Below, piece by piece: positions 1 through 64,000 of a stretch of DNA of 64,000 nucleotides (positions are counted from its first letter, which is position 1; each line of letters begins with the position of its first letter). Under the pieces are notes generated by a model that made no database searches, had not been told where the DNA came from, and worked only from the letters and a program-made list of their open reading frames with translations. The DNA lies in IMG/VR virus record IMGVR_UViG_3300003465_000004, positions 7,170-71,169 of that record, one strand, 5' to 3'. The position numbers and the translations under genes are program-made. The stretch is from a virus (Duplodnaviria > Caudoviricetes).

Positions 1-180
1 AAGGCAGTTACGACGATTCCCTATGTTGTGACACCAAACAGCGCCCCTTACAATCCTAACGAGTCTCCGTTTTACCCGAACTCATCCAATACGTGGTGCA
101 CACAGACCATGACGCAGGGTGATAGAAAAGACTATCGCGTTGTGAATATTCCGCAGTTTTCCATCTACCACGACCAATAA

Positions 181-837
181 ATGTTTCGTCATGATGATTC
201 CTTGACATTCCCGAAGCTTCGTCAAGTCAACTTGGCTGAGGGACGGGTCTATCAAGTGTTCGGCACAGAAATTGCGTATCCGTCCATTACACGAGTGTTG
301 GGGGCGAAACCGAAGCCACAACTAGAAGCGTGGAAGAAGAAAGTCGGGCATCAGAAAGCACAAGCGGAAGCACAGTTTGCCGCACGAAAGGGCACGACGC
401 TCCATAAGCTTGCGGAATTGTATCTCGACAATCAAGAACTTCCACCAGTGTTGCCACACGTCGCGGAACTCTGGATGAACCTTCGGCCGTGGCTCGGCCA
501 CCACGTCACGTGTGTGTATGCGCAAGAGCAGGATATCTGTTCGCATATGTTGAAAGTCGCCGGCCGGCTCGATTTGCTGGCGGACGTGGACGGTGAACTC
601 GCCGTCGTAGACATCAAGAATGCAAAGCGCATCAAGAAGCGCGAATGGGTGCGGTCTTACTTCGTTCAGGGTACGTTCTATTCACTGGCAGTCTTCGAAG
701 CCGTGGGACGTGTTGTGAAGAAGATTGTTTTGCCGATTTGTTCTCCTGAAGGATTCCAAGTCGAAGTTGCCAAACCGGCAGAATTCTTCAACGAATTGCG
801 CGCTGACATCGACTATTATTATTCGCTTGCATCTTGA
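181..837 (+). CDS. PD-(D/E)XK exonuclease of T4-like phages
   Basis: YPSITRVLG, RKGTTLH, AGRLDLL and VVDIKN motifs; lies upstream of gp33-gp59-gp32 as in T4-like cyanophages. Confidence 0.8.
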   Translation: MFRHDDSLTFPKLRQVNLAEGRVYQVFGTEIAYPSITRVLGAKPKPQLEAWKKKVGHQKAQAEAQFAARKGTTLHKLAELYLDNQELPPVLPHVAELWMNLRPWLGHHVTCVYAQEQDICSHMLKVAGRLDLLADVDGELAVVDIKNAKRIKKREWVRSYFVQGTFYSLAVFEAVGRVVKKIVLPICSPEGFQVEVAKPAEFFNELRADIDYYYSLAS

Positions 838-855
838 AAACTCTTTTGATATAAT
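827..855 (+). promoter_or_regulatory. sigma70-like promoter for the tmRNA locus
   Basis: TTGCAT-17 bp-TATAAT, in the same TTCGCTTG context as the other early promoters. Confidence 0.7.
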
Positions 856-861
856 TACTGT

Positions 862-1290
862 CATACACAGCTTCCAAGGCGAGTGTTATTGCAAATCGTT
901 GAAGTCAATCACGACACAACAAGACGGTGGGGCAGAACCACCCGGGTCCACCACAAATAATACGGGCCCGACACAGTATCGATTGGGTGTATGGGGATTG
1001 ATGGAGATTGCCGTCCAGCAACAGACGTTAAAACGAGCAAACAAGTAACTGACGAAAATCAGTTCGCAATCGCTGCCTAAGCGCAGCGGTCGGGGAAGCG
1101 GGCTCTCCCTGTCAAAGAAACCCGCAAGTCTTGCGCAGATGCCGGGGATTCCGTTGTGAGAATGGGATTCTTACCCGGAACAACATCAAACAACCGATTG
1201 GGTCGCTTCGCGCGGCGGCGTCTAATGAGCGTAGTAACGCAGACGTGGTTTTACCCAATGCTCTAGTGGATGGGAGCGAATACATCCGCA
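862..1290 (+). ncRNA. ssrA: Circularly permuted (two-piece) tmRNA; 3' end of the coding piece uncertain
   Basis: T-arm GGTGG-GGCAGAA-CCACC and CGGGTCC-A-CCA (926-953) lie upstream of the 5' acceptor strand GGGCCCG (964-970), giving a 7-bp stem with G3:U70. Tag ORF DENQFAIAA* at 1051-1080 with stop-codon hairpin CGCTGC/GCAGCG. Several candidate pseudoknots. Confidence 0.9.
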
Positions 1291-1404
1291 ACGCGTTACT
1301 TCCCCCGGCCGGACATGGTCAGTGCATCGTCACGTATTACAGCCCCCGGCCGGGTTATTTCCCTTGAGTTGCTATGATTCGTCAGGCCAACACCCACGGC
1401 AACA

Positions 1405-1629
1405 ATGAGTCTAAAAATTCATAATTCTGAAGCCTTCGCGGGGCATATCGAGCACCTTGTTGCGACAAGACATCTTTCCTATTTGGATGCGATACTTCTC
1501 TTCTGTGAAAAACGCGGTATTGAACCGGACGCGATTGCCCCGTTCATTAACGACAAGATAAAAACCGCATTGTCGCAGGAAGGACAACGACTACATCTGC
1601 TTCCGCGTATGAATGCACTTCCGCTGTAA
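1405..1629 (+). CDS. 33: Late-promoter transcription coactivator gp33
   Basis: FAGHIEHLV...SYLDAILLFCEKRGIEPDAI...KIKTALSQEGQRLHLL matches the cyanophage-type gp33 pattern; next to gp59. Confidence 0.85.
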   Translation: MSLKIHNSEAFAGHIEHLVATRHLSYLDAILLFCEKRGIEPDAIAPFINDKIKTALSQEGQRLHLLPRMNALPL

Positions 1630-1997
1630 TGGCATACGAAAACGACCGCATCCTCATTCTTGCTGCGACTGTTCAAGAAGCCGAAGAGTGGCGCAGACAG
1701 CAGCAAATCGGCCGAACGAATTGTAGGTATATCAGCCATCCAGACGCTTTGCGTGGTCTGGACCAACCACGCGTGGCAATTCTGGAATCGTTCTGGTCGC
1801 GCAAGGATGTGTGGGAAATGCGGAACATGCTGGCGTATAATCGTCCTGTTGACTGGCGAACAGGAAAGCCGATTACCGACAGACTGTTCCCGCAAGCAAA
1901 ACGAGCGAACGCAGAAGTCGAGCCCACCCGCAAGCGTTTCAAAGTCATCAAGGCACATGACTCCCGAACAAGTTTTCAAGCACTGTCGCGCTTATAA
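1629..1997 (+). CDS. Hypothetical protein
   Basis: TAATG coupling to gp33; 122 aa; overlaps the gp59 start by 41 nt. Confidence 0.55.
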   Translation: MAYENDRILILAATVQEAEEWRRQQQIGRTNCRYISHPDALRGLDQPRVAILESFWSRKDVWEMRNMLAYNRPVDWRTGKPITDRLFPQAKRANAEVEPTRKRFKVIKAHDSRTSFQALSRL

Positions 1998-2637
1998 GAT
2001 TTACTACGGACCCGGCAAATATGACATCCGTAAATACGGCAGTCACATCAAGACAACCCCGTTTATCGAACAGCGCGACCGGCAGTTTTACTATCGTCTC
2101 TCAACGAAGCTAAATGACGCACAAATCCATGCGCTGTTTACATCTGGGTTCTTTTTCAATCCGAAAGCGCATATTTCTGATTTCGTCACACCAGACGCGC
2201 AACAAGCCGCAATTCGGTTTGCCTCTCGCGGCGAAAACGGTGCAACGTTACTTCAACATGATTTGTATGAACTCGCGAAACGGCTCAAGGAAACGGACAC
2301 GATTGAATGGCTTTACGGAGAGTCCTCAATTATGCCACCATGCGTCGGTGAAATCATTTCCGGCGAACTTCCCTTGGACCTTGCGTGTTTGTTGCTACTG
2401 ATTCCGCAACAGGAGTATCACTATCATTGGACTGCGCATTTCGACCAACAAGATGATTTGGGACTCGGTCCGAAACCATGGATTGACCGGCTCAAAAAGG
2501 CAGACATTCTACTATCCATGCATCGGCAGTTGTGGCGTCTCACCACACATAAGCTTGCCAAGGAGTTTTGGGGAACGCTGGGCGTGATGGACCTCGCACC
2601 AAAACCCGTAACAGAGCAAGCACCAGCACTCTTTTGA
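1957..2637 (+). CDS. 59: Helicase loader gp59
   Basis: Start trimmed to MTPEQVFKHCRAYKIYY...YDIRKYG...RDRQFYYRLS; sits between gp33 and gp32. Confidence 0.8.
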   Translation: MTPEQVFKHCRAYKIYYGPGKYDIRKYGSHIKTTPFIEQRDRQFYYRLSTKLNDAQIHALFTSGFFFNPKAHISDFVTPDAQQAAIRFASRGENGATLLQHDLYELAKRLKETDTIEWLYGESSIMPPCVGEIISGELPLDLACLLLLIPQQEYHYHWTAHFDQQDDLGLGPKPWIDRLKKADILLSMHRQLWRLTTHKLAKEFWGTLGVMDLAPKPVTEQAPALF

Positions 2638-2640
2638 ACC

Positions 2641-2647
2641 CTAAATA
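2641..2647 (+). promoter_or_regulatory. Late-promoter-like CTAAATA upstream of gp32
   Basis: Same heptamer recurs before many late genes. Confidence 0.55.
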
Positions 2648-2722
2648 TGCTTATTGAGCACTTCGCTGGTATGAGACACAACATACATCAACACTCAATA
2701 CACGATACGTTTGGAGCTAACA

Positions 2723-3694
2723 ATGGCAAGTAACTTCTCTTCTCTCCGTTCCGCCCGCAAAGCCGCACTTGACAAACTCGCACAAGCCGTCAAGCAGGAA
2801 GCACAGAAAGGTTCGGCAGACGAACGTTTCTGGAAGCTGTCTGTTGACCAGAAAACTGGCGTCGGCTACGCCAAGATTCGTTTCCTTCCTGCCCCGAAGG
2901 GTGAAGAACTTCCGTGGGTGCGTCTCTTCTCGCACGGATTTCAGGGTCCAAGTGGAACCTACTATATCGAAAACTGCCCCACAACGTTGAATCTGCCGTG
3001 TCCGGCGTGCAAGGAAAACAATGTGCTGTGGAGCACTGGCGCGGAAGACAAGCGGAACATCGCCCGTGACCGCAAGCGCAAGCTGTCCTTCATTTCCAAC
3101 ATTCTAGTGTTGGAAGACCCGGCACATCCTGAGAACGTTGGAAAAGTTTTCTTGTTCAAGTATGGCAAGAAGATTCATGACAAAATCATGGAACTGATTG
3201 AACCGCAGTTCCCCGACCAGCAGCCCGCAAATCCGTTTGATTTATGGGAAGGCGCGGACTTCAAGCTGAAGGCTGCGAAGGTCGCAGGATTCCAGAATTA
3301 CGACAAGTCGTCATTCAGCGACCCGTCTGCACTGTTCGACGGCGACGATGACAAGCTTGAGTCTGTTTGGGAAAAGGAATATCAGCTTGCGGAATTCGTT
3401 GCCCCCGCAGCATTCAAGAAATTCGAAGAACTGGAAACGCGTTTGAATGCTGTGCTCAACGGCACGAACAATGCACCGAAGACTGCTGAAGCAGCTTTGC
3501 AGACAGACATGACCGACGAAGATATCGAAAAGGTCGTGGAGACTGCGAAGAAGGAAGAAGTCGCCAAGCAGCCGAAGAAGCCTGCGGCGAAGAAGGCGAC
3601 TCCGAAGCCGGAACCAAAACCGGAAGTGGCGGCGGACCCGGACGAAGATGAAATTCGCGGATTCTTTGCTGACGTGCTTGGTGACGACGAATAA
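2723..3694 (+). CDS. 32: Single-stranded DNA-binding protein gp32
   Basis: DERFWKL, GYAKIRFLPAP, YIENCPTTL, CPAC, FKYGKKI, NPFDLWEGADFKLK, NYDKSSF; acidic C-terminus. Confidence 0.97.
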   Translation: MASNFSSLRSARKAALDKLAQAVKQEAQKGSADERFWKLSVDQKTGVGYAKIRFLPAPKGEELPWVRLFSHGFQGPSGTYYIENCPTTLNLPCPACKENNVLWSTGAEDKRNIARDRKRKLSFISNILVLEDPAHPENVGKVFLFKYGKKIHDKIMELIEPQFPDQQPANPFDLWEGADFKLKAAKVAGFQNYDKSSFSDPSALFDGDDDKLESVWEKEYQLAEFVAPAAFKKFEELETRLNAVLNGTNNAPKTAEAALQTDMTDEDIEKVVETAKKEEVAKQPKKPAAKKATPKPEPKPEVAADPDEDEIRGFFADVLGDDE

Positions 3695-3728
3695 CAAAAC
3701 TGTAAGTCCCGCCGTGTGATGGACAGTC

Positions 3729-3777
3729 AACCGCTGGATTTTAGGGGAATTCCCCTAAAGTTCAGCGGTTTCGTTTT
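3729..3777 (+). terminator. Intrinsic terminator after gp32
   Basis: AACCGCTGGA...TAGGGG-AATT-CCCCTA...TTCAGCGGTT followed by TCGTTTT. Confidence 0.75.
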
Positions 3778-4014
3778 GGTGGTGTCCCGGTGGGTCAGTC
3801 TACAGGACATTCAGACGTATCCAAAGTCGCGCCAAAACGTCACCAAACGCGTTTGGTGAGCGATTTTCCCCGCATTGTCTGCGGAGTTTACACATCTTAA
3901 TCTCCGCATCCCGCTAAGTCCTTTAGAATCAATAGTTTAGCGAAATCCCGTAAATCCTTGAAAATAAAGCACTTATGGGACTTCAAATATTTTCACGAAG
4001 TTGCCACTTTTCGC

Positions 4015-4043
4015 TTGACATATGGCAAGAGGTATGAGACTAT
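4015..4043 (+). promoter_or_regulatory. Early sigma70-like promoter
   Basis: TTTTCGC-TTGACA-17 bp-GACTAT; nearly identical architecture to the promoter at 60164. Confidence 0.65.
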
Positions 4044-4049
4044 AGATAC

Positions 4050-4367
4050 ATGACGAACGAAACCATGACAGACTTGACCGTTGCGAAGACGATTCTACAG
4101 CAGCTTGGTGGCCGTCGATTTCTTCTCATGACGGGCGCACGCAATATCGTCGGCACTTCCAACAGCTTGACGTTCCGGCTGCCGCGAAACGGAACCGACG
4201 GGTCGAACGTATGGATAATCACGTTGGACCCATCAGACACATACCACGTGGAAACGTTCTTTGCGCGGGCGGGTGCGTGCAAGAAGAAGTCCGATTTCAC
4301 GGACATCTATTGGGATTCCCTTGTGGAACTGTTCGAACGCGTCAGTGGATTCTATACGAGGCTGTAG
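4050..4367 (+). CDS. Conserved-looking small phage early protein
   Basis: AKTILQQLGG..FLLMTGA..VWIITLDPSDTYHVE pattern; directly after an early promoter. Confidence 0.75.
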   Translation: MTNETMTDLTVAKTILQQLGGRRFLLMTGARNIVGTSNSLTFRLPRNGTDGSNVWIITLDPSDTYHVETFFARAGACKKKSDFTDIYWDSLVELFERVSGFYTRL

Positions 4368-4369
4368 CA

Positions 4370-4693
4370 ATGACGACCCATAAAGTTCGTGAAAATCAGT
4401 GGGGGAACTGGTACGGTTATCGCGGCCGGCGCCGTGTGATGGAGTTTGCGAACACTTCGGAATTCACGGCAGAGCAGAACGCGTATCGCTGGCTCTTCGT
4501 GGAACAGATGAAGGAACGCTGCGCGGAAATCGGAACGACTGCACCCGGCACCCCGCGGCCAGATTACGAAGCGTTGGCAGATGAAGTCCTGAACGGACTC
4601 GCAGCGTATCGCCACGATAAGTACCTGATTCAGCAGGACCGCGATTATCTGGCGCGGATGTTTCAGGCGTGCGCCGAACGTGAACGGGAGTAA
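4370..4693 (+). CDS. Hypothetical early protein
   Basis: ATG 3 nt after the previous stop; packed in the operon. Confidence 0.7.
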   Translation: MTTHKVRENQWGNWYGYRGRRRVMEFANTSEFTAEQNAYRWLFVEQMKERCAEIGTTAPGTPRPDYEALADEVLNGLAAYRHDKYLIQQDRDYLARMFQACAERERE

Positions 4694-4695
4694 CA

Positions 4696-4941
4696 ATGTC
4701 TGACGACAAAGTGTTAGCAGAATTGCAGCGTTTCATGCCGAACAATGAAAATGTTCGCGTGGGTGATGCCGTCGCTTCTATTCGCGACATGGAGCAGGCC
4801 CGGCGTTCGGCAATGGAGAATTGCGAAACGTTGATGCAAATGCTGCGGAATGTCCATAAAATTGCGACGTGTAGCGAACGACCAGAGGATTTCCCCGGAA
4901 TGCTGAAGCATATCGCGGATATTGCCAAATTGTCGCTGTAA
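4696..4941 (+). CDS. Hypothetical early protein
   Basis: GGGAG SD-like sequence; operon packing. Confidence 0.7.
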   Translation: MSDDKVLAELQRFMPNNENVRVGDAVASIRDMEQARRSAMENCETLMQMLRNVHKIATCSERPEDFPGMLKHIADIAKLSL

Positions 4942-4982
4942 ATCCCTTATTTATCAATAAGTTACGTCCCTGTATTTTTCGC

Positions 4983-5011
4983 TTGACATTCTTGGTAGTT
5001 TCTGTTAGAAT
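4983..5011 (+). promoter_or_regulatory. Early sigma70-like promoter
   Basis: TTTTTCGC-TTGACA-17 bp-TAGAAT. Confidence 0.8.
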
Positions 5012-5017
5012 GGTTTC

Positions 5018-5428
5018 ATGATGGCGAAGACGTTCAAGACGATTCGACCGACGGGACCGACCGGGTCAAAGAACTTCGACGTTGCGCTCGGCAATTTCGT
5101 CGAAGCGTTGCGTGAGCGTATCAATCGTGAATATGCCGAACGGTCCTATCGTATAGGATTGTGTGGTGGGTACCCGAACCTGACTCCGCCGCAAGTCTAC
5201 GCGGAGCCGGGTTGGAAGAATGTTCGGATTGTGCTGGACGACAGACACGACCATCTGTCCGGTCGGGCCGGACAGCGGATGGTTCACTGCTTCGTTCGCA
5301 AGTCGGATGGAGCTATCCTCAAGGCAGCGGGCTGGAAGGCTCCTGCAAAGCACCCCCGCGGCAGCATCTATGCTGCGGACTTTGGAATGTCCGCAGTCAC
5401 CACGCACGGCGCAAACTATCTGAGGTAA
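5018..5428 (+). CDS. Conserved T4-like phage hypothetical protein
   Basis: MVHCFVRKSDGAILKAAGWKAPAKHPRGSI motif recalled from T4-like phage hypothetical proteins. Confidence 0.75.
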   Translation: MMAKTFKTIRPTGPTGSKNFDVALGNFVEALRERINREYAERSYRIGLCGGYPNLTPPQVYAEPGWKNVRIVLDDRHDHLSGRAGQRMVHCFVRKSDGAILKAAGWKAPAKHPRGSIYAADFGMSAVTTHGANYLR

Positions 5429-5435
5429 AAGAATC

Positions 5436-5642
5436 ATGAGAAACCACGTCCGTATCGGTCATCTTCAGCGTGACATGTCGCGTCGGCGACGTGCGAGAAA
5501 TCGCACGGAGCGTCTTCAGCGTCTTGCGGATTCCGGAATCGATACGTGGGAAGAGTACCACGATTACGAGTCGTTTTCTGACCGCGTGAGTCGGTTCGAT
5601 GACGACCGCGACATTCACGACGAGCAGCTTGGTCAGAAGTAG
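5436..5642 (+). CDS. Hypothetical small charged protein
   Basis: GAGG SD; Arg-rich N-terminus and acidic C-terminus. Confidence 0.6.
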   Translation: MRNHVRIGHLQRDMSRRRRARNRTERLQRLADSGIDTWEEYHDYESFSDRVSRFDDDRDIHDEQLGQK

Positions 5643-5726
5643 ATGCTGGACGCAATTCCGACGTTTGTGTGTATCGGACTAGTGTTCTTTACGCTTTGGC
5701 GCGTCGTGCGCGAAGGAATGATGTAA
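5643..5726 (+). CDS. Small hydrophobic peptide (27 aa)
   Basis: MLDAIPTFVCIGLVFFTLWRVVREGMM; ATG directly follows the previous stop; below the ORF-track cutoff. Confidence 0.45.
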   Translation: MLDAIPTFVCIGLVFFTLWRVVREGMM

Positions 5727-5843
5727 AATGTATCTGATGCCCGATATCGGGCGCGTTCAGGCGCGCTGGAATTCTTGAACCGATGGGAATCGCGATTCGG
5801 TGCAGCACAGCATGGAGCCAGTAAACACTCAAGACGTTTCATG

Positions 5844-5881
5844 AAGCGGCTAGGAAGTAAAACACTCCTAGCCGCTTTTTT
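5844..5881 (+). terminator. Intrinsic terminator between convergent units
   Basis: AAGCGGCTAGGA-loop-TCCTAGCCGCTT then a T-run. Confidence 0.8.
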
Positions 5882-5889
5882 GTGTGGTC

Positions 5890-6087
5890 TTAACGATTCA
5901 ATGACGAATCGTCGTCTCGGTGCCGACCCGAAGTTCCGGTCGGATTGTCTCGGTCACCGAACGGGCCGTCCAGAACGCGACAATTGATTTCGTCGTTCTT
6001 GATGTCCCGCACGTCAACCGTGTAACTCCCCTTTCCGGTAATCTTCTCCGGATTCTCCACGTTGAACCGCTTGTCTGCTGTCTGCAT
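5890..6087 (-). CDS. Small protein with its own promoter (65 aa)
   Basis: GGAGG SD 8 nt before the ATG; TTGCAA-16 bp-TATGAT promoter at 6129-6156. Confidence 0.55.
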   Translation of the reverse strand: MQTADKRFNVENPEKITGKGSYTVDVRDIKNDEINCRVLDGPFGDRDNPTGTSGRHRDDDSSLNR

Positions 6088-6164
6088 GCAGTTGGCCTCC
6101 ACACAACAAGCGTGCGTTGCGTGGAGCTATCATACTCCAAACGAAACCGATTGCAAGCTGAGCG

Positions 6165-8300
6165 TTAAATAACGTTTACTGCGCGAATGTTATCGACCGA
6201 ACGGTCGCGATTTTCAGTCTGGATTGGAACAGGAATCAACATCGGAGTAGACGAGTTTTGCGCGATAGTCGTCTGTGGTGCTGCAACAGTGACATTGACC
6301 GGTGTGGATGACGATGCGCGCGATGCGTCCGCAAGTGTTGCTGCGTTGCGATTTGCCGTAATCTGCGCAGTGCTCATGAGTGCGAAATACTCTGACGCTT
6401 TCGTTCCATACGCATCCCCGCCCGCAAGTCCTTTCTTCGCGACTCCACCGGCACCAATCAAGTGTGCAGCACCGAGATATCCCGCGATATCCGAACTGCT
6501 GGATTCCGCTGTGACAACTTTCAGACGACGGAGCGTTCGTAGATTCCGATTCGTCAAGTCACGCATCACACGTTCCTGAAGCTGAGGATTGCTGAGGAAT
6601 GCTTCTTTCCCACCCTTCAACGTCCAGTTTGCCGGGTTGTTGATAATTTGTTTGTTCGTCCCTTTCTTGCTCGACCCGGGGTTGAGTAGTCCTGCGTCTT
6701 CCAGTGCCGCTGCGCCGAACTGGTATTTGCCGATAAATCCTAGCGTGTTTTCTGCACGGTAGTTTCCACGCGACTCGCGCTGTCCGATAGTCTTCGCGTA
6801 AGTGTCGTAATCAAAGGATTGTGGTGTTGCACGCTTAGGGGAAGTCGCCGGAATTTCTGCGGGCGGCCGCGGGATATTAGATTGCACATTCGGCAATGAC
6901 ATAACATTTGTCGACAAATGGCGTCCTGTTAACGCCTCCGTAGATGCCGGCGCCGGCTCATTTGGAAATGTCGGGTTGAAAAATGACTGCGGGTCAACCT
7001 TAATCGAAGTCGCGACTTCTTCGGGATGTGCTCGCAAGCGAAGTTCTTCTCGTCTTATCTTTTCACGTTCTGTGAAGAAATTAGCGGCTTTTTCCATTGC
7101 TTTAGGGTCGTCCCACGCAATGTTAGCTCCCATGGTATTTGCGCGAGAAATTTGCTCATGTTTATAGTCGCTCATTTCCTCTTCCGGTGTGCGCTCACCA
7201 GTAAATTTGCTCCGGATAATTTCAGCAACACGTTGAACCACATTAGATGCTCCGGTCATCTCGTCAATCCATCGTCCAACGTTCCATGCCGCCCACGCAG
7301 TTGCAATCACGGCCGCGCCGGCCCCTAATCCTTTCAGTGCAGGAATAACCGTCCGCACAATACTTGCGAGACCGCCGGCGCCCATGAGCAGTTGTCCTAT
7401 TTCGCCCAGAGACGAAAATAGGCCACCACCAGTTTGTGTTTCTCCTACTTTACGGTCTTTCCCTGTTTTTTGGCTGAGGATAATTGGACTGAAGTTTCCT
7501 GATTTCTGGTCGTCCGACGCACGTTCCGCGGCCTCCTGAGCACGATTAAACTGTTCTGCGTCCTGCCGATTACCAGATTGGAGAACAGACCGGATGTCCT
7601 GTAGCACGGACAGAATTTCTGAAGATGTGCCGCCATCTCCGAACTGTTCAAACGCTTGACTGCGTTTACCACGTGGCGCATAATCATCTTCAATTGATTC
7701 CCGGCCAGCACCAAAACGTTCCACTGCTGTGCCTAGCATATTTGCCCGAGTATTCAACAAGTCTCGTTCAATGCCCTGCGGTTGTTCCCGATTTGCTCGA
7801 CGTGCCAGAAGACGACCAGCAAGTCGGAACAATCCTGCATCATTCTGTTGTAGCGTCTCGGCCACCTTCTCCCGCGCCGTGGCGACCTTTTCGCGTGCGA
7901 CATTTTTGAATGTCGTCGTAAACTTCCGCAGCAGACTCGTTCTGCGCGAAATCACCGCGATTAGTTGGTCACAAATGATGCGGATACGACTGCGTTCGGC
8001 GTCAGACAACGTAATCTTTTCTTTCTGCGCCGTATCGTTTGTTTCGCGAATAAGCGGTATCATTTTCTGCAATTCACTCAGCGTTCCGCTATGGTCGCGC
8101 GCGAGTGAAATTAGCGGGGCCACATACGACTTCACACCAGACGAATCCGCATCCACACCAAGCGCAAGCTGCGTTAGTTCTGCTTCAATGGGCGATTGAC
8201 CAAACGTTTCCGCTTCCAGACGTGCGGTCTTCGCCATCTTCGCCATAGGCGACAGCATGCGACTTGTTTTCGGGTCATGCGTAAGTGGATTGTATGGCAT
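6165..8300 (-). CDS. Tape-measure-like (gp29-position) protein with a lysozyme-like domain
   Basis: Helical and Gly/Ala-rich body; IGQRESRGNY...GFIGKYQFGAAALEDAG resembles a lysozyme-like/transglycosylase fold; downstream of gp26/gp51; start trimmed to MPYNP. Confidence 0.65.
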   Translation of the reverse strand: MPYNPLTHDPKTSRMLSPMAKMAKTARLEAETFGQSPIEAELTQLALGVDADSSGVKSYVAPLISLARDHSGTLSELQKMIPLIRETNDTAQKEKITLSDAERSRIRIICDQLIAVISRRTSLLRKFTTTFKNVAREKVATAREKVAETLQQNDAGLFRLAGRLLARRANREQPQGIERDLLNTRANMLGTAVERFGAGRESIEDDYAPRGKRSQAFEQFGDGGTSSEILSVLQDIRSVLQSGNRQDAEQFNRAQEAAERASDDQKSGNFSPIILSQKTGKDRKVGETQTGGGLFSSLGEIGQLLMGAGGLASIVRTVIPALKGLGAGAAVIATAWAAWNVGRWIDEMTGASNVVQRVAEIIRSKFTGERTPEEEMSDYKHEQISRANTMGANIAWDDPKAMEKAANFFTEREKIRREELRLRAHPEEVATSIKVDPQSFFNPTFPNEPAPASTEALTGRHLSTNVMSLPNVQSNIPRPPAEIPATSPKRATPQSFDYDTYAKTIGQRESRGNYRAENTLGFIGKYQFGAAALEDAGLLNPGSSKKGTNKQIINNPANWTLKGGKEAFLSNPQLQERVMRDLTNRNLRTLRRLKVVTAESSSSDIAGYLGAAHLIGAGGVAKKGLAGGDAYGTKASEYFALMSTAQITANRNAATLADASRASSSTPVNVTVAAPQTTIAQNSSTPMLIPVPIQTENRDRSVDNIRAVNVI

Positions 8301-8383
8301 TAGCTTACTCGATAGTCGATGTCTAAGTGGCCGGCCGACCAAAAACGCCGGCCAGCAAGATTCTTTGAATTGTTATTCATGCC

Positions 8384-8566
8384 CTATCTAGCATTCTTTT
8401 CCTTCAAAGACTCAAGATACTGACGTAACAGAATGATGTAGGCTTCCCTTTCGAACGGCATCATGCTTTCTATCGTGTCCAGCGGCATATTGTGCAGCTT
8501 GAACAGGTAGAAATTCATGGTGATGAAGTTCGCCAGAGTCTCATGACTCTGGCCTAGCCGAAAAAA
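8384..8566 (-). CDS. 51: gp51-like baseplate hub/tail assembly protein; no good own start, probably reached by -1 frameshift from gp26
   Basis: NFYLFKLHNMPLDTIESMMPFEREAYIILLRQYLE matches the cyanophage gp51 pattern. Confidence 0.8.
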   Translation of the reverse strand, partial: FFRLGQSHETLANFITMNFYLFKLHNMPLDTIESMMPFEREAYIILLRQYLESLKEKNAR

Positions 8567-9270
8567 TCCTGCAACCCTTTCAGTGTGATGGGTTCTTCGT
8601 ATCCGCATTTGTTGCACTGAAATGTGAAAGTATACTCCATGTGTGGCATCGTGTCGAAGAATACGCGCAGTTTGTCTACTTGCGCGACCGTGAGATTGTC
8701 CACGAACTCTTTGGCTTCTTCGACGTTCGTAACTTCATACACTGCGGTTGCGTCAGAAATCACCTTCTGCATCACAAGTTTGATGCAGTGCGGAAGCAAT
8801 TCAAGCAATTGGTCGGACTCGACGGTCGCTGTCGGATACTTCATCTGCACCGTAATCGAATCGGACAATGCAATCAGGTCTGTGTGTCCATCGGGCACGG
8901 TCAACTTGATATCGTCAATGTCGATATCCTTTTGAATCAACGCACCACACGTCTTTTGTTCTGTCGTAGACGCGACGGGATTCTGACACACCAATCGCAA
9001 TTCAATGATGTTGTTAACGGATTTCCCGCGAAGCTGTAGAAACAAATATTCCAAATCAAATGACGGTAGGGTATCCGCATTGATTTTATCAAACGTGCAG
9101 TTTCGAGCAATTTGACGAACGGCATTTTCAATTTCTTTCGGGTCATTGCCGTTCTGCGCCATCAGCAGTAACTTTTCTTCCTTCACCAAATAGGGACGAA
9201 ACCGGACCGGTTGTTTGACGCTGAATAGCTTTACTTCATATTCCGGAGCAATAATTTTTGGGAGACTCAT
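8554..9270 (-). CDS. 26: gp26-like baseplate hub/tail assembly chaperone
   Basis: MSLPKI..P.Y, FRPYLVKEEKLLLMA, FDLEYLFLQLRGKSV, MKYPT, LKGLQDFF. Confidence 0.92.
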   Translation of the reverse strand: MSLPKIIAPEYEVKLFSVKQPVRFRPYLVKEEKLLLMAQNGNDPKEIENAVRQIARNCTFDKINADTLPSFDLEYLFLQLRGKSVNNIIELRLVCQNPVASTTEQKTCGALIQKDIDIDDIKLTVPDGHTDLIALSDSITVQMKYPTATVESDQLLELLPHCIKLVMQKVISDATAVYEVTNVEEAKEFVDNLTVAQVDKLRVFFDTMPHMEYTFTFQCNKCGYEEPITLKGLQDFFG

Positions 9271-9821
9271 ATAACACCTTCATATTTTCTAATATATTCT
9301 TTACACCACATCAAAACATCTTTTACACGTTGTCCTGATGGGTGGTTAGACGACCACAATTCAAGATTGCCTTCGGAGTTATCGCTTCTGATACCATTTT
9401 TGTGATGAACTGTTTCACCTTTCAATAAAGGCCGTCCTAAACGACGTTCCATCACAACAATATGCTCTAAACGATATTTGCCTGGCGAAACGCGGATACG
9501 CACGTAACCATACGAATCAACAAAGCGTCCACCTTTCCAATTCGGGCTTTTTTCGCCGCAATTTTGACGATTGCGTTCCGCTGTTCTGTATCCTAGTTGT
9601 TTATTACGTTCTCGTAGAATATCCGAAAGAACACATCCACAGCTTTTGGAAATTCCACGCCGAATTACCCACCCTTTAACAATTTTCTCTGTACCACACG
9701 CACATTTACACAAAAATGCCGCTTGACCTTTAATACTTTCCACGCGATGTAAAACGTTCCATCTATAAAATGTTTGTCCCGTTAAATCAATGGCGCGCGT
9801 AGATGGTCTTCCTTTTATCAT
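9267..9821 (-). CDS. HNH homing endonuclease (family A, copy 1)
   Basis: DLTGQTF..CKCACG..SCGC..WKGG..EH.VME..LGRPL..ETVHHKNGIRSDN..NLELW. Confidence 0.88.
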   Translation of the reverse strand: MIKGRPSTRAIDLTGQTFYRWNVLHRVESIKGQAAFLCKCACGTEKIVKGWVIRRGISKSCGCVLSDILRERNKQLGYRTAERNRQNCGEKSPNWKGGRFVDSYGYVRIRVSPGKYRLEHIVVMERRLGRPLLKGETVHHKNGIRSDNSEGNLELWSSNHPSGQRVKDVLMWCKEYIRKYEGVI

Positions 9822-9823
9822 GT

Positions 9824-10498
9824 TTATATATTTATATCAACGGAGATGAGTGGAGGCGCTTCGAAAGGCAACATCGTCCAGTATGAATAGGTAAATGACA
9901 CCGGTAGCTGCACCATTTCATTTTCGCTGTTCCAATCTACTTGCACAGTATCGACCTTTGCCGGGTACGCTTTGTCAAAGCGATAGGATACGGTTGCATG
10001 TTTTTCTCTATCCCATTGCGTCAGATAGACAGTCGCGTAATATTCAGACGGGAAGCGGAAATCCAACCCGGATTCTGGACCTGCATAATTATTTTGAATG
10101 AAATTCTGCCAATAGTAGAAGAACCGCGGAACCGCATTGTCGTTGGAGACAAGCGGCATCAACAAATTTACGTCCAGTGACGTAAACTCCGAGTGCGTTG
10201 GAAACCGTTCTGTAATACCGTAGATGTTCAGGTTCGTTTGTTCAAAACTTCTGTCCGGAAGACGGGTAGACGAAACGAGCAAACCACGGCGCAACCAATC
10301 GGCAACCTGCGTCGAAGAAAACGTTCCATCAATACGACGGCCGATGTTCGGAAAGAACACATCCACAACTTGAATCAATTTGTTATCCGTCAAGATGGCA
10401 TCAAGCAACGTTGGCGGTGCGTAGATATGGCACGTAAACCGATTGGATTGCTGAAAACCGTAACGGAACTCGCGTAAAAACTGATTAAGATTGTGCAT
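9824..10498 (-). CDS. 54: Baseplate tail-tube initiator gp54 (gp19 paralog)
   Basis: SNRFTCHI, RFFYYWQN, YPAKVDTVQVDW, QLPVSFTYSYW; start trimmed to MHNL. Confidence 0.8.
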   Translation of the reverse strand: MHNLNQFLREFRYGFQQSNRFTCHIYAPPTLLDAILTDNKLIQVVDVFFPNIGRRIDGTFSSTQVADWLRRGLLVSSTRLPDRSFEQTNLNIYGITERFPTHSEFTSLDVNLLMPLVSNDNAVPRFFYYWQNFIQNNYAGPESGLDFRFPSEYYATVYLTQWDREKHATVSYRFDKAYPAKVDTVQVDWNSENEMVQLPVSFTYSYWTMLPFEAPPLISVDINI

Positions 10499-11145
10499 TA
10501 GCGAATCTTCTTGGCAGATTCTTGCCAAACGTAAGTCTTCGTTTCCTTTGCGAACGACTCAACAGGCAAAAAGAGCGCGATGTCCCATTCTCTCGCGCCG
10601 ACCTTCAGAAGCGGCGATTGAATATGCTTCGTCAGATAACGTTTGATGCAAGGACGGTACGCTTTGTATTTAGAAGTGACCTTGAGGATACCATACGTCA
10701 CGCGGAGACGCATGCGAATGTCCCGCACCGTTGGTCGCGAAGCGCGACCTTCGCGGAGCGGATAAAGCGCATCGAAGAAACGTGCGCGAAGATTGTAGTC
10801 CAGATAGTGAAAGTTCAGACCCAAAAAACCATCTTCATATTTGTGAATCACGAGTGTGAATGGGAATCGGTCGTAATAGGGAAGAGTTAATTTCAGCTTC
10901 GGGTCGTAATGGTAGAAATACAGAAATCCCGGCTCTGCGCGATTCGCACCAACGACCTGCTTCGTGAAATCATAGTTGACGTTAAGTTTGTTAAACGAAT
11001 TTGCGCCACGAAAACGATTCTGCCAGCGGGTCAAATCCGTCGCATAGTCCTTAAACCAGAAAAGTGCCCTTTGTTCTGCGGGCAGAAGACCTTTACTTTT
11101 GGTAACTTTCTGGCGCAATTCATCGAATATACGAACAGCAGGCAT
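10498..11145 (-). CDS. 2: DNA end protector gp2
   Basis: YDPKLKLTLPYYDRFP..FLGLNFHYL..CIKRYL..W.IALFLPVESF. Confidence 0.92.
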   Translation of the reverse strand: MPAVRIFDELRQKVTKSKGLLPAEQRALFWFKDYATDLTRWQNRFRGANSFNKLNVNYDFTKQVVGANRAEPGFLYFYHYDPKLKLTLPYYDRFPFTLVIHKYEDGFLGLNFHYLDYNLRARFFDALYPLREGRASRPTVRDIRMRLRVTYGILKVTSKYKAYRPCIKRYLTKHIQSPLLKVGAREWDIALFLPVESFAKETKTYVWQESAKKIR

Positions 11146-11175
11146 GTAGAAGTAGTTCCGAAACTAAATAGACGT

Positions 11176-11796
11176 ATGGAAACACACGCTTATGTTTATT
11201 GGGTCACATGGATGCGTCCCACCGGAGAGGCGCAGCATTACATTGGCTCCCGTAAATCCACCCAACCACCCGAAGATGATATTGGTATTCACTACTTTAC
11301 GTCTCAGGCAGAATTCCGACAAATATTTAGAGAACGACCCAGAAGCGAATTTCATGTATGGGTGGTGTCCACACACCCCACGTATGCCGAGGCCGCCGAT
11401 GCCGAAACTGCACTCATCAAGGAATTCCGTGCATGGGAGAATACCAAATTCTGGAATGCTGGCTACTTTGCTGAGGGGACGGCGAGAGTCTGCCGGGAAG
11501 CGTTGTTGGGGAAGAAACACACAGACGAGCACCGGCAGAAAATTCGCGTGTCCAATCGTGGAGTGAAGCGAGACGAAATCACCCGACGGCGGATGAGTGA
11601 AGCGGCATCCCGGCGATGGCAAGACCCCGAACAACGTAAAACGCTTCTACACTCGTTGAAGGGGGTTCGCAAACCCAAACGTACCGCCGAGCACCAAGAG
11701 AAAATCGCGGCGGCACATCGCGGAAGAACACACTCACCCGAGACGAAAGAAAGGATGCGGCAAGCGGCGTTGCGCCGTTGGGCTAAGACTTCTTGA
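11176..11796 (+). CDS. GIY-YIG homing endonuclease with NUMOD3 repeats, inverted between gp2 and gp4
   Basis: YVYW...HYIGSRK, E..LI, FWN; GKKHTDEHRQKI, KRDEITRRRMS, GRTHSPETKERM; CTAAATA at 11164-11170. Confidence 0.82.
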   Translation: METHAYVYWVTWMRPTGEAQHYIGSRKSTQPPEDDIGIHYFTSQAEFRQIFRERPRSEFHVWVVSTHPTYAEAADAETALIKEFRAWENTKFWNAGYFAEGTARVCREALLGKKHTDEHRQKIRVSNRGVKRDEITRRRMSEAASRRWQDPEQRKTLLHSLKGVRKPKRTAEHQEKIAAAHRGRTHSPETKERMRQAALRRWAKTS

Positions 11797-12220
11797 TTCC
11801 TAAATGTCGTTCCGTCAAGACCATAAAAGTCCATCCACGCGGCCGGCAATATTCCTCAGCAGCTTGCCATTTGGCTTGGTTTACGGCAACAGTTGCGACT
11901 TCGTTCAAATACTTCCGCGTCTTTTTGCGTGGGACGGGCATTACGGACTGCTTTTTGGGTTTTACTTCAATCAAAAAGGCTCGCTTCCCTGTTGACGACT
12001 GCACTTCCAAATAGAAATCCGGAAAATACCGGTGAATGCGTCCGTCTAGTGGAGAAACATAGGGAATAATCAATTCCTCAGACGCCCAGCGAAGCACTCC
12101 CGGTGTGGTGTCGCAGTAAACCATGAATCGCCGTTCCCATCCAGACCGGTAAATAATATTCGTCGCGTCACCGACATACTTTTCCGGATGCTGAGGTTTG
12201 AAACGTCCCTGATATGCCAT
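11783..12220 (-). CDS. 4: Head completion nuclease gp4
   Basis: YQGRFKP.HPEKY.GD..I.YRS.WE..FM.YCD..W.SEE..HRYFPDF..IEVKP. Confidence 0.95.
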   Translation of the reverse strand: MAYQGRFKPQHPEKYVGDATNIIYRSGWERRFMVYCDTTPGVLRWASEELIIPYVSPLDGRIHRYFPDFYLEVQSSTGKRAFLIEVKPKKQSVMPVPRKKTRKYLNEVATVAVNQAKWQAAEEYCRPRGWTFMVLTERHLGIKKS

Positions 12221-12256
12221 GCTCTAAATAGACCTCGAACCAGTTTTATTTAGAGC
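12221..12256. promoter_or_regulatory. Pair of face-to-face CTAAATA late promoters for gp48 (+) and gp4 (-)
   Basis: GCTCTAAATA (12221-12230) and TATTTAGAGC (12247-12256) form an inverted repeat. Confidence 0.7.
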
Positions 12257-12260
12257 ACTC

Positions 12261-13286
12261 ATGGTACACATTCCATTTCCAACTGCGGCGTGGCAAACAC
12301 TCCCGTATTTCCGTTATCCGGAGAATCTGACGTTCCCCCCATTTGACAAATGGATTAAGTTTGATGTTAAAAGTGGGCGGCATATCATTCGCAACGGGCT
12401 CGTAACAGAGGGGCCGGGACGGGCAGACCGGACGCTGGCCAGCGTCGGGCTCTACCTGTCACCCACCGCCCTGAAGACTTCCATTGAGGCAAAATACGAT
12501 AGTAACGATTTGGGACCGTTTTGGGGTGCTGCTGTAGAATTACTGGCTCAAACCGGCAAAAATCTTCTCAGCGCCAAGCCCAACTCTGTGCAGGAACGTT
12601 TGAGTACCGGGGCGAGCGAATTCTTGAACGTTGTGGAGAAAGTTAAGACTCTCGCAGACGGAGAAACATTCGGACAGGCAATGCTTCAGCAGGCAAAAGA
12701 AGCAATTCAGAGTTTCCTTTCGCAGAAAGCGGGTCTGCCGGAGCACGCGCTGGATATCGTGACGGGTCAAAAAACGAACCCAAAAACGGATATCTTTTTT
12801 GATAGTGTTGAGTATCGAACGCATGAATTGTCGTTCACGCTCATACCTCGGTCGAAGATTGAAGCGGTTGCAATTGACAACATCGTGCATCTCTTTCAAT
12901 TTTATATGTTGCCGTCATATCATACCTCTGAAGCCATGACGCAAGCAAAGGTAGGCGCGTTCCTCATTGGGTACCCGTATGAATTTGAAATTCAGTTCCT
13001 TGATGGACAGGGACAAGAACTCGGACATATCAACAAAATTGGTCGCTCGGTATTGACGAATGTTCAGGTAAATCATTCTGCGGGTGATAACGTAGCGTTC
13101 GTCAAAGACAATGGTGAATATTATCCCGTTGTCACAGAACTTAGTTTGTCGCTCCAAGAAGTTCGTCTACTTGGTCGCGATTCAAAAGAAATTGACCGAA
13201 AGAACTTCACAAAAGACTCGCGTGAAGACCCACGGACCTCCGTGTCGTATGGAAGAGAACTTGATATTTCAGGTAACGACCGCTAA
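12261..13286 (+). CDS. 48: Baseplate tail-tube cap gp48
   Basis: YFRYP, NPKTDIFF.SVEYRTHELSFTLIPRS..EA..I..I, YPYEFEI, VLTNVQVN, LSLQEV. Confidence 0.85.
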   Translation: MVHIPFPTAAWQTLPYFRYPENLTFPPFDKWIKFDVKSGRHIIRNGLVTEGPGRADRTLASVGLYLSPTALKTSIEAKYDSNDLGPFWGAAVELLAQTGKNLLSAKPNSVQERLSTGASEFLNVVEKVKTLADGETFGQAMLQQAKEAIQSFLSQKAGLPEHALDIVTGQKTNPKTDIFFDSVEYRTHELSFTLIPRSKIEAVAIDNIVHLFQFYMLPSYHTSEAMTQAKVGAFLIGYPYEFEIQFLDGQGQELGHINKIGRSVLTNVQVNHSAGDNVAFVKDNGEYYPVVTELSLSLQEVRLLGRDSKEIDRKNFTKDSREDPRTSVSYGRELDISGNDR

Positions 13287-13807
13287 TGAACTTCTTCAAA
13301 CACTTCCCACAGATGTTATATACGTTCAAGGACGGTGATTCTGAGTTCTCCTTGAACTTAACGAACCTGACGGTTCGTGTCATGCTGGCAGAACGGGTGA
13401 AGTCACATGTATCTGTCATTTACGACTATATCGTGCAGGACGGCGAACGTCCAGACAGCGTATCAGTCAAACTTTATGGTAGCTCAGAGTATACCTGGAT
13501 AATCCTTCTTTTAAACGATATCATGTCGCTGTTTGATTGGCCGCTAACAACGAAAGAATTCAACAGCTATATCATAGAGAAATATGGTTCCATCGCAGCG
13601 GCACAGTCGCAAACGATTTACCGTACGGTTGATGGATACGAAATTGACGGAACCTCGTGGGCAGCACTTCCGGCGGCCAAGCGCGGAACATCTATTACGA
13701 GTTTTGATAAAGAATACGACCTTAACGAACGCAAACGGCGCATTAAAGTGATTCCTGCAACGTTCGTCGGGCAACTCCAATCCCAACTTCAGTCTCTTTT
13801 GTCGTAA
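13286..13807 (+). CDS. 53: Baseplate wedge gp53
   Basis: FFKHFP, YIVQDGERPDSVS.KLYGSSEYTWIILLLN, E..LNE.KR.IKVI. Confidence 0.92.
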   Translation: MNFFKHFPQMLYTFKDGDSEFSLNLTNLTVRVMLAERVKSHVSVIYDYIVQDGERPDSVSVKLYGSSEYTWIILLLNDIMSLFDWPLTTKEFNSYIIEKYGSIAAAQSQTIYRTVDGYEIDGTSWAALPAAKRGTSITSFDKEYDLNERKRRIKVIPATFVGQLQSQLQSLLS

Positions 13808-15213
13808 TGGCACAACTTACGTACCCCCGTCAAGTTCGAATTCTCAAATGTGCGCTCTTGTCGCCGGGACTTCATCTCCGAGCGCAAAACGAACGGGACG
13901 CCCACATTCTGAGAAACTTTGGTTTCGACCTCACACCATACATTCAGCAAATCAATCTCTACGAAAGCATCTTTGACAACACAATGTCAGGAAGCCTTGT
14001 GCTCCTTGAAAATGTCGGACTTGTAGAATATATACCGATTGTTGGCGTGGAAACCATTGGAATTGTTTTTGAAGTGGATTACGGCAATTCAACGAAACAA
14101 TTTGCGCGCGCCTTCCGCGTTATCAAGCTTCATAACCAGACATATCCACGACATGATTACCGACGCTATACACTTGAACTTGCTACTCACGAATTCGTCA
14201 ACAGCATCTCAACACTCATCTCTCGGTCGTTTCAAAACATGACCTGCCGGGATGCGGTTGAACAAATTCTGACGAAGGATTTAGGAGTTACCAAAGACCG
14301 AATCAAAACTGGACAAAATACGTTCGGCACCGTTGATGTGGTTATTCCCAACTACACGCCCCTTCGAGCCATCAATTTCTTTTCAGTATTGGCGCAAACA
14401 ATCGAAGCCCCCCACGAAAGCAATTTCTTGTTCTTCGAAACACTTGACGGATTCCATTTCACCAGCATCAAGTCTCTCATTCAAGCAGGACATGACGTTC
14501 CTGAAACGTCGCTGAAGACATTCAATGTGGACCCGGGCGCAATGACAACTGCGCCCACAGTCGCAGACACCATTGCGATGAATGCCATTGTTCGCGTTCA
14601 TCAAGACCGTTCGTTTGACGTGCTTGAGGATATTGCGTCGGGAATGCTTCGCAGCCAAGTATGGCATTTTGATTTTCTGGCACGAAAAATCGAACCTGCG
14701 CAGTTCAAAGATTCCCGTTACACAGAATCCTTCAAGGAGACCACGCATCTTGATAAATTCCCGGTTTACCCAAACAACTACGATTTGACCGTGTCTAAAG
14801 ATGTCAGACTCTTTATCATTCCATCAAATGTCTGGTCGTCAAAATCTGCATATATTAAATCAAATGGAGAGTTGCCGGAACAGCGACTTCATGAGTCGGT
14901 AGTGTTGCGAAATCGGCAACTTCGAGAAATCCGTCATCTACAAACGCTCATTGATTTGCCGGGGCAACCAGATTTGCGTGCAGGGAGCGTTGTGCTCGTA
15001 AACTATCCAACCACGCGACTACTACAGAAAAGCGATTCAAACATCAACATGCCCGTTGAGTCGCGACCAACCCCCTACTACAGCGGGAAACATCTGGTCG
15101 CGTCTATCAATCATATTTTTACATCAACAGGCGGAGACGCATTGGAATATCGCATGAATCTTCGGGTCGTCCGCGATTCCTTGGGTGCTCCACTTATTGC
15201 AGGAGGTGAATAG
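13807..15213 (+). CDS. Baseplate hub protein (gp27-like position)
   Basis: IQQINLYESIF, LPIVG.E-like segment, FLFFETLDGFHFTSI, YYSGKHLVASINH; lies between gp53 and gp5. Confidence 0.75.
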   Translation: MAQLTYPRQVRILKCALLSPGLHLRAQNERDAHILRNFGFDLTPYIQQINLYESIFDNTMSGSLVLLENVGLVEYIPIVGVETIGIVFEVDYGNSTKQFARAFRVIKLHNQTYPRHDYRRYTLELATHEFVNSISTLISRSFQNMTCRDAVEQILTKDLGVTKDRIKTGQNTFGTVDVVIPNYTPLRAINFFSVLAQTIEAPHESNFLFFETLDGFHFTSIKSLIQAGHDVPETSLKTFNVDPGAMTTAPTVADTIAMNAIVRVHQDRSFDVLEDIASGMLRSQVWHFDFLARKIEPAQFKDSRYTESFKETTHLDKFPVYPNNYDLTVSKDVRLFIIPSNVWSSKSAYIKSNGELPEQRLHESVVLRNRQLREIRHLQTLIDLPGQPDLRAGSVVLVNYPTTRLLQKSDSNINMPVESRPTPYYSGKHLVASINHIFTSTGGDALEYRMNLRVVRDSLGAPLIAGGE

Positions 15214-15216
15214 ATT

Positions 15217-15531
15217 ATGATGCAACAACCATTGTCGTTTGAAATTGGAAAAGATGGTTTTATATGGTTTCTTGGTGTTATCGAAGACGTGAATAATGAT
15301 ATGCTTCGTGTTGGTCGGGCCAAAGTCCGCATTATTGGTTGGCACGAACCGGACAGGACCAAGCTTCCGACTGCAAAACTTCCGTGGGCGTATCCATTAC
15401 TCCCCATCACTCAAAGCACGAATGTGCCTAATTATAGGGCAGGAGATTGGGTCTTGGGGTTCTTCTTAGACGGCAAACTCGGACAACAACCAATACTTTT
15501 CGGCGTTCTTCCCGGTATTCCACAAAGGTAA
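15217..15531 (+). CDS. 5: gp5 N-terminal OB-fold domain (split gene, part 1)
   Basis: GKDGFIWFLGVIED..GRAKVRIIGWH..LPWA..GDWVLGFFLDG..QQPILFGVLPG. Confidence 0.88.
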   Translation: MMQQPLSFEIGKDGFIWFLGVIEDVNNDMLRVGRAKVRIIGWHEPDRTKLPTAKLPWAYPLLPITQSTNVPNYRAGDWVLGFFLDGKLGQQPILFGVLPGIPQR

Positions 15532-15676
15532 CATTGCAACGAGTAGAATGGTGTTAGATTTCTTTTCCACAATACAACCGTCTACGGTCGCTTCATTGTT
15601 CGGTTGGGCAGGGTTTCTGCTATTAGTAATCCCGCAAGAATAGCGGGATAGTGTATTTAATAACAGACAGTATTAA

Positions 15677-17350
15677 ATGTCAGACAACTTCGGATTCAAA
15701 GATTTACGCTCACCAGCAGAATTGCTGCTGGCCCCAAAGCGACCACTAGGTCGTCAGGTCATCAATCCGTCTGCGTTCAAGTTTGGTGGAGCAGTGACCG
15801 GAGCACTTCGGAGCAGTCTGGGTGCGGCATTGGACTTCAAGAAGACAATGCAAACGCTGTCTACGTCGTTAGCTACAGTGTTACGGCAATACGACGCAAC
15901 ACAACGAGCAATGACGCAAGGCGTTTACGTACCTCCGAATCCACTGTTATCCGTAAACGTCGGGTCGTTAGATGTTGGGAGTTTCTTCGTATTCTCGTCA
16001 CTTAAACCGGGTCAACCGCTTCCTGCGTCTTTCAAAGCACAAGTGGAACAACGGAAGCAGCAAATTCAGCAGCTTTCAAAAAGCGCAGCGTCTATCTTTA
16101 GTGGCAAATCACTTGCAGGTGTGCTGATACAGGAAGACACGGCACCGACGGCATATCCACGCAAGGACGAAATAGACAAACCAACATTTGCCCGCGTGGC
16201 CCAAGGTGTTGCGGATTCCATCGTAAAGGACAAAATTCGCTTTGCGGTTCGCGGCGTCCAGATTGGAGCAGGGAAACCGAGCATTTGGAGTCGCGTGTTG
16301 AACCAAGCGGCCGCAATGGCGCTGCCGAATTTGAATGCCACCGTCAACAGCATCTTCAAGGACCGCAAGAATCAGAGCACGTGGAGTGAACCACCGACTC
16401 CTTACGCCGCACAGTATCCCTATAACAAAGCACAGCAGACGGAAGCAGGACACCTCTTCGAACTGGACGATACTCCGGGCGCGGAGCGCGTTCATATCTT
16501 CCATCGTTCCGGCTCGTTTGTCGAAATGCACCCGAATGGCACAGTCGTCTACAAAAACATGAAAGACGGCTACGACATCACGATGTCCGACAAATTCGTG
16601 AAAGTCAATGGTAATTACCACATTGCTGTAGATGGCAAATGCACATTCTACGTCAAAGGGAACGTTGACATTCAGTCTGACGGCGACGTAAATATCAACG
16701 CGAAGAAAAACTTTAACGTCTACGCATCCAACATCAATCTTCGGGCGAAGACAAAATTCAAAGCAGACGGGAAACTTCTCGATTTGCGCTATGTCAAACT
16801 TCCGGGCATCCCCGTCGCTGCCTTCGGTGGTCTTGTTCCACGTTTGGACTTGAAAGCTATCAATTTGGACTTCCCGGGTGCTGCGGCGAGCGCCATCGCA
16901 ACGTCAGCGGCCGCGGCAAGCAAGGTTCCTATTTCACTTATCGGGAGTGCTTCCGGGGGAACTGCTGCAAATTTGACACTGCCTGGTGTTACATTGCCGT
17001 CAGAAACACCATTGTCTAATGCGCGGCTCTACGTGCAGAAAACCCCGGCAGCGATTGCATATCGTGGTCGCATGTTCGATACACCCGAAGAAACACAGGA
17101 CTATGAAATGTATGCAGGACACATCGAACTACAGAAGTCTTTGGGGGATACTACTGGCGAACCGCGGCTTGTTGGTGGGCGGTTGCGCGAGGTAGTTACC
17201 AATATTACCGAACCGGCGACAAAGCCAGCTATAGTGTATTTGGACTTCGAAAAGGACTACAAAGGAAAATTCAACTGGCCGGAGGATGTCACGCTCGGCG
17301 GAACGTCCTACACATTAAAAGAACTGGTCAATAGTTTGGAGAGAATGTGA
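15677..17350 (+). CDS. 5: gp5 C-terminal/spike portion (split gene, part 2)
   Basis: SEP.TPY...YPYNK...EAGH.FELDDTPGAERVH.FHRSGSFVE.HPNG followed by beta-helix repeats; no T4-lysozyme motif recognised. Confidence 0.85.
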   Translation: MSDNFGFKDLRSPAELLLAPKRPLGRQVINPSAFKFGGAVTGALRSSLGAALDFKKTMQTLSTSLATVLRQYDATQRAMTQGVYVPPNPLLSVNVGSLDVGSFFVFSSLKPGQPLPASFKAQVEQRKQQIQQLSKSAASIFSGKSLAGVLIQEDTAPTAYPRKDEIDKPTFARVAQGVADSIVKDKIRFAVRGVQIGAGKPSIWSRVLNQAAAMALPNLNATVNSIFKDRKNQSTWSEPPTPYAAQYPYNKAQQTEAGHLFELDDTPGAERVHIFHRSGSFVEMHPNGTVVYKNMKDGYDITMSDKFVKVNGNYHIAVDGKCTFYVKGNVDIQSDGDVNINAKKNFNVYASNINLRAKTKFKADGKLLDLRYVKLPGIPVAAFGGLVPRLDLKAINLDFPGAAASAIATSAAAASKVPISLIGSASGGTAANLTLPGVTLPSETPLSNARLYVQKTPAAIAYRGRMFDTPEETQDYEMYAGHIELQKSLGDTTGEPRLVGGRLREVVTNITEPATKPAIVYLDFEKDYKGKFNWPEDVTLGGTSYTLKELVNSLERM

Positions 17351-18357
17351 TGCGCGACAGTGACGTAGAACGCACTCGTTTATCGGATACGGAACTTCCG
17401 GTAGATGCATCTAGGCGCGGCGCCGAACGAGTAGACGACGCTGGTACTTACGCAGGGTTTCAAACTGAAGACCCGTCCAAAATTATCGTGGCGCAACTTG
17501 GATTGCTTGAAGACGAAATTGTATATCGCTTGGCGATGTTGTGTATTAACGTGCTCCACCCCTTGAAGAATGCCTATCCGAACATTGTTGTCGTCGGAGG
17601 CTTTCGAAAACTAAATTCTGGAATCAGTCAACATGAATTGGGCGAAGCAGTTGACCTACAAATCCGGGACCAAACTCCGGAACTTCTGTTACAGGTGGCA
17701 GACTACATTCAAAAGAACCTGCTTTTCGACCAATTGGTACTAAACTTTTCCAATGTCGGAGATAAACAGCCGTGGATACACGTTTCATTTTCCCCCAATT
17801 CTCTGCGCGGACAAGTGCTGACTAAAGATTTAGCAGACGAATTTCATGAAGGACTCTTTCTTGTAGAGCCTCTACATGGTGAAGAAGCGGCGGAAGCCGA
17901 ACGGGCCGCTAATCAAACGACGCAAGAAATCGAAGCACTGTTGACTTCAGAACGAGAACGCGCAAAAAGACTCAATCCGACCACAGCTATTGGTGACGAA
18001 ATTGCGGACAGCGGCGGAGACGACGCAGAAGCGGGAGTGCCCGGAGAAGTGCCAGATGAAAGCGGCACGATAGTTTCTATGTGGAACGAGATTCGTCCAG
18101 CACCAAACGAAGAAAGCCTCGGTAAATTTACTGAGTCCGTAGCGATTGCACTGCACCAAAAAGACCCGAATTGGGGGCATGTGAAGAAATCCGGGGCGCA
18201 GCGCCAATATAACGGTCATGCGGTTGACGCCATTTACTATAAGGGAACCTTTACCGCTGTGGATATCATCATTGCAAGCAAGACCGACAATCCGCAGCCC
18301 GGCTGGGGCGTGAAGCCATCCGACCCAGACGATTCCCGTTGGTTGTCTCCCATCTAA
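17347..18357 (+). CDS. Peptidase M15-like baseplate-associated protein
   Basis: NVLHPLKNAY..GGFR..SQHELGEAVDL..QLVL..WIHVS; acidic linker and a second C-terminal domain. Confidence 0.72.
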   Translation: MMRDSDVERTRLSDTELPVDASRRGAERVDDAGTYAGFQTEDPSKIIVAQLGLLEDEIVYRLAMLCINVLHPLKNAYPNIVVVGGFRKLNSGISQHELGEAVDLQIRDQTPELLLQVADYIQKNLLFDQLVLNFSNVGDKQPWIHVSFSPNSLRGQVLTKDLADEFHEGLFLVEPLHGEEAAEAERAANQTTQEIEALLTSERERAKRLNPTTAIGDEIADSGGDDAEAGVPGEVPDESGTIVSMWNEIRPAPNEESLGKFTESVAIALHQKDPNWGHVKKSGAQRQYNGHAVDAIYYKGTFTAVDIIIASKTDNPQPGWGVKPSDPDDSRWLSPI

Positions 18358-18360
18358 ATA
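18354..18360 (+). promoter_or_regulatory. Late promoter CTAAATA
   Basis: Directly upstream of gp25. Confidence 0.65.
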
Positions 18361-18367
18361 GTCGCAT

Positions 18368-18778
18368 ATGGCAGAAATTAACGTCACCACAACTCGTAAT
18401 CGGCAATATAAAGACATTTCTCTGTCTTTTGGAAAGAACCCAGTTACGAATGACGTGATTGCTGTCTTCGGAGAAGAGGCGGTCAAACGGTCTATTCAAA
18501 ACATTCTCCGCACACATATGGGGGAAGTTCCGTTTTTTCCAGAATTCGGTTCACGTATCAATCAACTATTGTTTGAACCGATAGACCCCATGACAACTGC
18601 CCTGTTGCGAGACGAAATTCTTGCAACGATTGGTGGATACGAGCCGCGGTGCATCGTGCAGCGAATTGAACTCACGCCATCAGATGACGAGCAGAAATAT
18701 ACGGTACTGTTGACACTGCGACTTGTCAATCAGCTTGAACCCATTACACTTACTCTTTTTCTATCGCGTATCCGATAG
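18368..18778 (+). CDS. 25: Baseplate wedge gp25
   Basis: YKDISLSF..NPVTND..AVKRSIQNI..T..GE.PFFPEFGS....LLFEP. Confidence 0.95.
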   Translation: MAEINVTTTRNRQYKDISLSFGKNPVTNDVIAVFGEEAVKRSIQNILRTHMGEVPFFPEFGSRINQLLFEPIDPMTTALLRDEILATIGGYEPRCIVQRIELTPSDDEQKYTVLLTLRLVNQLEPITLTLFLSRIR

Positions 18779-18788
18779 ACCATAACAT

Positions 18789-20669
18789 ATGGCAGTTCCC
18801 ACTCAAATTCGCATCGTTGAAACAGATTACGACCAGATTCTACAGAATCTCGTTGAATTCATGAAAGCGGACCCGACGTTCGCGGACTATGACTTTGCGG
18901 GAAGCGGACTGCGTTTGCTTGCGCGAGTGTTGGCCTATGTGACGTTCTACAACAATTATTATCTCACGGCTGCTGTCAACGAATCGTTCCTTGATACGGC
19001 GCAGCTTCGTTCGTCTGTTGCATCACATACGCGAATGCTTGGATATGACATCAAAGGTACGCAGAGTGCGCGTCTTGTAACGAACGTGGCCGTATCATTG
19101 GCAAACACTCAACCCGCTACAACGACTCTTCCGAAACTTACGCAGTTCTCGTTATCTGCAAACGGAGCGTTCACGTTTTATACGCTATCGGACATTACGC
19201 TGACCCGCAATCTTACCACAAACCTCTACGAAGCAGCGAACGTAGAAATTGTTGAAGGGAAGCCACTAACATATCGGTTTACCGTTGATTTGTCAAATCC
19301 ATTACAAAAATTCGTCATTCCAAACGCGAATATTGACTACACCACAATTTCTGTGCGGGTTCAAGCATCAGCGGGCAGCAACAGCGCCACCAACTATAGC
19401 AAAGCCACAAACTATCTTACCATTGCGAACACCGACCCAGTCTTCTTCGTGCAGGAATCCTACAACGGGTTCCCTGAACTCAAGTTTGGGAATGGGGTAG
19501 TTGGAAAGGCATTAGAAAATGGCAATATCATCATTGCTGATTATCTCGTCAGTAGAGGCGAAGCAGCCAATAACCTGCGTGGCCCGTTCACTGTCGCGAG
19601 TGCTAACGTCGATAGTTTCCTTTCTGGAACTACAACCGTAGATGCGAACACTGCAAGCACGGGTGGCAGTGATTTTGAATCGCTAGACAACGCACGCTTT
19701 CTCGCTCCGCTGACATACCAAGCACAAAACCGCTGCGTTACGACGGAAGACTATAAAGCTGCAATCCTTGCGGAATATGGCTCACAAATCGCTGCAATTA
19801 ACGTCTTCGGTGGAGAACAGGGCAACCCCAACGACCCGCAGGAACGCCCGATTTACGGACGCGTGTTTATTGCACTGAAACCCAAAATCGGACTGCGGTT
19901 TACCGATATTACTCGCAAAGCTATTGAGACAAACGTTATCCGTCCGCGAAGCATTGTTGGTGTCATTCCAGAAGTCATCGACCCAGACTACATCTACATC
20001 GTTGTCTCCACTTCGGTACGTTACGATACGCGTGACACTACACGAACGTCATTGCAGCTTGAAACCGCGATTAAGAATAGTGTTTCGGAATTCGCACAAT
20101 CGTCCGTTGAAAAATTTGATACCGCGTTTCGGTTCTCTAAACTGGTTCGGGCCATCGACCGCACGGACGACGCTATCGTGTCCAGCATGACGCGACTAGA
20201 TTTGGAGAAACGCATTTATCCGGTGCTTGGTGCATCTAACCAATTCGTGTTGAAGTTTAATGCACCTGTGCGACAAAACGGCGGGTCGGTGATTTTGGAA
20301 AATACGTCCTATCGTTTTGACTACAAGGACGATTCTGGTACAACATACGCCAATTGCTTTTTCGTGGAAGAATCGGGTGCGGTTCACGTGAGCCGGCGCA
20401 GCGGCAATACGGTGTTTACGGTAAAGAGTAACATTGGAACCCTTAATCTGGATACAGGGCTACTCATCCTCACAAACTTCCAACCAGAAGCAATTGAAGG
20501 TGATGAAATATTCACTCGGATACGCATTACCCCGGCGGTGAACGACTTTGTTCCGCGTTTGAATCAGTTGTTCACATTAGATGCGGTAGACATCAATGTG
20601 CAGCTATTGAACGATGCAACCGCAACGCTTGCTGACCAAACGGCGTTCTTTACGAGCATTCTACCGTAA
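18789..20669 (+). CDS. 6: Baseplate wedge gp6
   Basis: DYDFAGSGL..L..LAY.T.YN.YY....NESFLDTAQLRSSV; QNRCVTTEDY. Confidence 0.95.
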   Translation: MAVPTQIRIVETDYDQILQNLVEFMKADPTFADYDFAGSGLRLLARVLAYVTFYNNYYLTAAVNESFLDTAQLRSSVASHTRMLGYDIKGTQSARLVTNVAVSLANTQPATTTLPKLTQFSLSANGAFTFYTLSDITLTRNLTTNLYEAANVEIVEGKPLTYRFTVDLSNPLQKFVIPNANIDYTTISVRVQASAGSNSATNYSKATNYLTIANTDPVFFVQESYNGFPELKFGNGVVGKALENGNIIIADYLVSRGEAANNLRGPFTVASANVDSFLSGTTTVDANTASTGGSDFESLDNARFLAPLTYQAQNRCVTTEDYKAAILAEYGSQIAAINVFGGEQGNPNDPQERPIYGRVFIALKPKIGLRFTDITRKAIETNVIRPRSIVGVIPEVIDPDYIYIVVSTSVRYDTRDTTRTSLQLETAIKNSVSEFAQSSVEKFDTAFRFSKLVRAIDRTDDAIVSSMTRLDLEKRIYPVLGASNQFVLKFNAPVRQNGGSVILENTSYRFDYKDDSGTTYANCFFVEESGAVHVSRRSGNTVFTVKSNIGTLNLDTGLLILTNFQPEAIEGDEIFTRIRITPAVNDFVPRLNQLFTLDAVDINVQLLNDATATLADQTAFFTSILP

Positions 20670-20707
20670 TACAAACTTTGAAAACAGCGGAATACTAAGT
20701 ATGTAGT

Positions 20708-21208
20708 ATGAAGCGACAAAACACGGTAGGACAAAGGTTTGGTAAGCTAACGGTTGTGGGAGAGGTGAAAGTTGGTCGGCGCATCAAGCGAGTATGCGAG
20801 TGTGAGTGTGGTGGGACGATAACGACCTACTTATGTAGTTTGAAGTCCGGTGCGACATCTAGTTGTGGTTGTTATCGTAGGGAAGTCGCGGCGAAGCTGA
20901 ACACTGGAAAGTGCGGGGCAGAAGCACCAAACTTTCGTGGTGGACGCAAACTAGACACCGACGGATACATTCGGTTGCTTGTTGGAAAGCGACAATACAA
21001 ACCCGAGCACGTCGTCATTATGGAACGACATTTGGGGAGAAAGTTGTTCCCCGACGAAACGGTACATCATAAGAACGGGATACGAGACGACAACCGTTTA
21101 GACAACTTGGAACTCCGCGCATCTAACCACGGAAAAGGACAGTCCGCAGTGGACTTGTTAGCGTGGGCGCGGGAAGTTATTCGTCGTTACGACGGAGTAG
21201 AGTTATAA
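20708..21208 (+). CDS. HNH homing endonuclease (family A, copy 2)
   Basis: GQRFGKL..CECECG..SSCGC..ETVHHKNGIRDDNRLDNLEL. Confidence 0.88.
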   Translation: MKRQNTVGQRFGKLTVVGEVKVGRRIKRVCECECGGTITTYLCSLKSGATSSCGCYRREVAAKLNTGKCGAEAPNFRGGRKLDTDGYIRLLVGKRQYKPEHVVIMERHLGRKLFPDETVHHKNGIRDDNRLDNLELRASNHGKGQSAVDLLAWAREVIRRYDGVEL

Positions 21209-23512
21209 ATGCGGCCATATACCGAAGGCGAAAGCTTTTACAACATCATCCAGACGGCGGTTCCCGACTTCGTTGAAGCCGACTATCCGATGTTCATCGC
21301 CTTCATTCAAGCGTATCTGCGTTTTCTTGAGCAGAAACGCGTTACCGCAAATACAGAAATCACCCCGGAATACGGCGCAAACGTCACCATAAAAACCACC
21401 ATCGCTGAAGGGGGTTCGCTCTACGAATCTCGCAAACTTCTGGAATATCGCGACGTAGACACGACATTAGATGAATTTGCCGAACATTTTCTGTCAATGT
21501 TCGCGAAACATTTCCCGCAATACACACATATCACGCCGGGAATGTTTATTCGCAGCTTGCGTCAATTCTATCAGTCAAAGGGAACTGTAGACAGCATCAC
21601 GTGGTTTTTCCGCGTGGTGTTTCAGCAAGAAGCAGAAGTATATTTCCCCCGCGAAGACATTCTCAGAGCAAGCGACGGGGAATGGAGTGCGCCTATCACT
21701 CTCAAGGTAGGAGCCCCCATCGATGGACACATCAACTCAGATGTAGCCACATATTATGTTGGTCAGCGTATTGAAACAGACACCGGTTCCGCACTCGTCG
21801 AAAGCGTCAGTACCTATACAAAGGGGGTCGCTCCCAACCAAGTGCTCGTCAATGAACTTTATTTGCGCTATGGCTCAATTCTAGGAACATTCTCCCCGCA
21901 ACAAGAAGTGCGTAACTTGGATTCTGCAATCCAAGTGCGTACCTTGATTCTCCCGGTCATATCCGGGGTAAACGTCACCACCGGAGGCAGCAATTATGCT
22001 GTTGGTGATGAAGTGACGTTTTCCGAAGGGCCGGCCGGCGGTGGTGGATACGGGGCAAACGGCGAGGTCAGTGCTGTCAGTAATACCGCAATCAATGGCG
22101 TCAACGTCATTTCTGGCGGAGACGGATACATTCAAGGACAATCCGTGCTCTTTTCAAGCACCACAGGGTCCGGGGCGACTGGGCGAATTGCGGAAGTCTA
22201 TACTGGCGATTTGTTGCTGGAAGACGGAAGCAAGTTACTTAGCGAAGACCAAAGTGCAGGCCGCACGCTATTGCTATTGGAAGACCTTAACACCATCGCA
22301 CTGAATCTGCTGATTACCCCGTTTGTCAATGCGACCGCTACTGTCACCATCAATACAGCAGATTATGGCGCGCAAACTGGCGTCGTTCAAATGAACAGCA
22401 CCAATATTGACAGCGCGATTGAAATCGCTCTGGCCGCAACTGACGTTAAGCCATTCATGCATCCGTGGGTGTTTACAGACGCGCTCGAAACGCAAGCAAC
22501 GCTGGTAAATGCCGCGGCGATGCTAGCCATGACGTGCGCGCACTATTTCTCCAACAACGCACAAGCGTATGCCATCGCCAACACGTTTGACGTTACAACC
22601 AACAGCACGACATCCAGCATCAAAGCCAATGCATGCGTGTCCGATAGTTCCGTTGGAAACATTAACAATCTGCTCTATCTGAAGGACTTTACTGGATTTA
22701 ATTTACTGCAAGTTGGAACCATTTTCAAACAAGAAGGAAATGGAGTGACGTTGGCCGGCACGGTTATTTGTGACGGAACGGCAAACGTTGTTGGTAACGG
22801 AACATCGTTTTCAACCTTGCGGGCAAATGCCCACGTCCGGTTTGCGGACGGCACAGAACGTGTCGTTCGGAGTATCGCAAATAACACGTGGTTGTCTGTC
22901 TACGGAAACACACCGGTTCTCGCGGCCAATACCCTGTCAGTTATCCCTGTCGGAACAGTCACGGAAATAACACCACAGTCGCAGCGATTCTACGGGAAAA
23001 TCAAGAGTGTTGAGCTTATCACGACCGGTTCCGGATACGCCACACCACCAGCAGTCGCCGCAGACAGTATTTCTGGACGTGCTCAGGAACTCTTTTACAT
23101 GGACCCATCGGATAACAATGCAATCAAATCCGCAGGGAGCCGGATTGATATTTACGAACCAGCTTCACTCGCGGCGGCTCAAGACGCAGGACAGGTGACT
23201 AAAGTTAAGATTTTGTCATCCGGGGTAAACTATATCGACGCAAACAACGTGCTTATCGTGGCGGTACATGGAGACGGACGCACCGGGGCCAACGCGACAT
23301 TTACTCCAATTTTGGGCAGTCTGACTCAGTATCCGGGGTCATTTACCTCCAACAATGGTTTCCTCAGTGCAGATAAGTACCTACAAGACAGCGAATACTA
23401 CAACGAGTATACGTATGTCATTCGCGCAGCAGAGTCGTTCGACCGTTACAAGGATATCTTGAAGAAACTCATCCATCCCGCAGGCTTCAAGATGCTCGGT
23501 GAAACGGTATAA
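21209..23512 (+). CDS. 7: Baseplate wedge initiator gp7-like
   Basis: PDFVEADYP.F..F..AY, FYQSKGT, YFP...ILRASDGEW, KYLQDSEYYNEYTYVI..YKDILKKLIHPAGFK. Confidence 0.85.
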   Translation: MRPYTEGESFYNIIQTAVPDFVEADYPMFIAFIQAYLRFLEQKRVTANTEITPEYGANVTIKTTIAEGGSLYESRKLLEYRDVDTTLDEFAEHFLSMFAKHFPQYTHITPGMFIRSLRQFYQSKGTVDSITWFFRVVFQQEAEVYFPREDILRASDGEWSAPITLKVGAPIDGHINSDVATYYVGQRIETDTGSALVESVSTYTKGVAPNQVLVNELYLRYGSILGTFSPQQEVRNLDSAIQVRTLILPVISGVNVTTGGSNYAVGDEVTFSEGPAGGGGYGANGEVSAVSNTAINGVNVISGGDGYIQGQSVLFSSTTGSGATGRIAEVYTGDLLLEDGSKLLSEDQSAGRTLLLLEDLNTIALNLLITPFVNATATVTINTADYGAQTGVVQMNSTNIDSAIEIALAATDVKPFMHPWVFTDALETQATLVNAAAMLAMTCAHYFSNNAQAYAIANTFDVTTNSTTSSIKANACVSDSSVGNINNLLYLKDFTGFNLLQVGTIFKQEGNGVTLAGTVICDGTANVVGNGTSFSTLRANAHVRFADGTERVVRSIANNTWLSVYGNTPVLAANTLSVIPVGTVTEITPQSQRFYGKIKSVELITTGSGYATPPAVAADSISGRAQELFYMDPSDNNAIKSAGSRIDIYEPASLAAAQDAGQVTKVKILSSGVNYIDANNVLIVAVHGDGRTGANATFTPILGSLTQYPGSFTSNNGFLSADKYLQDSEYYNEYTYVIRAAESFDRYKDILKKLIHPAGFKMLGETV

Positions 23513-23520
23513 ATCACGAC

Positions 23521-23528
23521 TATAAATA
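23521..23528 (+). promoter_or_regulatory. Late promoter TATAAATA
   Basis: Exact T4 late consensus upstream of the 2272-aa gene. Confidence 0.7.
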
Positions 23529-23578
23529 GAGTTTGGTTGGCAACCCAAGTCTAACTTCATAACGGACATCCTTTTCGC

Positions 23579-26500
23579 ATGGCACTTAGTAATTCAGCAA
23601 TCAATACGCTTCGCAGTGCTCCATATTATGACGATTATTTTAGCGCGTCAGAAACGGAACCAGGAAAGCTTCGCGGAGAAGAATTTGACTTTCATCGCAT
23701 TCTCTTCCGTCCGCGCTTTCCTGTTCAATCTCGCGAACTGACACAGATACAGACGCTTCTTCAGGCGCAGCTTGAAAGACTGGGCAAAGCATCCTTCAAG
23801 GACGGAGAAAACGTCCTTGGTGGACAACTCACGCTTGATACCACTGCAACCAGCGGACAGGTCACTCTCAGCACAAACCTTGTCGCGTTTTTTGCACGTG
23901 CGAACAATACCGGAAAATACGTCTTTGAAACCGGCGATGAAACAAAGAAGGCATACGTTCTCCAATACGTCTCTGCCGACGAAGGCGAAACGTCCAACAA
24001 TTACCTAGTTTTCAAGCATCAAACCGGAAGCACGTTTTTGCCCGGCGCCGTGGTACAGGACGCGACCGACGCGACAGTTACGGCAACATTCCAGAGCGGC
24101 ACGACCGCAGACATTTTTCACGATGCATCTGTTATCAGCATTGATGAAGGTATCTTTTTCATTTCTGGTTTCTTCGTTCGTGTGCGTCCACAGACCATTG
24201 TGCTCAGCGCGTTTAGCGCACTGCCGTCGTTCCGGGTTGGTCTGGAAATCAACGAAGAAGTTCTTGACGAACAAGACGACATCGTAGGTGCCTCCCTACT
24301 GGACCCCACGAACAACGCACCGGGTGCACACCGTTTCCGTATCAGCCTCGTGCTCGCAAAGCGTCCCATTGAAACAACCGGACAAGGCAATTTCATCGAA
24401 CTGGCACGCATCATCAACGGAGAAGTTCACTACATCAAGAAGACGCCGAAGTTTGTCCGGCTAGACGAACTGAATCAGATTCTTGCGCGGCGAACCTTTG
24501 ATGAAGCAGGCGATTACATCGTCAAGACGTTCACCCCGGTCATCGAAACGAATCCTAACGACGAATCAACGTTCATCTTGTCTCTTGGACCGGGAAAAGC
24601 CTACGTGCGCGGGTACGAAGTTGAAACGACCCAACCAACAAAGAAAGTTGTCCGCAAAGGACGTGCGACGAATTCTGCAAACAACCGCAGTATTCCCACC
24701 ACAGTTGGTAATTTCGTCTACGCAACTCGCGTAGCGGCTACGTCGCCAGTTAACTACTTCGCAAATACCGCAACGGTAGACATCCTTTGCGCAAACATCT
24801 CAAGCATCAACGTTGCGTCGTCCGCAGAATATAACAAAGCGAAAATCGGAACCGCGAAGGTCCGCATGTTGGAAACATTCAGTGTTCCGAGCAATCCGGC
24901 ACTCTTCGCGAACAACAGCGTCTATAAATTGTTCTTTTACGATACGCGGTTCGATGTTGTAACCGGAAACGTCAGCAGTGCTGCGGTCACCAACAACGCA
25001 ATCGAACTTACGCTCGCATCAGCAAACGGGGTTCCCGCAATTACGGGTGCACTGGTCGGCGCGACACTCGTTATCGGCGGCGCACAATCTCCGATTTCAG
25101 GAACATACACCGTCAACAACTATACCGCTTCGGGCACAAATGCGGTTGTGCAGTTGAAAGAATTCCTGCCAACACTTCCAAACGCCAACAGCACCTATCG
25201 TTTCCTTTTCCAGACAAAGGACGTAGATGCGTTTGCACTGTTTGATGGCGCCGTCGGAGCCACCCAAGTCCCATACAAAGCAAATCTTTCATTCCAAGCC
25301 GAAGTATCTGAGTATAGTAAGCTTGGTGGAAATCCTACTGGCGTAACGTTTGTTACGGCAACAAACGACAACGTATTGCTCTATCAAATTCCTGAGCAAT
25401 TCGTTAAAGCCAACAGCATTACCAGTAACAGTGCTATCTTTACATCATGGCTGAAGACAACATCGAACAGTGCTGCGATGTCCAACGTCGCAAACGTCGC
25501 GGTCTCGGTCACGCTATCCGGCAATAATTTCGCACTAACAACTGGTAACCTTTCAGCAACCACCGCACGACAGAACTTCGTCATCTTCGACCAGACAGCA
25601 GACGCAAACGGCCACGGACAAATTATTCAATTCGTGGATACTCCGCAGTCTGGCGTGCGGTGCGCAGCAAACGTATCGGTTAGCGCACTTGGACAGACCT
25701 ACACACTATCCTTCACGTATTACAACGGAAGTCAAATTACGTCCACCCGTTCGTTTGTAGCACTTGCGCGCACGACCGTGAACGGACTGGCTCCGCGTGA
25801 AAAAACTCTCGTGGTTGGAAATACCACAGCGGTGTTGTCCGGCACAACGGGAGCACTCAACGCAGGACAGATTGAATTCCACAGCCTCAACGTTTCTTCA
25901 GGATTCACGTATTCGCTGAAAACCGCGGACGTGCTCAGCATTCGCAAGATTCTCTACAAGGAAGCCAATACCTCATTCGCGAATACTGACTTGACCACCG
26001 CAACTGACGTAACGAGTTACTTCACACTGGATACGGGTCAGCGCGACAACAGTTACGAATACAGCACCATCACACCAAAAACAAATGCAAGCAGCGTTGT
26101 GCGTCCAACCGGCCGGCTGCTTGTCATTTTCGATTGGTTCCGCCACAGCGGCCGCGGATATGTTTCCGTAGATAGCTACCTCACAAACCAGAACGTCGCA
26201 AACGGACTCTCATACGACGAAATTCCAGACTACAAGTCCGCACGCTATGCGCGTACCGTCAATCTTCGCAGCGTTCTTGATTTCCGGCCGGTGCGTTCAA
26301 ACTACGACTTCACAAACGTATCGCTTGTTTACGCAGCGAACGACACGAACGCGAACAACACCTATCTCACGTCAGACGGAAACAGCTACCTTATTCCTGT
26401 ATCAGATGACGTGTGGATGGGTAGTTACCAGTATTATCTATCCCGTATTGACAAGATTGGCGTAGCGTTCGACGGCACCTTCAAAATCTTCGAAGGCCAA

Positions 26501-29500
26501 GATGCTGTGGTACCCGTTGCCCCGACAGACGATAGCGGCAGCTTGCTTCTGTTCCAGCTTTCAATTCCACCATATACGCTTGTAGATGATGCTGGTGTAC
26601 CTACCCAAGTTACACTCAAAACATTTGACCACAAGCGGTACACGATGCGCGACTTGTCAAAACTAGACGACCGCGTGTCGCAGTTGGAATATTACACAGC
26701 CCTGAACTCCCTTGAACAAATTACGTCAAAGCAAACAATTCTTGATGCGGACGATAACGAACGATTCAAGAATGGTATTCTCGTGGATTCGTTCATGGGA
26801 CATACGGTCGCAGACGTGAGTCGGCCAGACTTCACTGCATCCATTGACAGCATGCAGCACGAACTTCGAACCGCGTTCCGCACGTTCGTGATGCAGTTTT
26901 CGCCGGATAACAAATATTCAACCAGCTATAACGTGAAACTGATTGGTGATATGGCCATTCCGGTTTATGGAATCGACACATTCATCAGCCAACCACTGGC
27001 GACCCGCGCAATTTCCGTCAACCCATTTGACGTGGCGTCGTTCTACGGCACACTGAAAATGTCTCCGTCTGTTGATATTTGGAAGGACGTAACTCAGCGT
27101 CCGGCACAAGTTATTGATATCGGGGGAACGTCTGATTCGTGGATTGGTTCGCTTCCGTCGTTCACCAATTGGGGGGAATGGGAACAGACCTGGTCTGGTG
27201 TAACAGCGGTTCAACCACGAACGGAATATTTCGCGCCAGAAGGATGGACGCCAGAAGTCCATGACCCTCTTTCAATGCTCGAAAATTCGTGGAATGAAAT
27301 TGAAACCACGACAAATTATCAGCGGCAAGGCACACAATACGAATTTACGTCCACGAAAGTCAACCAGAGCATCGGAAACCAAATTCTTGATATTTCTGTC
27401 GTTCACCACATGCGCGGGCGAGATGTGGTGTTTGCGGCAGACGGCCTCAAGCCAAACGCCAACTTGTATCCCTTCTTCGACGGGACAAGCGTTCTGCCCT
27501 ATGTGCAGAAAGCGAATATTCTACAGCTTATCGACCAACCGTTAACTGCAACACCCTTCTATATCGGGCAGACACTCTACGTCCGCAAAGCAATATCTGG
27601 AACTGTCACAGTGAACAGTGGTAGTGCGGTTATCGCTGGAACGAACACCAAATTCAGTTTCGAATTGGTACCGGGACAACTTGTTCGCGTCACGCAAGGT
27701 GTCAACACCTTCGATGCTTCCATTTCTACAATTACATCAAACACGTCCGCAACGCTGACGACGAACTCTCCGCAGAACCTTGCGGCAGCAACGCTCTACA
27801 CGTTGACTCCGGTTACTGTCGCAGACGTGGCTCGCCGTATTACCGGAAACACCGTTCAATATACGGTCAAAGTTGTTCGCGCAATTCGTGACGCCGATAC
27901 AGACGACGTAGTTCCCTATGCAATTCTCCCGGGTAGCTTGCGTCCAGAAAAACACGTCAACGATGCAGCGAATACCACATATGGTGCTACGGTTCTAATC
28001 CCGCCGGGCCCGCGTGCTGGAAATACCACGCAAAGCATCAATGTCAGCAGCGCCATTATTACGTCTGGTGTGGTGCGTAGCTACGACGGTCCGAGCGCGG
28101 CATTGCGTCTTGACAACGACATGGGAGCACTCGCGAACGGTACGACGATTTACTTCGTCTCCGGCGCCGGCGCAGGAACGTCCGCAAACGTTGTCAGCTA
28201 TAACACGGCCACACAGACGGCAACCGTTGACACGTCTCAACTTGCCGTGAATGGAACCACCATCTACAGTATCGGACAACCGGTATCCGACGGATTTATC
28301 GCAAACAATAGTATTACCTCTGGACGTGCTGGCACCATCGCAGGATGTCTGCACCTTCCAAACGCCCAATTTGCTGTCGGAACGCGACTCTTCCGTGTGT
28401 CCGACTCTCCAACAAACAACGTTCAGACTGCCACCACCAGTGCCGAAGAAAGCTATACAGCTTCGGGTGTATCCTACACACAACAGGCCGTTAGTATCTC
28501 TTCGCGAGAGATTGGTCTACGCACACGCCAAGTAACAGATAATCGGTCAGAAACAACACAAACTACGGCCGGATTCAAGCAGCAGTATATTGACCCACTT
28601 GCTGAAACATTTCTTGTAGACGGAAAGCTTTATCCGCAGGGGATTTTCTTAACGTCAGTAGACGTGTGCTTCGCATCGAAACCGACAGACGATATTCCTG
28701 TTATTGTTGAACTTCGTCCAGTAGTTAACGGTTATCCAAGTTCGAACCAAATCCTTCCGGCCGTTTCAAGTGAAGGGTTAGCTACCGTTTCGCTCCGGCC
28801 GGATGAAGTGAACACGACAGCAACACCAGATTTGGACGACAGCACAAAACGCACTCGTTTTGAATTCCCGGCGCCAATCAATCTTCTGCCGGGAGAATAT
28901 GCAATTGTGGTGCGTTCGGATAGTAACCTTTACACTGTCTATACTGCTGAACTCGGTGCTACCGTTATCGGCAGCAACGCGAAAGTTGCAAAACAACCTT
29001 ACGCAGGAAGCTTCTTCAAATCACAGAACGCAAGCACATGGACAGAATCTCCGTTTGAAGATTTGATGTTCCGTTTGAACCGAGCAACATGGGCCGCAAG
29101 CCCCGCATCTCCGAATACCGCCGTGTTGGTCGCACGCGCTGTGCCGCCGGCAGCAAACGCAACGTTTGATAGCTTCGAATTCTATCCACATGAAGTGCAG
29201 TTCGCGGAGCAAACCGCAATCAGTTATGCACTTGACATGCTCCCGTTGAACGAAGCAACACAAGACGTGACGGGCAGCATCGCAGCCCGATATAACGTCA
29301 TCCCAAATGCATGGACTCCGCTAGTTGCACGAAGCATGGTACAGGGGGGAATCGTTCGTAACCCGTTCAGCGGAACCGGGTCACTTACGGCCGCGAACAC
29401 AGTAGATGCAATGATTACGTTTACGACAACATCCCCGGATGTTGCGCCTTACGTAGACTTGAAGAAGCTGAACATTCTCTGCGTTCGTCATCTCATCAAC

Positions 29501-30397
29501 GATATGGGATTGACAAACACGAACGTCATTCTACAGAATCCGGGCGCAGGATACCTTGCCGCGCAGAGTGCAGGAACCGTTGCAACCACGTCGAACTCTC
29601 CGACCATCACAGGAACGGGAACCAACTTCGTCACGGCTCTCGCTGCGGGCGACACATTGGTTGTTGGTGGAAACGTGGAAGTGCGAGTATCCAGTGTAAC
29701 AAACGCAACGTCACTTGAAGCTACCTCAAACGTGGGGGTCACTCGGTCTGCAAACAGCTACCACACCTACGGAACGTTGGGTGGAAATAACGCTGTGGTG
29801 CTCACCATCAGCGGCAACGGAACAGATGCCGCGGGATACGCTACTGTCGGGCGAAACGGAAAACTTTCCGGCGTAGTCTTTAGTGCAAACGGTGCAGGAT
29901 ATACGGGCAACGTGACGTTGACTGTTCCTGCATCTACCGTGGTATTGGATGCAAGTCTTCACGTGAACGCAGCACTTCAGTATAACAGTGAATTGATGCC
30001 GGCGGACGGAAACGGACTGACACGGTACATTACACGCGCCGTCACACTTGCGGACGGATTCGATGCACGCGATATCCGTGTTTACTTCGATGCCTACCGT
30101 CCAACCGGCACGAAGTTCTACGTGTATTACAAAGTTCTTCCGGGGGATTCGACAGGACGCTTTGAAGACCAGTCATGGCGCCTCATGACGCAGGAAACGC
30201 CAGACACCACAGTTTCTACGAACTACAAGCAGTTCAAGGAATTTGTGTTCAAAACACCAAACGACCGAGCACTTGACCAGAGCACGGACACGACTGATAG
30301 GTTTAAGGTCTTTGCCGTGAAACTGGTAATGGCAACACAGAACCCGGTAAACGCACCAAGAGTGGCAAACTTCCGGGCGATTGCTTTGGACACCTAA
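23579..30397 (+). CDS. Very large virion structural protein (VrlC-like, baseplate/tail)
   Basis: APYYDDY, HRILFRP...QSRELTQIQT.LQ, ARRTFDEAGDY, GKAYVRGYE, RFKNG..VDSF, DPLAETF; typical of T4-like cyanophage structural proteins. Confidence 0.85.
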   Translation: MALSNSAINTLRSAPYYDDYFSASETEPGKLRGEEFDFHRILFRPRFPVQSRELTQIQTLLQAQLERLGKASFKDGENVLGGQLTLDTTATSGQVTLSTNLVAFFARANNTGKYVFETGDETKKAYVLQYVSADEGETSNNYLVFKHQTGSTFLPGAVVQDATDATVTATFQSGTTADIFHDASVISIDEGIFFISGFFVRVRPQTIVLSAFSALPSFRVGLEINEEVLDEQDDIVGASLLDPTNNAPGAHRFRISLVLAKRPIETTGQGNFIELARIINGEVHYIKKTPKFVRLDELNQILARRTFDEAGDYIVKTFTPVIETNPNDESTFILSLGPGKAYVRGYEVETTQPTKKVVRKGRATNSANNRSIPTTVGNFVYATRVAATSPVNYFANTATVDILCANISSINVASSAEYNKAKIGTAKVRMLETFSVPSNPALFANNSVYKLFFYDTRFDVVTGNVSSAAVTNNAIELTLASANGVPAITGALVGATLVIGGAQSPISGTYTVNNYTASGTNAVVQLKEFLPTLPNANSTYRFLFQTKDVDAFALFDGAVGATQVPYKANLSFQAEVSEYSKLGGNPTGVTFVTATNDNVLLYQIPEQFVKANSITSNSAIFTSWLKTTSNSAAMSNVANVAVSVTLSGNNFALTTGNLSATTARQNFVIFDQTADANGHGQIIQFVDTPQSGVRCAANVSVSALGQTYTLSFTYYNGSQITSTRSFVALARTTVNGLAPREKTLVVGNTTAVLSGTTGALNAGQIEFHSLNVSSGFTYSLKTADVLSIRKILYKEANTSFANTDLTTATDVTSYFTLDTGQRDNSYEYSTITPKTNASSVVRPTGRLLVIFDWFRHSGRGYVSVDSYLTNQNVANGLSYDEIPDYKSARYARTVNLRSVLDFRPVRSNYDFTNVSLVYAANDTNANNTYLTSDGNSYLIPVSDDVWMGSYQYYLSRIDKIGVAFDGTFKIFEGQDAVVPVAPTDDSGSLLLFQLSIPPYTLVDDAGVPTQVTLKTFDHKRYTMRDLSKLDDRVSQLEYYTALNSLEQITSKQTILDADDNERFKNGILVDSFMGHTVADVSRPDFTASIDSMQHELRTAFRTFVMQFSPDNKYSTSYNVKLIGDMAIPVYGIDTFISQPLATRAISVNPFDVASFYGTLKMSPSVDIWKDVTQRPAQVIDIGGTSDSWIGSLPSFTNWGEWEQTWSGVTAVQPRTEYFAPEGWTPEVHDPLSMLENSWNEIETTTNYQRQGTQYEFTSTKVNQSIGNQILDISVVHHMRGRDVVFAADGLKPNANLYPFFDGTSVLPYVQKANILQLIDQPLTATPFYIGQTLYVRKAISGTVTVNSGSAVIAGTNTKFSFELVPGQLVRVTQGVNTFDASISTITSNTSATLTTNSPQNLAAATLYTLTPVTVADVARRITGNTVQYTVKVVRAIRDADTDDVVPYAILPGSLRPEKHVNDAANTTYGATVLIPPGPRAGNTTQSINVSSAIITSGVVRSYDGPSAALRLDNDMGALANGTTIYFVSGAGAGTSANVVSYNTATQTATVDTSQLAVNGTTIYSIGQPVSDGFIANNSITSGRAGTIAGCLHLPNAQFAVGTRLFRVSDSPTNNVQTATTSAEESYTASGVSYTQQAVSISSREIGLRTRQVTDNRSETTQTTAGFKQQYIDPLAETFLVDGKLYPQGIFLTSVDVCFASKPTDDIPVIVELRPVVNGYPSSNQILPAVSSEGLATVSLRPDEVNTTATPDLDDSTKRTRFEFPAPINLLPGEYAIVVRSDSNLYTVYTAELGATVIGSNAKVAKQPYAGSFFKSQNASTWTESPFEDLMFRLNRATWAASPASPNTAVLVARAVPPAANATFDSFEFYPHEVQFAEQTAISYALDMLPLNEATQDVTGSIAARYNVIPNAWTPLVARSMVQGGIVRNPFSGTGSLTAANTVDAMITFTTTSPDVAPYVDLKKLNILCVRHLINDMGLTNTNVILQNPGAGYLAAQSAGTVATTSNSPTITGTGTNFVTALAAGDTLVVGGNVEVRVSSVTNATSLEATSNVGVTRSANSYHTYGTLGGNNAVVLTISGNGTDAAGYATVGRNGKLSGVVFSANGAGYTGNVTLTVPASTVVLDASLHVNAALQYNSELMPADGNGLTRYITRAVTLADGFDARDIRVYFDAYRPTGTKFYVYYKVLPGDSTGRFEDQSWRLMTQETPDTTVSTNYKQFKEFVFKTPNDRALDQSTDTTDRFKVFAVKLVMATQNPVNAPRVANFRAIALDT

Positions 30398-30434
30398 ATA
30401 AGTGGAGATACGACGGATACTATATAGTATTACT

Positions 30435-30947
30435 ATGTCTGTCGTATTACAAGACCTCACGGGTAAGCAATTTGGAAAGTGGCACGTCGTATCTAAGAAT
30501 GTAAGGTCCCAACATGGATGGGACTGGCATTGTAAGTGTGTATGCGGTACTGAAAAGATTGTTCTAGGAAACCGGCTACGGTCGGGTAGGTCACAAAGTT
30601 GTGGCTGCGAAAGAACGAAGAAACTGAAAGAGGTAAATTCAAGCCGCAGTGGGAACAAACATCATATGTGGAAGGGCGGACGACATGTCACCAAGACCGG
30701 CTATGTGATATTGAATAGACCCGAACATCCAAACTCTAACCGTGGGCGCGTTGCTGAACATGTCGTCGTTATGACGAAAATTCTGGGTCGTCCACTATAC
30801 AAGGGCGAAACGGTCCACCATAAGAATGGTATTCGGTCAGACAACAGACCGGAGAATCTTGAACTCCATGCTTCGGCGCACGGCCGTGGACAACGTATCC
30901 CCGACCTTGTTGAATGGGCGAGAGAGATTTTAGCAAGGTACACATAA
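30435..30947 (+). CDS. HNH homing endonuclease (family A, copy 3)
   Basis: DLTGKQFGKW..CKCVCG..SQSCGC..WKGG..ETVHHKNGIRSDNRPENLEL; CTAAATA at 30394-30400. Confidence 0.88.
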   Translation: MSVVLQDLTGKQFGKWHVVSKNVRSQHGWDWHCKCVCGTEKIVLGNRLRSGRSQSCGCERTKKLKEVNSSRSGNKHHMWKGGRHVTKTGYVILNRPEHPNSNRGRVAEHVVVMTKILGRPLYKGETVHHKNGIRSDNRPENLELHASAHGRGQRIPDLVEWAREILARYT

Positions 30948-30951
30948 AAAC

Positions 30952-31197
30952 ATGGCGAAACAGCAAGTCGTTCAGACCGAAGATAAGGCTTTCGTTCGGG
31001 ACATCCATTCGAAGGCCTTGCTCAACACAGACACTCAAGCTTTGGAACGAAATCGTATGGCACGAGCAAAAACGCAAGAACACCAACGGTTGAAGCGTGA
31101 GGTAGAATGCTTACGTGTTGCTTATGAGAGCGTTGACGCGAAGTTGAATTTCATCATTTCAGAAATCGAAAAATCGAGCATTTGTATTAAACGGTAA
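30952..31197 (+). CDS. Conserved small T4-like structural-region protein
   Basis: FVRDIHSKALLNTD followed by a coiled coil, typical downstream of the VrlC-like gene. Confidence 0.75.
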   Translation: MAKQQVVQTEDKAFVRDIHSKALLNTDTQALERNRMARAKTQEHQRLKREVECLRVAYESVDAKLNFIISEIEKSSICIKR

Positions 31198-32465
31198 TGA
31201 TACTTGACCCCATTTCAACATCGAATACTCTTGTTGACCTTGTTACCCGAACACAAGAAATTATCGATGAACTGAATAATAATGTCGTTAAAGGTGGCAG
31301 CAACGGTGCAGTTGAATTTGCCAATACGGCCGCATTCGCAAACACAGCGGCGGCCGCTGATACTGCCAATACGGCCGCATTCGCAAACACAGCGGCGGCC
31401 GCTGATACTGCCAATAATGCACTCTACCTTGGTGGACAGCTTCCGGCATTCTATACCAACGCATCAAATCTTATATCGGGAACCGTGTCTCCTACACGTC
31501 TACCGTCTGCTGTGGCGTATGAAGATGAGGCGAACACCTTCGCTCAGCGTCAGCTTTATGGGGTTGCCAACGGTTCCAGTTGGTTTGTCGAGAACATCGC
31601 TTCGTATCAATGGGTGCCGGATAGGGGATATGGTGCCCTTTCCATCAATACAAACATTTCATATAACGAATACGTGATGACCGTGGTACATCTCAGAGGT
31701 TATCTTTATGAATCCAGAACACCTCTTGATGTAAAGATTGGATTTTATCCATACTTTAATGGGGCGACGCTTCAGTGGATTAACACCGGATATGTTGACC
31801 TCGGAGGTCGTCCATTTCGGGTGCGTTTGGCTCTTGAGGCGTCCACAGGTAAGGTCGTTATTCTACTAGGCGAGGTATCAGATACGCCGGGGAATTACTA
31901 CGGCAGTCTTACTTGTTCTGCATACCTACGCACCAACCAGACTACTGCCTTTACTGCATCTTACGGATGGTCAATTTCCCACCGTACCTCGTTGACGGGG
32001 TTGACGAATGTTAGTGATGTTCCACGAACTACATTTAATAATGGAGTATTTGAACGCGAACGAACACTAGCGCAAGGAGAGTGGACCTCATATACCCCCA
32101 CCTGGAGTTCTTCTGGAACACAACCCAGTCTCGGAAATGGAATTCTCACCGGACGTTATATGCGGATAGGCAAGACAGTTTTTTTTGGTATTGCCTTCAG
32201 CTTCGGGTCAACCAGCAGCGCAGGTACAGGCCTTTGGTTGTGGTCCTTGCCACTTACTGCATCACGCAGTGGTTTTGAAGCAATCCCTGCGCGAATTCTA
32301 GACGGGGGCGTTCAGTGGTATATAGGATTGGGCTATCTCAATAGCTCTACAACTGTTGCCGTTCTTAATCACGGAAATACTGGGTCTGGTATCGGGTTTA
32401 ACAATCCCTTCGTTTGGGCGTCCGGAGATGCGGTTTATATTCAAGGGTTCTATGAAGAAGCCTAA
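31197..32465 (+). CDS. Tail fibre/receptor-binding protein
   Basis: SNTL..L.T.T..II..LN N-terminus shared with 37031; YLGGQLPAFY..ASNL.SGTV...RLP fibre motif; WTSYTPTW..GNG..TGRY..IGKTV C-terminal domain. Confidence 0.75.
   Translation: MILDPISTSNTLVDLVTRTQEIIDELNNNVVKGGSNGAVEFANTAAFANTAAAADTANTAAFANTAAAADTANNALYLGGQLPAFYTNASNLISGTVSPTRLPSAVAYEDEANTFAQRQLYGVANGSSWFVENIASYQWVPDRGYGALSINTNISYNEYVMTVVHLRGYLYESRTPLDVKIGFYPYFNGATLQWINTGYVDLGGRPFRVRLALEASTGKVVILLGEVSDTPGNYYGSLTCSAYLRTNQTTAFTASYGWSISHRTSLTGLTNVSDVPRTTFNNGVFERERTLAQGEWTSYTPTWSSSGTQPSLGNGILTGRYMRIGKTVFFGIAFSFGSTSSAGTGLWLWSLPLTASRSGFEAIPARILDGGVQWYIGLGYLNSSTTVAVLNHGNTGSGIGFNNPFVWASGDAVYIQGFYEEA
31320..31409 (+). repeat. Perfect 2 x 45-bp tandem repeat (ANTAAFANTAAAADT) in the fibre gene
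   Basis: Direct reading of the DNA. Confidence 0.9.
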
Positions 32466-32500
32466 TTTATCTGCACAAATCTCAACCTAAATAACCGCAT

Positions 32501-33316
32501 ATGGCTAAAGCACCCGGAAGTCTTTGGGTGGACGGAAATACGCTCCACTACGTAGACAAATCTAACGCAGAATGGTATTTCACGGGCACCGTCGTCGCGA
32601 GCGCGGCCGGCTCAATCGCAGGCAGTCCGTGGATTGACAGCGGCAAACTGCGTTACATCGACACCGGAAATCGTCATCGCGAAATCAATGCTGTGCTGAT
32701 TGCTAGTCGCTCTGGTGCTATTCCCGGTTCTATCTGGATTGAGACAACTGCGAACAACAACTACTCCCTGCACATCATCAACAACGATGGTAGCACAAAC
32801 GAATATGCGCTCCACAGCGACGTAGCACTCGTCAATACGCACAGTGACGTAGCGAACACCCACAACGACCACACTGACCACACGGACGTGCATGAGGACG
32901 ACTGGCATGGAGACCAGTATATCTACAATTATCGTGACACCGGCGGCGGCAAGACATATACAGACGGTGGCCCGCACGCCGACCACACGGACCACAGCGA
33001 CCACACGGACGGTTATAACGACCACACGGACCATGCCGACCACGATGACTGGGTAAGCCACGCGGACGAACTGGTCTACGACGACCACAACGACCATTCA
33101 GATAATACGGTTCCGCACGCTGACGGAAATATTCACAGCGACGGTGGAAGTCCACACGGTGACGCACATACGGACTACTCGCACGATGACCGTCACGGAG
33201 ATGACCCGCCGCATCAGGACAGCGGAACGCCACATCAAGACGGGTATCTTGCAAACCATCAGGACTCGCACGGCGACACGCAACATGTGGACGACCCTGT
33301 ATACGTAGGACCATAA
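32501..33316 (+). CDS. His-x-Asp repeat protein; putative modified virion protein or RiPP-like precursor
   Basis: About 105-aa beta-rich N-terminal domain with GSLWVD/GSPWID/GSIWIE repeats, then about 28 H-x-D motifs; CTAAATA at 32487-32493. Confidence 0.8.
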   Translation: MAKAPGSLWVDGNTLHYVDKSNAEWYFTGTVVASAAGSIAGSPWIDSGKLRYIDTGNRHREINAVLIASRSGAIPGSIWIETTANNNYSLHIINNDGSTNEYALHSDVALVNTHSDVANTHNDHTDHTDVHEDDWHGDQYIYNYRDTGGGKTYTDGGPHADHTDHSDHTDGYNDHTDHADHDDWVSHADELVYDDHNDHSDNTVPHADGNIHSDGGSPHGDAHTDYSHDDRHGDDPPHQDSGTPHQDGYLANHQDSHGDTQHVDDPVYVGP

Positions 33317-33819
33317 TGTCAGAACCACGCAGCAATAATCACGTTCAGATAGAGTCGTTTGCCGCGTGGATTCTAGCTGCCCAAATTGCCGGAGGTTTCA
33401 CGACGGTCTCTGCGCCACCTCCGGAGAAACCTGCTACATCAGTGTTGCATCAATCTCAAGCTATCAATGCAGCGTTAAATCTTCTACGTCAAGTAAATTC
33501 ACCAGTCACCGCGCGCATCATCACGATTTCCAAGCGCCCGGAGTTTGTGTCTAAGAACGCTGAGGCCTATGCATTGGGAAAGGGGTTCATCTACATTCTG
33601 ACAGATACCCCACTATATAAGAATGCATCGCGGGGAGACGGCGAAGCCATTATCAAACTCGCTTCGGTCATCGCGCACGAACAGGTCCATGCCGATGGTG
33701 TTGCCGATGAGAAAGCAGCTTACGAGCAACAGCTAACTATTCTTAGACGCATGAACGCTCCGGAAAAACTTTGTCGGGATGTGATGTTTTCGCTCCATTC
33801 GGTTTCATCAAAACGGTAA
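33316..33819 (+). CDS. Putative zinc metallopeptidase (HExxH)
   Basis: VIAHEQVH..DE..AY; N-terminal ESFAAWILAAQIA segment. Confidence 0.55.
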   Translation: MSEPRSNNHVQIESFAAWILAAQIAGGFTTVSAPPPEKPATSVLHQSQAINAALNLLRQVNSPVTARIITISKRPEFVSKNAEAYALGKGFIYILTDTPLYKNASRGDGEAIIKLASVIAHEQVHADGVADEKAAYEQQLTILRRMNAPEKLCRDVMFSLHSVSSKR

Positions 33820-33829
33820 TTTATTCACT

Positions 33830-35119
33830 ATGTCAACTGAAATTCGTCCGGTAACTACGGACTGCAACATTCGTTGCGTGTATTGCTATCAAACAAGTTT
33901 GCGCGATGCGGACCCGACTCATCGTTACGATGAAGAAGCGGTCTTTGAGGCAGCAAAGAAACTAGACAACCCGTTCAGTTTGTTTGGGGGAGAGTCACTT
34001 ATTCTTCCACTCCCGAAGATTGAAAAGCTACTGGAACTCTGCTTCAGTCGGTGGAAATCGTCAGGCATCCAAACAAACGGAACACTCATCACTGAAGCAC
34101 ACATCGAAGCGTTCAAGAAATACAAAACGCATGTCGGCATTTCACTCGACGGACCGGATGAACTCAACGACAGTCGATGGGCAGGGACACGAGAAGCGAC
34201 AAAGAAACTAACCGCCCGAACGCACTGGGCAATCAAACGTCTGGCTGAGGAATCAAAAAAGAACAAGCTGGACTTCTTGATGCCAAGCATCATCGTTACA
34301 CTTCATGCTGGAAACGCATCAAAAGAGCGTTTTCCCCGATTAGTGCAATGGTTTCATGAACTAGACGACATGGGCATCCAGCACATGAATCTACACATCA
34401 TGGAACTCGATGGAATGGCAAAGGAACTTTATCTTCCACAAGAAGAACTTGCTGACCGTCTCATAGACTTATGGAACATGCAGCATGAATTCAAGAACTT
34501 GCGTTTCACTAAGTTTGACGAAATCTTGAGATTGTTGGAAGGTGACGACTGTAGCGTGGTCTGCATCTGGCGAGCATGCGACCCGCACAACACACAAGCA
34601 GTCAACGGCATCGAAAATGATGGCGCCCCGTCCGTCTGTTCCCGCGTGCATAAGGGAGCTATTAACTGGCTCCCTGCTGAAGGTTCAGGATACGACGCAA
34701 AGTTTATCGGCCACCCCGGCACGCGACTTCACACCCGTCAACTTGCGCTATATATCACGCCGCAAGAACACGGTGGCTGTCAAGGATGCCCGTTTTGGCT
34801 CGTGTGTTTAGGGAATTGCCCGGGTGAAGGGGAACACGGCGACTGGCGACTTCGCTCACACTACTGCTACACTTTCAAACGACTCTTCGATGAAGGTGCC
34901 AAGCGACTTCGACTGGTTGGAAAGAAACCAATCTGCGATTGGGAGCATCGCGGGCACTTGGAAGAGCAACTACAGAATCTTTTCCTCACCGGACATCCAC
35001 AAGCGACTCTAAATTTCGTTGTCAAAATGGATAAGGACGCCACCAAAAAGGGCATGACGCGCGTGAAAAACGGTTATCACGCCGATTCCGATTATCATGA
35101 GGATTCCGATGGAAAATAA
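33830..35119 (+). CDS. Radical SAM protein with SPASM-like auxiliary cluster motifs
   Basis: CNIRCVYC (CxxxCxxC), LFGGES, IQTNGT, VGISLDGP; C-terminal CIWRACD, C.GC.F..VCLGNCP; tail YHADSDYHED. Confidence 0.93.
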   Translation: MSTEIRPVTTDCNIRCVYCYQTSLRDADPTHRYDEEAVFEAAKKLDNPFSLFGGESLILPLPKIEKLLELCFSRWKSSGIQTNGTLITEAHIEAFKKYKTHVGISLDGPDELNDSRWAGTREATKKLTARTHWAIKRLAEESKKNKLDFLMPSIIVTLHAGNASKERFPRLVQWFHELDDMGIQHMNLHIMELDGMAKELYLPQEELADRLIDLWNMQHEFKNLRFTKFDEILRLLEGDDCSVVCIWRACDPHNTQAVNGIENDGAPSVCSRVHKGAINWLPAEGSGYDAKFIGHPGTRLHTRQLALYITPQEHGGCQGCPFWLVCLGNCPGEGEHGDWRLRSHYCYTFKRLFDEGAKRLRLVGKKPICDWEHRGHLEEQLQNLFLTGHPQATLNFVVKMDKDATKKGMTRVKNGYHADSDYHEDSDGK

Positions 35120-36446
35120 GACCCCCGTCATCCCCGTTGACTTTACTCGCTGGCAGTGGGCTGGACTTGTTGAGCGAAACTACTGGGCGCCAATTTTTCG
35201 TGAAGTCTCCACCGCGTTCCATGAACTTGAACGGCTCGCCGTCGTGAAAGGCCTCCGTAAAGCAGCATGGCAGTTCGTTGCGTTTGACAGTTTGGTAACT
35301 TCGACGGAATGGGCACACAAGCACGGACTGCTTCTAATCCCCACCAATCTTTCTGCGTCTACAACCGGATATGCGTCAACTGGCGCACAGCTATCGGGAC
35401 GACCAACAAGTGTCCGATGTGTCTATGTTCGCCCGGAACACTACACTGACGTTCTTCCGTTCACAGAAAACCAGAAAATTGGAGAATGGTTGGGATTCCC
35501 AAAGTGCTGCCGCGACAACTTCGACAACACATGGGCCGTTGGCTCCGTAGATACAACGTTCGAACAAGTGAAGACGGACAACTTCTTGTGGGAAACATCA
35601 ACACTATTTCGCTGGATGGGGGTGCGTCTTGTTGCACATCTACCTTGCCACTATGGTTGTGAAGAGTCACAACGAATCGGTCAACAGTTCTACGAACTCG
35701 GTCTAAAGTCCGGTTTCCTTGAGCAAATGATGTATGCGAAAGAAATTCTACACTGGCCGGTCTATGGCTCTCGTCTCATCGGCATCTCCGAACTCATTAC
35801 TCCGGCGCTGAAAATCATCTCACGCACGAACTGGACGCCGACGAAAGAAGAATTCACAATTTCAGGTATCTACAACCGTCCCACGAAATTCATCTGGAAA
35901 GATAACGGATTCAAATCATTTGAAGGAATGCGCCGAGCACATGCCGCGCTTATCGACCAACTAAAAGAGCAGCTTCCCCCAAATGCGCGGGTGCTCGACT
36001 TGGGATGCGGAGACGGACACTTACTGCGACGATTGCAGTTATATCGTCCAGATGTTCGTATTGCAGGAGTGGACCACAACGAAGACGCCATTATACGCGC
36101 CAAAAAACACATGGTGGGAACGTGGTGGGCAGGGAAGATTCAGGACGGGCAATGGAAGGATTGGGGAGCTACAGCAGCACTCATCAATCCTGCCCGTTTC
36201 CTTGAGATGTCGGAAGAGGAAGCAAAAAAGACGAAGCACCATCTGCGGCACGTTCCGATGCTTTTTGTCTATAACTATGACGACAAAGACATCAACACAC
36301 TCTCAGAAGAAGCAGGGCTACGTGTGGAACCCCTGTTCAAAGTTCCAAATATTACAATGGGAGTCCAACATACGCACGCCGACGCCGGAATGTGGGAAAA
36401 CTTTGTTCATGAGGATGGGAGCGCGGTGCAGCTAGGACATGTATAA
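35097..36446 (+). CDS. Cys-cluster domain fused to a class I SAM-dependent methyltransferase
   Basis: LGFPKCC and HLPCHYGC motifs; VLDLGCGDGHLL..IAGVDHN; alternative start at 35109. Confidence 0.78.
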   Translation: MRIPMENKTPVIPVDFTRWQWAGLVERNYWAPIFREVSTAFHELERLAVVKGLRKAAWQFVAFDSLVTSTEWAHKHGLLLIPTNLSASTTGYASTGAQLSGRPTSVRCVYVRPEHYTDVLPFTENQKIGEWLGFPKCCRDNFDNTWAVGSVDTTFEQVKTDNFLWETSTLFRWMGVRLVAHLPCHYGCEESQRIGQQFYELGLKSGFLEQMMYAKEILHWPVYGSRLIGISELITPALKIISRTNWTPTKEEFTISGIYNRPTKFIWKDNGFKSFEGMRRAHAALIDQLKEQLPPNARVLDLGCGDGHLLRRLQLYRPDVRIAGVDHNEDAIIRAKKHMVGTWWAGKIQDGQWKDWGATAALINPARFLEMSEEEAKKTKHHLRHVPMLFVYNYDDKDINTLSEEAGLRVEPLFKVPNITMGVQHTHADAGMWENFVHEDGSAVQLGHV

Positions 36447-37010
36447 ATGAACGACGAAAAACTTCAACTAGAATCATTCGCTGCTTGGGTACTGGCAGCA
36501 CAAATTGCAGTGGCCACCGGAACCGGCGTAAGCAATGCCGAGTCGCTGTCCGTCCGTCAAATTGCGGCTGAGATATCTCGGCACAACAAAGAGCATTTCG
36601 TCTTACTTGACAAAGATGGGAAAGTAGTTGCGGCTGGAAGTGGGGAACGGAACGGTATTGGTTTTAGTCGTGAAATACTCACACTACTCCGCAACCCGCA
36701 ATCTCAGCTTACGCTGGTACACAATCATCCCGAAGAAACATCTCTTAGTCGCAGAGACATTGATTTGTTCCAACAGTCTCCTGGTCTCACCAGTTTGAAT
36801 GCCGTAACGCCAAACCGCATCTACACTATTTCGTGGGCCCGGTCGGACGTATGGACGCAGTATAACCAACGATATAGCGAGCGGGAAGACCAGCTACGTC
36901 GAACCCTCAAGCCTGCGGATTTCAACGCAGCTATGCATAAGGTGGCGCATGAAGTGATGACCGAACTTCATAAAAAAGGAATCGTTAAGTATTCGGTGAC
37001 TCGGTACTAA
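36447..37010 (+). CDS. JAB/MPN-like metalloprotein
   Basis: EHFVLLD...LTLVHNHP..TSLSRRDI (HxH-x7-S-x2-D); N-terminal ESFAAWVLAAQIA segment. Confidence 0.62.
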   Translation: MNDEKLQLESFAAWVLAAQIAVATGTGVSNAESLSVRQIAAEISRHNKEHFVLLDKDGKVVAAGSGERNGIGFSREILTLLRNPQSQLTLVHNHPEETSLSRRDIDLFQQSPGLTSLNAVTPNRIYTISWARSDVWTQYNQRYSEREDQLRRTLKPADFNAAMHKVAHEVMTELHKKGIVKYSVTRY

Positions 37011-37030
37011 ACGTCCCTAAATACTCGCGT

Positions 37031-38311
37031 ATGCCTATCACAGCCCTTCAACAAACCGATACGTTCCGAACATGGTATAATCGGACGAATGAAATTATCG
37101 ACCAGTTGAACACGAAGGTACTCAGCGACAACGCAACCGTGAACGGAGTGTTCACGATTGGCACTGGGTCCCTGTCCGTCGCAAACCTCTTTTCGGTCAA
37201 CACGACAAGCATCGTGCTGAAGGGCACGACTGTCCTTTCGTCTAACGTGACGATTAACAGTTCTGCGAACATTGTTAATATTGCCGCTGGGTCCTTGTTG
37301 ATTAACGCAAATACCGTTGTCAACAATCCTCTAACAGTCAATGCGGCGCTAGCCATTACAGGAAACACTAACGCTGTTGGCAGCTTGACTCGCACCGGTG
37401 ACGAGTCTATTACAGGAAACGTTGCGGTTACTGGCGGAGTCTCCGTCGCCAATGGAGCACTCACGATTCGCAACGTTACCTTCGGTTCTCCAAGTTCGAC
37501 ACTTTCCCCGGCACCACTCACGAACCCGTCCTACAACGATTATAATCCAGCAGGACTTACAGAATGCCAGTTGCTCGCGCTCACACCAAACATTGATACT
37601 GTCATCACAGGTATTCAAGCGCCAAGCATTGTGGGAAGCCGGATGCTGTTCATTCAAAATATGAGCGGCACGTATAAAATTACGTTCCCGTCTGGAAATA
37701 CAGCGTCCGCGGCATCGAACCGGTTCAAGACTCCAAGTGACAATCCAATTGATTTGCCGCCGGGAGCACTCATGGTGGCGCTCTGGTCGTCAACAGCCAG
37801 CCAGTGGCGACTCCTGAACCCGTCCGTGTCGCTTTTCAATTCAACGCTGACCGGAAATACAGTTATTGCCGGACCACTCACCGTCAATAGTGGTGCGACT
37901 TTTGCGACAGCGAACGTCAGTTTTGGGTCAGCACTGTATATCGATTTCATCAACAGTCGCGTTGGTGTAAAAATTTCCAACCCTGCATACGACTTTCAGG
38001 TATCCGGAAACTCATACTTTGGTGTCACGACTATTGCCGGCGCCACGACACTTTCGGCTCCCATTACGGCAACAGCCAACGCATCACTTGGAAATGGTGC
38101 GTTGTCACTGAATGCAACAGGAAACACGGCAACGTTTGCGAATACGATTACTGCAAACGGCAGTTCACAGTCATACGTTCGTAGTCTCAAGTCCACGTCA
38201 TTTGTTGTGGATGATACCACCACAACTGCTAATTTAACGGCAACAGCTAAAGCCACCCTATCTGGAACACTCGTTATCCCGGTAGGCGCGAATAAGTGGG
38301 CAACGGCATAA
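37031..38311 (+). CDS. Fibre-like virion structural protein
   Basis: TDTFRTWYNRTNEII N-terminus, Thr/Asn/Gly-rich beta repeats; CTAAATA at 37017-37023. Confidence 0.75.
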   Translation: MPITALQQTDTFRTWYNRTNEIIDQLNTKVLSDNATVNGVFTIGTGSLSVANLFSVNTTSIVLKGTTVLSSNVTINSSANIVNIAAGSLLINANTVVNNPLTVNAALAITGNTNAVGSLTRTGDESITGNVAVTGGVSVANGALTIRNVTFGSPSSTLSPAPLTNPSYNDYNPAGLTECQLLALTPNIDTVITGIQAPSIVGSRMLFIQNMSGTYKITFPSGNTASAASNRFKTPSDNPIDLPPGALMVALWSSTASQWRLLNPSVSLFNSTLTGNTVIAGPLTVNSGATFATANVSFGSALYIDFINSRVGVKISNPAYDFQVSGNSYFGVTTIAGATTLSAPITATANASLGNGALSLNATGNTATFANTITANGSSQSYVRSLKSTSFVVDDTTTTANLTATAKATLSGTLVIPVGANKWATA

Positions 38312-39276
38312 TGGCTCTCCCAAACACACGCGAAGAGTTCAAAGCATACTGTTTACGAGCAATTGGTGCGCCTGTGCTGCAAATCAACGTAGACGACGCA
38401 CAGCTAGAGGACCGTATAGACGAAGCTATCTACCTTTACCAGCAGTTCCATATGGACGCGGTGATGAAGGACTATATTTCGTTTTTGGTGACAGCCAGCA
38501 CGATGCGATTTACAGGGGCGACTCCCGCGTTCCAAAACAACGAACCTTTGCGTGGCGCGACTTCTAACGCGACCGGTGACGTATATAAGACAGTCTCCGC
38601 AAACACAATTGAATTCGTCGGAGCCTCCAAGAATATCATGTTCGTGCCGGGAGAAACGGTGACCGGTCAATGGAGCGGAGCGACCGGAACCATCGCAGCA
38701 AACGGCATCGTTTTGGGCGCCGTGGATAACGAATATTTTACATTGCCGGACGAGGTTATCAGCGTCACTAGAGTCTTCCCCCCGTTTGATTCACGCATGT
38801 CGGCCGACATTCTCTTTGACCCACAAAACCAGTTTAATATTTCCTTGCTGTCAAGTTTCACCACGAACAGCATTGTTCCATACGTTATAGGACGGCAATA
38901 TCAGCAGCTAATCAATGACACATTCCGCGGCCGGCCGCTAATGCGGTTTGAGCGGCACATGAATCGGATACATATTGACGTGGACTGGAAAACCGTATTC
39001 CGGCCGGGTGCATATCTGGTCATTGAAGCCTACCGTGCTATTGACCCCACTGTATATGGGGAGGTTTGGACCGACAGATGGCTACAGCGGTATACCATTG
39101 CACTTTTCAAACGTCAATGGGGGATGAATCTTTCAAAGTATAACGGCATCGCATTACCGGGTGGTGTCACATTGGATGGCAAAACAATGTTCGCTGATGC
39201 TGAAACAGAAATTCAAAAATTGGAAGAAGAACTTCGTACCACATACGAACTCCCAATTATTTTCACAATTGGATAG
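38311..39276 (+). CDS. 13: Neck protein gp13
   Basis: REEFKAYCLRAIGAPVLQINVDDAQLEDRIDEA; KRQWGMNLSKY.G..LPGGVTLDG. Confidence 0.96.
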   Translation: MALPNTREEFKAYCLRAIGAPVLQINVDDAQLEDRIDEAIYLYQQFHMDAVMKDYISFLVTASTMRFTGATPAFQNNEPLRGATSNATGDVYKTVSANTIEFVGASKNIMFVPGETVTGQWSGATGTIAANGIVLGAVDNEYFTLPDEVISVTRVFPPFDSRMSADILFDPQNQFNISLLSSFTTNSIVPYVIGRQYQQLINDTFRGRPLMRFERHMNRIHIDVDWKTVFRPGAYLVIEAYRAIDPTVYGEVWTDRWLQRYTIALFKRQWGMNLSKYNGIALPGGVTLDGKTMFADAETEIQKLEEELRTTYELPIIFTIG

Positions 39277-39335
39277 TCGCTCCTAAGGTCTTTAGGGTGG
39301 CTGCTGACGAACACCAAATTCTAGCATAGAAATCA

Positions 39336-40202
39336 ATGCCCGTCAACCCTTATTTCAACCAAACTACGTGGGCAGCAGAACAGAATCTCGTTGAAGATTT
39401 GATTATTGAAGCTATTGCTATCTACGGGCATGAGGTGTATTACCTCAAACGGGACGACGTAGACATTGATACTTTGTTGGGCGAAGACACACTCGCAAAG
39501 TTCACCACTGCGGTGAACATCGAAATGTATATCAAGACGGTAGAATCATTCCAAGGACAGTCAGAATTCATGAGTAAGTTTGGTCTCCAAATTGAAGACC
39601 AAGCGACGTTTGTGGTAGCTGCCCGGCGCTTTAATCAAACCATCGTTCCTGCAACTGGATTGTTGCGCCCCCGCGAAGGCGACTTGATTTATATTCAGAT
39701 GACTCCGAATAATCGGTATATCTTCGAAATCCGATTTGTGGAAAACAAAGAACAACTGTTCCAGTTGGGAAATCTCTATACATATGAGCTACGTTGCGAA
39801 ATGATGAATTACGCACACGAACGAGTATCGACGGGCATGCCCGAAATTGACGCGGTCGCGGACACCCAAGCATTCACGGTGGAAATTGCTTTGGGACCGG
39901 GTAACGGAACGTTCCTAGCAGACGAACTGGTGTATCAAGGAGATTCGTTCGTCACGGCGGCAGCGACCGCAAGTGTCTACGAGCACAATACCACAACCAA
40001 CACACTATTGGTGCAGAACGTTACTGGCGCATTTAATAATACCGGAATGATTGTTGGAATGACCAGCAGCGCATCGTATCTCCCTGCTGGTAACACACCG
40101 AGCACGGCACCGAATGACCCAGTTAGCGACAATGACATTCTGGAAACGGAATCCACCGGTGTTGTTGTTAACCGTGGAACAAACCCACTAATTACCGGCT
40201 AA
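39336..40202 (+). CDS. 14: Neck protein gp14
   Basis: NPYF..EQNLVEDLIIEAI.IYG..VYYL.R, FMSKFG, RPREGDLIY, FQLGNLYTYELRCE. Confidence 0.96.
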   Translation: MPVNPYFNQTTWAAEQNLVEDLIIEAIAIYGHEVYYLKRDDVDIDTLLGEDTLAKFTTAVNIEMYIKTVESFQGQSEFMSKFGLQIEDQATFVVAARRFNQTIVPATGLLRPREGDLIYIQMTPNNRYIFEIRFVENKEQLFQLGNLYTYELRCEMMNYAHERVSTGMPEIDAVADTQAFTVEIALGPGNGTFLADELVYQGDSFVTAAATASVYEHNTTTNTLLVQNVTGAFNNTGMIVGMTSSASYLPAGNTPSTAPNDPVSDNDILETESTGVVVNRGTNPLITG

Positions 40203-40203
40203 C

Positions 40204-41076
40204 ATGTTCAGTCATTTTAAGCACAACTTATTTCGCCGCTACATAATCGCATTCGGTGCTCTTTTCAACAACATCGTTGTTGTGCGTGATGCCGCTTCTG
40301 GAACTGAAGTGCAGCGAATAACTGTGCCTTTGGATTACGCTCCCAAAGAACGTTGGTTGGTGCGCCTCCTGCAAGACCCTGAATTGAAAAAGGGAGTGGC
40401 ACAGGTGCTTCCGCGGCTGGCATTTGAAATGACTGCCATCTCATATGATTCAAGCCGTAAGCTGAATACACTGGACCAACTATCGTTCATCACAACGGAA
40501 CAGCGCAGACTCGCTCGGCTGTATGTTGGTGTTCCTTATGCGCTTGGGTTTTCGCTTCATGCGCTGGTCAAAACGCAGGAAGATGGATTTCAAATTACAG
40601 AACAAATTCTTCCCTACTTCACCCCCGATTATACATTCGCAATGCAGGTTGTGGACGAACTGTCTCTCACTGAACCGATTCCTTTGACCCTGAACGGCGT
40701 CACATCTTCAGACAATTACGAAGGAGATTTTGAGCACCGTCGAGCGATTATCTGGACATTTGATTTTAGCATGAAAGTCTATTTCTATGGACCAGTGCGC
40801 CGACAGACACCTGTGGAACGGGTCATCATCGATATCTACAATTCTCCATTGAATGACTTGCTCAACCCGCCGGTCCATCTGCGCCTAGAATCCCCGAATG
40901 ATAATTACCTATTGACAGAAGACGGCAGCGGCCATCTGGTCGATGAATCTACCGCAAATGCCTATCTCACGACCGGTCGCGTAGCACGAATCGAAGCGAC
41001 AGAGACACAAACAACTATCACAGAAGATGATGGTGACGTAAAGCGCACAGACACGCTAACGGATGAATCACTTTAA
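40204..41076 (+). CDS. 15: Tail sheath stabiliser/terminator gp15
   Basis: FGALFNNI, VPLDYAPKE, LPRLAFE, QITEQILPYFTP, SDNYEGDF..RR.IIWT..F.MK. Confidence 0.96.
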   Translation: MFSHFKHNLFRRYIIAFGALFNNIVVVRDAASGTEVQRITVPLDYAPKERWLVRLLQDPELKKGVAQVLPRLAFEMTAISYDSSRKLNTLDQLSFITTEQRRLARLYVGVPYALGFSLHALVKTQEDGFQITEQILPYFTPDYTFAMQVVDELSLTEPIPLTLNGVTSSDNYEGDFEHRRAIIWTFDFSMKVYFYGPVRRQTPVERVIIDIYNSPLNDLLNPPVHLRLESPNDNYLLTEDGSGHLVDESTANAYLTTGRVARIEATETQTTITEDDGDVKRTDTLTDESL

Positions 41077-41561
41077 TGGCTAACGAAACCCTGAACGATA
41101 TTCTGGATATTGCCGAAGAACTCCAAACTCCGGTAAAAGAAGAACAAGCACTCGTTCCCGCCGAGTCAGTAGACGGCGAAATCGTTGCGGCAAATCCCGC
41201 CCCGGTCGCAGAGTCCGCAGAGAACCAGAATCTTGAACAAGATTTCGAATACGGGCGCATCCAGCTAAAAAATATCATAGAACTAGGACAGGATGCCGCC
41301 GAACAGGCCTTAGCCCTTGCGAAAACAGGCGATTCCGCAAAGCCATATGAAGCAGTCGCCACACTGATTCAGGCGACAGTGAACGCCAGTAAGGAACTCA
41401 TCGAACTCCATCGCACACGAAGAGATACACGAGAAATCAACGCTCCCGCAACTTCAGATACACCCGGGACCAGTGTCACAAACATCGATAAAGCAGTATT
41501 CGTTGGTAGGGCGTCTGACCTTCTCCGCGAACTAAATGCACTCAAAAAACAAATAGAATAA
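41076..41561 (+). CDS. 16: Terminase small subunit gp16
   Basis: DFEYGRIQL, A.PYEAVATLI, AVFVG..SDL. Confidence 0.9.
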   Translation: MANETLNDILDIAEELQTPVKEEQALVPAESVDGEIVAANPAPVAESAENQNLEQDFEYGRIQLKNIIELGQDAAEQALALAKTGDSAKPYEAVATLIQATVNASKELIELHRTRRDTREINAPATSDTPGTSVTNIDKAVFVGRASDLLRELNALKKQIE

Positions 41562-41576
41562 ATCGTCGGCCGCGCG

Positions 41577-41613
41577 AAAACGAGCCGAACTCCCCGTTTG
41601 GCTCGTTTATTTT
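41577..41613 (+). terminator. Hairpin plus T-tract between gp16 and gp17
   Basis: AAACGAGCCGAAC-TCCCC-GTTTGGCTCGTTT then ATTTTT. Confidence 0.6.
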
Positions 41614-41627
41614 TCAGGAATTCCGAC

Positions 41628-42569
41628 ATGCCTCGTAAAATGCCAAACGCCTCGGGCGGGTATAACGCAAACCCCAATCTTCCCTTGCCCGAAGAGCAAA
41701 TTGCTCTTAATGCGACTGAGTTTCAAGAATATGTAAAGTGTGCGGGAGACCCAATCCACTTCATTACAAATCACGTCAAGATTGTCCACGTCGACCACGG
41801 TATCGTGAAATTTGATTTGTGGGATTTCCAAAAGGAAATCATCAAGACACTGGAAAACAATCGCTACGTCATTGCAAAACTTCCACGGCAGAGCGGAAAA
41901 TCCACAGTTATCATCTGCGGATACTTCCTGTGGTACATTCTCTTTCACACGGAAGTCAGCGTCGGTATCCTGGCAAACAAAGAAGAAACCGCAATTCAGT
42001 TACTTGACCGCCTCAAGCAGTCGTTTGAATTACTTCCGCGTTTCCTCAAGCAAGGTGTGGTGAAGTGGGACCAGAAAGTCATCAAACTGGCGAACAACGC
42101 ACGTGTGCGTGCGGCTGCTACGTCTGCATCTGCTATCCGAGGTGACACCTTCAACATCCTGTTCCTTGACGAATTTGCATTCGTTGACGAGAACATTGCA
42201 CTGAACTTCATGACCTCGGTGTATCCGGCAATTTCATCTGGTAAGAGCACCAAAATGTTCATTGTGTCTACGCCGAACGGATACAACCTATTCTACAAAA
42301 TCTGGAACGACGCGATTCACAAGAAGAACGACTTCGCGACACTTGGCTATACCTGGCGTGACGTGCCGGGACGTGACGAAGCATGGGCGACAGAGACGCG
42401 ACGGAACATGGGGTCCGAACAGAAATTCCAGCAGGAATTTGAAAGTTGTGTCTACTCCACGATGTTAACCATCCGTAACAAAATTACAGGACAGGTAGAA
42501 ACTCTCCCCATAGGTGAACTTTATGACCGATTACTTCCCGGTTACTCAAATTTGAATGTTGCCAGATAG
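41628..42569 (+). CDS. 17: Terminase large subunit gp17, N-terminal part fused to a 41-aa N-intein
   Basis: PRQSGKST Walker A, LDEFAF Walker B, STPNG; ends FQQEFE then SCVYSTML...IGELYDRL. Confidence 0.95.
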   Translation: MPRKMPNASGGYNANPNLPLPEEQIALNATEFQEYVKCAGDPIHFITNHVKIVHVDHGIVKFDLWDFQKEIIKTLENNRYVIAKLPRQSGKSTVIICGYFLWYILFHTEVSVGILANKEETAIQLLDRLKQSFELLPRFLKQGVVKWDQKVIKLANNARVRAAATSASAIRGDTFNILFLDEFAFVDENIALNFMTSVYPAISSGKSTKMFIVSTPNGYNLFYKIWNDAIHKKNDFATLGYTWRDVPGRDEAWATETRRNMGSEQKFQQEFESCVYSTMLTIRNKITGQVETLPIGELYDRLLPGYSNLNVAR

Positions 42570-42577
42570 GTCTTGGT

Positions 42578-42943
42578 ATGAGATACATAGTATACATTCT
42601 TACGCGCGACGACGGTAAGCAATATATTGGCACCACTATTGACTATCGCTATAAGAACCGAATGTGTCAACATCGATGTTCGAAGCGGTTTGATGGCCAT
42701 TCATTCACACACAACGTTCTTGTTGAGAGTAAGGATGTAAGCGAGGTATTGCGTCGGGAAGCGGAACTCATTCACCAATACAATACGATGTTCCCCGCTG
42801 GGCTGAATCTCACCTGGAGTGGAAAGGGAAAACATCACAATTCGTCTAAGTTTACTACCCGGGGCTATAAGTTTAGTGATGAAAGCCGAAAGAAAAGGAC
42901 TGCGAAATGTGCTTCGTTCGCAACACTGTCTATGAAATCTTAA
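42578..42943 (+). CDS. GIY-YIG endonuclease between the split-intein halves
   Basis: YIVYIL....KQYIGTT..R..QH..E..LI..YNT...GLN; only the start of a NUMOD3-like repeat (GYKFSDESRKK). Confidence 0.82.
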   Translation: MRYIVYILTRDDGKQYIGTTIDYRYKNRMCQHRCSKRFDGHSFTHNVLVESKDVSEVLRREAELIHQYNTMFPAGLNLTWSGKGKHHNSSKFTTRGYKFSDESRKKRTAKCASFATLSMKS

Positions 42944-44154
42944 CGCCTGATGGGTTCAAGTCATTCGATGGACTGAACGCCATTCTCGGTCATACCCTGC
43001 GTGTGTTTGCTGGTTCTCGCCTCCTGCTGGAAGCCTCAACAAAACATCGTATTCTCACAAACACTGGTTTCAAAACTCTCGCAGAACTTCGCACCGGCGA
43101 TATTGTATTAACAAAGCAAGGAACCACCATCGTCACGCGCATTGAAGATGGTTCCGAATATGCACTCTATGACCCCATCAATGTCGCACACCCAGAGCAA
43201 GCGTTCTATACCGGTGATGTAGTCTCACATAACTGCGACTTCATGGGGTCAGCGAACACGCTGGTAGCTCCGTGGAAACTTGCTCAGTTGTCTTACGTTG
43301 ACCCAATTGAAGTGCGGGATAAGCTGCTAATCTACAAGAAGCCAATTCATCGTGGTGCTGTAGACAACGACGGAAACGAACTGGAACCACACGTCTATAT
43401 CATCCTTGTAGATATCGCACAAGGACAGGAGCAGGACGATACCGTGCTTCAGGTGATTGACATCACCCAGAATCCCTTCGAACAAGTCGCTATCTATCGA
43501 AACAACCTCATCAAGCCGATGCAATTGCCGCCCGTTATTCGCGACCTCGGTCGTTGGTATAACAGCGCATTTGTGCTCATCGAAATCAACGGCGAAGGAC
43601 TGCCGGTTGCGGACACACTCGGTTTGGAAATGGAATATGAAGGCCTCATCCAAATCTATCCGCACCCGAAAAAAGGTCAGATGTTGTCCAGCGGATTCAA
43701 TCCAAAGGCCCGTCTCGGTCTCAAGATGACAGAAGCGACGAAACGCATCGGCTGCACGGGCCTCAAGTCACTTATTGAAAACGACAAACTGTTCATTCGC
43801 GACTATGAAACGATGCGGCAGTTGACTACATTTGTCGCCAAGGTTCCCAAGAACGGCAGTATGTCAAGGCCGCGCACGTACGAAGCGGAAGCAGGGAATC
43901 ACGACGATTGTATCACTCCGCTAGTCCTACTCGGTTGGCTCACACTTCAATCCGCGTTTGAAAATTATGTTGGACTCTCTATGCGGCAATTACTGACCGA
44001 AGGCCGCGAACCACTTTCTCTTGAACCTCCAGCACTCGGTATCATGGGTGATTTGGAACAACAACAAATTGTGGGTAAAGTTGCCGGTTACGATGTTGTG
44101 GACGACCCGTCATTCTGGCTCACGGATGAAGACAAATCCAATAACTGGTTATAG
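42907..44154 (+). CDS. 17: C-intein (109 aa) fused to the terminase gp17 nuclease domain
   Basis: ILTPDGFKSF, STKHRI, LYDPINV, DVVSHN then CDFMGSANTL; VDIAQG, FVLIEIN, HDDC. Confidence 0.95.
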   Translation: MCFVRNTVYEILTPDGFKSFDGLNAILGHTLRVFAGSRLLLEASTKHRILTNTGFKTLAELRTGDIVLTKQGTTIVTRIEDGSEYALYDPINVAHPEQAFYTGDVVSHNCDFMGSANTLVAPWKLAQLSYVDPIEVRDKLLIYKKPIHRGAVDNDGNELEPHVYIILVDIAQGQEQDDTVLQVIDITQNPFEQVAIYRNNLIKPMQLPPVIRDLGRWYNSAFVLIEINGEGLPVADTLGLEMEYEGLIQIYPHPKKGQMLSSGFNPKARLGLKMTEATKRIGCTGLKSLIENDKLFIRDYETMRQLTTFVAKVPKNGSMSRPRTYEAEAGNHDDCITPLVLLGWLTLQSAFENYVGLSMRQLLTEGREPLSLEPPALGIMGDLEQQQIVGKVAGYDVVDDPSFWLTDEDKSNNWL

Positions 44155-44244
44155 TAGATTCCTGAAAATCTAAATACGAATGTCCGCCGCTGTGTAGGCG
44201 GTGCATTTTCGATTTTCTCACTTCCGTGTCGAAGGAGACAGTTT

Positions 44245-46347
44245 ATGCCATTTCAGGTATCGCCGGGTATCAATGTATCCGAAGTAGATTTGACCGCCGG
44301 CGCGCAGCAGGTGTCTGTATCGGACGCTGGTTTTGTAGGAGCGTTCCAATGGGGCCCTGCGTTCGACGTTAAGTCAATCAGTTCAGAAGATGAACTAGTT
44401 CGGACATTTGGTAAGCCGGACGACACAAATTACGAACACTGGTTCAGCGCGTATGCATTTCTGGCATATTCGAACCTTCTTCGCGTTGTCCGTGCGCTCC
44501 CGTCGGTGGCACTAAACGCGACCGCCTCAGCAAAGACGCTACCGGGAAATGTTTCAGCGAACGGCGCAAACAACATTTGGGTGGGCGCAGGCGGCTTCGC
44601 GACGAACAACGCAATATACGCGGGTCAGCGCATTCTCATCGGAACATCTGTTTACACTGTCAGCACTGTCACCAACTCCATTTCGTTTACTACAACTGCT
44701 AATAGTGCAAACACAGTCACGGCAAACACCATTGGTGCATACGGAGTGCTCATTAAGAACGGAACGCACTATGAAGCAACCTATCCTAGCGGCACTTTGG
44801 GATACGGAGCATGGGCAGCGAAGTATGCTGGTGACCTAGGCAGCGCACTAAAAGTTAGCGTATGCACCAGCGCGGCCGCATTCTCGGCCGGAACGTTGAC
44901 AGGCGCTCTTGCTCTGACGACAGGGAGCAACACGGTTACTGGAACGGGAACGTCATTCGTCACCGAACTCATCGTTGGTGACAGCTTGACTGTAAACGGT
45001 GCAGTCATTGGTGTTGTGAGCGCAATTGCTAACGCAACGTCACTCTCACTTGCATCAGGGTCAACTGTAACCGCATCACCTGCATCGGGGCAGTGGGGTC
45101 GCAAGTGGGAATACGCATCACTTTTTGACCGTGCACCAGGCACCAGCGCATACGTCAGCCAACGTGGTGGTTCAAGCGATGAACTTCACGTCGTTGTTGT
45201 TGACCGCACAGGCGACTTCACGGGCGTGCCTGGAACCGTGCTTGAGCGGTATTCGTTCCTGTCAAAAGCATCAAATGCGAAGGACCCTAACGGCGAAAAG
45301 AACTACTACGTAACTGTGCTGAACCGCGACTCCAAGTATATCTGGTGGCTCGCCGCACCCACGTCATTGACGACCAATTGGGGTGGAGATGCAGCAAGTG
45401 CCTTCGGAGCATCTGCGCTTCCCGAAACGTCCTCTTTTGCCGGCGGCCTCGCAAATAACAGCACACTCGCTGATGCGGACCTTCAAGCAGGATGGGACCT
45501 GTATAAGAATCCGGACGCGGTCAGTATCTCACTGGCAATCTGCGGACCTGCATCTGCGACGTTGGCAAGTTACGTCATCCAGAACGTCTGCGAAGTGCGT
45601 AAGGATTCCGTAGCATTTGTTTCCCCGTCGAAGGCAAACGTCGTTAACAATGTGGGCAGCGAAGTGGCAGGTATCACCACATTCCGTAATAGCCTACCAT
45701 CAAGCAGCTACGCTTTCTGCGACAGTGGATGGAAGTATCTGTATGACAAATTCAACGACAAGTACCGTTGGGTACCTTTAAACGGTGATATTGCTGGTAT
45801 CGCGGCACGGTCAGACACACAGACCGACCCATGGTTCTCGCCGGCAGGATTCACGCGCGGAAACATCAAAAATGCTGTCAAACTAGCATGGAATCCGACC
45901 CAACTTCAACGTGACGACCTCTACAAGATTGGGGTCAACAGCGTTGTAAGTTTCCCAGGTCAGGGCGTTGTGCTCTATGGAGACAAGACCCTTTTGGATA
46001 GACCGAGTGCGTTTGACCGTATCAACGTGCGTCGTCTCTTCATCATTCTTGAAAAGACGATTGCTCGTCTCGCACGGACGCAGTTGTTTGAATTCAACGA
46101 CGAATTCACCCGCAGCCAGTTCCGCAACATCGTGGAACCGTACCTGCGCGACGTGAAGGCGCGCCGTGGAGTGCTCGATTACCGCGTAATTTGCGACGAA
46201 TCAAACAACCCGCCGGAAGTTGTGGAACAGAACAGCTTCGTCGGAGACATCTACATCAAGCCGTCGCGCAGCATCAACTTTATCCAACTCAATTTCGTCG
46301 CTGTGCGAAATGGAGTTAGCTTCCAAGAGGTAACGGGAGCCCTGTAA
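44245..46347 (+). CDS. 18: Tail sheath protein gp18
   Basis: FQVSPGINVSEVDLT, GAFQWGP, WFSPAG..RG, GDKT, AFDRINVRRLF; CTAAATA at 44170-44176. Confidence 0.98.
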   Translation: MPFQVSPGINVSEVDLTAGAQQVSVSDAGFVGAFQWGPAFDVKSISSEDELVRTFGKPDDTNYEHWFSAYAFLAYSNLLRVVRALPSVALNATASAKTLPGNVSANGANNIWVGAGGFATNNAIYAGQRILIGTSVYTVSTVTNSISFTTTANSANTVTANTIGAYGVLIKNGTHYEATYPSGTLGYGAWAAKYAGDLGSALKVSVCTSAAAFSAGTLTGALALTTGSNTVTGTGTSFVTELIVGDSLTVNGAVIGVVSAIANATSLSLASGSTVTASPASGQWGRKWEYASLFDRAPGTSAYVSQRGGSSDELHVVVVDRTGDFTGVPGTVLERYSFLSKASNAKDPNGEKNYYVTVLNRDSKYIWWLAAPTSLTTNWGGDAASAFGASALPETSSFAGGLANNSTLADADLQAGWDLYKNPDAVSISLAICGPASATLASYVIQNVCEVRKDSVAFVSPSKANVVNNVGSEVAGITTFRNSLPSSSYAFCDSGWKYLYDKFNDKYRWVPLNGDIAGIAARSDTQTDPWFSPAGFTRGNIKNAVKLAWNPTQLQRDDLYKIGVNSVVSFPGQGVVLYGDKTLLDRPSAFDRINVRRLFIILEKTIARLARTQLFEFNDEFTRSQFRNIVEPYLRDVKARRGVLDYRVICDESNNPPEVVEQNSFVGDIYIKPSRSINFIQLNFVAVRNGVSFQEVTGAL

Positions 46348-46351
46348 AGTC

Positions 46352-46480
46352 ATGATATGGCACCAACACCATATTGTTCCTAGATATATGGGCGGAACGA
46401 ACGACCCGAACAATCTAGTTCGGGGCAATCTTCCAATCTGCAAATGGGTTGAACTGCCGGCAGATGTAATAAAAATTTAG
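46352..46480 (+). pseudogene. Truncated HNH endonuclease remnant (family B)
   Basis: MIWHQHHIVPRYMGGTNDPNNLV parallels MTHRHHIIPKHMGGSDIPQNIV of 49085, then stops after 42 aa. Confidence 0.7.
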
Positions 46481-46558
46481 GGCGACCTGCCACGGGCACA
46501 TCACGTTTTGCTCTATGGCGTCACAAGGTAAAGGCTGCTCAGCAGCAAGGAGCATAAA

Positions 46559-47146
46559 ATGCCGTTTTCGGTTCAAGATTTCCGCAACAAACTCGCTAAA
46601 GGTGGAGCACGCCCGTCGCTATTTGAAATGCAGATTACGTGGCCAGACGCACTTCGCGGCGCGGTGAATGTGTCAACTGCGGAACGAGATTTCCGGTTTC
46701 TCTGCCAGATTTCTGAAATTCCTGCATCCACCGTTGGGAGTTTCCAAGTTCCCTACTTTGGACGCAAGTTGAACTTCGCTGGCGACCGTAAGTTCGAAGC
46801 ACTAACGGTTACTGTGCTGAATGACGAAGACTTCAAGGTTCGTAAAGCCCTTGAAGCGTGGTCAGCAGCCATAACGGGACATGTCACTGTCACGTCGCGC
46901 TTTGGAGGCGGAATCAACGCTGGCTCCTATGCAACGGATGGGATTGTGTATCAGTATGGACGCAACAACGGCGGAGAAATTCTCGCAGCTTACAAGTTTG
47001 TTGGAATGTGGCCCGAATCCATCAGCAACATCGGATTGGATTGGGAATCAACTGACCAGCTTGAAAAATTCCAAGTGGGCTTCCAGTATCAGTGGTGGAC
47101 GAGTGTTGACACCGTTTCTGGTTCTGAAATATCAGTAAACTTGTAA
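46559..47146 (+). CDS. 19: Tail tube protein gp19
   Basis: GGARPSLFE, VPYFGRKLNFAGDRKFE..TVTV.NDEDF..R.A.E.W, WPESISNI.LDW. Confidence 0.98.
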   Translation: MPFSVQDFRNKLAKGGARPSLFEMQITWPDALRGAVNVSTAERDFRFLCQISEIPASTVGSFQVPYFGRKLNFAGDRKFEALTVTVLNDEDFKVRKALEAWSAAITGHVTVTSRFGGGINAGSYATDGIVYQYGRNNGGEILAAYKFVGMWPESISNIGLDWESTDQLEKFQVGFQYQWWTSVDTVSGSEISVNL

Positions 47147-47152
47147 TACTGA

Positions 47153-47302
47153 TTTGGGCGACCACTACGGAAAGAAGAAACCGTGCACCATAAGAATGGA
47201 ATCTGTTCAGATAATCGTGACGTTACAACGAGTTTCGGACCTACAAAAAAATGGGCCGTTGAAATTCTTCACCTTTATGGGCCTCCCACACAGGATGTAT
47301 AG
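47153..47302 (+). pseudogene. Startless, internally deleted HNH remnant (family A)
   Basis: FGRPLRKEETVHHKNGICSDNR...KWAVEILHLY, directly after an in-frame TGA. Confidence 0.75.
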
Positions 47303-47305
47303 GTT

Positions 47306-49075
47306 ATGAAACTTTTCGGCTTCGAATTCCCATTCAATCAGCGTTCTTCCAAAAGCACCGTTGACACGAAGCCCAGCGGAACCGCTATTAGCCCCATTCC
47401 GCCCGAGAATCAGGACGGCGCGTTAAATGTCCAGTATGGCACTGGCGCTGGATATTTTGGTTACTACATCGACCTCGACGGTGCCGTAGTTGACGACTTT
47501 TCGCTCATCAACCGCTACCGCGAAATGCAGCATGTTGCGGAAGTGGACGAGGCTATCGACCAGTTGGTTAACGACCTCGTTATTCAAGACGACGGGCGGA
47601 TGCCCGTTTCATTGAACCTCGACTACGTAGACGATTCCATTCTCGACCCCAAAGTCAAAGCACGCATCGTCGCAGAATTTGATGGTATCCTCAAACAAAT
47701 GAAGATGCACAAAGACGCGTATAGCGTCATGCGGCAGTGGTACGTAGACGGCCGACTTTATTACCATCTTGTTGTTGATGAAGACGCCCCCGAAAATGGT
47801 ATTCAGGAAATGCGTCTTATTGACCCGCGCTGCATCCGCAAAATTCGTGAAGTTGTGCGTAAGCGTCACGAAGAAACCGCAATGGACATCATTGAAGTTC
47901 AACGTGAGTATTTCACGTATAATCCGATGGGCTTCGCGTCTCCAAGCGTCAACCAGACGCAAATGCCCACAGCATCGATGTTGCAATATAACGGCATCAG
48001 ACTCACGCTGGATTCCGTTGTCTACTGCCCGTCTGGGCTCTACGACTCACAGAAACGCACCGTGCTGTCGTGGCTCCACAAAGCTATCAAGCCGCTGAAC
48101 CTATTGCGCATGATTGAAGATGCGTGTGTCATTTATCGCGTCTCACGTGCACCAGAACGCCGCGTGTTCTATATCGACGTTGGTAACCTTCCGAAAGCCA
48201 AGGCGGAAGCGTATCTTGAAGACATTATGCGTCGGTATAAAAACAAACTCGTCTATGATATCGGGACGGGTGAACTTCGCGACGACCGCAGGTTCCTGAG
48301 CATGCTTGAGGACTTCTGGCTTCCCCGGCGTGAAGGCGGAAAAGGAACAGAAATCTCCACGTTACAGGGTGGGCAGAACCTGTCCGAAATGGAAGACGTT
48401 GACTACTTCCGCCACAAACTCTATCGCGCACTGAATCTTCCACCCTCGCGTATTGACCAAGGAACAGGATTCAATCTTGGTCGCGCATCAGAAATTTCAC
48501 GCGACGAACTTCGTTTCAGTAAGTTCATCAAGCGTCTTCAGAATCAGTTTGCCGCACTATTTGACCAAGTGTTGGAACGCCAGCTACGTCTCAAGAAAGT
48601 GCTGACGGAACGCGAGTGGGAAACTATCAAGGACAACATTCGCTACGACTGGCAGAAAGACTCCTATTTCGAAGAACTCAAGAATCAGGACATATGGACC
48701 GCCCGCATGAATCTGGTAACCCAGATGGAACCTTACATCGGCCGATTCTTCAGTGAGAAATGGATTACTCGCGAAATACTCAAGTTTACGGAAGACCAGT
48801 TTGCACAAATACAGGACGACTTTGCGCAATCTAAAGTGTCTGCAAATGGTGCTGCGACTCCGTTCGGTGGGGATGAAGACGAAGATGTGAGCGACAGTCC
48901 ATTTGGCGACGAAGGTGATGACACAGACGAAGAAGACTTCGATGACGTTGCTGATGGTATTCTATCATCTACAGACGACGAAAAGGATAGCGACGAAGAC
49001 GACTCGGACAATGACGGCGACGATGACACGAAGCCACCTTTCGCGAAAAAGAAGAAAGAGTCGGAATCTGACTAA
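47306..49075 (+). CDS. 20: Portal protein gp20
   Basis: LINRYREM, WYVDGR, LHKAIKP.N.LRMIEDA.VIYR.SRAPERR.FYIDVGNLPK.KAE, MLEDFWLPRREGGKGTEI. Confidence 0.98.
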   Translation: MKLFGFEFPFNQRSSKSTVDTKPSGTAISPIPPENQDGALNVQYGTGAGYFGYYIDLDGAVVDDFSLINRYREMQHVAEVDEAIDQLVNDLVIQDDGRMPVSLNLDYVDDSILDPKVKARIVAEFDGILKQMKMHKDAYSVMRQWYVDGRLYYHLVVDEDAPENGIQEMRLIDPRCIRKIREVVRKRHEETAMDIIEVQREYFTYNPMGFASPSVNQTQMPTASMLQYNGIRLTLDSVVYCPSGLYDSQKRTVLSWLHKAIKPLNLLRMIEDACVIYRVSRAPERRVFYIDVGNLPKAKAEAYLEDIMRRYKNKLVYDIGTGELRDDRRFLSMLEDFWLPRREGGKGTEISTLQGGQNLSEMEDVDYFRHKLYRALNLPPSRIDQGTGFNLGRASEISRDELRFSKFIKRLQNQFAALFDQVLERQLRLKKVLTEREWETIKDNIRYDWQKDSYFEELKNQDIWTARMNLVTQMEPYIGRFFSEKWITREILKFTEDQFAQIQDDFAQSKVSANGAATPFGGDEDEDVSDSPFGDEGDDTDEEDFDDVADGILSSTDDEKDSDEDDSDNDGDDDTKPPFAKKKKESESD

Positions 49076-49084
49076 ATACCAAAT

Positions 49085-49546
49085 ATGACACACCGGCATC
49101 ACATTATTCCCAAACACATGGGTGGGAGTGACATTCCCCAAAATATTGTGGAATTGTCCGTGCGCGAACATGCCGATGCGCATTTATGGTTGTGGGAAGA
49201 ACACGGTCATTGGCAAGACCTCATCGCATGGAAATGTCTATCTGGTCAAATTACCAACGCCGAAGCAATCCGATTGGCGGGGATTCGTGCGAACACTGGT
49301 AGAGTAGCAGCCAATAAAGGCATACCAATGTCCGAAGAACAAAGGCGGAAAATCTCTGCTGCGCGTAAGGGACAAAAACATTCAACCGAAACCAAACAGA
49401 AAATTGCTGCGGCCCTTAAGGGGAACAAATATAGCACAGGCCACAAGAATAATTTGGGCACAACATGGACTCCTGAAATGAAAGGCCGAGCCTCCCGTAG
49501 GGTGCAGCAGCAGAAGAGAGAAATAAATGGCCGCTTTGTCAAGTAA
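49085..49546 (+). CDS. HNH endonuclease with NUMOD3 (family B)
   Basis: HRHHIIPKHMGGSD..NIVEL..EHA.AH; MSEEQRRKIS, GQKHSTETKQKI; CTAAATA at 49072-49078. Confidence 0.85.
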   Translation: MTHRHHIIPKHMGGSDIPQNIVELSVREHADAHLWLWEEHGHWQDLIAWKCLSGQITNAEAIRLAGIRANTGRVAANKGIPMSEEQRRKISAARKGQKHSTETKQKIAAALKGNKYSTGHKNNLGTTWTPEMKGRASRRVQQQKREINGRFVK

Positions 49547-50174
49547 TACCGCAAACGTAATCATCCTAGAAGACACAACCCAAATTGTGTCGGCTCGTCT
49601 GTTTCTCCACCAGGCTTCCACCGGGGATGAAAGCAGCGTGCTCAAAATCAACGCATCTGCGCTTAATTACCGCACTCTACTTCTACAGATGAGCGGCATC
49701 ACTCCTTATTGGGTGGGGGAAAAACTCGTTGGTAACACCAGCGGCGCGGTCGGATACGTTGTAGACAATCCCGGCGGTAGTAACGTCGTTACGATTACTG
49801 TTGAGAGTGGAACTTTTCAAGCAGCAGAACCACTACGGTCAGAAATTCAAAAGGTCAACACATTCACAATTTCCACAATCACGACCCCGGCATATCGTCT
49901 TGACCTTCAGAGTGTGTGGTTTTCCATCAGCGGAACAGCAAAAGTCGGAGTGGAATTCGCTAACGGAAGCGCATTCGGGACTGCATTGTTGCTGGCGGGC
50001 ACGGGCTATTACGGCCGGAACGAACTGCAAGCGAAGCTCCCTGCAAATAGCATCATCCCATCTGCGAACGGCAATCTCTATATTTCGACGTATGGAGTCG
50101 CCAACCTTGGTGGCTATTCACTGACGATTGAACTTAAGAAATCCAGCGGTTACGCAGGACGACCACAATACTAA
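49527..50174 (+). CDS. Hypothetical virion protein
   Basis: 215 aa, beta-rich, between the portal and the core genes. Confidence 0.65.
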   Translation: MAALSSNTANVIILEDTTQIVSARLFLHQASTGDESSVLKINASALNYRTLLLQMSGITPYWVGEKLVGNTSGAVGYVVDNPGGSNVVTITVESGTFQAAEPLRSEIQKVNTFTISTITTPAYRLDLQSVWFSISGTAKVGVEFANGSAFGTALLLAGTGYYGRNELQAKLPANSIIPSANGNLYISTYGVANLGGYSLTIELKKSSGYAGRPQY

Positions 50175-50184
50175 GAGGCGTTCC

Positions 50185-50361
50185 ATGAAGACGACAGCAT
50201 TTTCAAAACTATTCAAGACCGTGCGAGGCAAAGACTATCAGCAGGCACATGAACTGTTCAAAGGTATCATGGAGCAGAAAGTCGCAGACCGTCTGGCCGA
50301 AGTGCGAAAAACGTCACTCCACGAACAAGAACCAAAAAAGGCACTTGAAGAATCGCGTTAA
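50185..50361 (+). CDS. 67: Prohead core protein gp67-like
   Basis: A.ELFKGIMEQKVADRL helix; position between gp20 and gp21. Confidence 0.7.
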   Translation: MKTTAFSKLFKTVRGKDYQQAHELFKGIMEQKVADRLAEVRKTSLHEQEPKKALEESR

Positions 50362-50366
50362 CGACA

Positions 50367-50987
50367 ATGGCAAACACCAAGAAAATTCTCGACGCCATCA
50401 AAGCCAAGGATTGGCATACCGCTTCTGAGTCGTTCAAAGAAACGATGACGGAAAAGGTGTCTGCCCGTCTTAAGCAGGAGCGTGAATCCCTCACTGAAGA
50501 CGAAAAGCGATTTAAGACGATTGGTGTTTCTTCTAATCGTCCCAAAATTTCCGCAAAGGATATCGGTAAGCGTGCCTATCCTGATTACAAAGGACGCAAG
50601 TTTCGTCTCAAGGTTGTCACGCGGCCGATGAATCTCGCCTCCTATTGGGACAGCGGAAGTCGCGATTACTTCGTCATCTTCGATTTGAAGTCAATGCGAG
50701 TTACGTCTAACGTGCCCGCACAGTCTGCATTTGACCCGCAGCGTCCAGACCTCAAGGGGTTTACCCTAACCCCCGGAACGGCTGTCGTTGAACATAGCAT
50801 TTTCATGGGGAAGGACACGGGCATCACGGTCCACATTCACCCAGACGACGCGGCACTTGTCACAGAAGCTAAGGAACAAAAATGGAAATGTGGTAATTGC
50901 GGGAAAATAGTAATCAAAAACAACCCGCCGGCCCGCTGCCCCAAATGCGGCACGTTACATACCACGTGGCGCCGAGACAACAGATAA
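50367..50987 (+). CDS. gp67-like N-terminus plus cargo domain plus CxxC zinc ribbon
   Basis: ILDAIKAKDWHTASESFKETMTEKVSARL; C-terminal WKCGNCG...CPKCG. Confidence 0.7.
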   Translation: MANTKKILDAIKAKDWHTASESFKETMTEKVSARLKQERESLTEDEKRFKTIGVSSNRPKISAKDIGKRAYPDYKGRKFRLKVVTRPMNLASYWDSGSRDYFVIFDLKSMRVTSNVPAQSAFDPQRPDLKGFTLTPGTAVVEHSIFMGKDTGITVHIHPDDAALVTEAKEQKWKCGNCGKIVIKNNPPARCPKCGTLHTTWRRDNR

Positions 50988-51009
50988 CGGAGAACTCACG
51001 AAGGCTAAC

Positions 51010-52398
51010 ATGTCCAAGCACACACAAGACATCATCGCTGCATTGAAGTCCAAAGACTTTCATCGTGCCGGCCAGTCCTTCGAAGCTGCCATCCATGAAA
51101 AGTTGACGGCTCGCATTGGACAAGAGCGCGAAACCCTACGTCTCGCGGAAGACGCCTCGCCCGTATCACCGAAGAAACTTTTACGAGATGCATTACCAGA
51201 ACTCGGTTTCAATCTTTCGACCGACTTCGATAATATTTACCGAAACATCTATCGCCGCGTTCAGCGGATTATCGGCCGTCAGCCACAACGCGAAGAACTT
51301 GTCAAGTGTATTCAAGCATGGATTGCATGGTCAAAAACGCGGCAAACGGGCAACGAAGCCCAGCAAATTGCGATGTACCGGAAAGCACTGAAAGAATCGG
51401 CGCCGCCGCCTATCTCCCATATAGAAGTGCAGCGTGTCTACGACGAACACCGGGACGCGTCTGAGACGGAATTGATTTGCGGGATTCAGGACCTGAAAAT
51501 CAACGAGCAAGGTGAAGTTGTTTCGTTTGTACCGAAAACCGTTACTGAAGCCAAAGAGCAAGAGCGTTGCGAACTTTGCGGGAGCACAAAGAACCTGAAT
51601 CATACTCCGGACGGTACGGCTATTTGCAAAGAATGCGACATTGAGGAAATTGCCGACTTCGGAGCCTACGGCGAACATTGCGACAATCCCGACTCGGACC
51701 CAACAGACGGCAAAAGCAAGTTCGTTAAAGAAATGGCATTCGGACAGCCTACGCCTTCTGCCGGATTCGTCAAGAAAGTCGAAGAACTCTTCGCGAAGGT
51801 TCAGAAGATTGTAGACGACGCGCACGAACGTCAGGTCGACCATCATATTGCACACGAAAAGCCTTATGATTGGGAAGCTGGAATGACGAAGGATGAAGTC
51901 AAGAAACAGCTTCTTTCTCTCAACAAGCGCACGATTACGGTCAAACCCAGAGCGAAATACATCAACATTGATTGTGGTGGGTCGGGACAGTTGATGATTG
52001 ATACGACCGACGGCCGTATCTACGGCATCAAGGGATACGGGCAAATCAATAAACAGCACAACTGGTATGGTACAGTCGCGTCTCCTAAGTTGAAGGAAAT
52101 TGCTGCAAAGATTGTCGGTAGCTGGAACTCAAAGTTCATCCAAGCAGAATCGCTTCGCGTTGTGGGCAAGCTGCTAGGCGAAGACGACAAATATGATTTG
52201 CGGCAACGTTCGCAGCAATCTTCAGCAGCCAAATCTGGACTCAAAAAGAAGATTGCCGGATATGACGAACGTATTCAGGCCGCACAGAAACGCGGCGACA
52301 AATACAGCGTTGGTGTCTGGACGAAGAAAAAGCAGGAAGCACAAAAGAAGCTGAATTCCCATGCCAACCACGGCGGGGCACACAGCGGTCACAAATAA
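51010..52398 (+). CDS. gp67-like N-terminus plus multiple cargo segments
   Basis: IIAALKSKDFHRAGQSFEAAIHEKLTARI; internal CELCG...CKEC; several hydrophobic-x-E sites. Confidence 0.7.
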   Translation: MSKHTQDIIAALKSKDFHRAGQSFEAAIHEKLTARIGQERETLRLAEDASPVSPKKLLRDALPELGFNLSTDFDNIYRNIYRRVQRIIGRQPQREELVKCIQAWIAWSKTRQTGNEAQQIAMYRKALKESAPPPISHIEVQRVYDEHRDASETELICGIQDLKINEQGEVVSFVPKTVTEAKEQERCELCGSTKNLNHTPDGTAICKECDIEEIADFGAYGEHCDNPDSDPTDGKSKFVKEMAFGQPTPSAGFVKKVEELFAKVQKIVDDAHERQVDHHIAHEKPYDWEAGMTKDEVKKQLLSLNKRTITVKPRAKYINIDCGGSGQLMIDTTDGRIYGIKGYGQINKQHNWYGTVASPKLKEIAAKIVGSWNSKFIQAESLRVVGKLLGEDDKYDLRQRSQQSSAAKSGLKKKIAGYDERIQAAQKRGDKYSVGVWTKKKQEAQKKLNSHANHGGAHSGHK

Positions 52399-52401
52399 CC
52401 A

Positions 52402-53004
52402 ATGTTTCTAGAAAATCGGTGTAAACAAATTTACGACGCAATATGCGAACGAGCACGCAACCGCTGTCTCTCTGTCTATACCGAAAAACATCACGTTATT
52501 CCCAAATCACTTGGTGGAACAAACCAAAAAGACAACTTAGTGCAACTCACTGCACGTGAACATTTCATCGCTCATTTGTGTTTGGTGCGCTGCACAGAAG
52601 GCGAGAACAAAAAGAAAATGGTCTATGCTGCATTTCGTCTTGCAAACGGAAGACGTAATGTGCGTGTTACTAGCAGGATATATCAATCACTTAAGGAAAA
52701 CCTCGTCCCTTCTGATTTAACAAAGCGACGTATCTCAAAATCAATGAAGGGAAAACGAAATAGGTTTGGTACCACAACTTCGGCAGAAACGCGTCAGTCA
52801 CTCAGCCTCATAAGACGGGGAATCCCAAAATCTCAACAACACAAAGAAGCGATTCGACAGGCGCATCTAGGAAAATCACTTTCGATTATGCACATCGAAG
52901 CTATTCGTAAAGCACAAACCGGAAAAATATTATCCGAACAACACAAACAACACATCCGAGATGGAATGTTGCGGCGGCACCGCGGAGAACAAGCATGCGC
53001 CTAA
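52402..53004 (+). CDS. HNH endonuclease with NUMOD3 (family B, Mob-like)
   Basis: YTEKHHVIPKSLGG...NLVQLTAREHFIAH..L; TSAETRQSLS, KSQQHKEAI. Confidence 0.88.
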   Translation: MFLENRCKQIYDAICERARNRCLSVYTEKHHVIPKSLGGTNQKDNLVQLTAREHFIAHLCLVRCTEGENKKKMVYAAFRLANGRRNVRVTSRIYQSLKENLVPSDLTKRRISKSMKGKRNRFGTTTSAETRQSLSLIRRGIPKSQQHKEAIRQAHLGKSLSIMHIEAIRKAQTGKILSEQHKQHIRDGMLRRHRGEQACA

Positions 53005-53672
53005 TCACGGAAATCACTGAACTCATCAAACCTCAAGTTCTCACTGAAGCTGGTGGCCAGAAATCTTACTACATTCAAGGTCCATTTCTTCAGGCGGAAA
53101 TAAAGAATAGAAATGGCAGAATCTACCCAAGAGACATCCTTCAAAGAGAAGTTTTGAGATATACGAAAGAACTCATCTCTGAGAATCGCGCGCTAGGGGA
53201 ACTTGGACATCCGGAATCACCAGCAATCAATCTCGACCGTGTATCTCACAAAATTGTCGAACTCAAAGAAGACGGCAATGACTACATCGGTAAAGCAAAA
53301 ATCATGGATACCCCCAACGGGCGTATCGTGAAATCGCTTATCGATGAAGGAGTCAAACTAGGCGTCTCTTCCCGCGGCGTGGGTTCGCTCACATCTACGT
53401 CCGAAGGAAATGTGGTAGGAGAAGACTTCTATCTCGCGACCGCAGCAGACATCGTTGCTGACCCTAGTGCTCCGGATGCATTCGTGCGTGGGATTATGGA
53501 AGATAAAGAATGGGTCTGGCAGAATGGTATTCTCACTCCACAGCAAATTGAGAACTACAAGCGGGAAGTTGCCGCAGCCCCGAAGAAAAAAGTCAGCGCA
53601 CGGAAAATTGACGAAGCCAAAGTATTTGAAAAGTTTCTGAAGTCTATCCGTATTTCCGTAAGAAACCGATAA
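52995..53672 (+). CDS. 21: Prohead protease gp21
   Basis: YIQGPFLQAEIKNRNGRIYP, ALGELGHP, GVSSRG.GSL, DIVADPSAPDAFV.GIME. Confidence 0.98.
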   Translation: MRLITEITELIKPQVLTEAGGQKSYYIQGPFLQAEIKNRNGRIYPRDILQREVLRYTKELISENRALGELGHPESPAINLDRVSHKIVELKEDGNDYIGKAKIMDTPNGRIVKSLIDEGVKLGVSSRGVGSLTSTSEGNVVGEDFYLATAADIVADPSAPDAFVRGIMEDKEWVWQNGILTPQQIENYKREVAAAPKKKVSARKIDEAKVFEKFLKSIRISVRNR

Positions 53673-53725
53673 CGCTAAATAATCACCGTAAGATTTACGG
53701 CATCTTTCCTCTGAGAGAGGTAACA

Positions 53726-55111
53726 ATGGCGAAGAAGGCAAAGAAGATGGTCGTTGAAAGCGACCTTGTCAACGACACACACAAAGCACGCCTGTCGGTT
53801 CAAAATCAAGAACCGTCGCAGTTGGATGGCGCAAGCTATGATGACCTTGGCGGTCCAAAGGTCGGCGGTGATGAACCGAACACGACCAGGATTGACGCGG
53901 CAAAGGGCATTGGAACGGACACTACGATTCCGAGGTCTGTCGGCCCGGAACCGTCGCACCTCAAGACAGAGGATGATGACGAACTTGACGTAGATTTTGG
54001 TGACGAAGATATCGCAGAAGTGGACGACCTTGACGCCCAACTTGATTCCCTTGAAGAGGTGGACGATGTTGAACTTGACATCGATTCCGACGATGACGAC
54101 GAACTCAAGGAAGCAGACAAGTGCGAGAAATGCGGTTGCGACCCCTGCGAATGCGACAGCGTAAAGGAAGACGAGAATCCTTTCGCGAAAGACGACGAAG
54201 ACGACGAGAAGAAAGTCGATGAGTCTGAAGAAGACGACGAAGACAAACCCGAACTCACGGAAGATGAAAAGTGCGAAAAGTGCGGTTGCGACCCGTGCGA
54301 ATGCAAATCGACCTCTGAGGATGAAGATTGCGAAGACGATGAAAAGAAAATCGAAGAATCGCTGAAAATTCGCATCAAACTTCCGAAGGCACAGCTTTTT
54401 GAGTCCGTTTCTCCGAAGCAGCGCAAGCAGGTTTCGACCATTCTTGAAGCAGCAATCAAGGAAACGACCAAACAGGCATCACAGCAGCTTCGTGCTCACT
54501 ACAAGAAGCTCCATGAAGCAAAGATTGCAAAGCGTGACGCGGTTCTCGCAAAACAGATGGATTCGTATCTCAGCTATGTGGTCGAAGAATGGGTCAAGGC
54601 AAATCAAGTTGCCATTCGCCAGTCGCTCCGCGTTCAGCTTGCAGAAGAATTCCTGAACGGCTTGCAGAAGCTATTCAAGGAACACTACATCGACGTTCCG
54701 GAAAGCAAAGTTGATGTGGTCGCAACATTGACGAAGCAAGTTGACAAGTTGAAGAGCCTCGTTAATGAGCAGCATGCACAGAAGTTGAAACTCCGTAAGC
54801 TTGCTGAAGCAGCGAATAAGGCACGTATCGTGGCTGAATTCTCTCGCACTCTCAGCGAAGCACAGGCAGCAAAACTTCAGAAGCTTGCTGAAAGCACTGC
54901 ATACAGCAACGCCAAGGACTTCCGTGCGAAGCTGACTATGCTCAAGGAAAGCTATTTTGGTGACGATGCGAAGCCGAAGAAGACTCAGGTACTTCCGGAA
55001 GAAACCGTAGTTATTCCGGAAACGAGAAAAGCTAACGATAAGAAAGTTGACGACCCGGTAGTCGCTGCAACGCTTGACGCACTCAAGCGCACGTCGCAGA
55101 GCAACTGGTAA
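53726..55111 (+). CDS. 22: Prohead scaffold gp22
   Basis: Acidic N-half; DSYLSYVVEEW, AEEFLNGL..LF.EHYIDVPE.K.DVV, KL..LKESYF; CTAAATA at 53675-53681. Confidence 0.95.
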   Translation: MAKKAKKMVVESDLVNDTHKARLSVQNQEPSQLDGASYDDLGGPKVGGDEPNTTRIDAAKGIGTDTTIPRSVGPEPSHLKTEDDDELDVDFGDEDIAEVDDLDAQLDSLEEVDDVELDIDSDDDDELKEADKCEKCGCDPCECDSVKEDENPFAKDDEDDEKKVDESEEDDEDKPELTEDEKCEKCGCDPCECKSTSEDEDCEDDEKKIEESLKIRIKLPKAQLFESVSPKQRKQVSTILEAAIKETTKQASQQLRAHYKKLHEAKIAKRDAVLAKQMDSYLSYVVEEWVKANQVAIRQSLRVQLAEEFLNGLQKLFKEHYIDVPESKVDVVATLTKQVDKLKSLVNEQHAQKLKLRKLAEAANKARIVAEFSRTLSEAQAAKLQKLAESTAYSNAKDFRAKLTMLKESYFGDDAKPKKTQVLPEETVVIPETRKANDKKVDDPVVAATLDALKRTSQSNW

Positions 55112-55186
55112 GTCGTAGCGGTTTTCAAATACTAAATAATAGCCGAAGCGCAAGAAACGCGCAACCGTAGCTAGGAGCTAACACAA

Positions 55187-56509
55187 ATGGCAGACAAGAC
55201 GATTCTGACCGAAGAAGTGCGGAAGAAGTGGGCACCGGTCATCGATGACCCGAACGCGCCAGTTATCAAGGAAAACTGGAAAAAGCGCGTTACCACGATT
55301 CTGCTTGAAAACACTGCGCGCGAACTTGCGCAGGCACAGCAGATTCTTGCTGAAGAGGCGCCTGCAAACCAAAGCGGGCCGTTCCCAAACTCAACGAATC
55401 TTAAGGGGTTCGACCCAATTTTGATTTCGCTCGTTCGTCGTTCGATGCCGAACCTCATCGCATACGATATTTGCGGTGTTCAGCCGATGACGGGTCCCAC
55501 GGGTCTTATCTTCGCGTTGAAGAGCAAGTATACGTCACAGGGTGGAGCAGAAGCACTGTTCTACGAAGCTAACAGCGCCTTTACGAGTGCTGGCCTCGGG
55601 GGTTCGCAGTCTGGAACGTTCCCTGCTGGTAACAGCAGCGTAGCGTCAAACAGCACGAACTACACCTACGCAACGGGTATGACCACGTTGCAGGGTGAAG
55701 CACTTGGAACGTCCGGAAACGTTGCAATTCCGGAAATGGCATTCAGCATCGACAAGGTGACTGTCACCGCGAAAACTCGTAAGCTGAAGGCGGAATACAC
55801 GATTGAAATCGCACAGGACCTCAAGGCCGTTCACGGACTTGACGCAGAAACGGAACTCGCAAACATCCTTTCTGCTGAAATTCTTGCTGAAATCAACCGT
55901 GAAATCGTTCGTACCATTTACTTCGCATCAGTCGCAGGGGCGCAGCACAACACCACGACCGCGGGAAGCTTCGACCTCGACACTGACTCAGACGGACGCT
56001 GGATGGTTGAACGCTTCAAGGCTCTGTTCTTCCAGATTGAGCGTGAAGCAAACGCAATCGCGAAGGCAACCCGTCGCGGAAAGGGCAACATCGTCCTTTG
56101 CTCGTCTGACCTCGCAAGCGCACTCGTCGCAGCAGAATTGCTCGATTATACGCCTGCACTTCAGGCGGGATTGACTGTTGACGACATGGGCGCAACCTAC
56201 GTCGGAACGTTGCAGGGACGCTACAAGGTCTATATTGACCCGTATGCTCCAACCGCAGACACGCAGCACTTCGTAGTTGGATTCCGTGGCGCAAGCCCGT
56301 ATGACGCAGGACTGTTTTATTGTCCGTATGTCCCGTTGCAGATGCTCCGTGCGCAGGACCCGGGCAGCTTCCAGCCGAAGATTGGGTTCCAGACTCGTTA
56401 TGGAGTCGTGGCGAACCCGTTCTCGACCGCTGCTGGCGACAGTGATGGTTCCGTTACGTTCGGAACGAACATCTATTATCGGAAGGTAAGAGTCCTCAAT
56501 TTAATGTAG
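55187..56509 (+). CDS. 23: Major capsid protein gp23
   Basis: KWAPVID, LLEN, FDPILISLVRRSMPNLIAYDICGVQPMTGPTGLIFA, EINREIV, YCPYVPLQ, FQPKIGF.TRYG; CTAAATA at 55132-55138. Confidence 0.99.
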   Translation: MADKTILTEEVRKKWAPVIDDPNAPVIKENWKKRVTTILLENTARELAQAQQILAEEAPANQSGPFPNSTNLKGFDPILISLVRRSMPNLIAYDICGVQPMTGPTGLIFALKSKYTSQGGAEALFYEANSAFTSAGLGGSQSGTFPAGNSSVASNSTNYTYATGMTTLQGEALGTSGNVAIPEMAFSIDKVTVTAKTRKLKAEYTIEIAQDLKAVHGLDAETELANILSAEILAEINREIVRTIYFASVAGAQHNTTTAGSFDLDTDSDGRWMVERFKALFFQIEREANAIAKATRRGKGNIVLCSSDLASALVAAELLDYTPALQAGLTVDDMGATYVGTLQGRYKVYIDPYAPTADTQHFVVGFRGASPYDAGLFYCPYVPLQMLRAQDPGSFQPKIGFQTRYGVVANPFSTAAGDSDGSVTFGTNIYYRKVRVLNLM

Positions 56510-56530
56510 TTGTAACATTGCTACAAACCG

Positions 56531-56567
56531 AAGGGCAGCGCCTTGTAAACGCTGCCCTTTAATTTTA
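56531..56567 (+). terminator. Intrinsic terminator after gp23
   Basis: AAGGGCAGCG-loop-CGCTGCCCTT then TAATTTT. Confidence 0.8.
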
Positions 56568-56603
56568 TTCATTTTTGCTTACATCAAATATCAAACAATA
56601 AAT

Positions 56604-57233
56604 ATGATTCTGAGAAAGACAGTTCCTGCTACTTGCCATCCTGATAAACCAGCACGATGTAAAGGCCTCTGTACCGCGTGCTATATGCGTGCCTATCGAA
56701 ACGGTGGCGTCCTTCCTTCTACACCTCCGAAAGTTTACGGAAACGTGCCGACGTGCCATCCAAACGAACCCTATGGCGCATTTGGGTTGTGTCGAAAATG
56801 TTATCTAAAATCCTACTATAACAAAACAGCCAACCCAAACCGCAAACAACATCGCAGGTTTGCTGAGTGTCACCCGGACCGGCGCCACAAAGCGCGTGGA
56901 TTGTGTTTACAATGCTATCGAAAAGAACCGGACGTAAAAACCTACAACGATGAATACAGTAAACAAAACCGTTTTCGCGACCAGTTGAAGCACAAATATA
57001 ACATCACTCCCGACGATTACGAACGTATGGTGAAGGAACAAAATGGATTATGTGCTATCTGTAAAAACCCACCACGTGGGAAAACAAAACGTCTTTCTGT
57101 AGACCACGACCACGAAACCGGAAAAGTTCGCGGCCTCCTTTGTGTTCCTTGCAACCGAGCACTCGGATATCTTGAAAATAATAACTGGGCAGAATCCGCA
57201 AATTCATATCTAAACAATTCGAACTTGACTTGA
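56604..57233 (+). CDS. Endonuclease VII-family (HNH-like) nuclease with three N-terminal CH-CC repeats
   Basis: CAIC..LSVDHDHETGKVRGLLC..CN.ALG; three C-H-P-x7-G-L-C-x2-C-Y repeats. Confidence 0.85.
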   Translation: MILRKTVPATCHPDKPARCKGLCTACYMRAYRNGGVLPSTPPKVYGNVPTCHPNEPYGAFGLCRKCYLKSYYNKTANPNRKQHRRFAECHPDRRHKARGLCLQCYRKEPDVKTYNDEYSKQNRFRDQLKHKYNITPDDYERMVKEQNGLCAICKNPPRGKTKRLSVDHDHETGKVRGLLCVPCNRALGYLENNNWAESANSYLNNSNLT

Positions 57234-57260
57234 ACATTGTTCAGTGTTATACATAATTGC

Positions 57261-57920
57261 ATGCGACATTTTCTTCTTACTCTTGTCCTGCTACTCTGGA
57301 CGGTCACGGCTTCCGCGCAAGTTCTCGTTTACAACCCGACACGTGTTCGGTTTGAACATGCAGATTTTGCGACAACCCAATACTATACCGTAAGCGTCAT
57401 TATCGACGGAGATACGCTCCCCTTCTCCATGGCGCAAATCCCACGCGACCAAGTCACTGACGTAGGAAATGGGTCGTATGACATTCCCTTCGCCCGTTTA
57501 CCGAAACTCCCGGCCGGGAAGTCCTATCGCTTACAAATTACTGCCACCAACGCCAGCGGGACCGGTCCGACAAGTAACGTCACTCCGGAAGCTGCACGCT
57601 TTTCAACATGTGTCACTTCGACGGGAAGCATTTCCCCAATGCGTATTACCGTCAATCCGCTTCCAACGCTACTCCCGCGCACATTAGCGGTCATTTCTAT
57701 CACTATTCAGAGTCCCAACCCCGTTCACAACGTAGTGGTAGACTTCATCGGTGACGGATTACCTGCTTGGTCGTTCTACGCTCCTAATGACTTGCGCACC
57801 ACACAATCCTATACGATAGGACCGTTACCACGTGTCGGAACATACCTAATAAGCATATCCGCATCAGACGAACAGGGGTGTCAAACCACAGCCGGAGACG
57901 TATTTGCAACCGTGAGGTAA
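57261..57920 (+). CDS. Exported beta-sandwich (FN3/Ig-like) protein
   Basis: Signal peptide MRHFLLTLVLLLWTVTASA-Q; Y..QITATNASG.GP.SN; promoter TTGACT-17 bp-TATACA at 57225-57253. Confidence 0.6.
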   Translation: MRHFLLTLVLLLWTVTASAQVLVYNPTRVRFEHADFATTQYYTVSVIIDGDTLPFSMAQIPRDQVTDVGNGSYDIPFARLPKLPAGKSYRLQITATNASGTGPTSNVTPEAARFSTCVTSTGSISPMRITVNPLPTLLPRTLAVISITIQSPNPVHNVVVDFIGDGLPAWSFYAPNDLRTTQSYTIGPLPRVGTYLISISASDEQGCQTTAGDVFATVR

Positions 57921-57921
57921 C

Positions 57922-58368
57922 ATGTGGAAAGGAATCGTGTCGGTATGGAACACAGTCCTTGAATTCCTTGGAATCAAAAAACGAAGTGCTGTCCGAATAG
58001 CATGGTGGGTCAACAACAATCAATTACCGGAGACAACAACTATGATTCTTATCACCAACGACCAGCGCGTCACGCTACGTATTCAGCCGCTTGACCGCTA
58101 CGGAAATCCTGCGCGCATTGATGGGGTTCCCGTCTGGACGCAATCAGACGCGACATTGGGCACACTAGAACCCTCAGCGGACGGGCTGACATGCACGTTC
58201 ACGTCACTGGGTCCGCTAGGAACCACGCAGGTCAACGTAGCCGTGGACGCAGCTATCGGTCCTGAAGTCCGCACACTCTTTGGTGTGCTCGACGTGCAGA
58301 TTGAAAGCGGCGAAGCAGTCAGCGTCGGCATCATCGCGGGAACGCCTGAACAGAAACCACTCGCGTAA
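57922..58368 (+). CDS. Small Ig-like domain protein
   Basis: LRIQPLD.YGNP..IDG.P.W.QSD..LG.L.PS.DGL; amphipathic N-terminus. Confidence 0.55.
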   Translation: MWKGIVSVWNTVLEFLGIKKRSAVRIAWWVNNNQLPETTTMILITNDQRVTLRIQPLDRYGNPARIDGVPVWTQSDATLGTLEPSADGLTCTFTSLGPLGTTQVNVAVDAAIGPEVRTLFGVLDVQIESGEAVSVGIIAGTPEQKPLA

Positions 58369-58392
58369 CACTACCACTTCGCGGGTTCTTCC

Positions 58393-58424
58393 AAGCCGGG
58401 TCCATTGGGCCCGGCTTTTCTTTT
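58393..58424 (+). terminator. Intrinsic terminator
   Basis: AAGCCGGGTCC-ATT-GGGCCCGGCTT then TTCTTTT. Confidence 0.75.
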
Positions 58425-58460
58425 CCCCCCTAAATACTCACCGAGGCAATCCTTTAATCC

Positions 58461-59015
58461 ATGCAAGATTACACACCAACCGCGCGGTTTGACAACACCA
58501 ATCTCATCTATCAAAACCACTTTAAGTTTTCGATAGAAGCACTGCCGGATGTGACGTTTTTCGTGCAGAACATTAACCATCCGGGCGTGACGGTTCCTAT
58601 TGCCCCGCGCGGAAATCCTTTCACGCGGATTCCAGAAGTTGGCGACCATCTTGCGTTCGGCGCGCTCGACCTCACATTCCTAGTGGATGGAAAGATGCTG
58701 AATTACTACAGCCTCTTCTACTGGCTACAAGGATACGCATTCCCGCAAAGCTTCGAACAGTTGCAGCAATTTGCCGCCCAACGGCGACGGCTTCTATCCA
58801 ATCCCCGTCCTGCACTGCGAGAAATCCAAAAGACCTCTGCCACACTTTACGTGTTGCAGCCCGATACAAACAAGACAATAGCAGAAGTCCAGTATACGGA
58901 CGTGTTTCCAACGTCGCTGGGACAGTTGAGTTTTGACACCACGTCGGATGCTACACCACTGAAAGTCTCTGCGTCATTTGAATACACGTATTTTGATATC
59001 GTGCTGGTGAGGTAG
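58461..59015 (+). CDS. 3: Tail tube terminator gp3
   Basis: FKFSI..LPDV.FF.Q..NHPG, GD.L.F..L...FLVD....NY.....WL.G, F.YTYF; CTAAATA at 58430-58436. Confidence 0.9.
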   Translation: MQDYTPTARFDNTNLIYQNHFKFSIEALPDVTFFVQNINHPGVTVPIAPRGNPFTRIPEVGDHLAFGALDLTFLVDGKMLNYYSLFYWLQGYAFPQSFEQLQQFAAQRRRLLSNPRPALREIQKTSATLYVLQPDTNKTIAEVQYTDVFPTSLGQLSFDTTSDATPLKVSASFEYTYFDIVLVR

Positions 59016-59033
59016 TTAACCGAATCGGTTAGC

Positions 59034-59062
59034 TTGACCCAAGAGAAGATTTCTGCTATACT
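59034..59062 (+). promoter_or_regulatory. sigma70-like promoter for uvsY
   Basis: GC-TTGACC-17 bp-TATACT. Confidence 0.7.
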
Positions 59063-59074
59063 GTCTACAACACA

Positions 59075-59512
59075 ATGGCCACAATTGAAGATTACCAAAA
59101 TCTGTGGGAGCAGGACGCCGCAATTGACGCCTCCCAATTAGACATTGAAGCGTCCCGCGTTCCCTTGCTTCACGCGAAGTGGTGGAAGCATTATTCTACC
59201 GAACGTCTTCGTTACAAGAAATTTCTATTTGAACAACAACGAATTTATAAATACAAATGGGAATGGTATCTCGGAAAAATGGACGACCAAGAACGAACGC
59301 AACTTGGTTGGTTACCGCAACCTTTGAAAATTCTTTCTGCAAATGTCTCTATTTACCTTGACGCTGATAAAGACATTCAAGCAATAAGAATAAAAGTAGG
59401 GTATCAAGAGGAAGTGTTGAAGTTCATAGAAGACGTTTTAAGACAAATCAATTCTAGAGGATACCACATAAAGAATACTATCGACTTTTTACGGTTCAAG
59501 AATGGCGCGTAG
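59075..59512 (+). CDS. uvsY: Recombination mediator UvsY
   Basis: W..DA.ID..QLD.E...VP.LHAKW, KWEWY.GK, YLDAD.D, INSRGYHIKN.IDF.RF..G. Confidence 0.93.
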   Translation: MATIEDYQNLWEQDAAIDASQLDIEASRVPLLHAKWWKHYSTERLRYKKFLFEQQRIYKYKWEWYLGKMDDQERTQLGWLPQPLKILSANVSIYLDADKDIQAIRIKVGYQEEVLKFIEDVLRQINSRGYHIKNTIDFLRFKNGA

Positions 59513-60020
59513 GGCCCCAAATTTAACAGGACAACGTTTCGGTAAACTTATTGTAGTTGAACGTGCAGGGAACTTTCTCTACGGAACAAAAGTTAAAAAC
59601 TCACGTTGGCGTTGTATCTGTGATTGTAGTAATGAATGTTTCGTTAACGGAGCGTCATTGCGCCGCGGCAAAACAAAAAGCTGTGGGTGTTTGCGCAAAG
59701 AATTAGGGCTCCGGAGCCGAGCTAACAACGGCGGCAGGCACTATGCATGGAAGGGTGGAAAATACACCAACAAACAAGGATATGTGCTGTGTTACGTCGA
59801 TGTTGGAAAATATCGATTTGAACATGTCATCATTATGGAACGCAAACTAAAGCGGTCTCTATTCCCCGATGAAACCGTGCACCACAAAAATGGAATCCGA
59901 AACGATAATACCGAAGACAACTTAGAACTGCGTGTAAAAGCGAAACATCCCAAAGGAGCAAGTGTTCCTGACCTACTCAACTGGGCCGACGAGATTATAA
60001 AGAGATACCGCACACAATGA
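59502..60020 (+). CDS. HNH homing endonuclease (family A, copy 4)
   Basis: NLTGQRFGKL..WRCICDC..KSCGC..WKGG..ETVHHKNGIRNDN..NLEL. Confidence 0.88.
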   Translation: MARRAPNLTGQRFGKLIVVERAGNFLYGTKVKNSRWRCICDCSNECFVNGASLRRGKTKSCGCLRKELGLRSRANNGGRHYAWKGGKYTNKQGYVLCYVDVGKYRFEHVIIMERKLKRSLFPDETVHHKNGIRNDNTEDNLELRVKAKHPKGASVPDLLNWADEIIKRYRTQ

Positions 60021-60124
60021 CAGAACACGAACACGAATCGTTCTGGTGGTTCCTGCTGAAAATCCTAGCAATTTACGTGGTTTTCATCCTTATGCTGGTG
60101 CGCTACATCCACCAAAACTCCTAA
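60017..60124 (+). CDS. Small membrane peptide (35 aa)
   Basis: MTEHEHESFWWFLLKILAIYVVFILMLVRYIHQNS; ATGA overlap with the HNH stop. Confidence 0.5.
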   Translation: MTEHEHESFWWFLLKILAIYVVFILMLVRYIHQNS

Positions 60125-60163
60125 ATCATTGAAAATCAAGCACTTACGGGACTTATTTTTCGC

Positions 60164-60192
60164 TTGACAAATGGCTGCATCTATGAGATAAT
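60164..60192 (+). promoter_or_regulatory. Early sigma70-like promoter
   Basis: TTTTTCGC-TTGACA-17 bp-GATAAT. Confidence 0.75.
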
Positions 60193-60198
60193 GTTGCC

Positions 60199-60516
60199 AT
60201 GATGACGGCTCGCGACAACAATTCGTTCAGCGTTGCAATGCACCACCGCATTCGCGTGGCGCGTCAAGGCAAAGCGTTTCAGGACGCACTGGCGCATGCA
60301 CAGACCGTTGCCACTGCGTATACAATGTCTGGAATCACCAGCGAACGCCTGCGTGAACTTGGCGGATGGACGAAGATTATCACAGACGCATTCAACGAGT
60401 GGGCGGGTGACGCAGTGGAACCGGGCCCGTTCGGACAGCCGATTCCCGTTCGTTCGCTGCTGACTCCTGCGGACATCGCTGACGTTCGAAACTGGGCTAT
60501 CAGGATGGGACGCTAA
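60199..60516 (+). CDS. Hypothetical early protein
   Basis: 105 aa directly after the early promoter. Confidence 0.65.
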   Translation: MMTARDNNSFSVAMHHRIRVARQGKAFQDALAHAQTVATAYTMSGITSERLRELGGWTKIITDAFNEWAGDAVEPGPFGQPIPVRSLLTPADIADVRNWAIRMGR

Positions 60517-60567
60517 TGGAACGATACGAACGCGTCCGGTTCACCGTTTACGACAAGACTCAAACCG

Positions 60568-61152
60568 TCATGCTTCGCATCGTCGGAGAGTCGGACAAGC
60601 TTCTGAACATCCAATAAAGTTGTAGCGTTTTTGAATCTCGGCCGCCCAGGCGAGAAGGTCGGACACACGCTGTCCTTTGGGATGATTGGAAGCCCATAAC
60701 TCAAGATTATCCGGGCGATTGTCTGACCGAATACCGTTTTTGTGATGAACCGTTTCATCCGGGTACAGCGCACGATTAAGTTGATGAGACATCAAAGCAA
60801 CATGTTCAAGAACCGTGCTACCGTCAAAGATTGCGCGGGGATACAACTCCAAAGCATACGTGCGGGACAACTGCACGTATCCCCCGTTATTCAGTCGTCT
60901 TCCACCCTTCCAGTTGGGATTTTTGGAGCCAGTCTGTTGTCCAAACTGTGCGGATTTCTGGTCCCGCCGAAAACACCCACAACTTTGAATGTGTCCTTTG
61001 CGAAGGTGGCATCCCGAAGCGACGTGCGTATTACCACATTCACAAACGCAGTTCCACATAATCGCGCCGTGAGACTTACCGGCTACGTCGATGACGCGCA
61101 AGCGTCCGAAATGTTGTCCTGTCAGGTCCTTAAACTGATTTCCGCGTTTCAC
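60568..61152 (-). CDS. HNH homing endonuclease (family A, copy 5)
   Basis: DLTGQHFGRL..WNCVCECG..QSCGC..NWKGG..ETVHHKNGIRSDNRPDNLELW. Confidence 0.88.
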   Translation of the reverse strand: MKRGNQFKDLTGQHFGRLRVIDVAGKSHGAIMWNCVCECGNTHVASGCHLRKGHIQSCGCFRRDQKSAQFGQQTGSKNPNWKGGRRLNNGGYVQLSRTYALELYPRAIFDGSTVLEHVALMSHQLNRALYPDETVHHKNGIRSDNRPDNLELWASNHPKGQRVSDLLAWAAEIQKRYNFIGCSEACPTLRRCEA

Positions 61153-61182
61153 TCAACTATTTAGGATTTTCCATTCATCACT

Positions 61183-62454
61183 ATGTCAAAACCAGTTACT
61201 CTCTACGCAAACGCGTCAGACGGACGCAAAAAAGTCTGGTCGATTTTCATCGAAGACGACAATGTTACCGTGACCGTCGAATGGGGCTACGTCGGCAAGT
61301 CCATGCAGCGGTCGTCCGACCCGTCCAAGGCGACGAAGACGATTTCTGCTGAACAGGTCGCGCTCAACAACACGGAACGTCAGATTCGCAAGAAACGCGA
61401 AGAAGGCTATCTCGCAGACGGCGAAAAGCGAGCCGAACGGGACATCTTCAAGAAGCTGGACAAAAACTTCGTCCCTGCAAAGCCACAGAGCGTCAAGGAT
61501 GACGATAGCGGCGACTTCACGCTATCAGAGATTCGTGCGCTTGAGAAACACGGCAAGCTGTGGATTCAGCGCAAGCGCGACGGACAGCGGCATCTTGTGC
61601 TCTTCACGCGTTCCGGTGACGTGCGCATCTACTCGCGGCGCATGGAAGATATGACGGACAACTTTCCATTGCTGCGCAACGAACTCAAGAACTATGGCTT
61701 CCCGCCCTGCACGATTCTGGACGGCGAAATCATCATCCAGCGTGACGGAGACGACTGTTTCAAGGAAGTCAGCAGCATCACGAAAGCGGACCCGCGCAAG
61801 GGTGCGACGTATGAGAAGAGCGTCTTTGACGAACACTTGCGATTCATGGTGTTCGACATGCTCTACCATGACGAACTCGCGACGTGGAAACTCCCCTATC
61901 GTGAACGGTACAATGCTCTGCGCGAATACCTGACGAACGAAGAATCCGAACCGGTTGTCGTCTATCTCGCGCCGCTGCTGAACATCAGCGCAAAGGGCGC
62001 GGCCGCGCCAAATTGCTTCGACACACTGCGCAAAGAATGCAAAACATGGGGCTGGGAAGGCATCGTGCTCTGGCAGAACGACATGGCGACCGTCGTGCGT
62101 GATGGCGGAAAACCGAAGCGCGTCAACTGCATTAAGTGGAAGCCCGTCAACGAACAGGACTTCATCGCGACAGGGTACGAACTTGGTTCCGGCTCACAGG
62201 CGGACCTTGTTGGAGCGATTTTCCTTGCAGAATACTCTCCTGAAGGTAAGCTTCGCGCCTGTGGAAAGTGCGGAACGGGGTTCGACATGGAAACGCGCAA
62301 ACGTGCGTTGAAATGGAACTATCCGAACGTCGTGGTCAAAATCAAGTTCGACTCACAGGAACCGACTGGTAAGCTGCGGTTCCCGGTATTTCTCGGTCTC
62401 CACGAAGATAAGACTCCGGAAGAGTGCATCGGGAAAGAACTGGAAGAGGAATAA
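61183..62454 (+). CDS. ATP-dependent DNA ligase with a WGR-like N-terminal domain
   Basis: QRKRDG (KxDG), RIYSR, ILDGE, FMVFDML, EGIVL, KWKP, C-terminal OB fold KLRFPVFLGLHEDK. Confidence 0.9.
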   Translation: MSKPVTLYANASDGRKKVWSIFIEDDNVTVTVEWGYVGKSMQRSSDPSKATKTISAEQVALNNTERQIRKKREEGYLADGEKRAERDIFKKLDKNFVPAKPQSVKDDDSGDFTLSEIRALEKHGKLWIQRKRDGQRHLVLFTRSGDVRIYSRRMEDMTDNFPLLRNELKNYGFPPCTILDGEIIIQRDGDDCFKEVSSITKADPRKGATYEKSVFDEHLRFMVFDMLYHDELATWKLPYRERYNALREYLTNEESEPVVVYLAPLLNISAKGAAAPNCFDTLRKECKTWGWEGIVLWQNDMATVVRDGGKPKRVNCIKWKPVNEQDFIATGYELGSGSQADLVGAIFLAEYSPEGKLRACGKCGTGFDMETRKRALKWNYPNVVVKIKFDSQEPTGKLRFPVFLGLHEDKTPEECIGKELEEE

Positions 62455-62964
62455 ATGGCAGCAGACTTGCATCTTCACATTCGGACTTCCGAAGTCACAG
62501 ACGAACTCATCGCAGACTTCTTCGGCCACTGCCTTGGGTCAAAGTTTTTCGACATTGACCGGCAGGAAACGCTGCCGACACTGGACGATATCAAACGTCA
62601 TCCGAACTGGAAATGGCTCGAAAAAGACTTTGATGAAAACGGGAACATTCGTCCCGGTGCGTATGTCCCGGGCTTGGCACACATCGTTATCTCCGACACT
62701 CCAAATATCTGGGTCGGTGAAGTATCGTGGCTCAAAGCAGCACTATTTGAAGACCCCAATTCGTTCATTCCTGACCCAATCGGCGCCGTCCGTGAGATTT
62801 TTGAAGACGACGAAGGAACAGAGATTACGGACGAAATCATTCAGAAGGTACAAGACGCATTAGTGCGCCCAAATCAAACAGGATACAGCATTTCAGAAGC
62901 GAATCCTGTTATTGAATTCCTCAAGAAATACAAAGGAGAACGGGCGTTTACCATCTCATGGTAA
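62455..62964 (+). CDS. Hypothetical protein
   Basis: TAA-ATG coupling to the ligase; 169 aa. Confidence 0.7.
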   Translation: MAADLHLHIRTSEVTDELIADFFGHCLGSKFFDIDRQETLPTLDDIKRHPNWKWLEKDFDENGNIRPGAYVPGLAHIVISDTPNIWVGEVSWLKAALFEDPNSFIPDPIGAVREIFEDDEGTEITDEIIQKVQDALVRPNQTGYSISEANPVIEFLKKYKGERAFTISW

Positions 62965-63028
62965 CATGGGGAGACACTTGCCGCGAAAGCAAACGTTTCG
63001 ATACGGTAATCCCACTAAATAAGGAGGC

Positions 63029-63634
63029 ATGAAAAGCTTCCAAGAATTCCTAGCAGAACTCTCATTTGCTGACCTCAGACCACGGACAGGGGAATGGAAA
63101 TCCGTTCCTCTGCATGTGCTTCAAAAGGCCCAACGCGAACCTGCACCGAACATTGATACCGAATTGTTTGACCTGCTAGACAAGTCCTATTCTTATATCG
63201 GTGGTCACGTCGATTTCCGCAAGCCCTCAGATATCCCCGCAAATCACACCATTTGGTACGCAGTAGACGTGGACGGCGACAAAGCACCAGATGCCGTCAA
63301 GTTCGGGAAGAAGACTCCCTACGGACTCAAGTGGACGGGTGGAGCAACAGACGGCTCTCCGGAAGCCAAGCAGAAATACATTCAGAACACGGTCGACGCA
63401 CTGAAGACGCCCGGCAACTATTGTGAGATGTCGGACGCTATCATGCACATCATGATTACACGCTATCAAGTGCCATGCGTGGACGACGAAGCCGAAGTCC
63501 GAAAGATTATCGGCAAACCACTCCGCTGGATTGGTGCGCATCCGCAAGGCAAGTATCCGGGCTACAACGGATTCTATGAACGCGAACTTGGCGGCGAGAA
63601 GCATGTCAAGATTCTGCTAGGGGAACCGCGATGA
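63029..63634 (+). CDS. Probable internal head protein with a capsid-targeting-like N-terminus
   Basis: MKSFQEFLAE resembles the T4 IP targeting sequence MKTYQEFIAE; CTAAATA at 63015-63021 and GGAGG SD. Confidence 0.65.
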   Translation: MKSFQEFLAELSFADLRPRTGEWKSVPLHVLQKAQREPAPNIDTELFDLLDKSYSYIGGHVDFRKPSDIPANHTIWYAVDVDGDKAPDAVKFGKKTPYGLKWTGGATDGSPEAKQKYIQNTVDALKTPGNYCEMSDAIMHIMITRYQVPCVDDEAEVRKIIGKPLRWIGAHPQGKYPGYNGFYERELGGEKHVKILLGEPR

Positions 63635-63960
63635 AATCCTTCAGCAGCTTTCTTACAGAATCAATACATCCAAATCTTATTGAGTACCTCACGCGTGAGG
63701 TATATAAGAAGAAAAATCTCACTCGCGCTTTGAATTATGTATACAAGAAATTCAACGGCAGTCGCAATATGTTTCTCGGTGGCGAGGTGTCCTTCACAGT
63801 TGAAGAATTGAAGGATGCGTTTTATCGCGATAAAGCACAGACGGCAAAGTCAGCCATGAAACGGTATTTACCGGGGAAAGAACACATGGCCATTGAAAGT
63901 GTTGCAGCACAGTTTTTCTTAGACATCAACACACTGAAGCGTTACGTAGAGTCTCTATGA
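63631..63960 (+). CDS. Probable internal head protein
   Basis: MKSFSSFLTE N-terminus; ATGA overlap. Confidence 0.6.
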   Translation: MKSFSSFLTESIHPNLIEYLTREVYKKKNLTRALNYVYKKFNGSRNMFLGGEVSFTVEELKDAFYRDKAQTAKSAMKRYLPGKEHMAIESVAAQFFLDINTLKRYVESL

Positions 63961-64000
63961 AATCCTTCAAGCAATACCTCAACGAATCGTTTGTTCGTCC
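63957..64000 (+). CDS. Partial gene, probable internal head protein
   Basis: MKSFKQYLNE...; truncated by the window edge. Confidence 0.55.
   Translation, partial: MKSFKQYLNESFVR

Follow-up and report, generated by a model that had tools for sequence, protein, structure and literature searches.

Does the interval between an exonuclease gene and the gene of a late-transcription coactivator in an uncultured T4-like myophage hold a two-piece tmRNA, and would such an RNA serve the phage in ribosome rescue? The locus belongs to a 71-kb myovirus record (39 % complete), of which a stretch of 64 kb, in the following termed the window, was analysed. A first-pass annotation had proposed a phage-encoded, circularly permuted two-piece tmRNA at this place, and the proposal is upheld by a match to the general Rfam model for permuted tmRNAs (RF04321), by the neighbouring phage genes, and by compensatory covariation with syntenic relatives; all coordinates listed in that annotation were reproduced. 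The window carries a phage-encoded, circularly permuted two-piece tmRNA gene that is structurally conserved. With a probability of about 0.85, we regard it as a functional phage ssrA of a lineage that is fixed between the exonuclease and the gp33-gp59-gp32 genes in T4-like aquatic and environmental myophages. The gene is a well-supported but ordinary addition, as publications on related phages already report such genes, located at the same place in the genome.

Genomic setting and detection of the gene

Upstream, the tmRNA gene has as its neighbour a gene for a PD-(D/E)XK-type exonuclease (181..837, plus strand; PHROG 298 exonuclease, E = 1e-49), and downstream a gene for a gp33-type late-transcription coactivator (1405..1629, plus strand; Pfam PF16805, E = 9e-17; PHROG 254), which is followed by gp59 and gp32, so that the slot of the tmRNA is defined by the exonuclease gene on one side and the gp33-gp59-gp32 genes on the other. 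According to Pfam and PHROG, T4-type phage genes flank the tmRNA gene on both sides, and it lies away from any contig edge or integration site. No SmpB gene was found in the record, which is 39 % complete. Six tRNA genes are located upstream of the tmRNA gene in the record, an observation that fits a benefit in ribosome availability.

Syntenic relatives were found by a search with gp32; a search via the exonuclease protein yielded none. Nine of ten close uncultured relatives in IMG/VR (L192, L194-L200, and L280) carry a tmRNA gene in the same slot; the gene is missing in L191 and in 24 more distant gp32 relatives. These nine are the closest kin of the window by gp32, gp59, gp33, and exonuclease (41-67 % identity), and the gp33 of the window is 44 % identical to the open reading frame that follows the tmRNA in L197. 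Homologues of the exonuclease precede the tmRNA in the relatives and also in phages Melnitz and HTVC008M. The nine relatives share with the window the promoter, short tags (8-9 codons), resume codons for amino acids other than alanine (GAU, GUG, and GGC in the relatives), and, apart from the second stem of PK1, which is uncertain in the window, the pseudoknots, but they are devoid of a 29-nt leader and a 275-nt spacer present in the window. Megablast and blastn searches against cultured phages gave no DNA match. Pattern scans of IMG/VR for the T-loop returned at least 120 and at least 70 contigs, none of them related beyond the tRNA-like end, and a search of metagenomes with the exact T arm returned a single contig, which proved to be an ordinary tRNA cluster.

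The RF04321 model matches positions 891-1080 with 86.3 bits (E = 3.8e-15 in the 64-kb window; model positions 1-213), its gathering score being 47 bits, and this match is far beyond chance. The three clade-specific models, in contrast, all stayed under their cut-offs: the alphaproteobacterial model RF01849 reached 47.0 bits over 823-1128 (cut-off 50), the betaproteobacterial model RF01850, the best-scoring of the clade models, 53.4 bits (cut-off 84), and the cyanobacterial model RF01851 19.3 bits in a partial match (cut-off 70). Of the permuted-tmRNA models suggested as a check in the first-pass annotation, the general one is matched above its threshold (86.3 vs 47 bits) and the specific ones are not. 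L192-L200 differ from the window in scoring above the cut-off of the alpha_tmRNA model (73-94 bits) and in having one more hairpin after the tag, whereas L280 resembles the window in that the beta model gives it the highest score, one still short of the cut-off.

ARAGORN, which had also been suggested as a check, called no gene in the window, nor in six close relatives tested, but it does find the genes of DLP6, Melnitz, and HTVC008M, and the miss reflects a shortcoming of ARAGORN rather than a defect of the gene. A sensitivity figure for ARAGORN on 139 viral loci (81 found) was discarded, as the layout heuristic behind it admits chance matches at long spacers. The published phage census was based on ARAGORN, to which the sub-lineage formed by the window, L280, and L192-L200, with its non-alanine resume codons and its tags of 8-9 codons, is invisible, and published censuses of phage two-piece tmRNAs would therefore undercount it. 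RF04321, the general model, is the only one to catch it and should for this reason be used in annotation pipelines.

Promoter and architecture of the two pieces

The gene is preceded by an early-type (sigma-70-like) promoter (827..855, plus strand). The claimed arrangement TTGCAT-17-TATAAT is present, with the -35-like element at 827-832, a spacer of 17 nt, and the -10 element at 850-855, the latter being part of an extended -10 motif, TGATATAAT (847-855, TG at 847-848). This geometry is conserved in five relatives, all of which show, in the alignment, an unchanged -35-like TTG, an unchanged spacing of 17 nt, and an unchanged TATAATTA. The promoter of L280 reads TTGACA-17-TATAAT. A sigma-70 consensus scan of the window did not call the promoter at 827-855, because TTGCAT fits only three of the six positions of TTGACA. 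Transcription would start near 862-863 and include a leader of about 29 nt that is specific to the window (within 862..893, plus strand, its exact placement being ambiguous; columns 57-85 of alignment A1, and the comparison with L280). It is missing in all relatives, whose homology begins about 6 nt past the -10 element, and the homologue search with it was negative, with no family match and no folding signal.

Selection on the structure was assessed in alignment A1, in which the window is compared with five relatives; L280 was read directly, since the pairwise MAFFT alignment of the two was unusable around the insertions. Standard pairs occupy 90 % of the pair cells in A1, compared to 36-52 % when the partners are slid. 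Thirteen pairs are changed on both sides, as against 2.5 +/- 1.5 in shuffles, none of 500 shuffles having reached 13, and the gene is therefore under structural selection.

The tRNA-like 3' half (923..953, plus strand) has the composition claimed for it: GAC (923-925), a T arm (926-942) with the stem GGUGG/CCACC (926-930/938-942) and the loop GGCAGAA (931-937), the acceptor 3' strand CGGGUCC (943-949), A950, and an encoded CCA (951-953). It precedes the 5' acceptor strand, which begins at 964, confirming the permuted order; the 10 nt in between, CAAAUAAUAC (954..963, plus strand), hold no gene and are expected to be removed in maturation. The corresponding segment of L280 is similar (11 nt, CAAAACAUUAC). 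The coding piece starts (964..1011, plus strand) with GGGCCCG (964-970), followed by a linker with a UCGA motif and by strands of inter-piece helices (983-985, 987-989, 999-1002, and 1007-1011). As had been recognised from the sequence, 943-949 and 964-970 form an acceptor stem of 7 bp in which G966:U947 corresponds to G3:U70. Together with the discriminator A950 and the CCA, this makes a complete alanine-type acceptor, all of which is invariant or compensated in the relatives. The partner strands in the acceptor piece lie within 891..922 on the plus strand (891-895, 904-907, 915-917, and 920-922, according to the Rfam consensus structure), and the P2-type helices that join the two pieces, i.e., 891-922 with 983-1011, contain seven pairs in which both partners differ from those of the relatives; the T stem and the acceptor stem contribute two compensatory pairs each.

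Next in the coding piece is the place of PK1, for which a knot TTGC/CGTC/GCAA/GACG had been drawn. Its hairpin CGUC/GACG with the loop CAGCAACA (1012..1027, plus strand) is present in the Rfam model, conserved, and backed by one compensatory pair, but the UUGC/GCAA stem is not conserved, and the consensus structure assigns the UUGC another partner, namely the acceptor piece at its 5' end. The second PK1 stem of the relatives is formed instead by the hairpin loop with a downstream AGAGNC and shows a swap from A:U to U:A; its putative counterpart in the window comprises just 2-3 pairs and is degenerate compared to all relatives.

The tag reading frame (1051..1080, plus strand) is found as claimed, with the resume codon GAC, placed via alignment to the consensus UAAaU|GCa, the sequence DENQFAIAA (1051-1077), and the stop codon UAA (1078-1080); the predicted complete tag is (A)DENQFAIAA. 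The tags of the relatives are DNQFALAA, DNQFEIAA, VNQFAYAA, and GEQLAMAA, from which that of the window differs by an in-frame insertion of 3 nt that keeps the frame. Every tag, in the window and in the relatives, ends with a hydrophobic residue and two alanines, and every stop codon lies inside a hairpin loop. In the window this is the hairpin CGCUGC/GCAGCG (1071..1088, plus strand; 1071-1076/1083-1088), likewise predicted beforehand, and equivalent hairpins of other sequence are GCAGCC/GGUUGC in the relatives and UGCC/GGCA in L280. The following pseudoknot (1092..1125, plus strand) consists of stem 1, GGGGA/UCUCC (1092-1096/1104-1108), stem 2, GCGGG/CCCGC (1098-1102/1121-1125), and the loop CUGUCAAAGAAA. 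It is conserved in all relatives, with one double and two single compensating changes and 93-100 % of the cells paired. By homology, 1125 would be the end of the tmRNA; the match to the alpha_tmRNA model ends at 1128. In the relatives, a U-run and then gp33 are found directly behind this last pseudoknot; the window, unlike them, has no U-run there.

Proposed working and alternative explanations

The biochemistry of the scheme proposed here is that of established bacterial two-piece tmRNAs such as the one of Caulobacter, the window itself giving the anatomy only. A single precursor RNA would be transcribed from the early, extended -10 promoter, cut by RNase P 5' of G964, and relieved of the 10-nt spacer by trimming back to the encoded CCA at 953. 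The two pieces would be held together by the acceptor stem and the four further helices between 891-922 and 983-1011. After charging with alanine by the host alanyl-tRNA synthetase, which would recognise G3:U70 and A73, the molecule would be delivered by host SmpB to ribosomes stalled on broken mRNAs, where translation would resume at GAC, append (A)DENQFAIAA, and stop at UAA. The ribosome would thereby be freed, and the tagged peptide would be passed to host proteases recognising the hydrophobic-Ala-Ala end. The benefit for the phage is probably that ribosomes are kept available while truncated host messages fill the infected cell.

Instead of rescuing ribosomes, the RNA might act mainly as a decoy which titrates host SmpB or blocks host trans-translation. 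A precedent of this kind would be the DS6A tmRNA, whose isolated tRNA-like domain resembles a molecule shown to inhibit tmRNA (PMC4131195; PMC11915505), and the weakening of PK1 in the window points in the same direction; a decoy, however, could dispense with the tag frame, the Ala-Ala end, the stop hairpin, and the pseudoknot behind the tag, all of them features whose conservation is accompanied by compensatory changes. We consider this function highly improbable, and a gene devoid of any function, be it a relic in decay or a captured host fragment, is scarcely credible. The 13 compensatory pairs, the intact tag frame, the conserved promoter, and the embedding among phage genes away from contig edges and integration sites argue against a relic, as opposed to the scores under all three clade-specific cut-offs and the patchy distribution, with absence from L191 and the 24 more distant gp32 relatives, which would agree with one.

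A separate question is posed by some 275 nt that separate the tmRNA from gp33 in the window only (1126..1404, plus strand) and are missing in all relatives including the closest, L280. Searches of this stretch with blastn and tblastx gave no match, Rfam gave none at E up to 10, its open reading frames matched no Pfam or PHROG family, it is not repeated elsewhere in the window, and a folding z-score of -0.77 provides no folding signal. Riboswitch families gave no hit with E up to 10 in the region 700-1700, and none above the gathering score anywhere in the window. A 9-bp GC hairpin (1304-1312/1346-1354) followed by UUAUUU, about 45 nt ahead of the gp33 start, is a weak terminator candidate (1304-1354 plus UUAUUU), and because there is no U-run between 1125 and this hairpin (1304-1360), the primary transcript probably continues through the stretch. 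We think it unlikely that 1126-1404 is a functional RNA of an undescribed kind, be it a gp33 riboregulator or a 3' extension that gives the tmRNA extra pseudoknots. The latter, distinctly unlikely by itself, would mean that the mature coding piece is much longer than that of the relatives and that the stretch, or its part up to the hairpin at 1304-1354, adds pseudoknots like PK2-PK4 of one-piece tmRNAs. It would accord with the missing terminator-like U-run, with pseudoknot candidates drawn in the stretch by the first-pass annotation, and with the extra 5' leader as a possible partner strand, but pairing between leader and extension is no better than in shuffled controls (p about 0.46), the folding z-score speaks against it, every relative including L280 lacks the stretch, no homologue for a covariation analysis was found, and the alpha_tmRNA model ends at 1128. 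Very doubtful, too, is a separate cis-regulatory leader for gp33: in Melnitz a glutamine riboswitch sits between the last tmRNA pseudoknot and gp33 (PMC9004378), and the GC hairpin with its U-rich tail lies about 45 nt ahead of the gp33 start in the window, but the sequence is a singleton with no Rfam family, no conservation anywhere, and no folding signal. What lies between ssrA and gp33 thus varies from phage to phage: nothing in most relatives, the glutamine riboswitch in Melnitz, and 275 nt of window-specific sequence here.

Host inference and comparison with known tmRNAs

According to the first-pass annotation, the gene may hint at the host lineage. The remark on the T-loop is borne out, as the bacterial carriers of the GGCAGAA form are almost all Alphaproteobacteria: of the 94 bacterial species representatives with this signature, most belong to this class, and 62 of the 80 examined are permuted. 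As a clue to the host the gene is poor, however, since both SAR11, an alphaproteobacterium, and OM43 (Methylophilales) have phages with the same syntenic gene. A scan of bacterial genomes for the sequence before the resume codon combined with the tag-end signature retrieved no species representative, and the acceptor sequence of the window was found in none either. The alpha-type T-loop goes with the phage lineage and says little about the host. The ssrA gene, likewise a property of the phage lineage, is found at one locus (nuclease, ssrA, gp33, gp59, gp32) in phages with capsid identities of less than 60 % and with known hosts from different classes, and the type of tmRNA is therefore unfit for guessing the host. 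The window adds a divergent, well-documented member to the phage two-piece tmRNAs and leaves the understanding of trans-translation unchanged.

A close published counterpart is found in the Methylophilales phage Melnitz (MZ577097.1, annotated tmRNA 45984-46436), whose two-piece ssrA has already been described together with the early promoter and the position ahead of gp33 (Buchholz et al. 2022, PMC9004378); the designation of phage tmRNAs as uncommon is thus overstated for this phage group. Both phages are T4-like myophages with a permuted gene, a sigma-70-type early promoter with 17-nt spacing to the -10 element, and the same order of nuclease, tmRNA, gp33 coactivator, gp59 loader, and gp32, and both tmRNAs have a GGCAGNA T-loop and a tag with Ala-Ala at its end, behind which a pseudoknot with a loop of the CAACAGAAAC type is found. 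They differ in the spacer between the pieces (about 150 nt in Melnitz, 10 nt in the window), in the resume codon (Ala, GCA, in Melnitz; GAC in the window), and in the tag, which is longer in Melnitz (ANDNYVPVDYALAA). Melnitz has a glutamine riboswitch after the tmRNA, whereas the window has no known riboswitch; a glutamine (glnA) riboswitch 3' of ssrA is common but not defining (PMC9004378). With RF04321, the Melnitz gene scores 113 bits and is found by ARAGORN, that of the window 86 bits and is missed, and the capsid proteins of the two are under 60 % identical. In the Pelagibacter phage HTVC008M (KC465899.1), a tmRNA unannotated in the record is located at 145161-145370 (RF04321, 90.6 bits) in a locus like that of the window, with the exonuclease, the tmRNA, and gp33 further on, but with the T-loop UGCAAUA, the tag ANFNEYALAA, a low G+C content, and detection by ARAGORN. 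The marks of the Melnitz/pelagimyophage-type ssrA locus, i.e., an early-type promoter, a nuclease upstream, and gp33 downstream, are all found in the window.

Among other phages, the mycobacteriophage tmRNAs of the Bxz1 group are phage-borne like that of the window, but one-piece and of standard gene order, and the DS6A tmRNA, unlike that of the window, is reduced to the tRNA-like domain and has no tag frame (PMC4131195). Among bacterial two-piece tmRNAs, the promoter columns and the NDE..FA.AA-like tag of the betaproteobacterial type (RF01850; Sharkady and Williams 2004, PMC516066) align with the window, whereas its consensus T-loop is the canonical UUCGAUU in place of GGCAGAA. The alphaproteobacterial type (RF01849; Caulobacter; Keiler et al. 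2000, PMC16621) is like the window in its permuted gene, its GGCAG(U/A)A T-loop, and its single post-tag pseudoknot; its precursor is cut into two base-paired pieces, and by analogy the same may be expected of the RNA of the window.

Anatomy of the gene and its genomic setting

The tmRNA gene of the window, whose anatomy, conservation and genomic context are directly observed, is preceded by a promoter that was read from the sequence and consists of a -35-like element (TTGCAT, 827-832) and, after 17 nt, a TATAAT -10 element (850-855), which is of the extended type owing to a TG at 847-848. The tRNA-like 3' end comes first and is composed of GAC ahead of the T arm (923-925), a T stem of 5 bp (926-930 with 938-942) with the loop GGCAGAA, the acceptor 3' strand CGGGUCC (943-949), A950, and CCA (951-953). 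A minimal, gene-free spacer of 10 nt (954-963) separates it from the acceptor 5' strand GGGCCCG (964-970), and the acceptor stem comprises seven pairs including G966:U947, which is equivalent to the G3:U70 alanine identity pair. The tag frame GAC GAA AAU CAG UUC GCA AUC GCU GCC UAA is located at 1051-1080, and its stop codon lies in the loop of a hairpin (1071-1076 with 1083-1088). Coordinates and element descriptions of the first-pass annotation, which had proposed a circularly permuted two-piece tmRNA, were borne out on re-reading, and the Infernal search it had suggested confirmed the assignment: RF04321, the general permuted-tmRNA model of Rfam, matches 891-1080 over its full length with 86.3 bits (E 3.8e-15 for the whole window; gathering score 47 bits) and is the only Rfam family reaching its cut-off in the 64-kb window. 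Acceptor stem, T arm, and stop hairpin were also recovered by an unconstrained two-strand fold.

The source is a 71,169-bp IMG/VR virus record with a completeness of 39 % (CheckV), of which the window covers bases 7170-71169, and PHROG and Pfam matches show that the record belongs to a T4-like myovirus. They include a gp32-type single-stranded DNA-binding protein, gp5/gp6-type baseplate proteins, sheath, portal, scaffold, a gp23-type capsid protein, the gp59 loader, and the gp33 coactivator. The best matches of the capsid protein, all less than 60 % identical, are those of Stenotrophomonas phage DLP6, the Methylophilales (OM43) phage Melnitz, pelagimyophages, Sinorhizobium phage phiM12, and cyanomyophages, and no DNA shared with the locus was found in any cultured phage searched. 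Directly upstream of the tmRNA gene lies a PD-(D/E)XK exonuclease gene (181-837), and downstream follow gp33 (1405-1629), an unknown ORF of 122 codons (1629-1997), gp59 (about 1957-2637), and gp32 (2711-3694). Both the record and these neighbours identify the tmRNA gene as a phage gene. The ORF has no match in Pfam or PHROG; an ORF found in the corresponding position of L190, which by gp59 is the nearest relative, is 36 % identical to it over 63 residues. The 7 kb upstream of the window in the record (L377) encode six tRNAs (Val-GAC, Val-TAC, Trp-CCA, Asp-GTC, Gln-TTG, and Gln-CTG; 376-2278 of that part), and two HNH homing-endonuclease genes are positioned between and behind these (1384-1803 and 2850-3362). 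The tag codons GAC and CAG are read by the tRNA-Asp(GTC) and tRNA-Gln(CTG) encoded there, possibly by coincidence. Within the 39 % of the genome that is available, smpB was not found.

Distribution and structural conservation among relatives

Relatives were gathered by a gp32 search, which yielded 80 IMG/VR loci. In eight of the 12 closest (gp32 identity 55-67 %), a permuted tmRNA is located 1.1-1.3 kb upstream of gp32, with RF04321 scores of 92-105 bits and alpha-model scores of 73-94 bits; the full record behind L190 yielded a ninth gene (L280, 79.3 bits). Two of the remaining three contigs do not extend over the tmRNA position, and the third, the close relative L191, spans it. Here, three ORFs (2167-3990) take the place of the tmRNA gene and no tmRNA match was obtained at the locus even at E up to 1, making L191 an example of loss or replacement. 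All nine tmRNA-bearing relatives share the order exonuclease ... tmRNA - gp33 - gp59 - gp32. No tmRNA was found near gp32 in 24 more distant relatives (41-54 %), in some of which the exonuclease gene abuts gp33, and no permuted tmRNA was found in phiM12 or in a Synechococcus phage. Because it is present in nine relatives of the same gene order and absent from others, the tmRNA gene is a patchy but position-stable trait of the phage group, in agreement with the published description of phage ssrA as "common, but not defining" (PMC9004378).

Selection on structure was assessed in an alignment of the window and five relatives from the promoter to the last pseudoknot, onto which the Rfam consensus helices and the post-tag pseudoknot were mapped. 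Standard pairs make up 90 % of the pair cells, compared to 36-52 % with partners slid, and in this set of six sequences, of which five are closely related to one another, 13 pairs have changed on both sides versus 2.5 ± 1.5 in column shuffles, a count reached in none of 500 shuffles. The double changes are distributed over inter-piece helices (seven), T stem (two), acceptor stem (two), the PK1 hairpin (one), and stem 2 of the post-tag pseudoknot (one). The outermost helix, misaligned by MAFFT, covaries by eye (GCAA/UUGC in the window, AUAG/CUAU in relatives), and the stop-codon hairpin occurs in three sequence versions across the group. The tag of the window differs from the (A)DNQFALAA of the relatives by one in-frame codon, and every tag in the group ends in Leu/Ile/Tyr/Met-Ala-Ala. 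A conservation pattern of this kind would be expected for a working gene rather than a relic.

ARAGORN 1.2.41, the other check suggested at first pass, misses the gene and would have led to the wrongful dismissal of a real one. It fails for all seven genes tested of this sub-lineage (the window, L280, and five of L192-L199) and finds the tmRNAs of DLP6, Melnitz, and the SAR11 phage HTVC008M. The missed sub-lineage (L192, L194-L200, L280, and window 891-1125) has resume codons GAC, GAU, GUG, or GGC, tags of 8-9 codons, and RF04321 scores of 79-105 bits. A tRNA-cluster contig from a metagenome (L282) has a match to the cyanophage CyVA-1 RNA (24-100, minus strand) that remains below threshold (36.8 versus 41.4 bits).

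Divergent features of the window gene

The PK1 knot of the first-pass annotation held in part: its hairpin CGUC/GACG is conserved, whereas no equivalent of its UUGC/GCAA stem exists in relatives; in the Rfam consensus structure, the UUGC of the window pairs with the acceptor piece at its 5' end. In the relatives, the second PK1 stem is formed by the hairpin loop GNCNCU and a downstream AGAGNC, in which sub-groups differ by an exchange of A:U for U:A; the window retains just 2-3 of these pairs. Alignment (consensus UAAaU followed by GCa, window UAACU followed by GAC) places the putative resume codon at GAC.

Two stretches of the window are lacking in all relatives: about 29 nt within 862-893, after the inferred start and ahead of the first conserved helix, and about 275 nt at 1126-1404, separating the last pseudoknot from gp33. 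The pseudoknot of relatives is succeeded within 20-40 nt by a U-run and the start of gp33; the U-run is absent at the matching place in the window, where a 9-bp GC hairpin (1304-1312 with 1346-1354) with UUAUUU behind it is the first feature resembling a terminator. The two extra stretches pair with each other no better than shuffled controls. The longer one contains an imperfect direct repeat of 22 nt (1291-1312 and 1332-1353). A regulatory or tmRNA-extension role of 1126-1404 is conceivable, the matching slot of Melnitz being occupied by a glutamine riboswitch (sequence; PMC9004378), but currently unsupported, because no homologue was found among about 280 loci compared or in cultured phages, no Rfam match at E up to 10, no protein-family match of its ORFs (Pfam, PHROG), no repeat copy elsewhere in the window, and no folding signal (z-score -0.77).

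Subtype, proposed function, and known phage systems

The window tmRNA is claimed by no subtype model, with scores of 47.0 bits for the alpha (cut-off 50), 53.4 bits for the beta (cut-off 84), and 19.3 bits for the cyano model (cut-off 70). The alphaproteobacterial character proposed for its T-loop was substantiated, as the 94 bacterial species representatives with the GGCAGAA signature are nearly all Alphaproteobacteria, including Rickettsiales, Holosporales, Rhizobiaceae, and Rhodobacterales, and 62 of 80 carriers examined are permuted. The signature GGGGCAGAACC...TCCACCA also occurs in five Saccharibacteria MAGs (L298, L314, L330, L356, and L357), where a complementary 5' strand 326-387 nt upstream indicates, on a heuristic basis only, the standard one-piece order; by this heuristic, the T-loop type is not confined to permuted genes. 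The proposed hint at the host lineage did not stand, since both SAR11 and OM43 phages carry syntenic genes, and the signature ahead of the resume codon together with the tag end is found in none of the bacterial species representatives. A separate permuted tmRNA is present in a Stenotrophomonas phage, and no bacterial locus examined resembles the window gene past the tRNA-like end. The tmRNA type indicates the phage lineage, not the host.

We infer the mature RNA ends and, by analogy with bacterial two-piece tmRNAs (Keiler et al. 2000; Sharkady and Williams 2004; both as cited in PMC9004378), the steps of maturation and action. One early transcript would cover both pieces, RNase P would cut at G964, and the spacer would be trimmed to CCA. 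The RNA would then be charged with alanine via G3:U70 and delivered by host SmpB, translation would resume at GAC and append (A)DENQFAIAA, and after release at UAA the tagged product would undergo proteolysis.

The locus of Melnitz comprises a PD-(D/E)XK nuclease gene, two small ORFs, an annotated tmRNA, gp33, and gp59 ... gp32, and that of HTVC008M an exonuclease gene, an ORF, an unannotated RF04321 match of 90.6 bits, two ORFs, and gp33. The HTVC008M tmRNA (KC465899.1 145161-145370; L276), which is missing from the GenBank annotation, encodes the tag ANFNEYALAA and overlaps the end of a "hypothetical protein" CDS. DLP6 (KU682439.2 102838-103059; L274) carries an unannotated permuted tmRNA (136.8 bits) inside its tRNA cluster, with the canonical T-loop UUCGAUU and the tag ANDDSFAPMAIAA; the host genus Stenotrophomonas belongs to the Gammaproteobacteria, a group known for one-piece tmRNA. 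Phage two-piece tmRNAs, the early promoter, and the place upstream of gp33 have been described previously (PMC9004378), and the tmRNA database has 79 entries from phages (PMC11915505). Among these already known phage two-piece tmRNAs, that of the window is a divergent newcomer, of modest interest for its ARAGORN-invisible sub-lineage, its stable locus, and the window-specific insert ahead of gp33.

Follow-up and report, generated by a model that had tools for sequence, protein, structure and literature searches.

The window, as we call the whole 64,000-nucleotide stretch of DNA analysed here, comes from a divergent T4-like myovirus and contains a block of five genes (ORF1 to ORF5, spanning 32501-37010), which we read as a late-expressed cassette that serves protein maturation in a T4-like phage; we put the probability of this explanation, taken jointly with all its parts described below, at about 0.55. 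Since a radical SAM (rSAM) enzyme and its partner almost always accompany arrays of triplets such as those of ORF1, the phage very probably modifies the ORF1 product chemically, and ring-forming crosslinks are the most likely modification. We know of no precedent for such crosslinks in any virus protein. The conserved system has three parts: the array protein, a new family of SPASM rSAM enzymes, and a DUF483-like domain.

Gene layout and the array protein

The initial annotation of this region described five tightly packed genes behind a CTAAATA motif, inserted between two fibre genes, and the gene coordinates, spacing, and motif enrichment all confirmed it. Neighbouring genes overlap by 1 nt and 23 nt or are separated by gaps of 10 nt and 0 nt, and terminator-like or sigma-70-like sites inside the cassette were not above background. 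The CTAAATA motif (32487..32493, + strand) lies 14 nt 5' of the ORF1 ATG. It occurs 17 times in the window, as compared with 4.1 expected occurrences (0/100 shuffles reached 17), and its distance from the ATG is constant, 13-14 nt, at five genes at least. By analogy with T4-type late promoters, the motif presumably acts as a promoter. The region around the motif and start codon recurs at 37016, and the next CTAAATA (37017..37023, +), at the cassette end, opens the unit of the downstream fibre gene. The upstream fibre gene (422 aa, 31197..32465, +) has tail-fibre matches in PHROG, and its homologues are located 1-2 kb 5' of the array gene in three other loci (L034, L040, and L041). Homologues of the downstream fibre-like gene (426 aa, 37031..38311, +) flank the cassette in L004, L055, and L164. 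A gp13-like neck gene (38296-39276) is found 3' of the latter gene; the cassette, with its late-type motif on the 5' side, is thus positioned ahead of this neck gene in the T4-like structural module.

ORF1 (271 aa, 32501-33316, +) encodes the array protein. Its N-terminal domain (aa 1-110, 32501..32830, +) contains three 'GSxW(I/V)E..L.Y.D' hairpin repeats and was modelled by AlphaFold2 as all-beta, with pLDDT >90. A search for structural relatives of this domain found none (best Z 3.7); at the level of gene content, it is present in 40/84 family loci and in 0/79 control loci, which carry other rSAMs. The array that follows (aa 105-263, 32813..33289, +) contains 28 H-x-D and 4 Y-x-D triads, which we propose to be the modification sites. 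About 28 H-x-D motifs had been noticed before; their total in ORF1 is exactly 28, and every His of the 167-residue array (28/28) falls within such a triad. Shuffling of the array residues yielded 6.3 +/- 2.0 HxD motifs, with a maximum of 13, and in none of 5,000 shuffles was the number of 28 reached. Moreover, the HD, HxxD, and HxxxD registers are depleted, and the six-frame translation of the whole 71-kb contig revealed no other frame with five or more HxD motifs.

The array is predicted to be disordered (AlphaFold2 pLDDT <50), and its alignment included 27 relatives. It is followed by a conserved C-terminal 'D-x-P-x-Y-V-G' strand (33290..33316 with the stop codon, +), in which D264 and P266 do not vary across 28 sequences and aa 267-270 were modelled as a beta strand with pLDDT of about 90. 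As the strands of the N-terminal domain are the only possible pairing partners of this C-terminal strand, the model suggests that the two pair with each other and that the array is closed into a loop.

Enzymes and accessory genes

ORF3 (429 aa, 33830..35119, +; ending GYHADSDYHEDSDGK) encodes a radical SAM/SPASM enzyme of a new family. Its PF04055 score (60 bits, cutoff 29.5) places it in the radical SAM superfamily, and its CX3CX2C motif (C12-x3-C16-x2-C19) is invariant across 17 relatives. The SPASM pattern is defined as CX9-15GX4C - gap - CX2CX5CX3C - gap - C, with seven Cys and two auxiliary clusters. All the corresponding residues of ORF3 are present and invariant (C250-x14-G265-x4-C270, C317-x2-C320-x5-C326-x3-C330, and C346), and C245 is an additional Cys beside this set. 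The Pfam SPASM model was absent among the ORF3 matches at E <= 0.1, and thus the SPASM assignment relies on the Cys motif and the full-length alignment with anSME. In comparison with solved structures, anSME was the best match (4k36, E = 4e-21, full length), followed by ChlB, and for all 17 members the order of similarity was anSME (1e-22), AmcB (6e-22), YhhB (1e-19), and then DynA and GrrM/OscB. The nearest relatives (anSME, AmcB, YhhB, DynA, GrrM/OscB, and ChlB) abstract a C-beta hydrogen from a peptide or protein; anSME does so on a protein substrate and is an oxidase rather than a crosslinker. The enzyme did not group with DNA-modification or cofactor enzymes, in line with the peptide-modifying role assigned to it initially. 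The architecture of ORF3 is anSME-like, without an RRE leader-binding domain.

Every score of ORF3 against the NCBIfam equivalogs was far under the cutoff. The anSME model (TIGR03942) gave 61.8 bits with a cutoff of 349.45, and the window contains no sulfatase gene, nor is there a C/S-x-P-x-R motif nearby. Triceptide synthase models did not accept ORF3 either (score/cutoff: AmcB 69.7/425, GrrM/OscB 51.5/310, YhhB 48.4/445, XyeB 32.3/450), and their ranking was identical across all 17 rSAM relatives. The HxsB model (TIGR03978) gave 31.6 bits, the cutoff being 370.

ORF3 terminates in a tail with substrate-like motifs (35072..35116, +, YHADSDYHEDSDGK), whose H417 and D419 are kept in 17/17 close relatives. 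The HxD tail is also present in Thermus phages and in the L048/L107 clade, and is missing from other clades. Thus, of the proposal that the substrate-like motif recurs in the enzymes, the part concerning the rSAM tail holds for the clade of the window and several distant clades rather than for the whole family, whereas the HTHAD near the C-terminus of ORF4 is not conserved in relatives.

ORF4 (449 aa, 35097-36446, +) carries the LGFPKCC ... HLPCHYGC motifs, followed by the VLDLGCGDG methyltransferase motif. Its N-terminal half (aa 1-262, 35097..35882, +) is a Cys-rich, DUF483-like domain and the obligate partner of the rSAM: it was found in 73/84 family loci and in none of the 79 controls, and five bacterial loci (L090, L092, L093, L096, and L098) encode it as a fusion with the rSAM. 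Residues W21, C137, C138, D152, G175, R177, and C188 are invariant. The match of the ORF4 domain to PF04467 is weak (13.7 bits, E = 0.064, gathering threshold 25), and 13/18 relatives also match this model weakly (best E 6.9e-6); at E <= 1e-30, the domain is represented by 1,064 clusters. The C-terminal half (aa 262-449, 35880..36446, +) is a class I SAM-dependent methyltransferase according to PF13847 (33.5, cutoff 27) and PF13489 (30.3, cutoff 27). Its model has pLDDT of 88, aligns over aa 262-433 with many methyltransferases (Z about 14, rmsd about 3.3 A, about 159 residues), and has the protein methyltransferase PrmA as the top Foldseek match. The methyltransferase fusion occurs in 46/84 family loci.

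The remaining two genes resemble metallopeptidase genes. ORF2 (167 aa, 33316..33819, +) consists of an N-terminal tag, a Pro-rich linker, and an HExxH (AHEQVH) core. It had no match in Pfam, NCBIfam, or PHROG, and has one relative, in the same slot of L046. As a candidate aKG-HExxH protein (TIGR04267), it was rejected: it had no NCBIfam match at E <= 1, and it appeared unrelated to four true members from other cassettes (hhalign probability 0.3%). ORF5 (187 aa, HNHPEETSLSRRD, 36447..37010, +) is a putative JAB/MPN-like (RadC-like) metallopeptidase. Its score against RadC PF04002 (17 bits) is below the cutoff of 22.1, and its HNHPx6Sx2D motif is one residue shorter than the canonical JAMM spacing (E...HxHx7Sx2D). 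The only homologues of ORF5, P0125 and P0126, are neighbours of the rSAM in L166 and L164 and have retained both this motif and the tag. The 16-residue tag is shared by ORF2 (aa 10-25, 33343..33390, +, VQIESFAAWILAAQIA) and ORF5 (aa 6-21, 36462..36509, +, LQLESFAAWVLAAQIA), the two copies being identical at 13/16 positions (E = 8e-7); at the DNA level, identity is only 74%, most of the differences being synonymous. No other ORF of the window and the loci carries the tag. Taken together, all the motifs initially read in the four genes behind ORF1 (HExxH, CxxxCxxC with extra Cys, LGFPKCC/HLPC with a methyltransferase, JAB-like) were found as described. Of the five-gene system, the array protein, the rSAM, and the DUF483-like domain constitute the core, and ORF2 and ORF5, missing from almost all other cassettes, are lineage-specific accessories outside it.

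Family loci and the proposed maturation of ORF1

The co-occurrence of HxD-rich ORFs with the rSAM, suggested initially as a check, proved to be strong: an ORF with at least eight HxD motifs lies beside the rSAM in 67/83 family loci as compared with 0/79 controls. By group, such an ORF was found in 44/48 viral loci, 3/3 Thermus loci, 4/4 and 3/3 divergent loci, and 12/24 genome family loci, and in the controls in 0/52 and 1/28, the single case being a truncated family member. Usually the HxD ORF is directly 5' of the rSAM gene and overlaps its start. Among the 12/24 genome family loci without a large HxD ORF, some have variant or very short arrays, and some have none within the available sequence. 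The linkage and the family placement of the enzyme support the original view of a RiPP-like SPASM rSAM and methyltransferase system that would act on a late HxD protein.

Besides T4-like phages, the system occurs in those of Thermus and in many uncultured ones, in archaeal loci, and across more than eight bacterial phyla. The phages that carry it come from hypersaline sites as well as from soils, waters, and hot springs. In Bryobacterales, PHxD peptides of 63-87 aa precede rSAM-DUF483 fusions, which is the classic architecture of a RiPP precursor, and some bacterial versions have TAT-like export signals. In other phages, the array ends proteins of 700-1,180 aa, two of which match a 'virion structural protein' PHROG, and in the Thermus phage Cumys the cassette is located 3' of the baseplate and tail-collar-fibre genes. 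The repeat unit itself is variable. L012 encodes 37 P-F-x-N units between an N-domain and a C-terminal end like those of ORF1, L103 has seven P-H-x-K units, and L101 four P-Y-I-K units; all units have in common only that position 1 is aromatic and position 3 has a beta-CH2. Additionally, four phage cassettes contain an aKG-HExxH peptide beta-hydroxylase, which scored 45.8-70.5 bits against TIGR04267 (cutoff 40) in three loci.

As the unit varies while the enzymes and the ORF1 N-domain stay, the evidence fits triceptide-like cyclophane chemistry, and does not fit metal binding or DNA modification. The substrate would be ORF1, with its beta domain, a disordered array of about 160 residues with 32 aromatic-x-Asp triads, and a fold-back C-terminal strand. 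ORF3, working with the DUF483-like domain of ORF4 as a metal- or redox-centre, would most likely abstract the C-beta hydrogen from the third residue, Asp, whose C-beta would then be joined to the ring of the first residue (C2 of His, or Tyr). The resulting chain of three-residue cyclophane rings would make the floppy array rigid and resistant to proteases and heat. As optional tailoring, methyl groups may be added by the C-terminal half of ORF4, and ORF2 and ORF5 may be metallopeptidase-like accessories recruited by their common tag to one common partner. On the strength of gene position and the array fusions in other phages, the two observations that bear on it, matured ORF1 is probably a part of the virion fibre or baseplate apparatus.

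A less probable, yet serious, alternative is that the same enzymes modify the triads of the same substrate in another way: by C-beta oxidation, by carbon insertion of the HXS '+C/-4H' type, by epimerisation, or by crosslinks between triads or chains. The sole full-length similarity of ORF3 is to anSME, an oxidase, and the AmcB score is 69.7 vs 425, which counts against the cyclophane reading. So does the outcome of maturation in HXS, the sole experimentally studied His-repeat system, which is +8 Da and not -2 Da (PMC13128918). Characterised triceptide systems contain nothing equivalent to the Cys-rich DUF483-like domain, which may add a second step and could carry out the decisive chemistry. 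However, H/F/Y at position 1 and D/N/K at position 3 suit ring-to-C-beta coupling better than a chemistry dependent on a particular side-chain function, and hydroxylases of a family whose characterised member needs a cyclophane are present in four cassettes.

We regard as unlikely that the array protein is not a virion component but a precursor that is cut after its modification, here perhaps by ORF2 or ORF5, into modified peptides or another soluble product acting on the host or competitors during infection or after lysis. The two peptidase-like genes in the cassette and the bacterial versions that resemble ordinary short RiPP precursors, some with TAT-like signals, would agree with such processing, but the two genes are missing from almost all other cassettes, the phage versions are kept whole, either with the N-domain and C-terminal strand or at the end of fibre-like proteins of great length, and the genes lie within late structural operons. 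It is more doubtful still that the His/Asp array is a metal-binding (Zn, Fe or Ni) fibre segment, the enzymes next to it having a different task. Both His and Asp are common metal ligands, and T4 fibre proteins contain His-coordinated metal ions. Nevertheless, P-F-x-N, P-Y-x-K, and P-H-x-K arrays, poor or different ligands, fill the slot with the same enzymes, the linkage of the array to the rSAM and the DUF483-like domain is near-obligate, and generic binding needs no strict i/i+2 register with depleted neighbours. Finally, modification of phage DNA by the rSAM-DUF483 pair, as proposed for the Thermus 'rSAM module', has a very small chance of being correct: some cyanobacteria are reported to have homologues close to genes for deazapurine DNA modification (bioRxiv 10.1101/2024.08.14.607894), but peptides or proteins are the substrates of all the nearest enzyme families, the third gene of the Thermus module encodes an HxD array protein, in the cyanobacterial locus L084, too, a small protein with HVDFHVD at its end is encoded just 5' of the rSAM, and the cassettes are in structural, not replication, operons.

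Returning to the cyclophane reading, we tentatively propose that the host-contacting apparatus of these phages may be partly built from rSAM-stapled protein with dozens of His-Asp (or Phe-Asn, His-Lys) rings. If true, a virus particle would for the first time be seen to undergo post-translational modification by a radical SAM enzyme, in this case by a new two-component maturase (a SPASM enzyme and a DUF483-like domain) that acts on whole proteins in a leader-free manner, and the system could be a phage-side mirror of the bacterial HXS defence.

Comparison with known systems

Among solved structures, anSME (PDB 4K36) is the only one that aligned with ORF3 over its full length; it is of the same size, lacks an RRE, and has the full SPASM Cys set. 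In contrast to the repeats considered here, anSME oxidises one Cys or Ser per substrate. The initially proposed analogy to HxsA/B/C stands in part: in HxsA/B/C/D, too, a protein with His-x-small-residue repeats is matured by radical SAM enzymes. HXS matters in phage-host conflict, where it blocks phage DNA entry in the periplasm, and its modification on SHRSS is +8 Da, not a simple -2 Da ring (PMC13128918). This bacterial defence uses two paired rSAMs (HxsB and HxsC), HxsD, and an exported effector, whereas the cassette has one rSAM and a DUF483-like domain, HxD in place of HxS, and a location in a phage structural module.

The supposition that T4-like phages have no described equivalent of the cassette needs a qualification, as the gene trio is in print for Thermus phages and the system is not confined to T4-like ones. 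The 'rSAM module' of Cumys, phiMa, and phiLo was noticed and proposed to modify DNA, with the HxD repeats of its third gene unremarked (bioRxiv 10.1101/2024.08.14.607894). It is the same three-gene system: its rSAM is about 41% identical to ORF3, its DUF483 protein matches the N-terminal half of ORF4 (E = 1e-32), and its upstream protein has an ORF1-type N-domain and 53-72 HxD motifs. The module likewise lies 3' of baseplate and fibre genes; it has neither the methyltransferase fusion nor accessories like ORF2 and ORF5.

The triceptide (three-residue cyclophane) systems, represented by HaaB, YhhB, and HtkB (His motifs), ChlB, XyeB/XncB, GrrM/OscB, AmcB, and FxsB, are a closer analogy than HxsA/B/C. 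The triceptide motif is defined by its aromatic first residue and the beta-CH2 of its third, links from His C2 to C-beta are formed on HAA, HNR, and HTK motifs, and the enzyme accepts a His-to-Phe change (PMC11499958). In the functional definition, the link from an aromatic carbon to C-beta changes the mass by -2 Da per motif. As in these systems, the SPASM rSAM gene of the cassette adjoins a substrate with repeated aromatic-X2-X3 units (28 HxD and 4 YxD in ORF1, FxN, HxK, and YxK in the variants), with His, Phe, and Tyr interchangeable at position 1 and Asp, Asn, and Lys at position 3. Some cassettes also share the optional aKG-HExxH hydroxylase, which belongs to a family whose characterised member requires a cyclophane already in place to hydroxylate Asp and His (PMC12636437). 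Triceptide models score best for ORF3 after anSME, yet 5-10 times under their cutoffs. In contrast to triceptide systems, the cassette has an obligate DUF483-like partner and no RRE or leader logic, and in place of short secreted peptides, phage structural operons encode its substrates, which are full proteins 200-1,200 aa long and contain as many as about 90 units.

The His-x-Asp array and its setting in the structural module

The phage is a divergent T4-like myovirus, and the window corresponds to its structural module, with genes for the baseplate hub and wedge, for a fibre protein of 2,272 aa and a neck protein resembling gp13, and for sheath, portal, scaffold and the major capsid protein; the closest named relatives of the phage are cyanomyoviruses (~34% identity), and the assembly consists of one 71-kb contig. 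Five genes of the plus strand, which overlap or are separated by gaps of 0-10 nt, sit between two fibre genes: ORF1 (32501-33316), encoding the array protein; ORF2 (33316-33819), encoding an HExxH protein; ORF3 (33830-35119), encoding a radical SAM (rSAM)/SPASM enzyme; ORF4 (35097-36446), encoding a DUF483-like domain joined to a class I methyltransferase; and ORF5 (36447-37010), encoding a JAB/MPN-like protein. No match to near-identical DNA was found among 50,697 phage records, and no public sequencing run was listed as holding the cassette, none of RNA. The upstream fibre protein (31197-32465) contains a tandem duplication near its N-terminus (ANTAAFANTAAAADT x2).

A late promoter had been proposed ahead of the cassette, and the motif CTAAATA is indeed present 14 nt upstream of the ORF1 ATG, at 32487. 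The window contains 17 copies versus 4.1 expected (at 18354, 32487, 37017, 49072, 63015 and 12 further positions), and the motif start is at a constant distance of 13-14 nt from the ATG of at least five genes, several late genes among them. The motif and start region are repeated at 37016 (the motif itself at 37017), ahead of the next fibre gene, and no sigma-70-like or terminator-like sites above background were detected within the cassette. Based on these statistics, the offset, the recurrence and the lack of an internal excess of such sites, the cassette looks like a single late transcription unit, and CTAAATA would act as its promoter by analogy with T4-type late promoters. If so, mRNAs starting at the 13-14 nt spacing would be almost leaderless. 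At the scaffold and major capsid genes, CTAAATA lies further upstream, at ~50 nt. Another copy, at 30394, overlaps the stop codon of the giant fibre-like gene (23579-30397), whose counterpart in the related locus L164 carries DUF4815. This copy precedes an HNH endonuclease gene directly behind the fibre gene (30402-30947; PF13392, E = 5e-11), which is probably a homing endonuclease insertion.

The count of 28 H-x-D triads in ORF1 was confirmed; in the contig as a whole, every other reading frame has fewer than five. All 28 His residues of the 167-residue array are followed by Asp two residues on, whereas 5,000 shuffles of the same residues gave 6.3 +/- 2.0 triads and never more than 13. The alternative spacings HD, HxxD and HxxxD are under-represented. 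Hence, the unit is a three-residue motif rather than a His/Asp-rich composition. The array contains four Y-x-D units as well. In an AlphaFold2 model based on 28 relatives, an all-beta N-domain (residues 1-110, pLDDT >90) composed of three repeats of 'GSxW(I/V)E..L.Y.D' is followed by the array, which is disordered (pLDDT <50), and by a confident strand at residues 267-270 inside a conserved C-terminal 'D-x-P-x-Y-V-G'. As all remaining strands of the model belong to the N-domain, the C-terminal strand is predicted to pair with it, and the array would then form a closed loop of ~155 residues. Nothing significant was found as a structural relative of the N-domain (Foldseek E >= 0.08; VIA best Z 3.7). 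Its homologues in a set of 5.8 billion proteins number at least three, a figure limited by the word index, and a locus-based phmmer search was more informative.

Several observations concern the location of the array protein. The cassette of the window lies ahead of the neck gene, that of the Thermus phage Cumys, made up of genes 13, 12 and 11 at L003 4961-8191, follows baseplate and tail-collar-fibre genes, and fibre homologues flank the cassette in L004, L034, L040, L055 and L164. In other phages the array is found at the end of 700-1,180-aa proteins, and a PHROG annotated as 'virion structural protein' is matched by two of these; in our reading the N-terminal extension of the L050 array protein resembles a tail-fibre N-terminus. 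Taken together, this is suggestive, but not proof, of virion association.

Linkage of arrays to one radical SAM family

The initial annotation interpreted the cassette as a protein-modification system, and the core of this interpretation is supported by co-occurrence and family placement. Viral and cellular collections yielded 160 loci surrounding rSAM matches, and we compared 84 family members with 79 loci holding other radical SAM enzymes. An ORF with at least eight HxD triads was present at the family rSAM locus in 44 of 48 viral, 3 of 3 Thermus, 7 of 7 divergent and 12 of 24 genome loci; among controls, the corresponding numbers were 0/52 (genome) and 1/28 (viral), the single case being a truncated true family member. 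This ORF mostly lies directly upstream of the rSAM gene, often overlapping its start. The DUF483-like domain was present in 73 of 84 family loci and the ORF1 N-domain in 40 of 84, versus none of the 79 controls in either case. The DUF483-like domain is fused to a methyltransferase in 46 of the 84 loci, and to the rSAM itself in five bacterial ones. A generalised count of any aromatic-x-D/N/K/S/R had a high background (control median 4) and provides secondary support only.

The most telling evidence comes from the exceptions. In L012, 37 P-F-x-N units stand in place of H-x-D, while the N-domain and the C-terminal end are kept. The upstream protein of L103 (Fulvivirga) ends in seven P-H-x-K units, L101 (Spirosomataceae) has four P-Y-I-K units, a short run of PHxD occurs in L090 (Nannocystis), a small protein of the cyanobacterial locus L084 terminates with HVDFHVD, and in Bryobacterales 63-87-aa PHxD peptides precede rSAM-DUF483 fusions. 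All unit variants have in common only an aromatic ring at position 1 and a beta-methylene at position 3. The F-x-N locus and the two K-type loci branch from within H-x-D relatives in a quick tree, implying at least two motif switches inside a single enzyme family.

The bacterial counterparts of the putative substrate, of 830-1,180 aa (L086:7328-9982, L089:2-2629, L091:6549-9521, L101:7506-10004, L103:6841-9975 and L090:6458-9997), contain repeated 'GYxAxxVGxAL' helical units and a terminal PHxD, PHxK or PYxK array, with the rSAM gene immediately after. In L084:7359-7940 and L088:12784-13206, a twin-arginine-like 'RRxLLxAGW' segment stands ahead of a short HxD array, which suggests that these products are exported. 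Additionally, three control loci with unrelated SPASM rSAMs (L143:8903-9853, L149:2056-2775 and L115:6390-6686) contain arrays of eight Y-x-D, eight F-x-D or nine H-x-R units, which may be further uncharacterised triceptide-like systems.

Enzymes of the cassette

ORF3 has a complete SPASM Cys set, every Cys of which is invariant in 17 relatives, and it opens directly with CX3CX2C, so there is no N-terminal RRE domain. Its profile aligned over the full length solely to the anaerobic sulfatase-maturating enzyme anSME (4K36, E = 4e-21), followed by the cyclophane synthase ChlB. The best curated models for all 17 members were anSME, AmcB, YhhB, DynA and GrrM/OscB, with scores 5-10 times under the cutoffs, indicating a separate family and, as judged from sequence, one that matches no characterised family. 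There were 1,030 matches at E <= 1e-20, and in the quick tree the window enzyme groups with the viral contigs L004, L005 and L055 (SH-aLRT 95). The substrate-like HxD tail noticed earlier at its C-terminus is kept in the window clade, in Thermus phages and in one distant clade, but is missing elsewhere, including rSAMs with FxN, HxK or YxK substrates, and is thus not essential. The similar HTHAD near the C-terminus of the methyltransferase is not conserved in relatives.

ORF4 was modelled confidently (pLDDT 88). Residues 262-433 adopt a class I methyltransferase fold (Z ~14), with the protein methyltransferase PrmA as the top Foldseek match; this half filled the match lists of whole-ORF4 fold searches, which therefore bear on it alone. 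In the DUF483-like N-terminal half, W21, C137-C138, D152, G175, R177 and C188 are invariant, and Thermus phages have His at the position of C184, a pattern that suggests a metal or redox centre. Its profile gave chance-level matches only against PDB sequences (E >= 0.34), and an ESM Atlas search returned only hypothetical or DUF483 clusters (score 0.78). Searched against 1.84 billion representatives, the DUF483-like profile recovered 1,064 clusters (E <= 1e-30), and the lengths of these fit stand-alone, methyltransferase-fused and rSAM-fused forms. A prediction of the complex of rSAM, DUF483-like half and ORF1, run without controls, scored 0.00 and speaks neither for nor against binding.

ORF2 and ORF5 (HNHPx6Sx2D) share a 16-residue N-terminal tag (13/16 identical, E = 8e-7), which leads into a linker rich in Pro or in Gly/Ser. 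A recent DNA duplication was rejected as its source, as the DNA is 74% and the protein 81% identical and the tag is kept in distant homologues; a Sec signal or transmembrane anchor is unlikely given the acidic N-flank and, in L166, a hydrophobic run of only ~13 residues. The only homologues of ORF5 adjoin the rSAM gene in the two closest relatives, with the tag kept, and the single relative of ORF2 occupies the same slot in L046. The fetched family loci contain a single relative of ORF2 and none of ORF5, so neither is a core component. In L166, which carries an ORF5 homologue, Gad2-family (PF26128) and PD-(D/E)XK genes (L166:5502-6125) lie just upstream of the cassette. A truncated aKG-HExxH hydroxylase was ruled out for ORF2 by model search and by comparison with true members.

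Four uncultured phages do have genes for such aKG-HExxH peptide beta-hydroxylases (TIGR04267) next to the array and rSAM genes (L011:8854-9696, L018:8054-8989, L024:13324-14202 and L050:12417-13325), three of them exceeding the TIGR04267 cutoff. The characterised family member hydroxylates Asp and His only once a cyclophane is installed (PMC12636437), and hydroxylated Asp or His is predicted in these four arrays.

Proposed chemistry and known systems

We propose that the rSAM and the DUF483-like domain would take a C-beta hydrogen from the triad Asp, and that this carbon would then be joined, triad by triad, to the ring of His, presumably at C2, or of Tyr. Ring formation would rigidify the array, and the methyltransferase half of ORF4, whose target may be the same protein, would perform optional tailoring. 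If true, RiPP-type radical chemistry matures large viral structural proteins besides small secreted peptides. Virions would then carry a new class of post-translational modification, which would probably influence how rigid fibres are, how well they resist proteases and heat, or how they bind receptors. The family, with its obligate partner, would comprise ~1,000-3,000 protein clusters in phages, archaea and many bacterial phyla, and an enzyme that processes dozens of sites in each substrate and needs no leader peptide would be attractive for peptide and protein engineering.

A preprint on Thermus phages reported a gene trio, termed the 'rSAM module', that encodes an rSAM, a DUF483 protein and a third protein and for which DNA modification was proposed; the His repeats go unmentioned there (bioRxiv 10.1101/2024.08.14.607894). 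No paper linking the rSAM, DUF483 or array genes to protein modification was found; PMC13350694, considered as a DUF483 source, concerns DUF4832 and is irrelevant. The system is directly testable, as it is also encoded by Cumys, phiMa and phiLo, three Thermus thermophilus phages that can be cultivated.

Comparison with known systems both supports and qualifies the proposed bond. The closest full-length relative of the rSAM, anSME, is an oxidase, the bacterial His-Xaa-Ser system produces +8 Da rather than -2 Da (PMC13128918), and the DUF483-like partner may add further chemistry. Triceptides, three-residue cyclophanes, are defined by an aromatic position 1 and a beta-methylene position 3, and His-C2-to-C-beta links were demonstrated on HAA, HNR and HTK motifs, with a His-to-Phe swap tolerated (PMC11499958). 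The H-x-D, F-x-N, H-x-K and Y-x-K units match this definition at both positions. The theme is that of rSAM-dependent repeat-peptide maturation, here with a new SPASM family that has a new obligate partner and would act on large proteins of phages.
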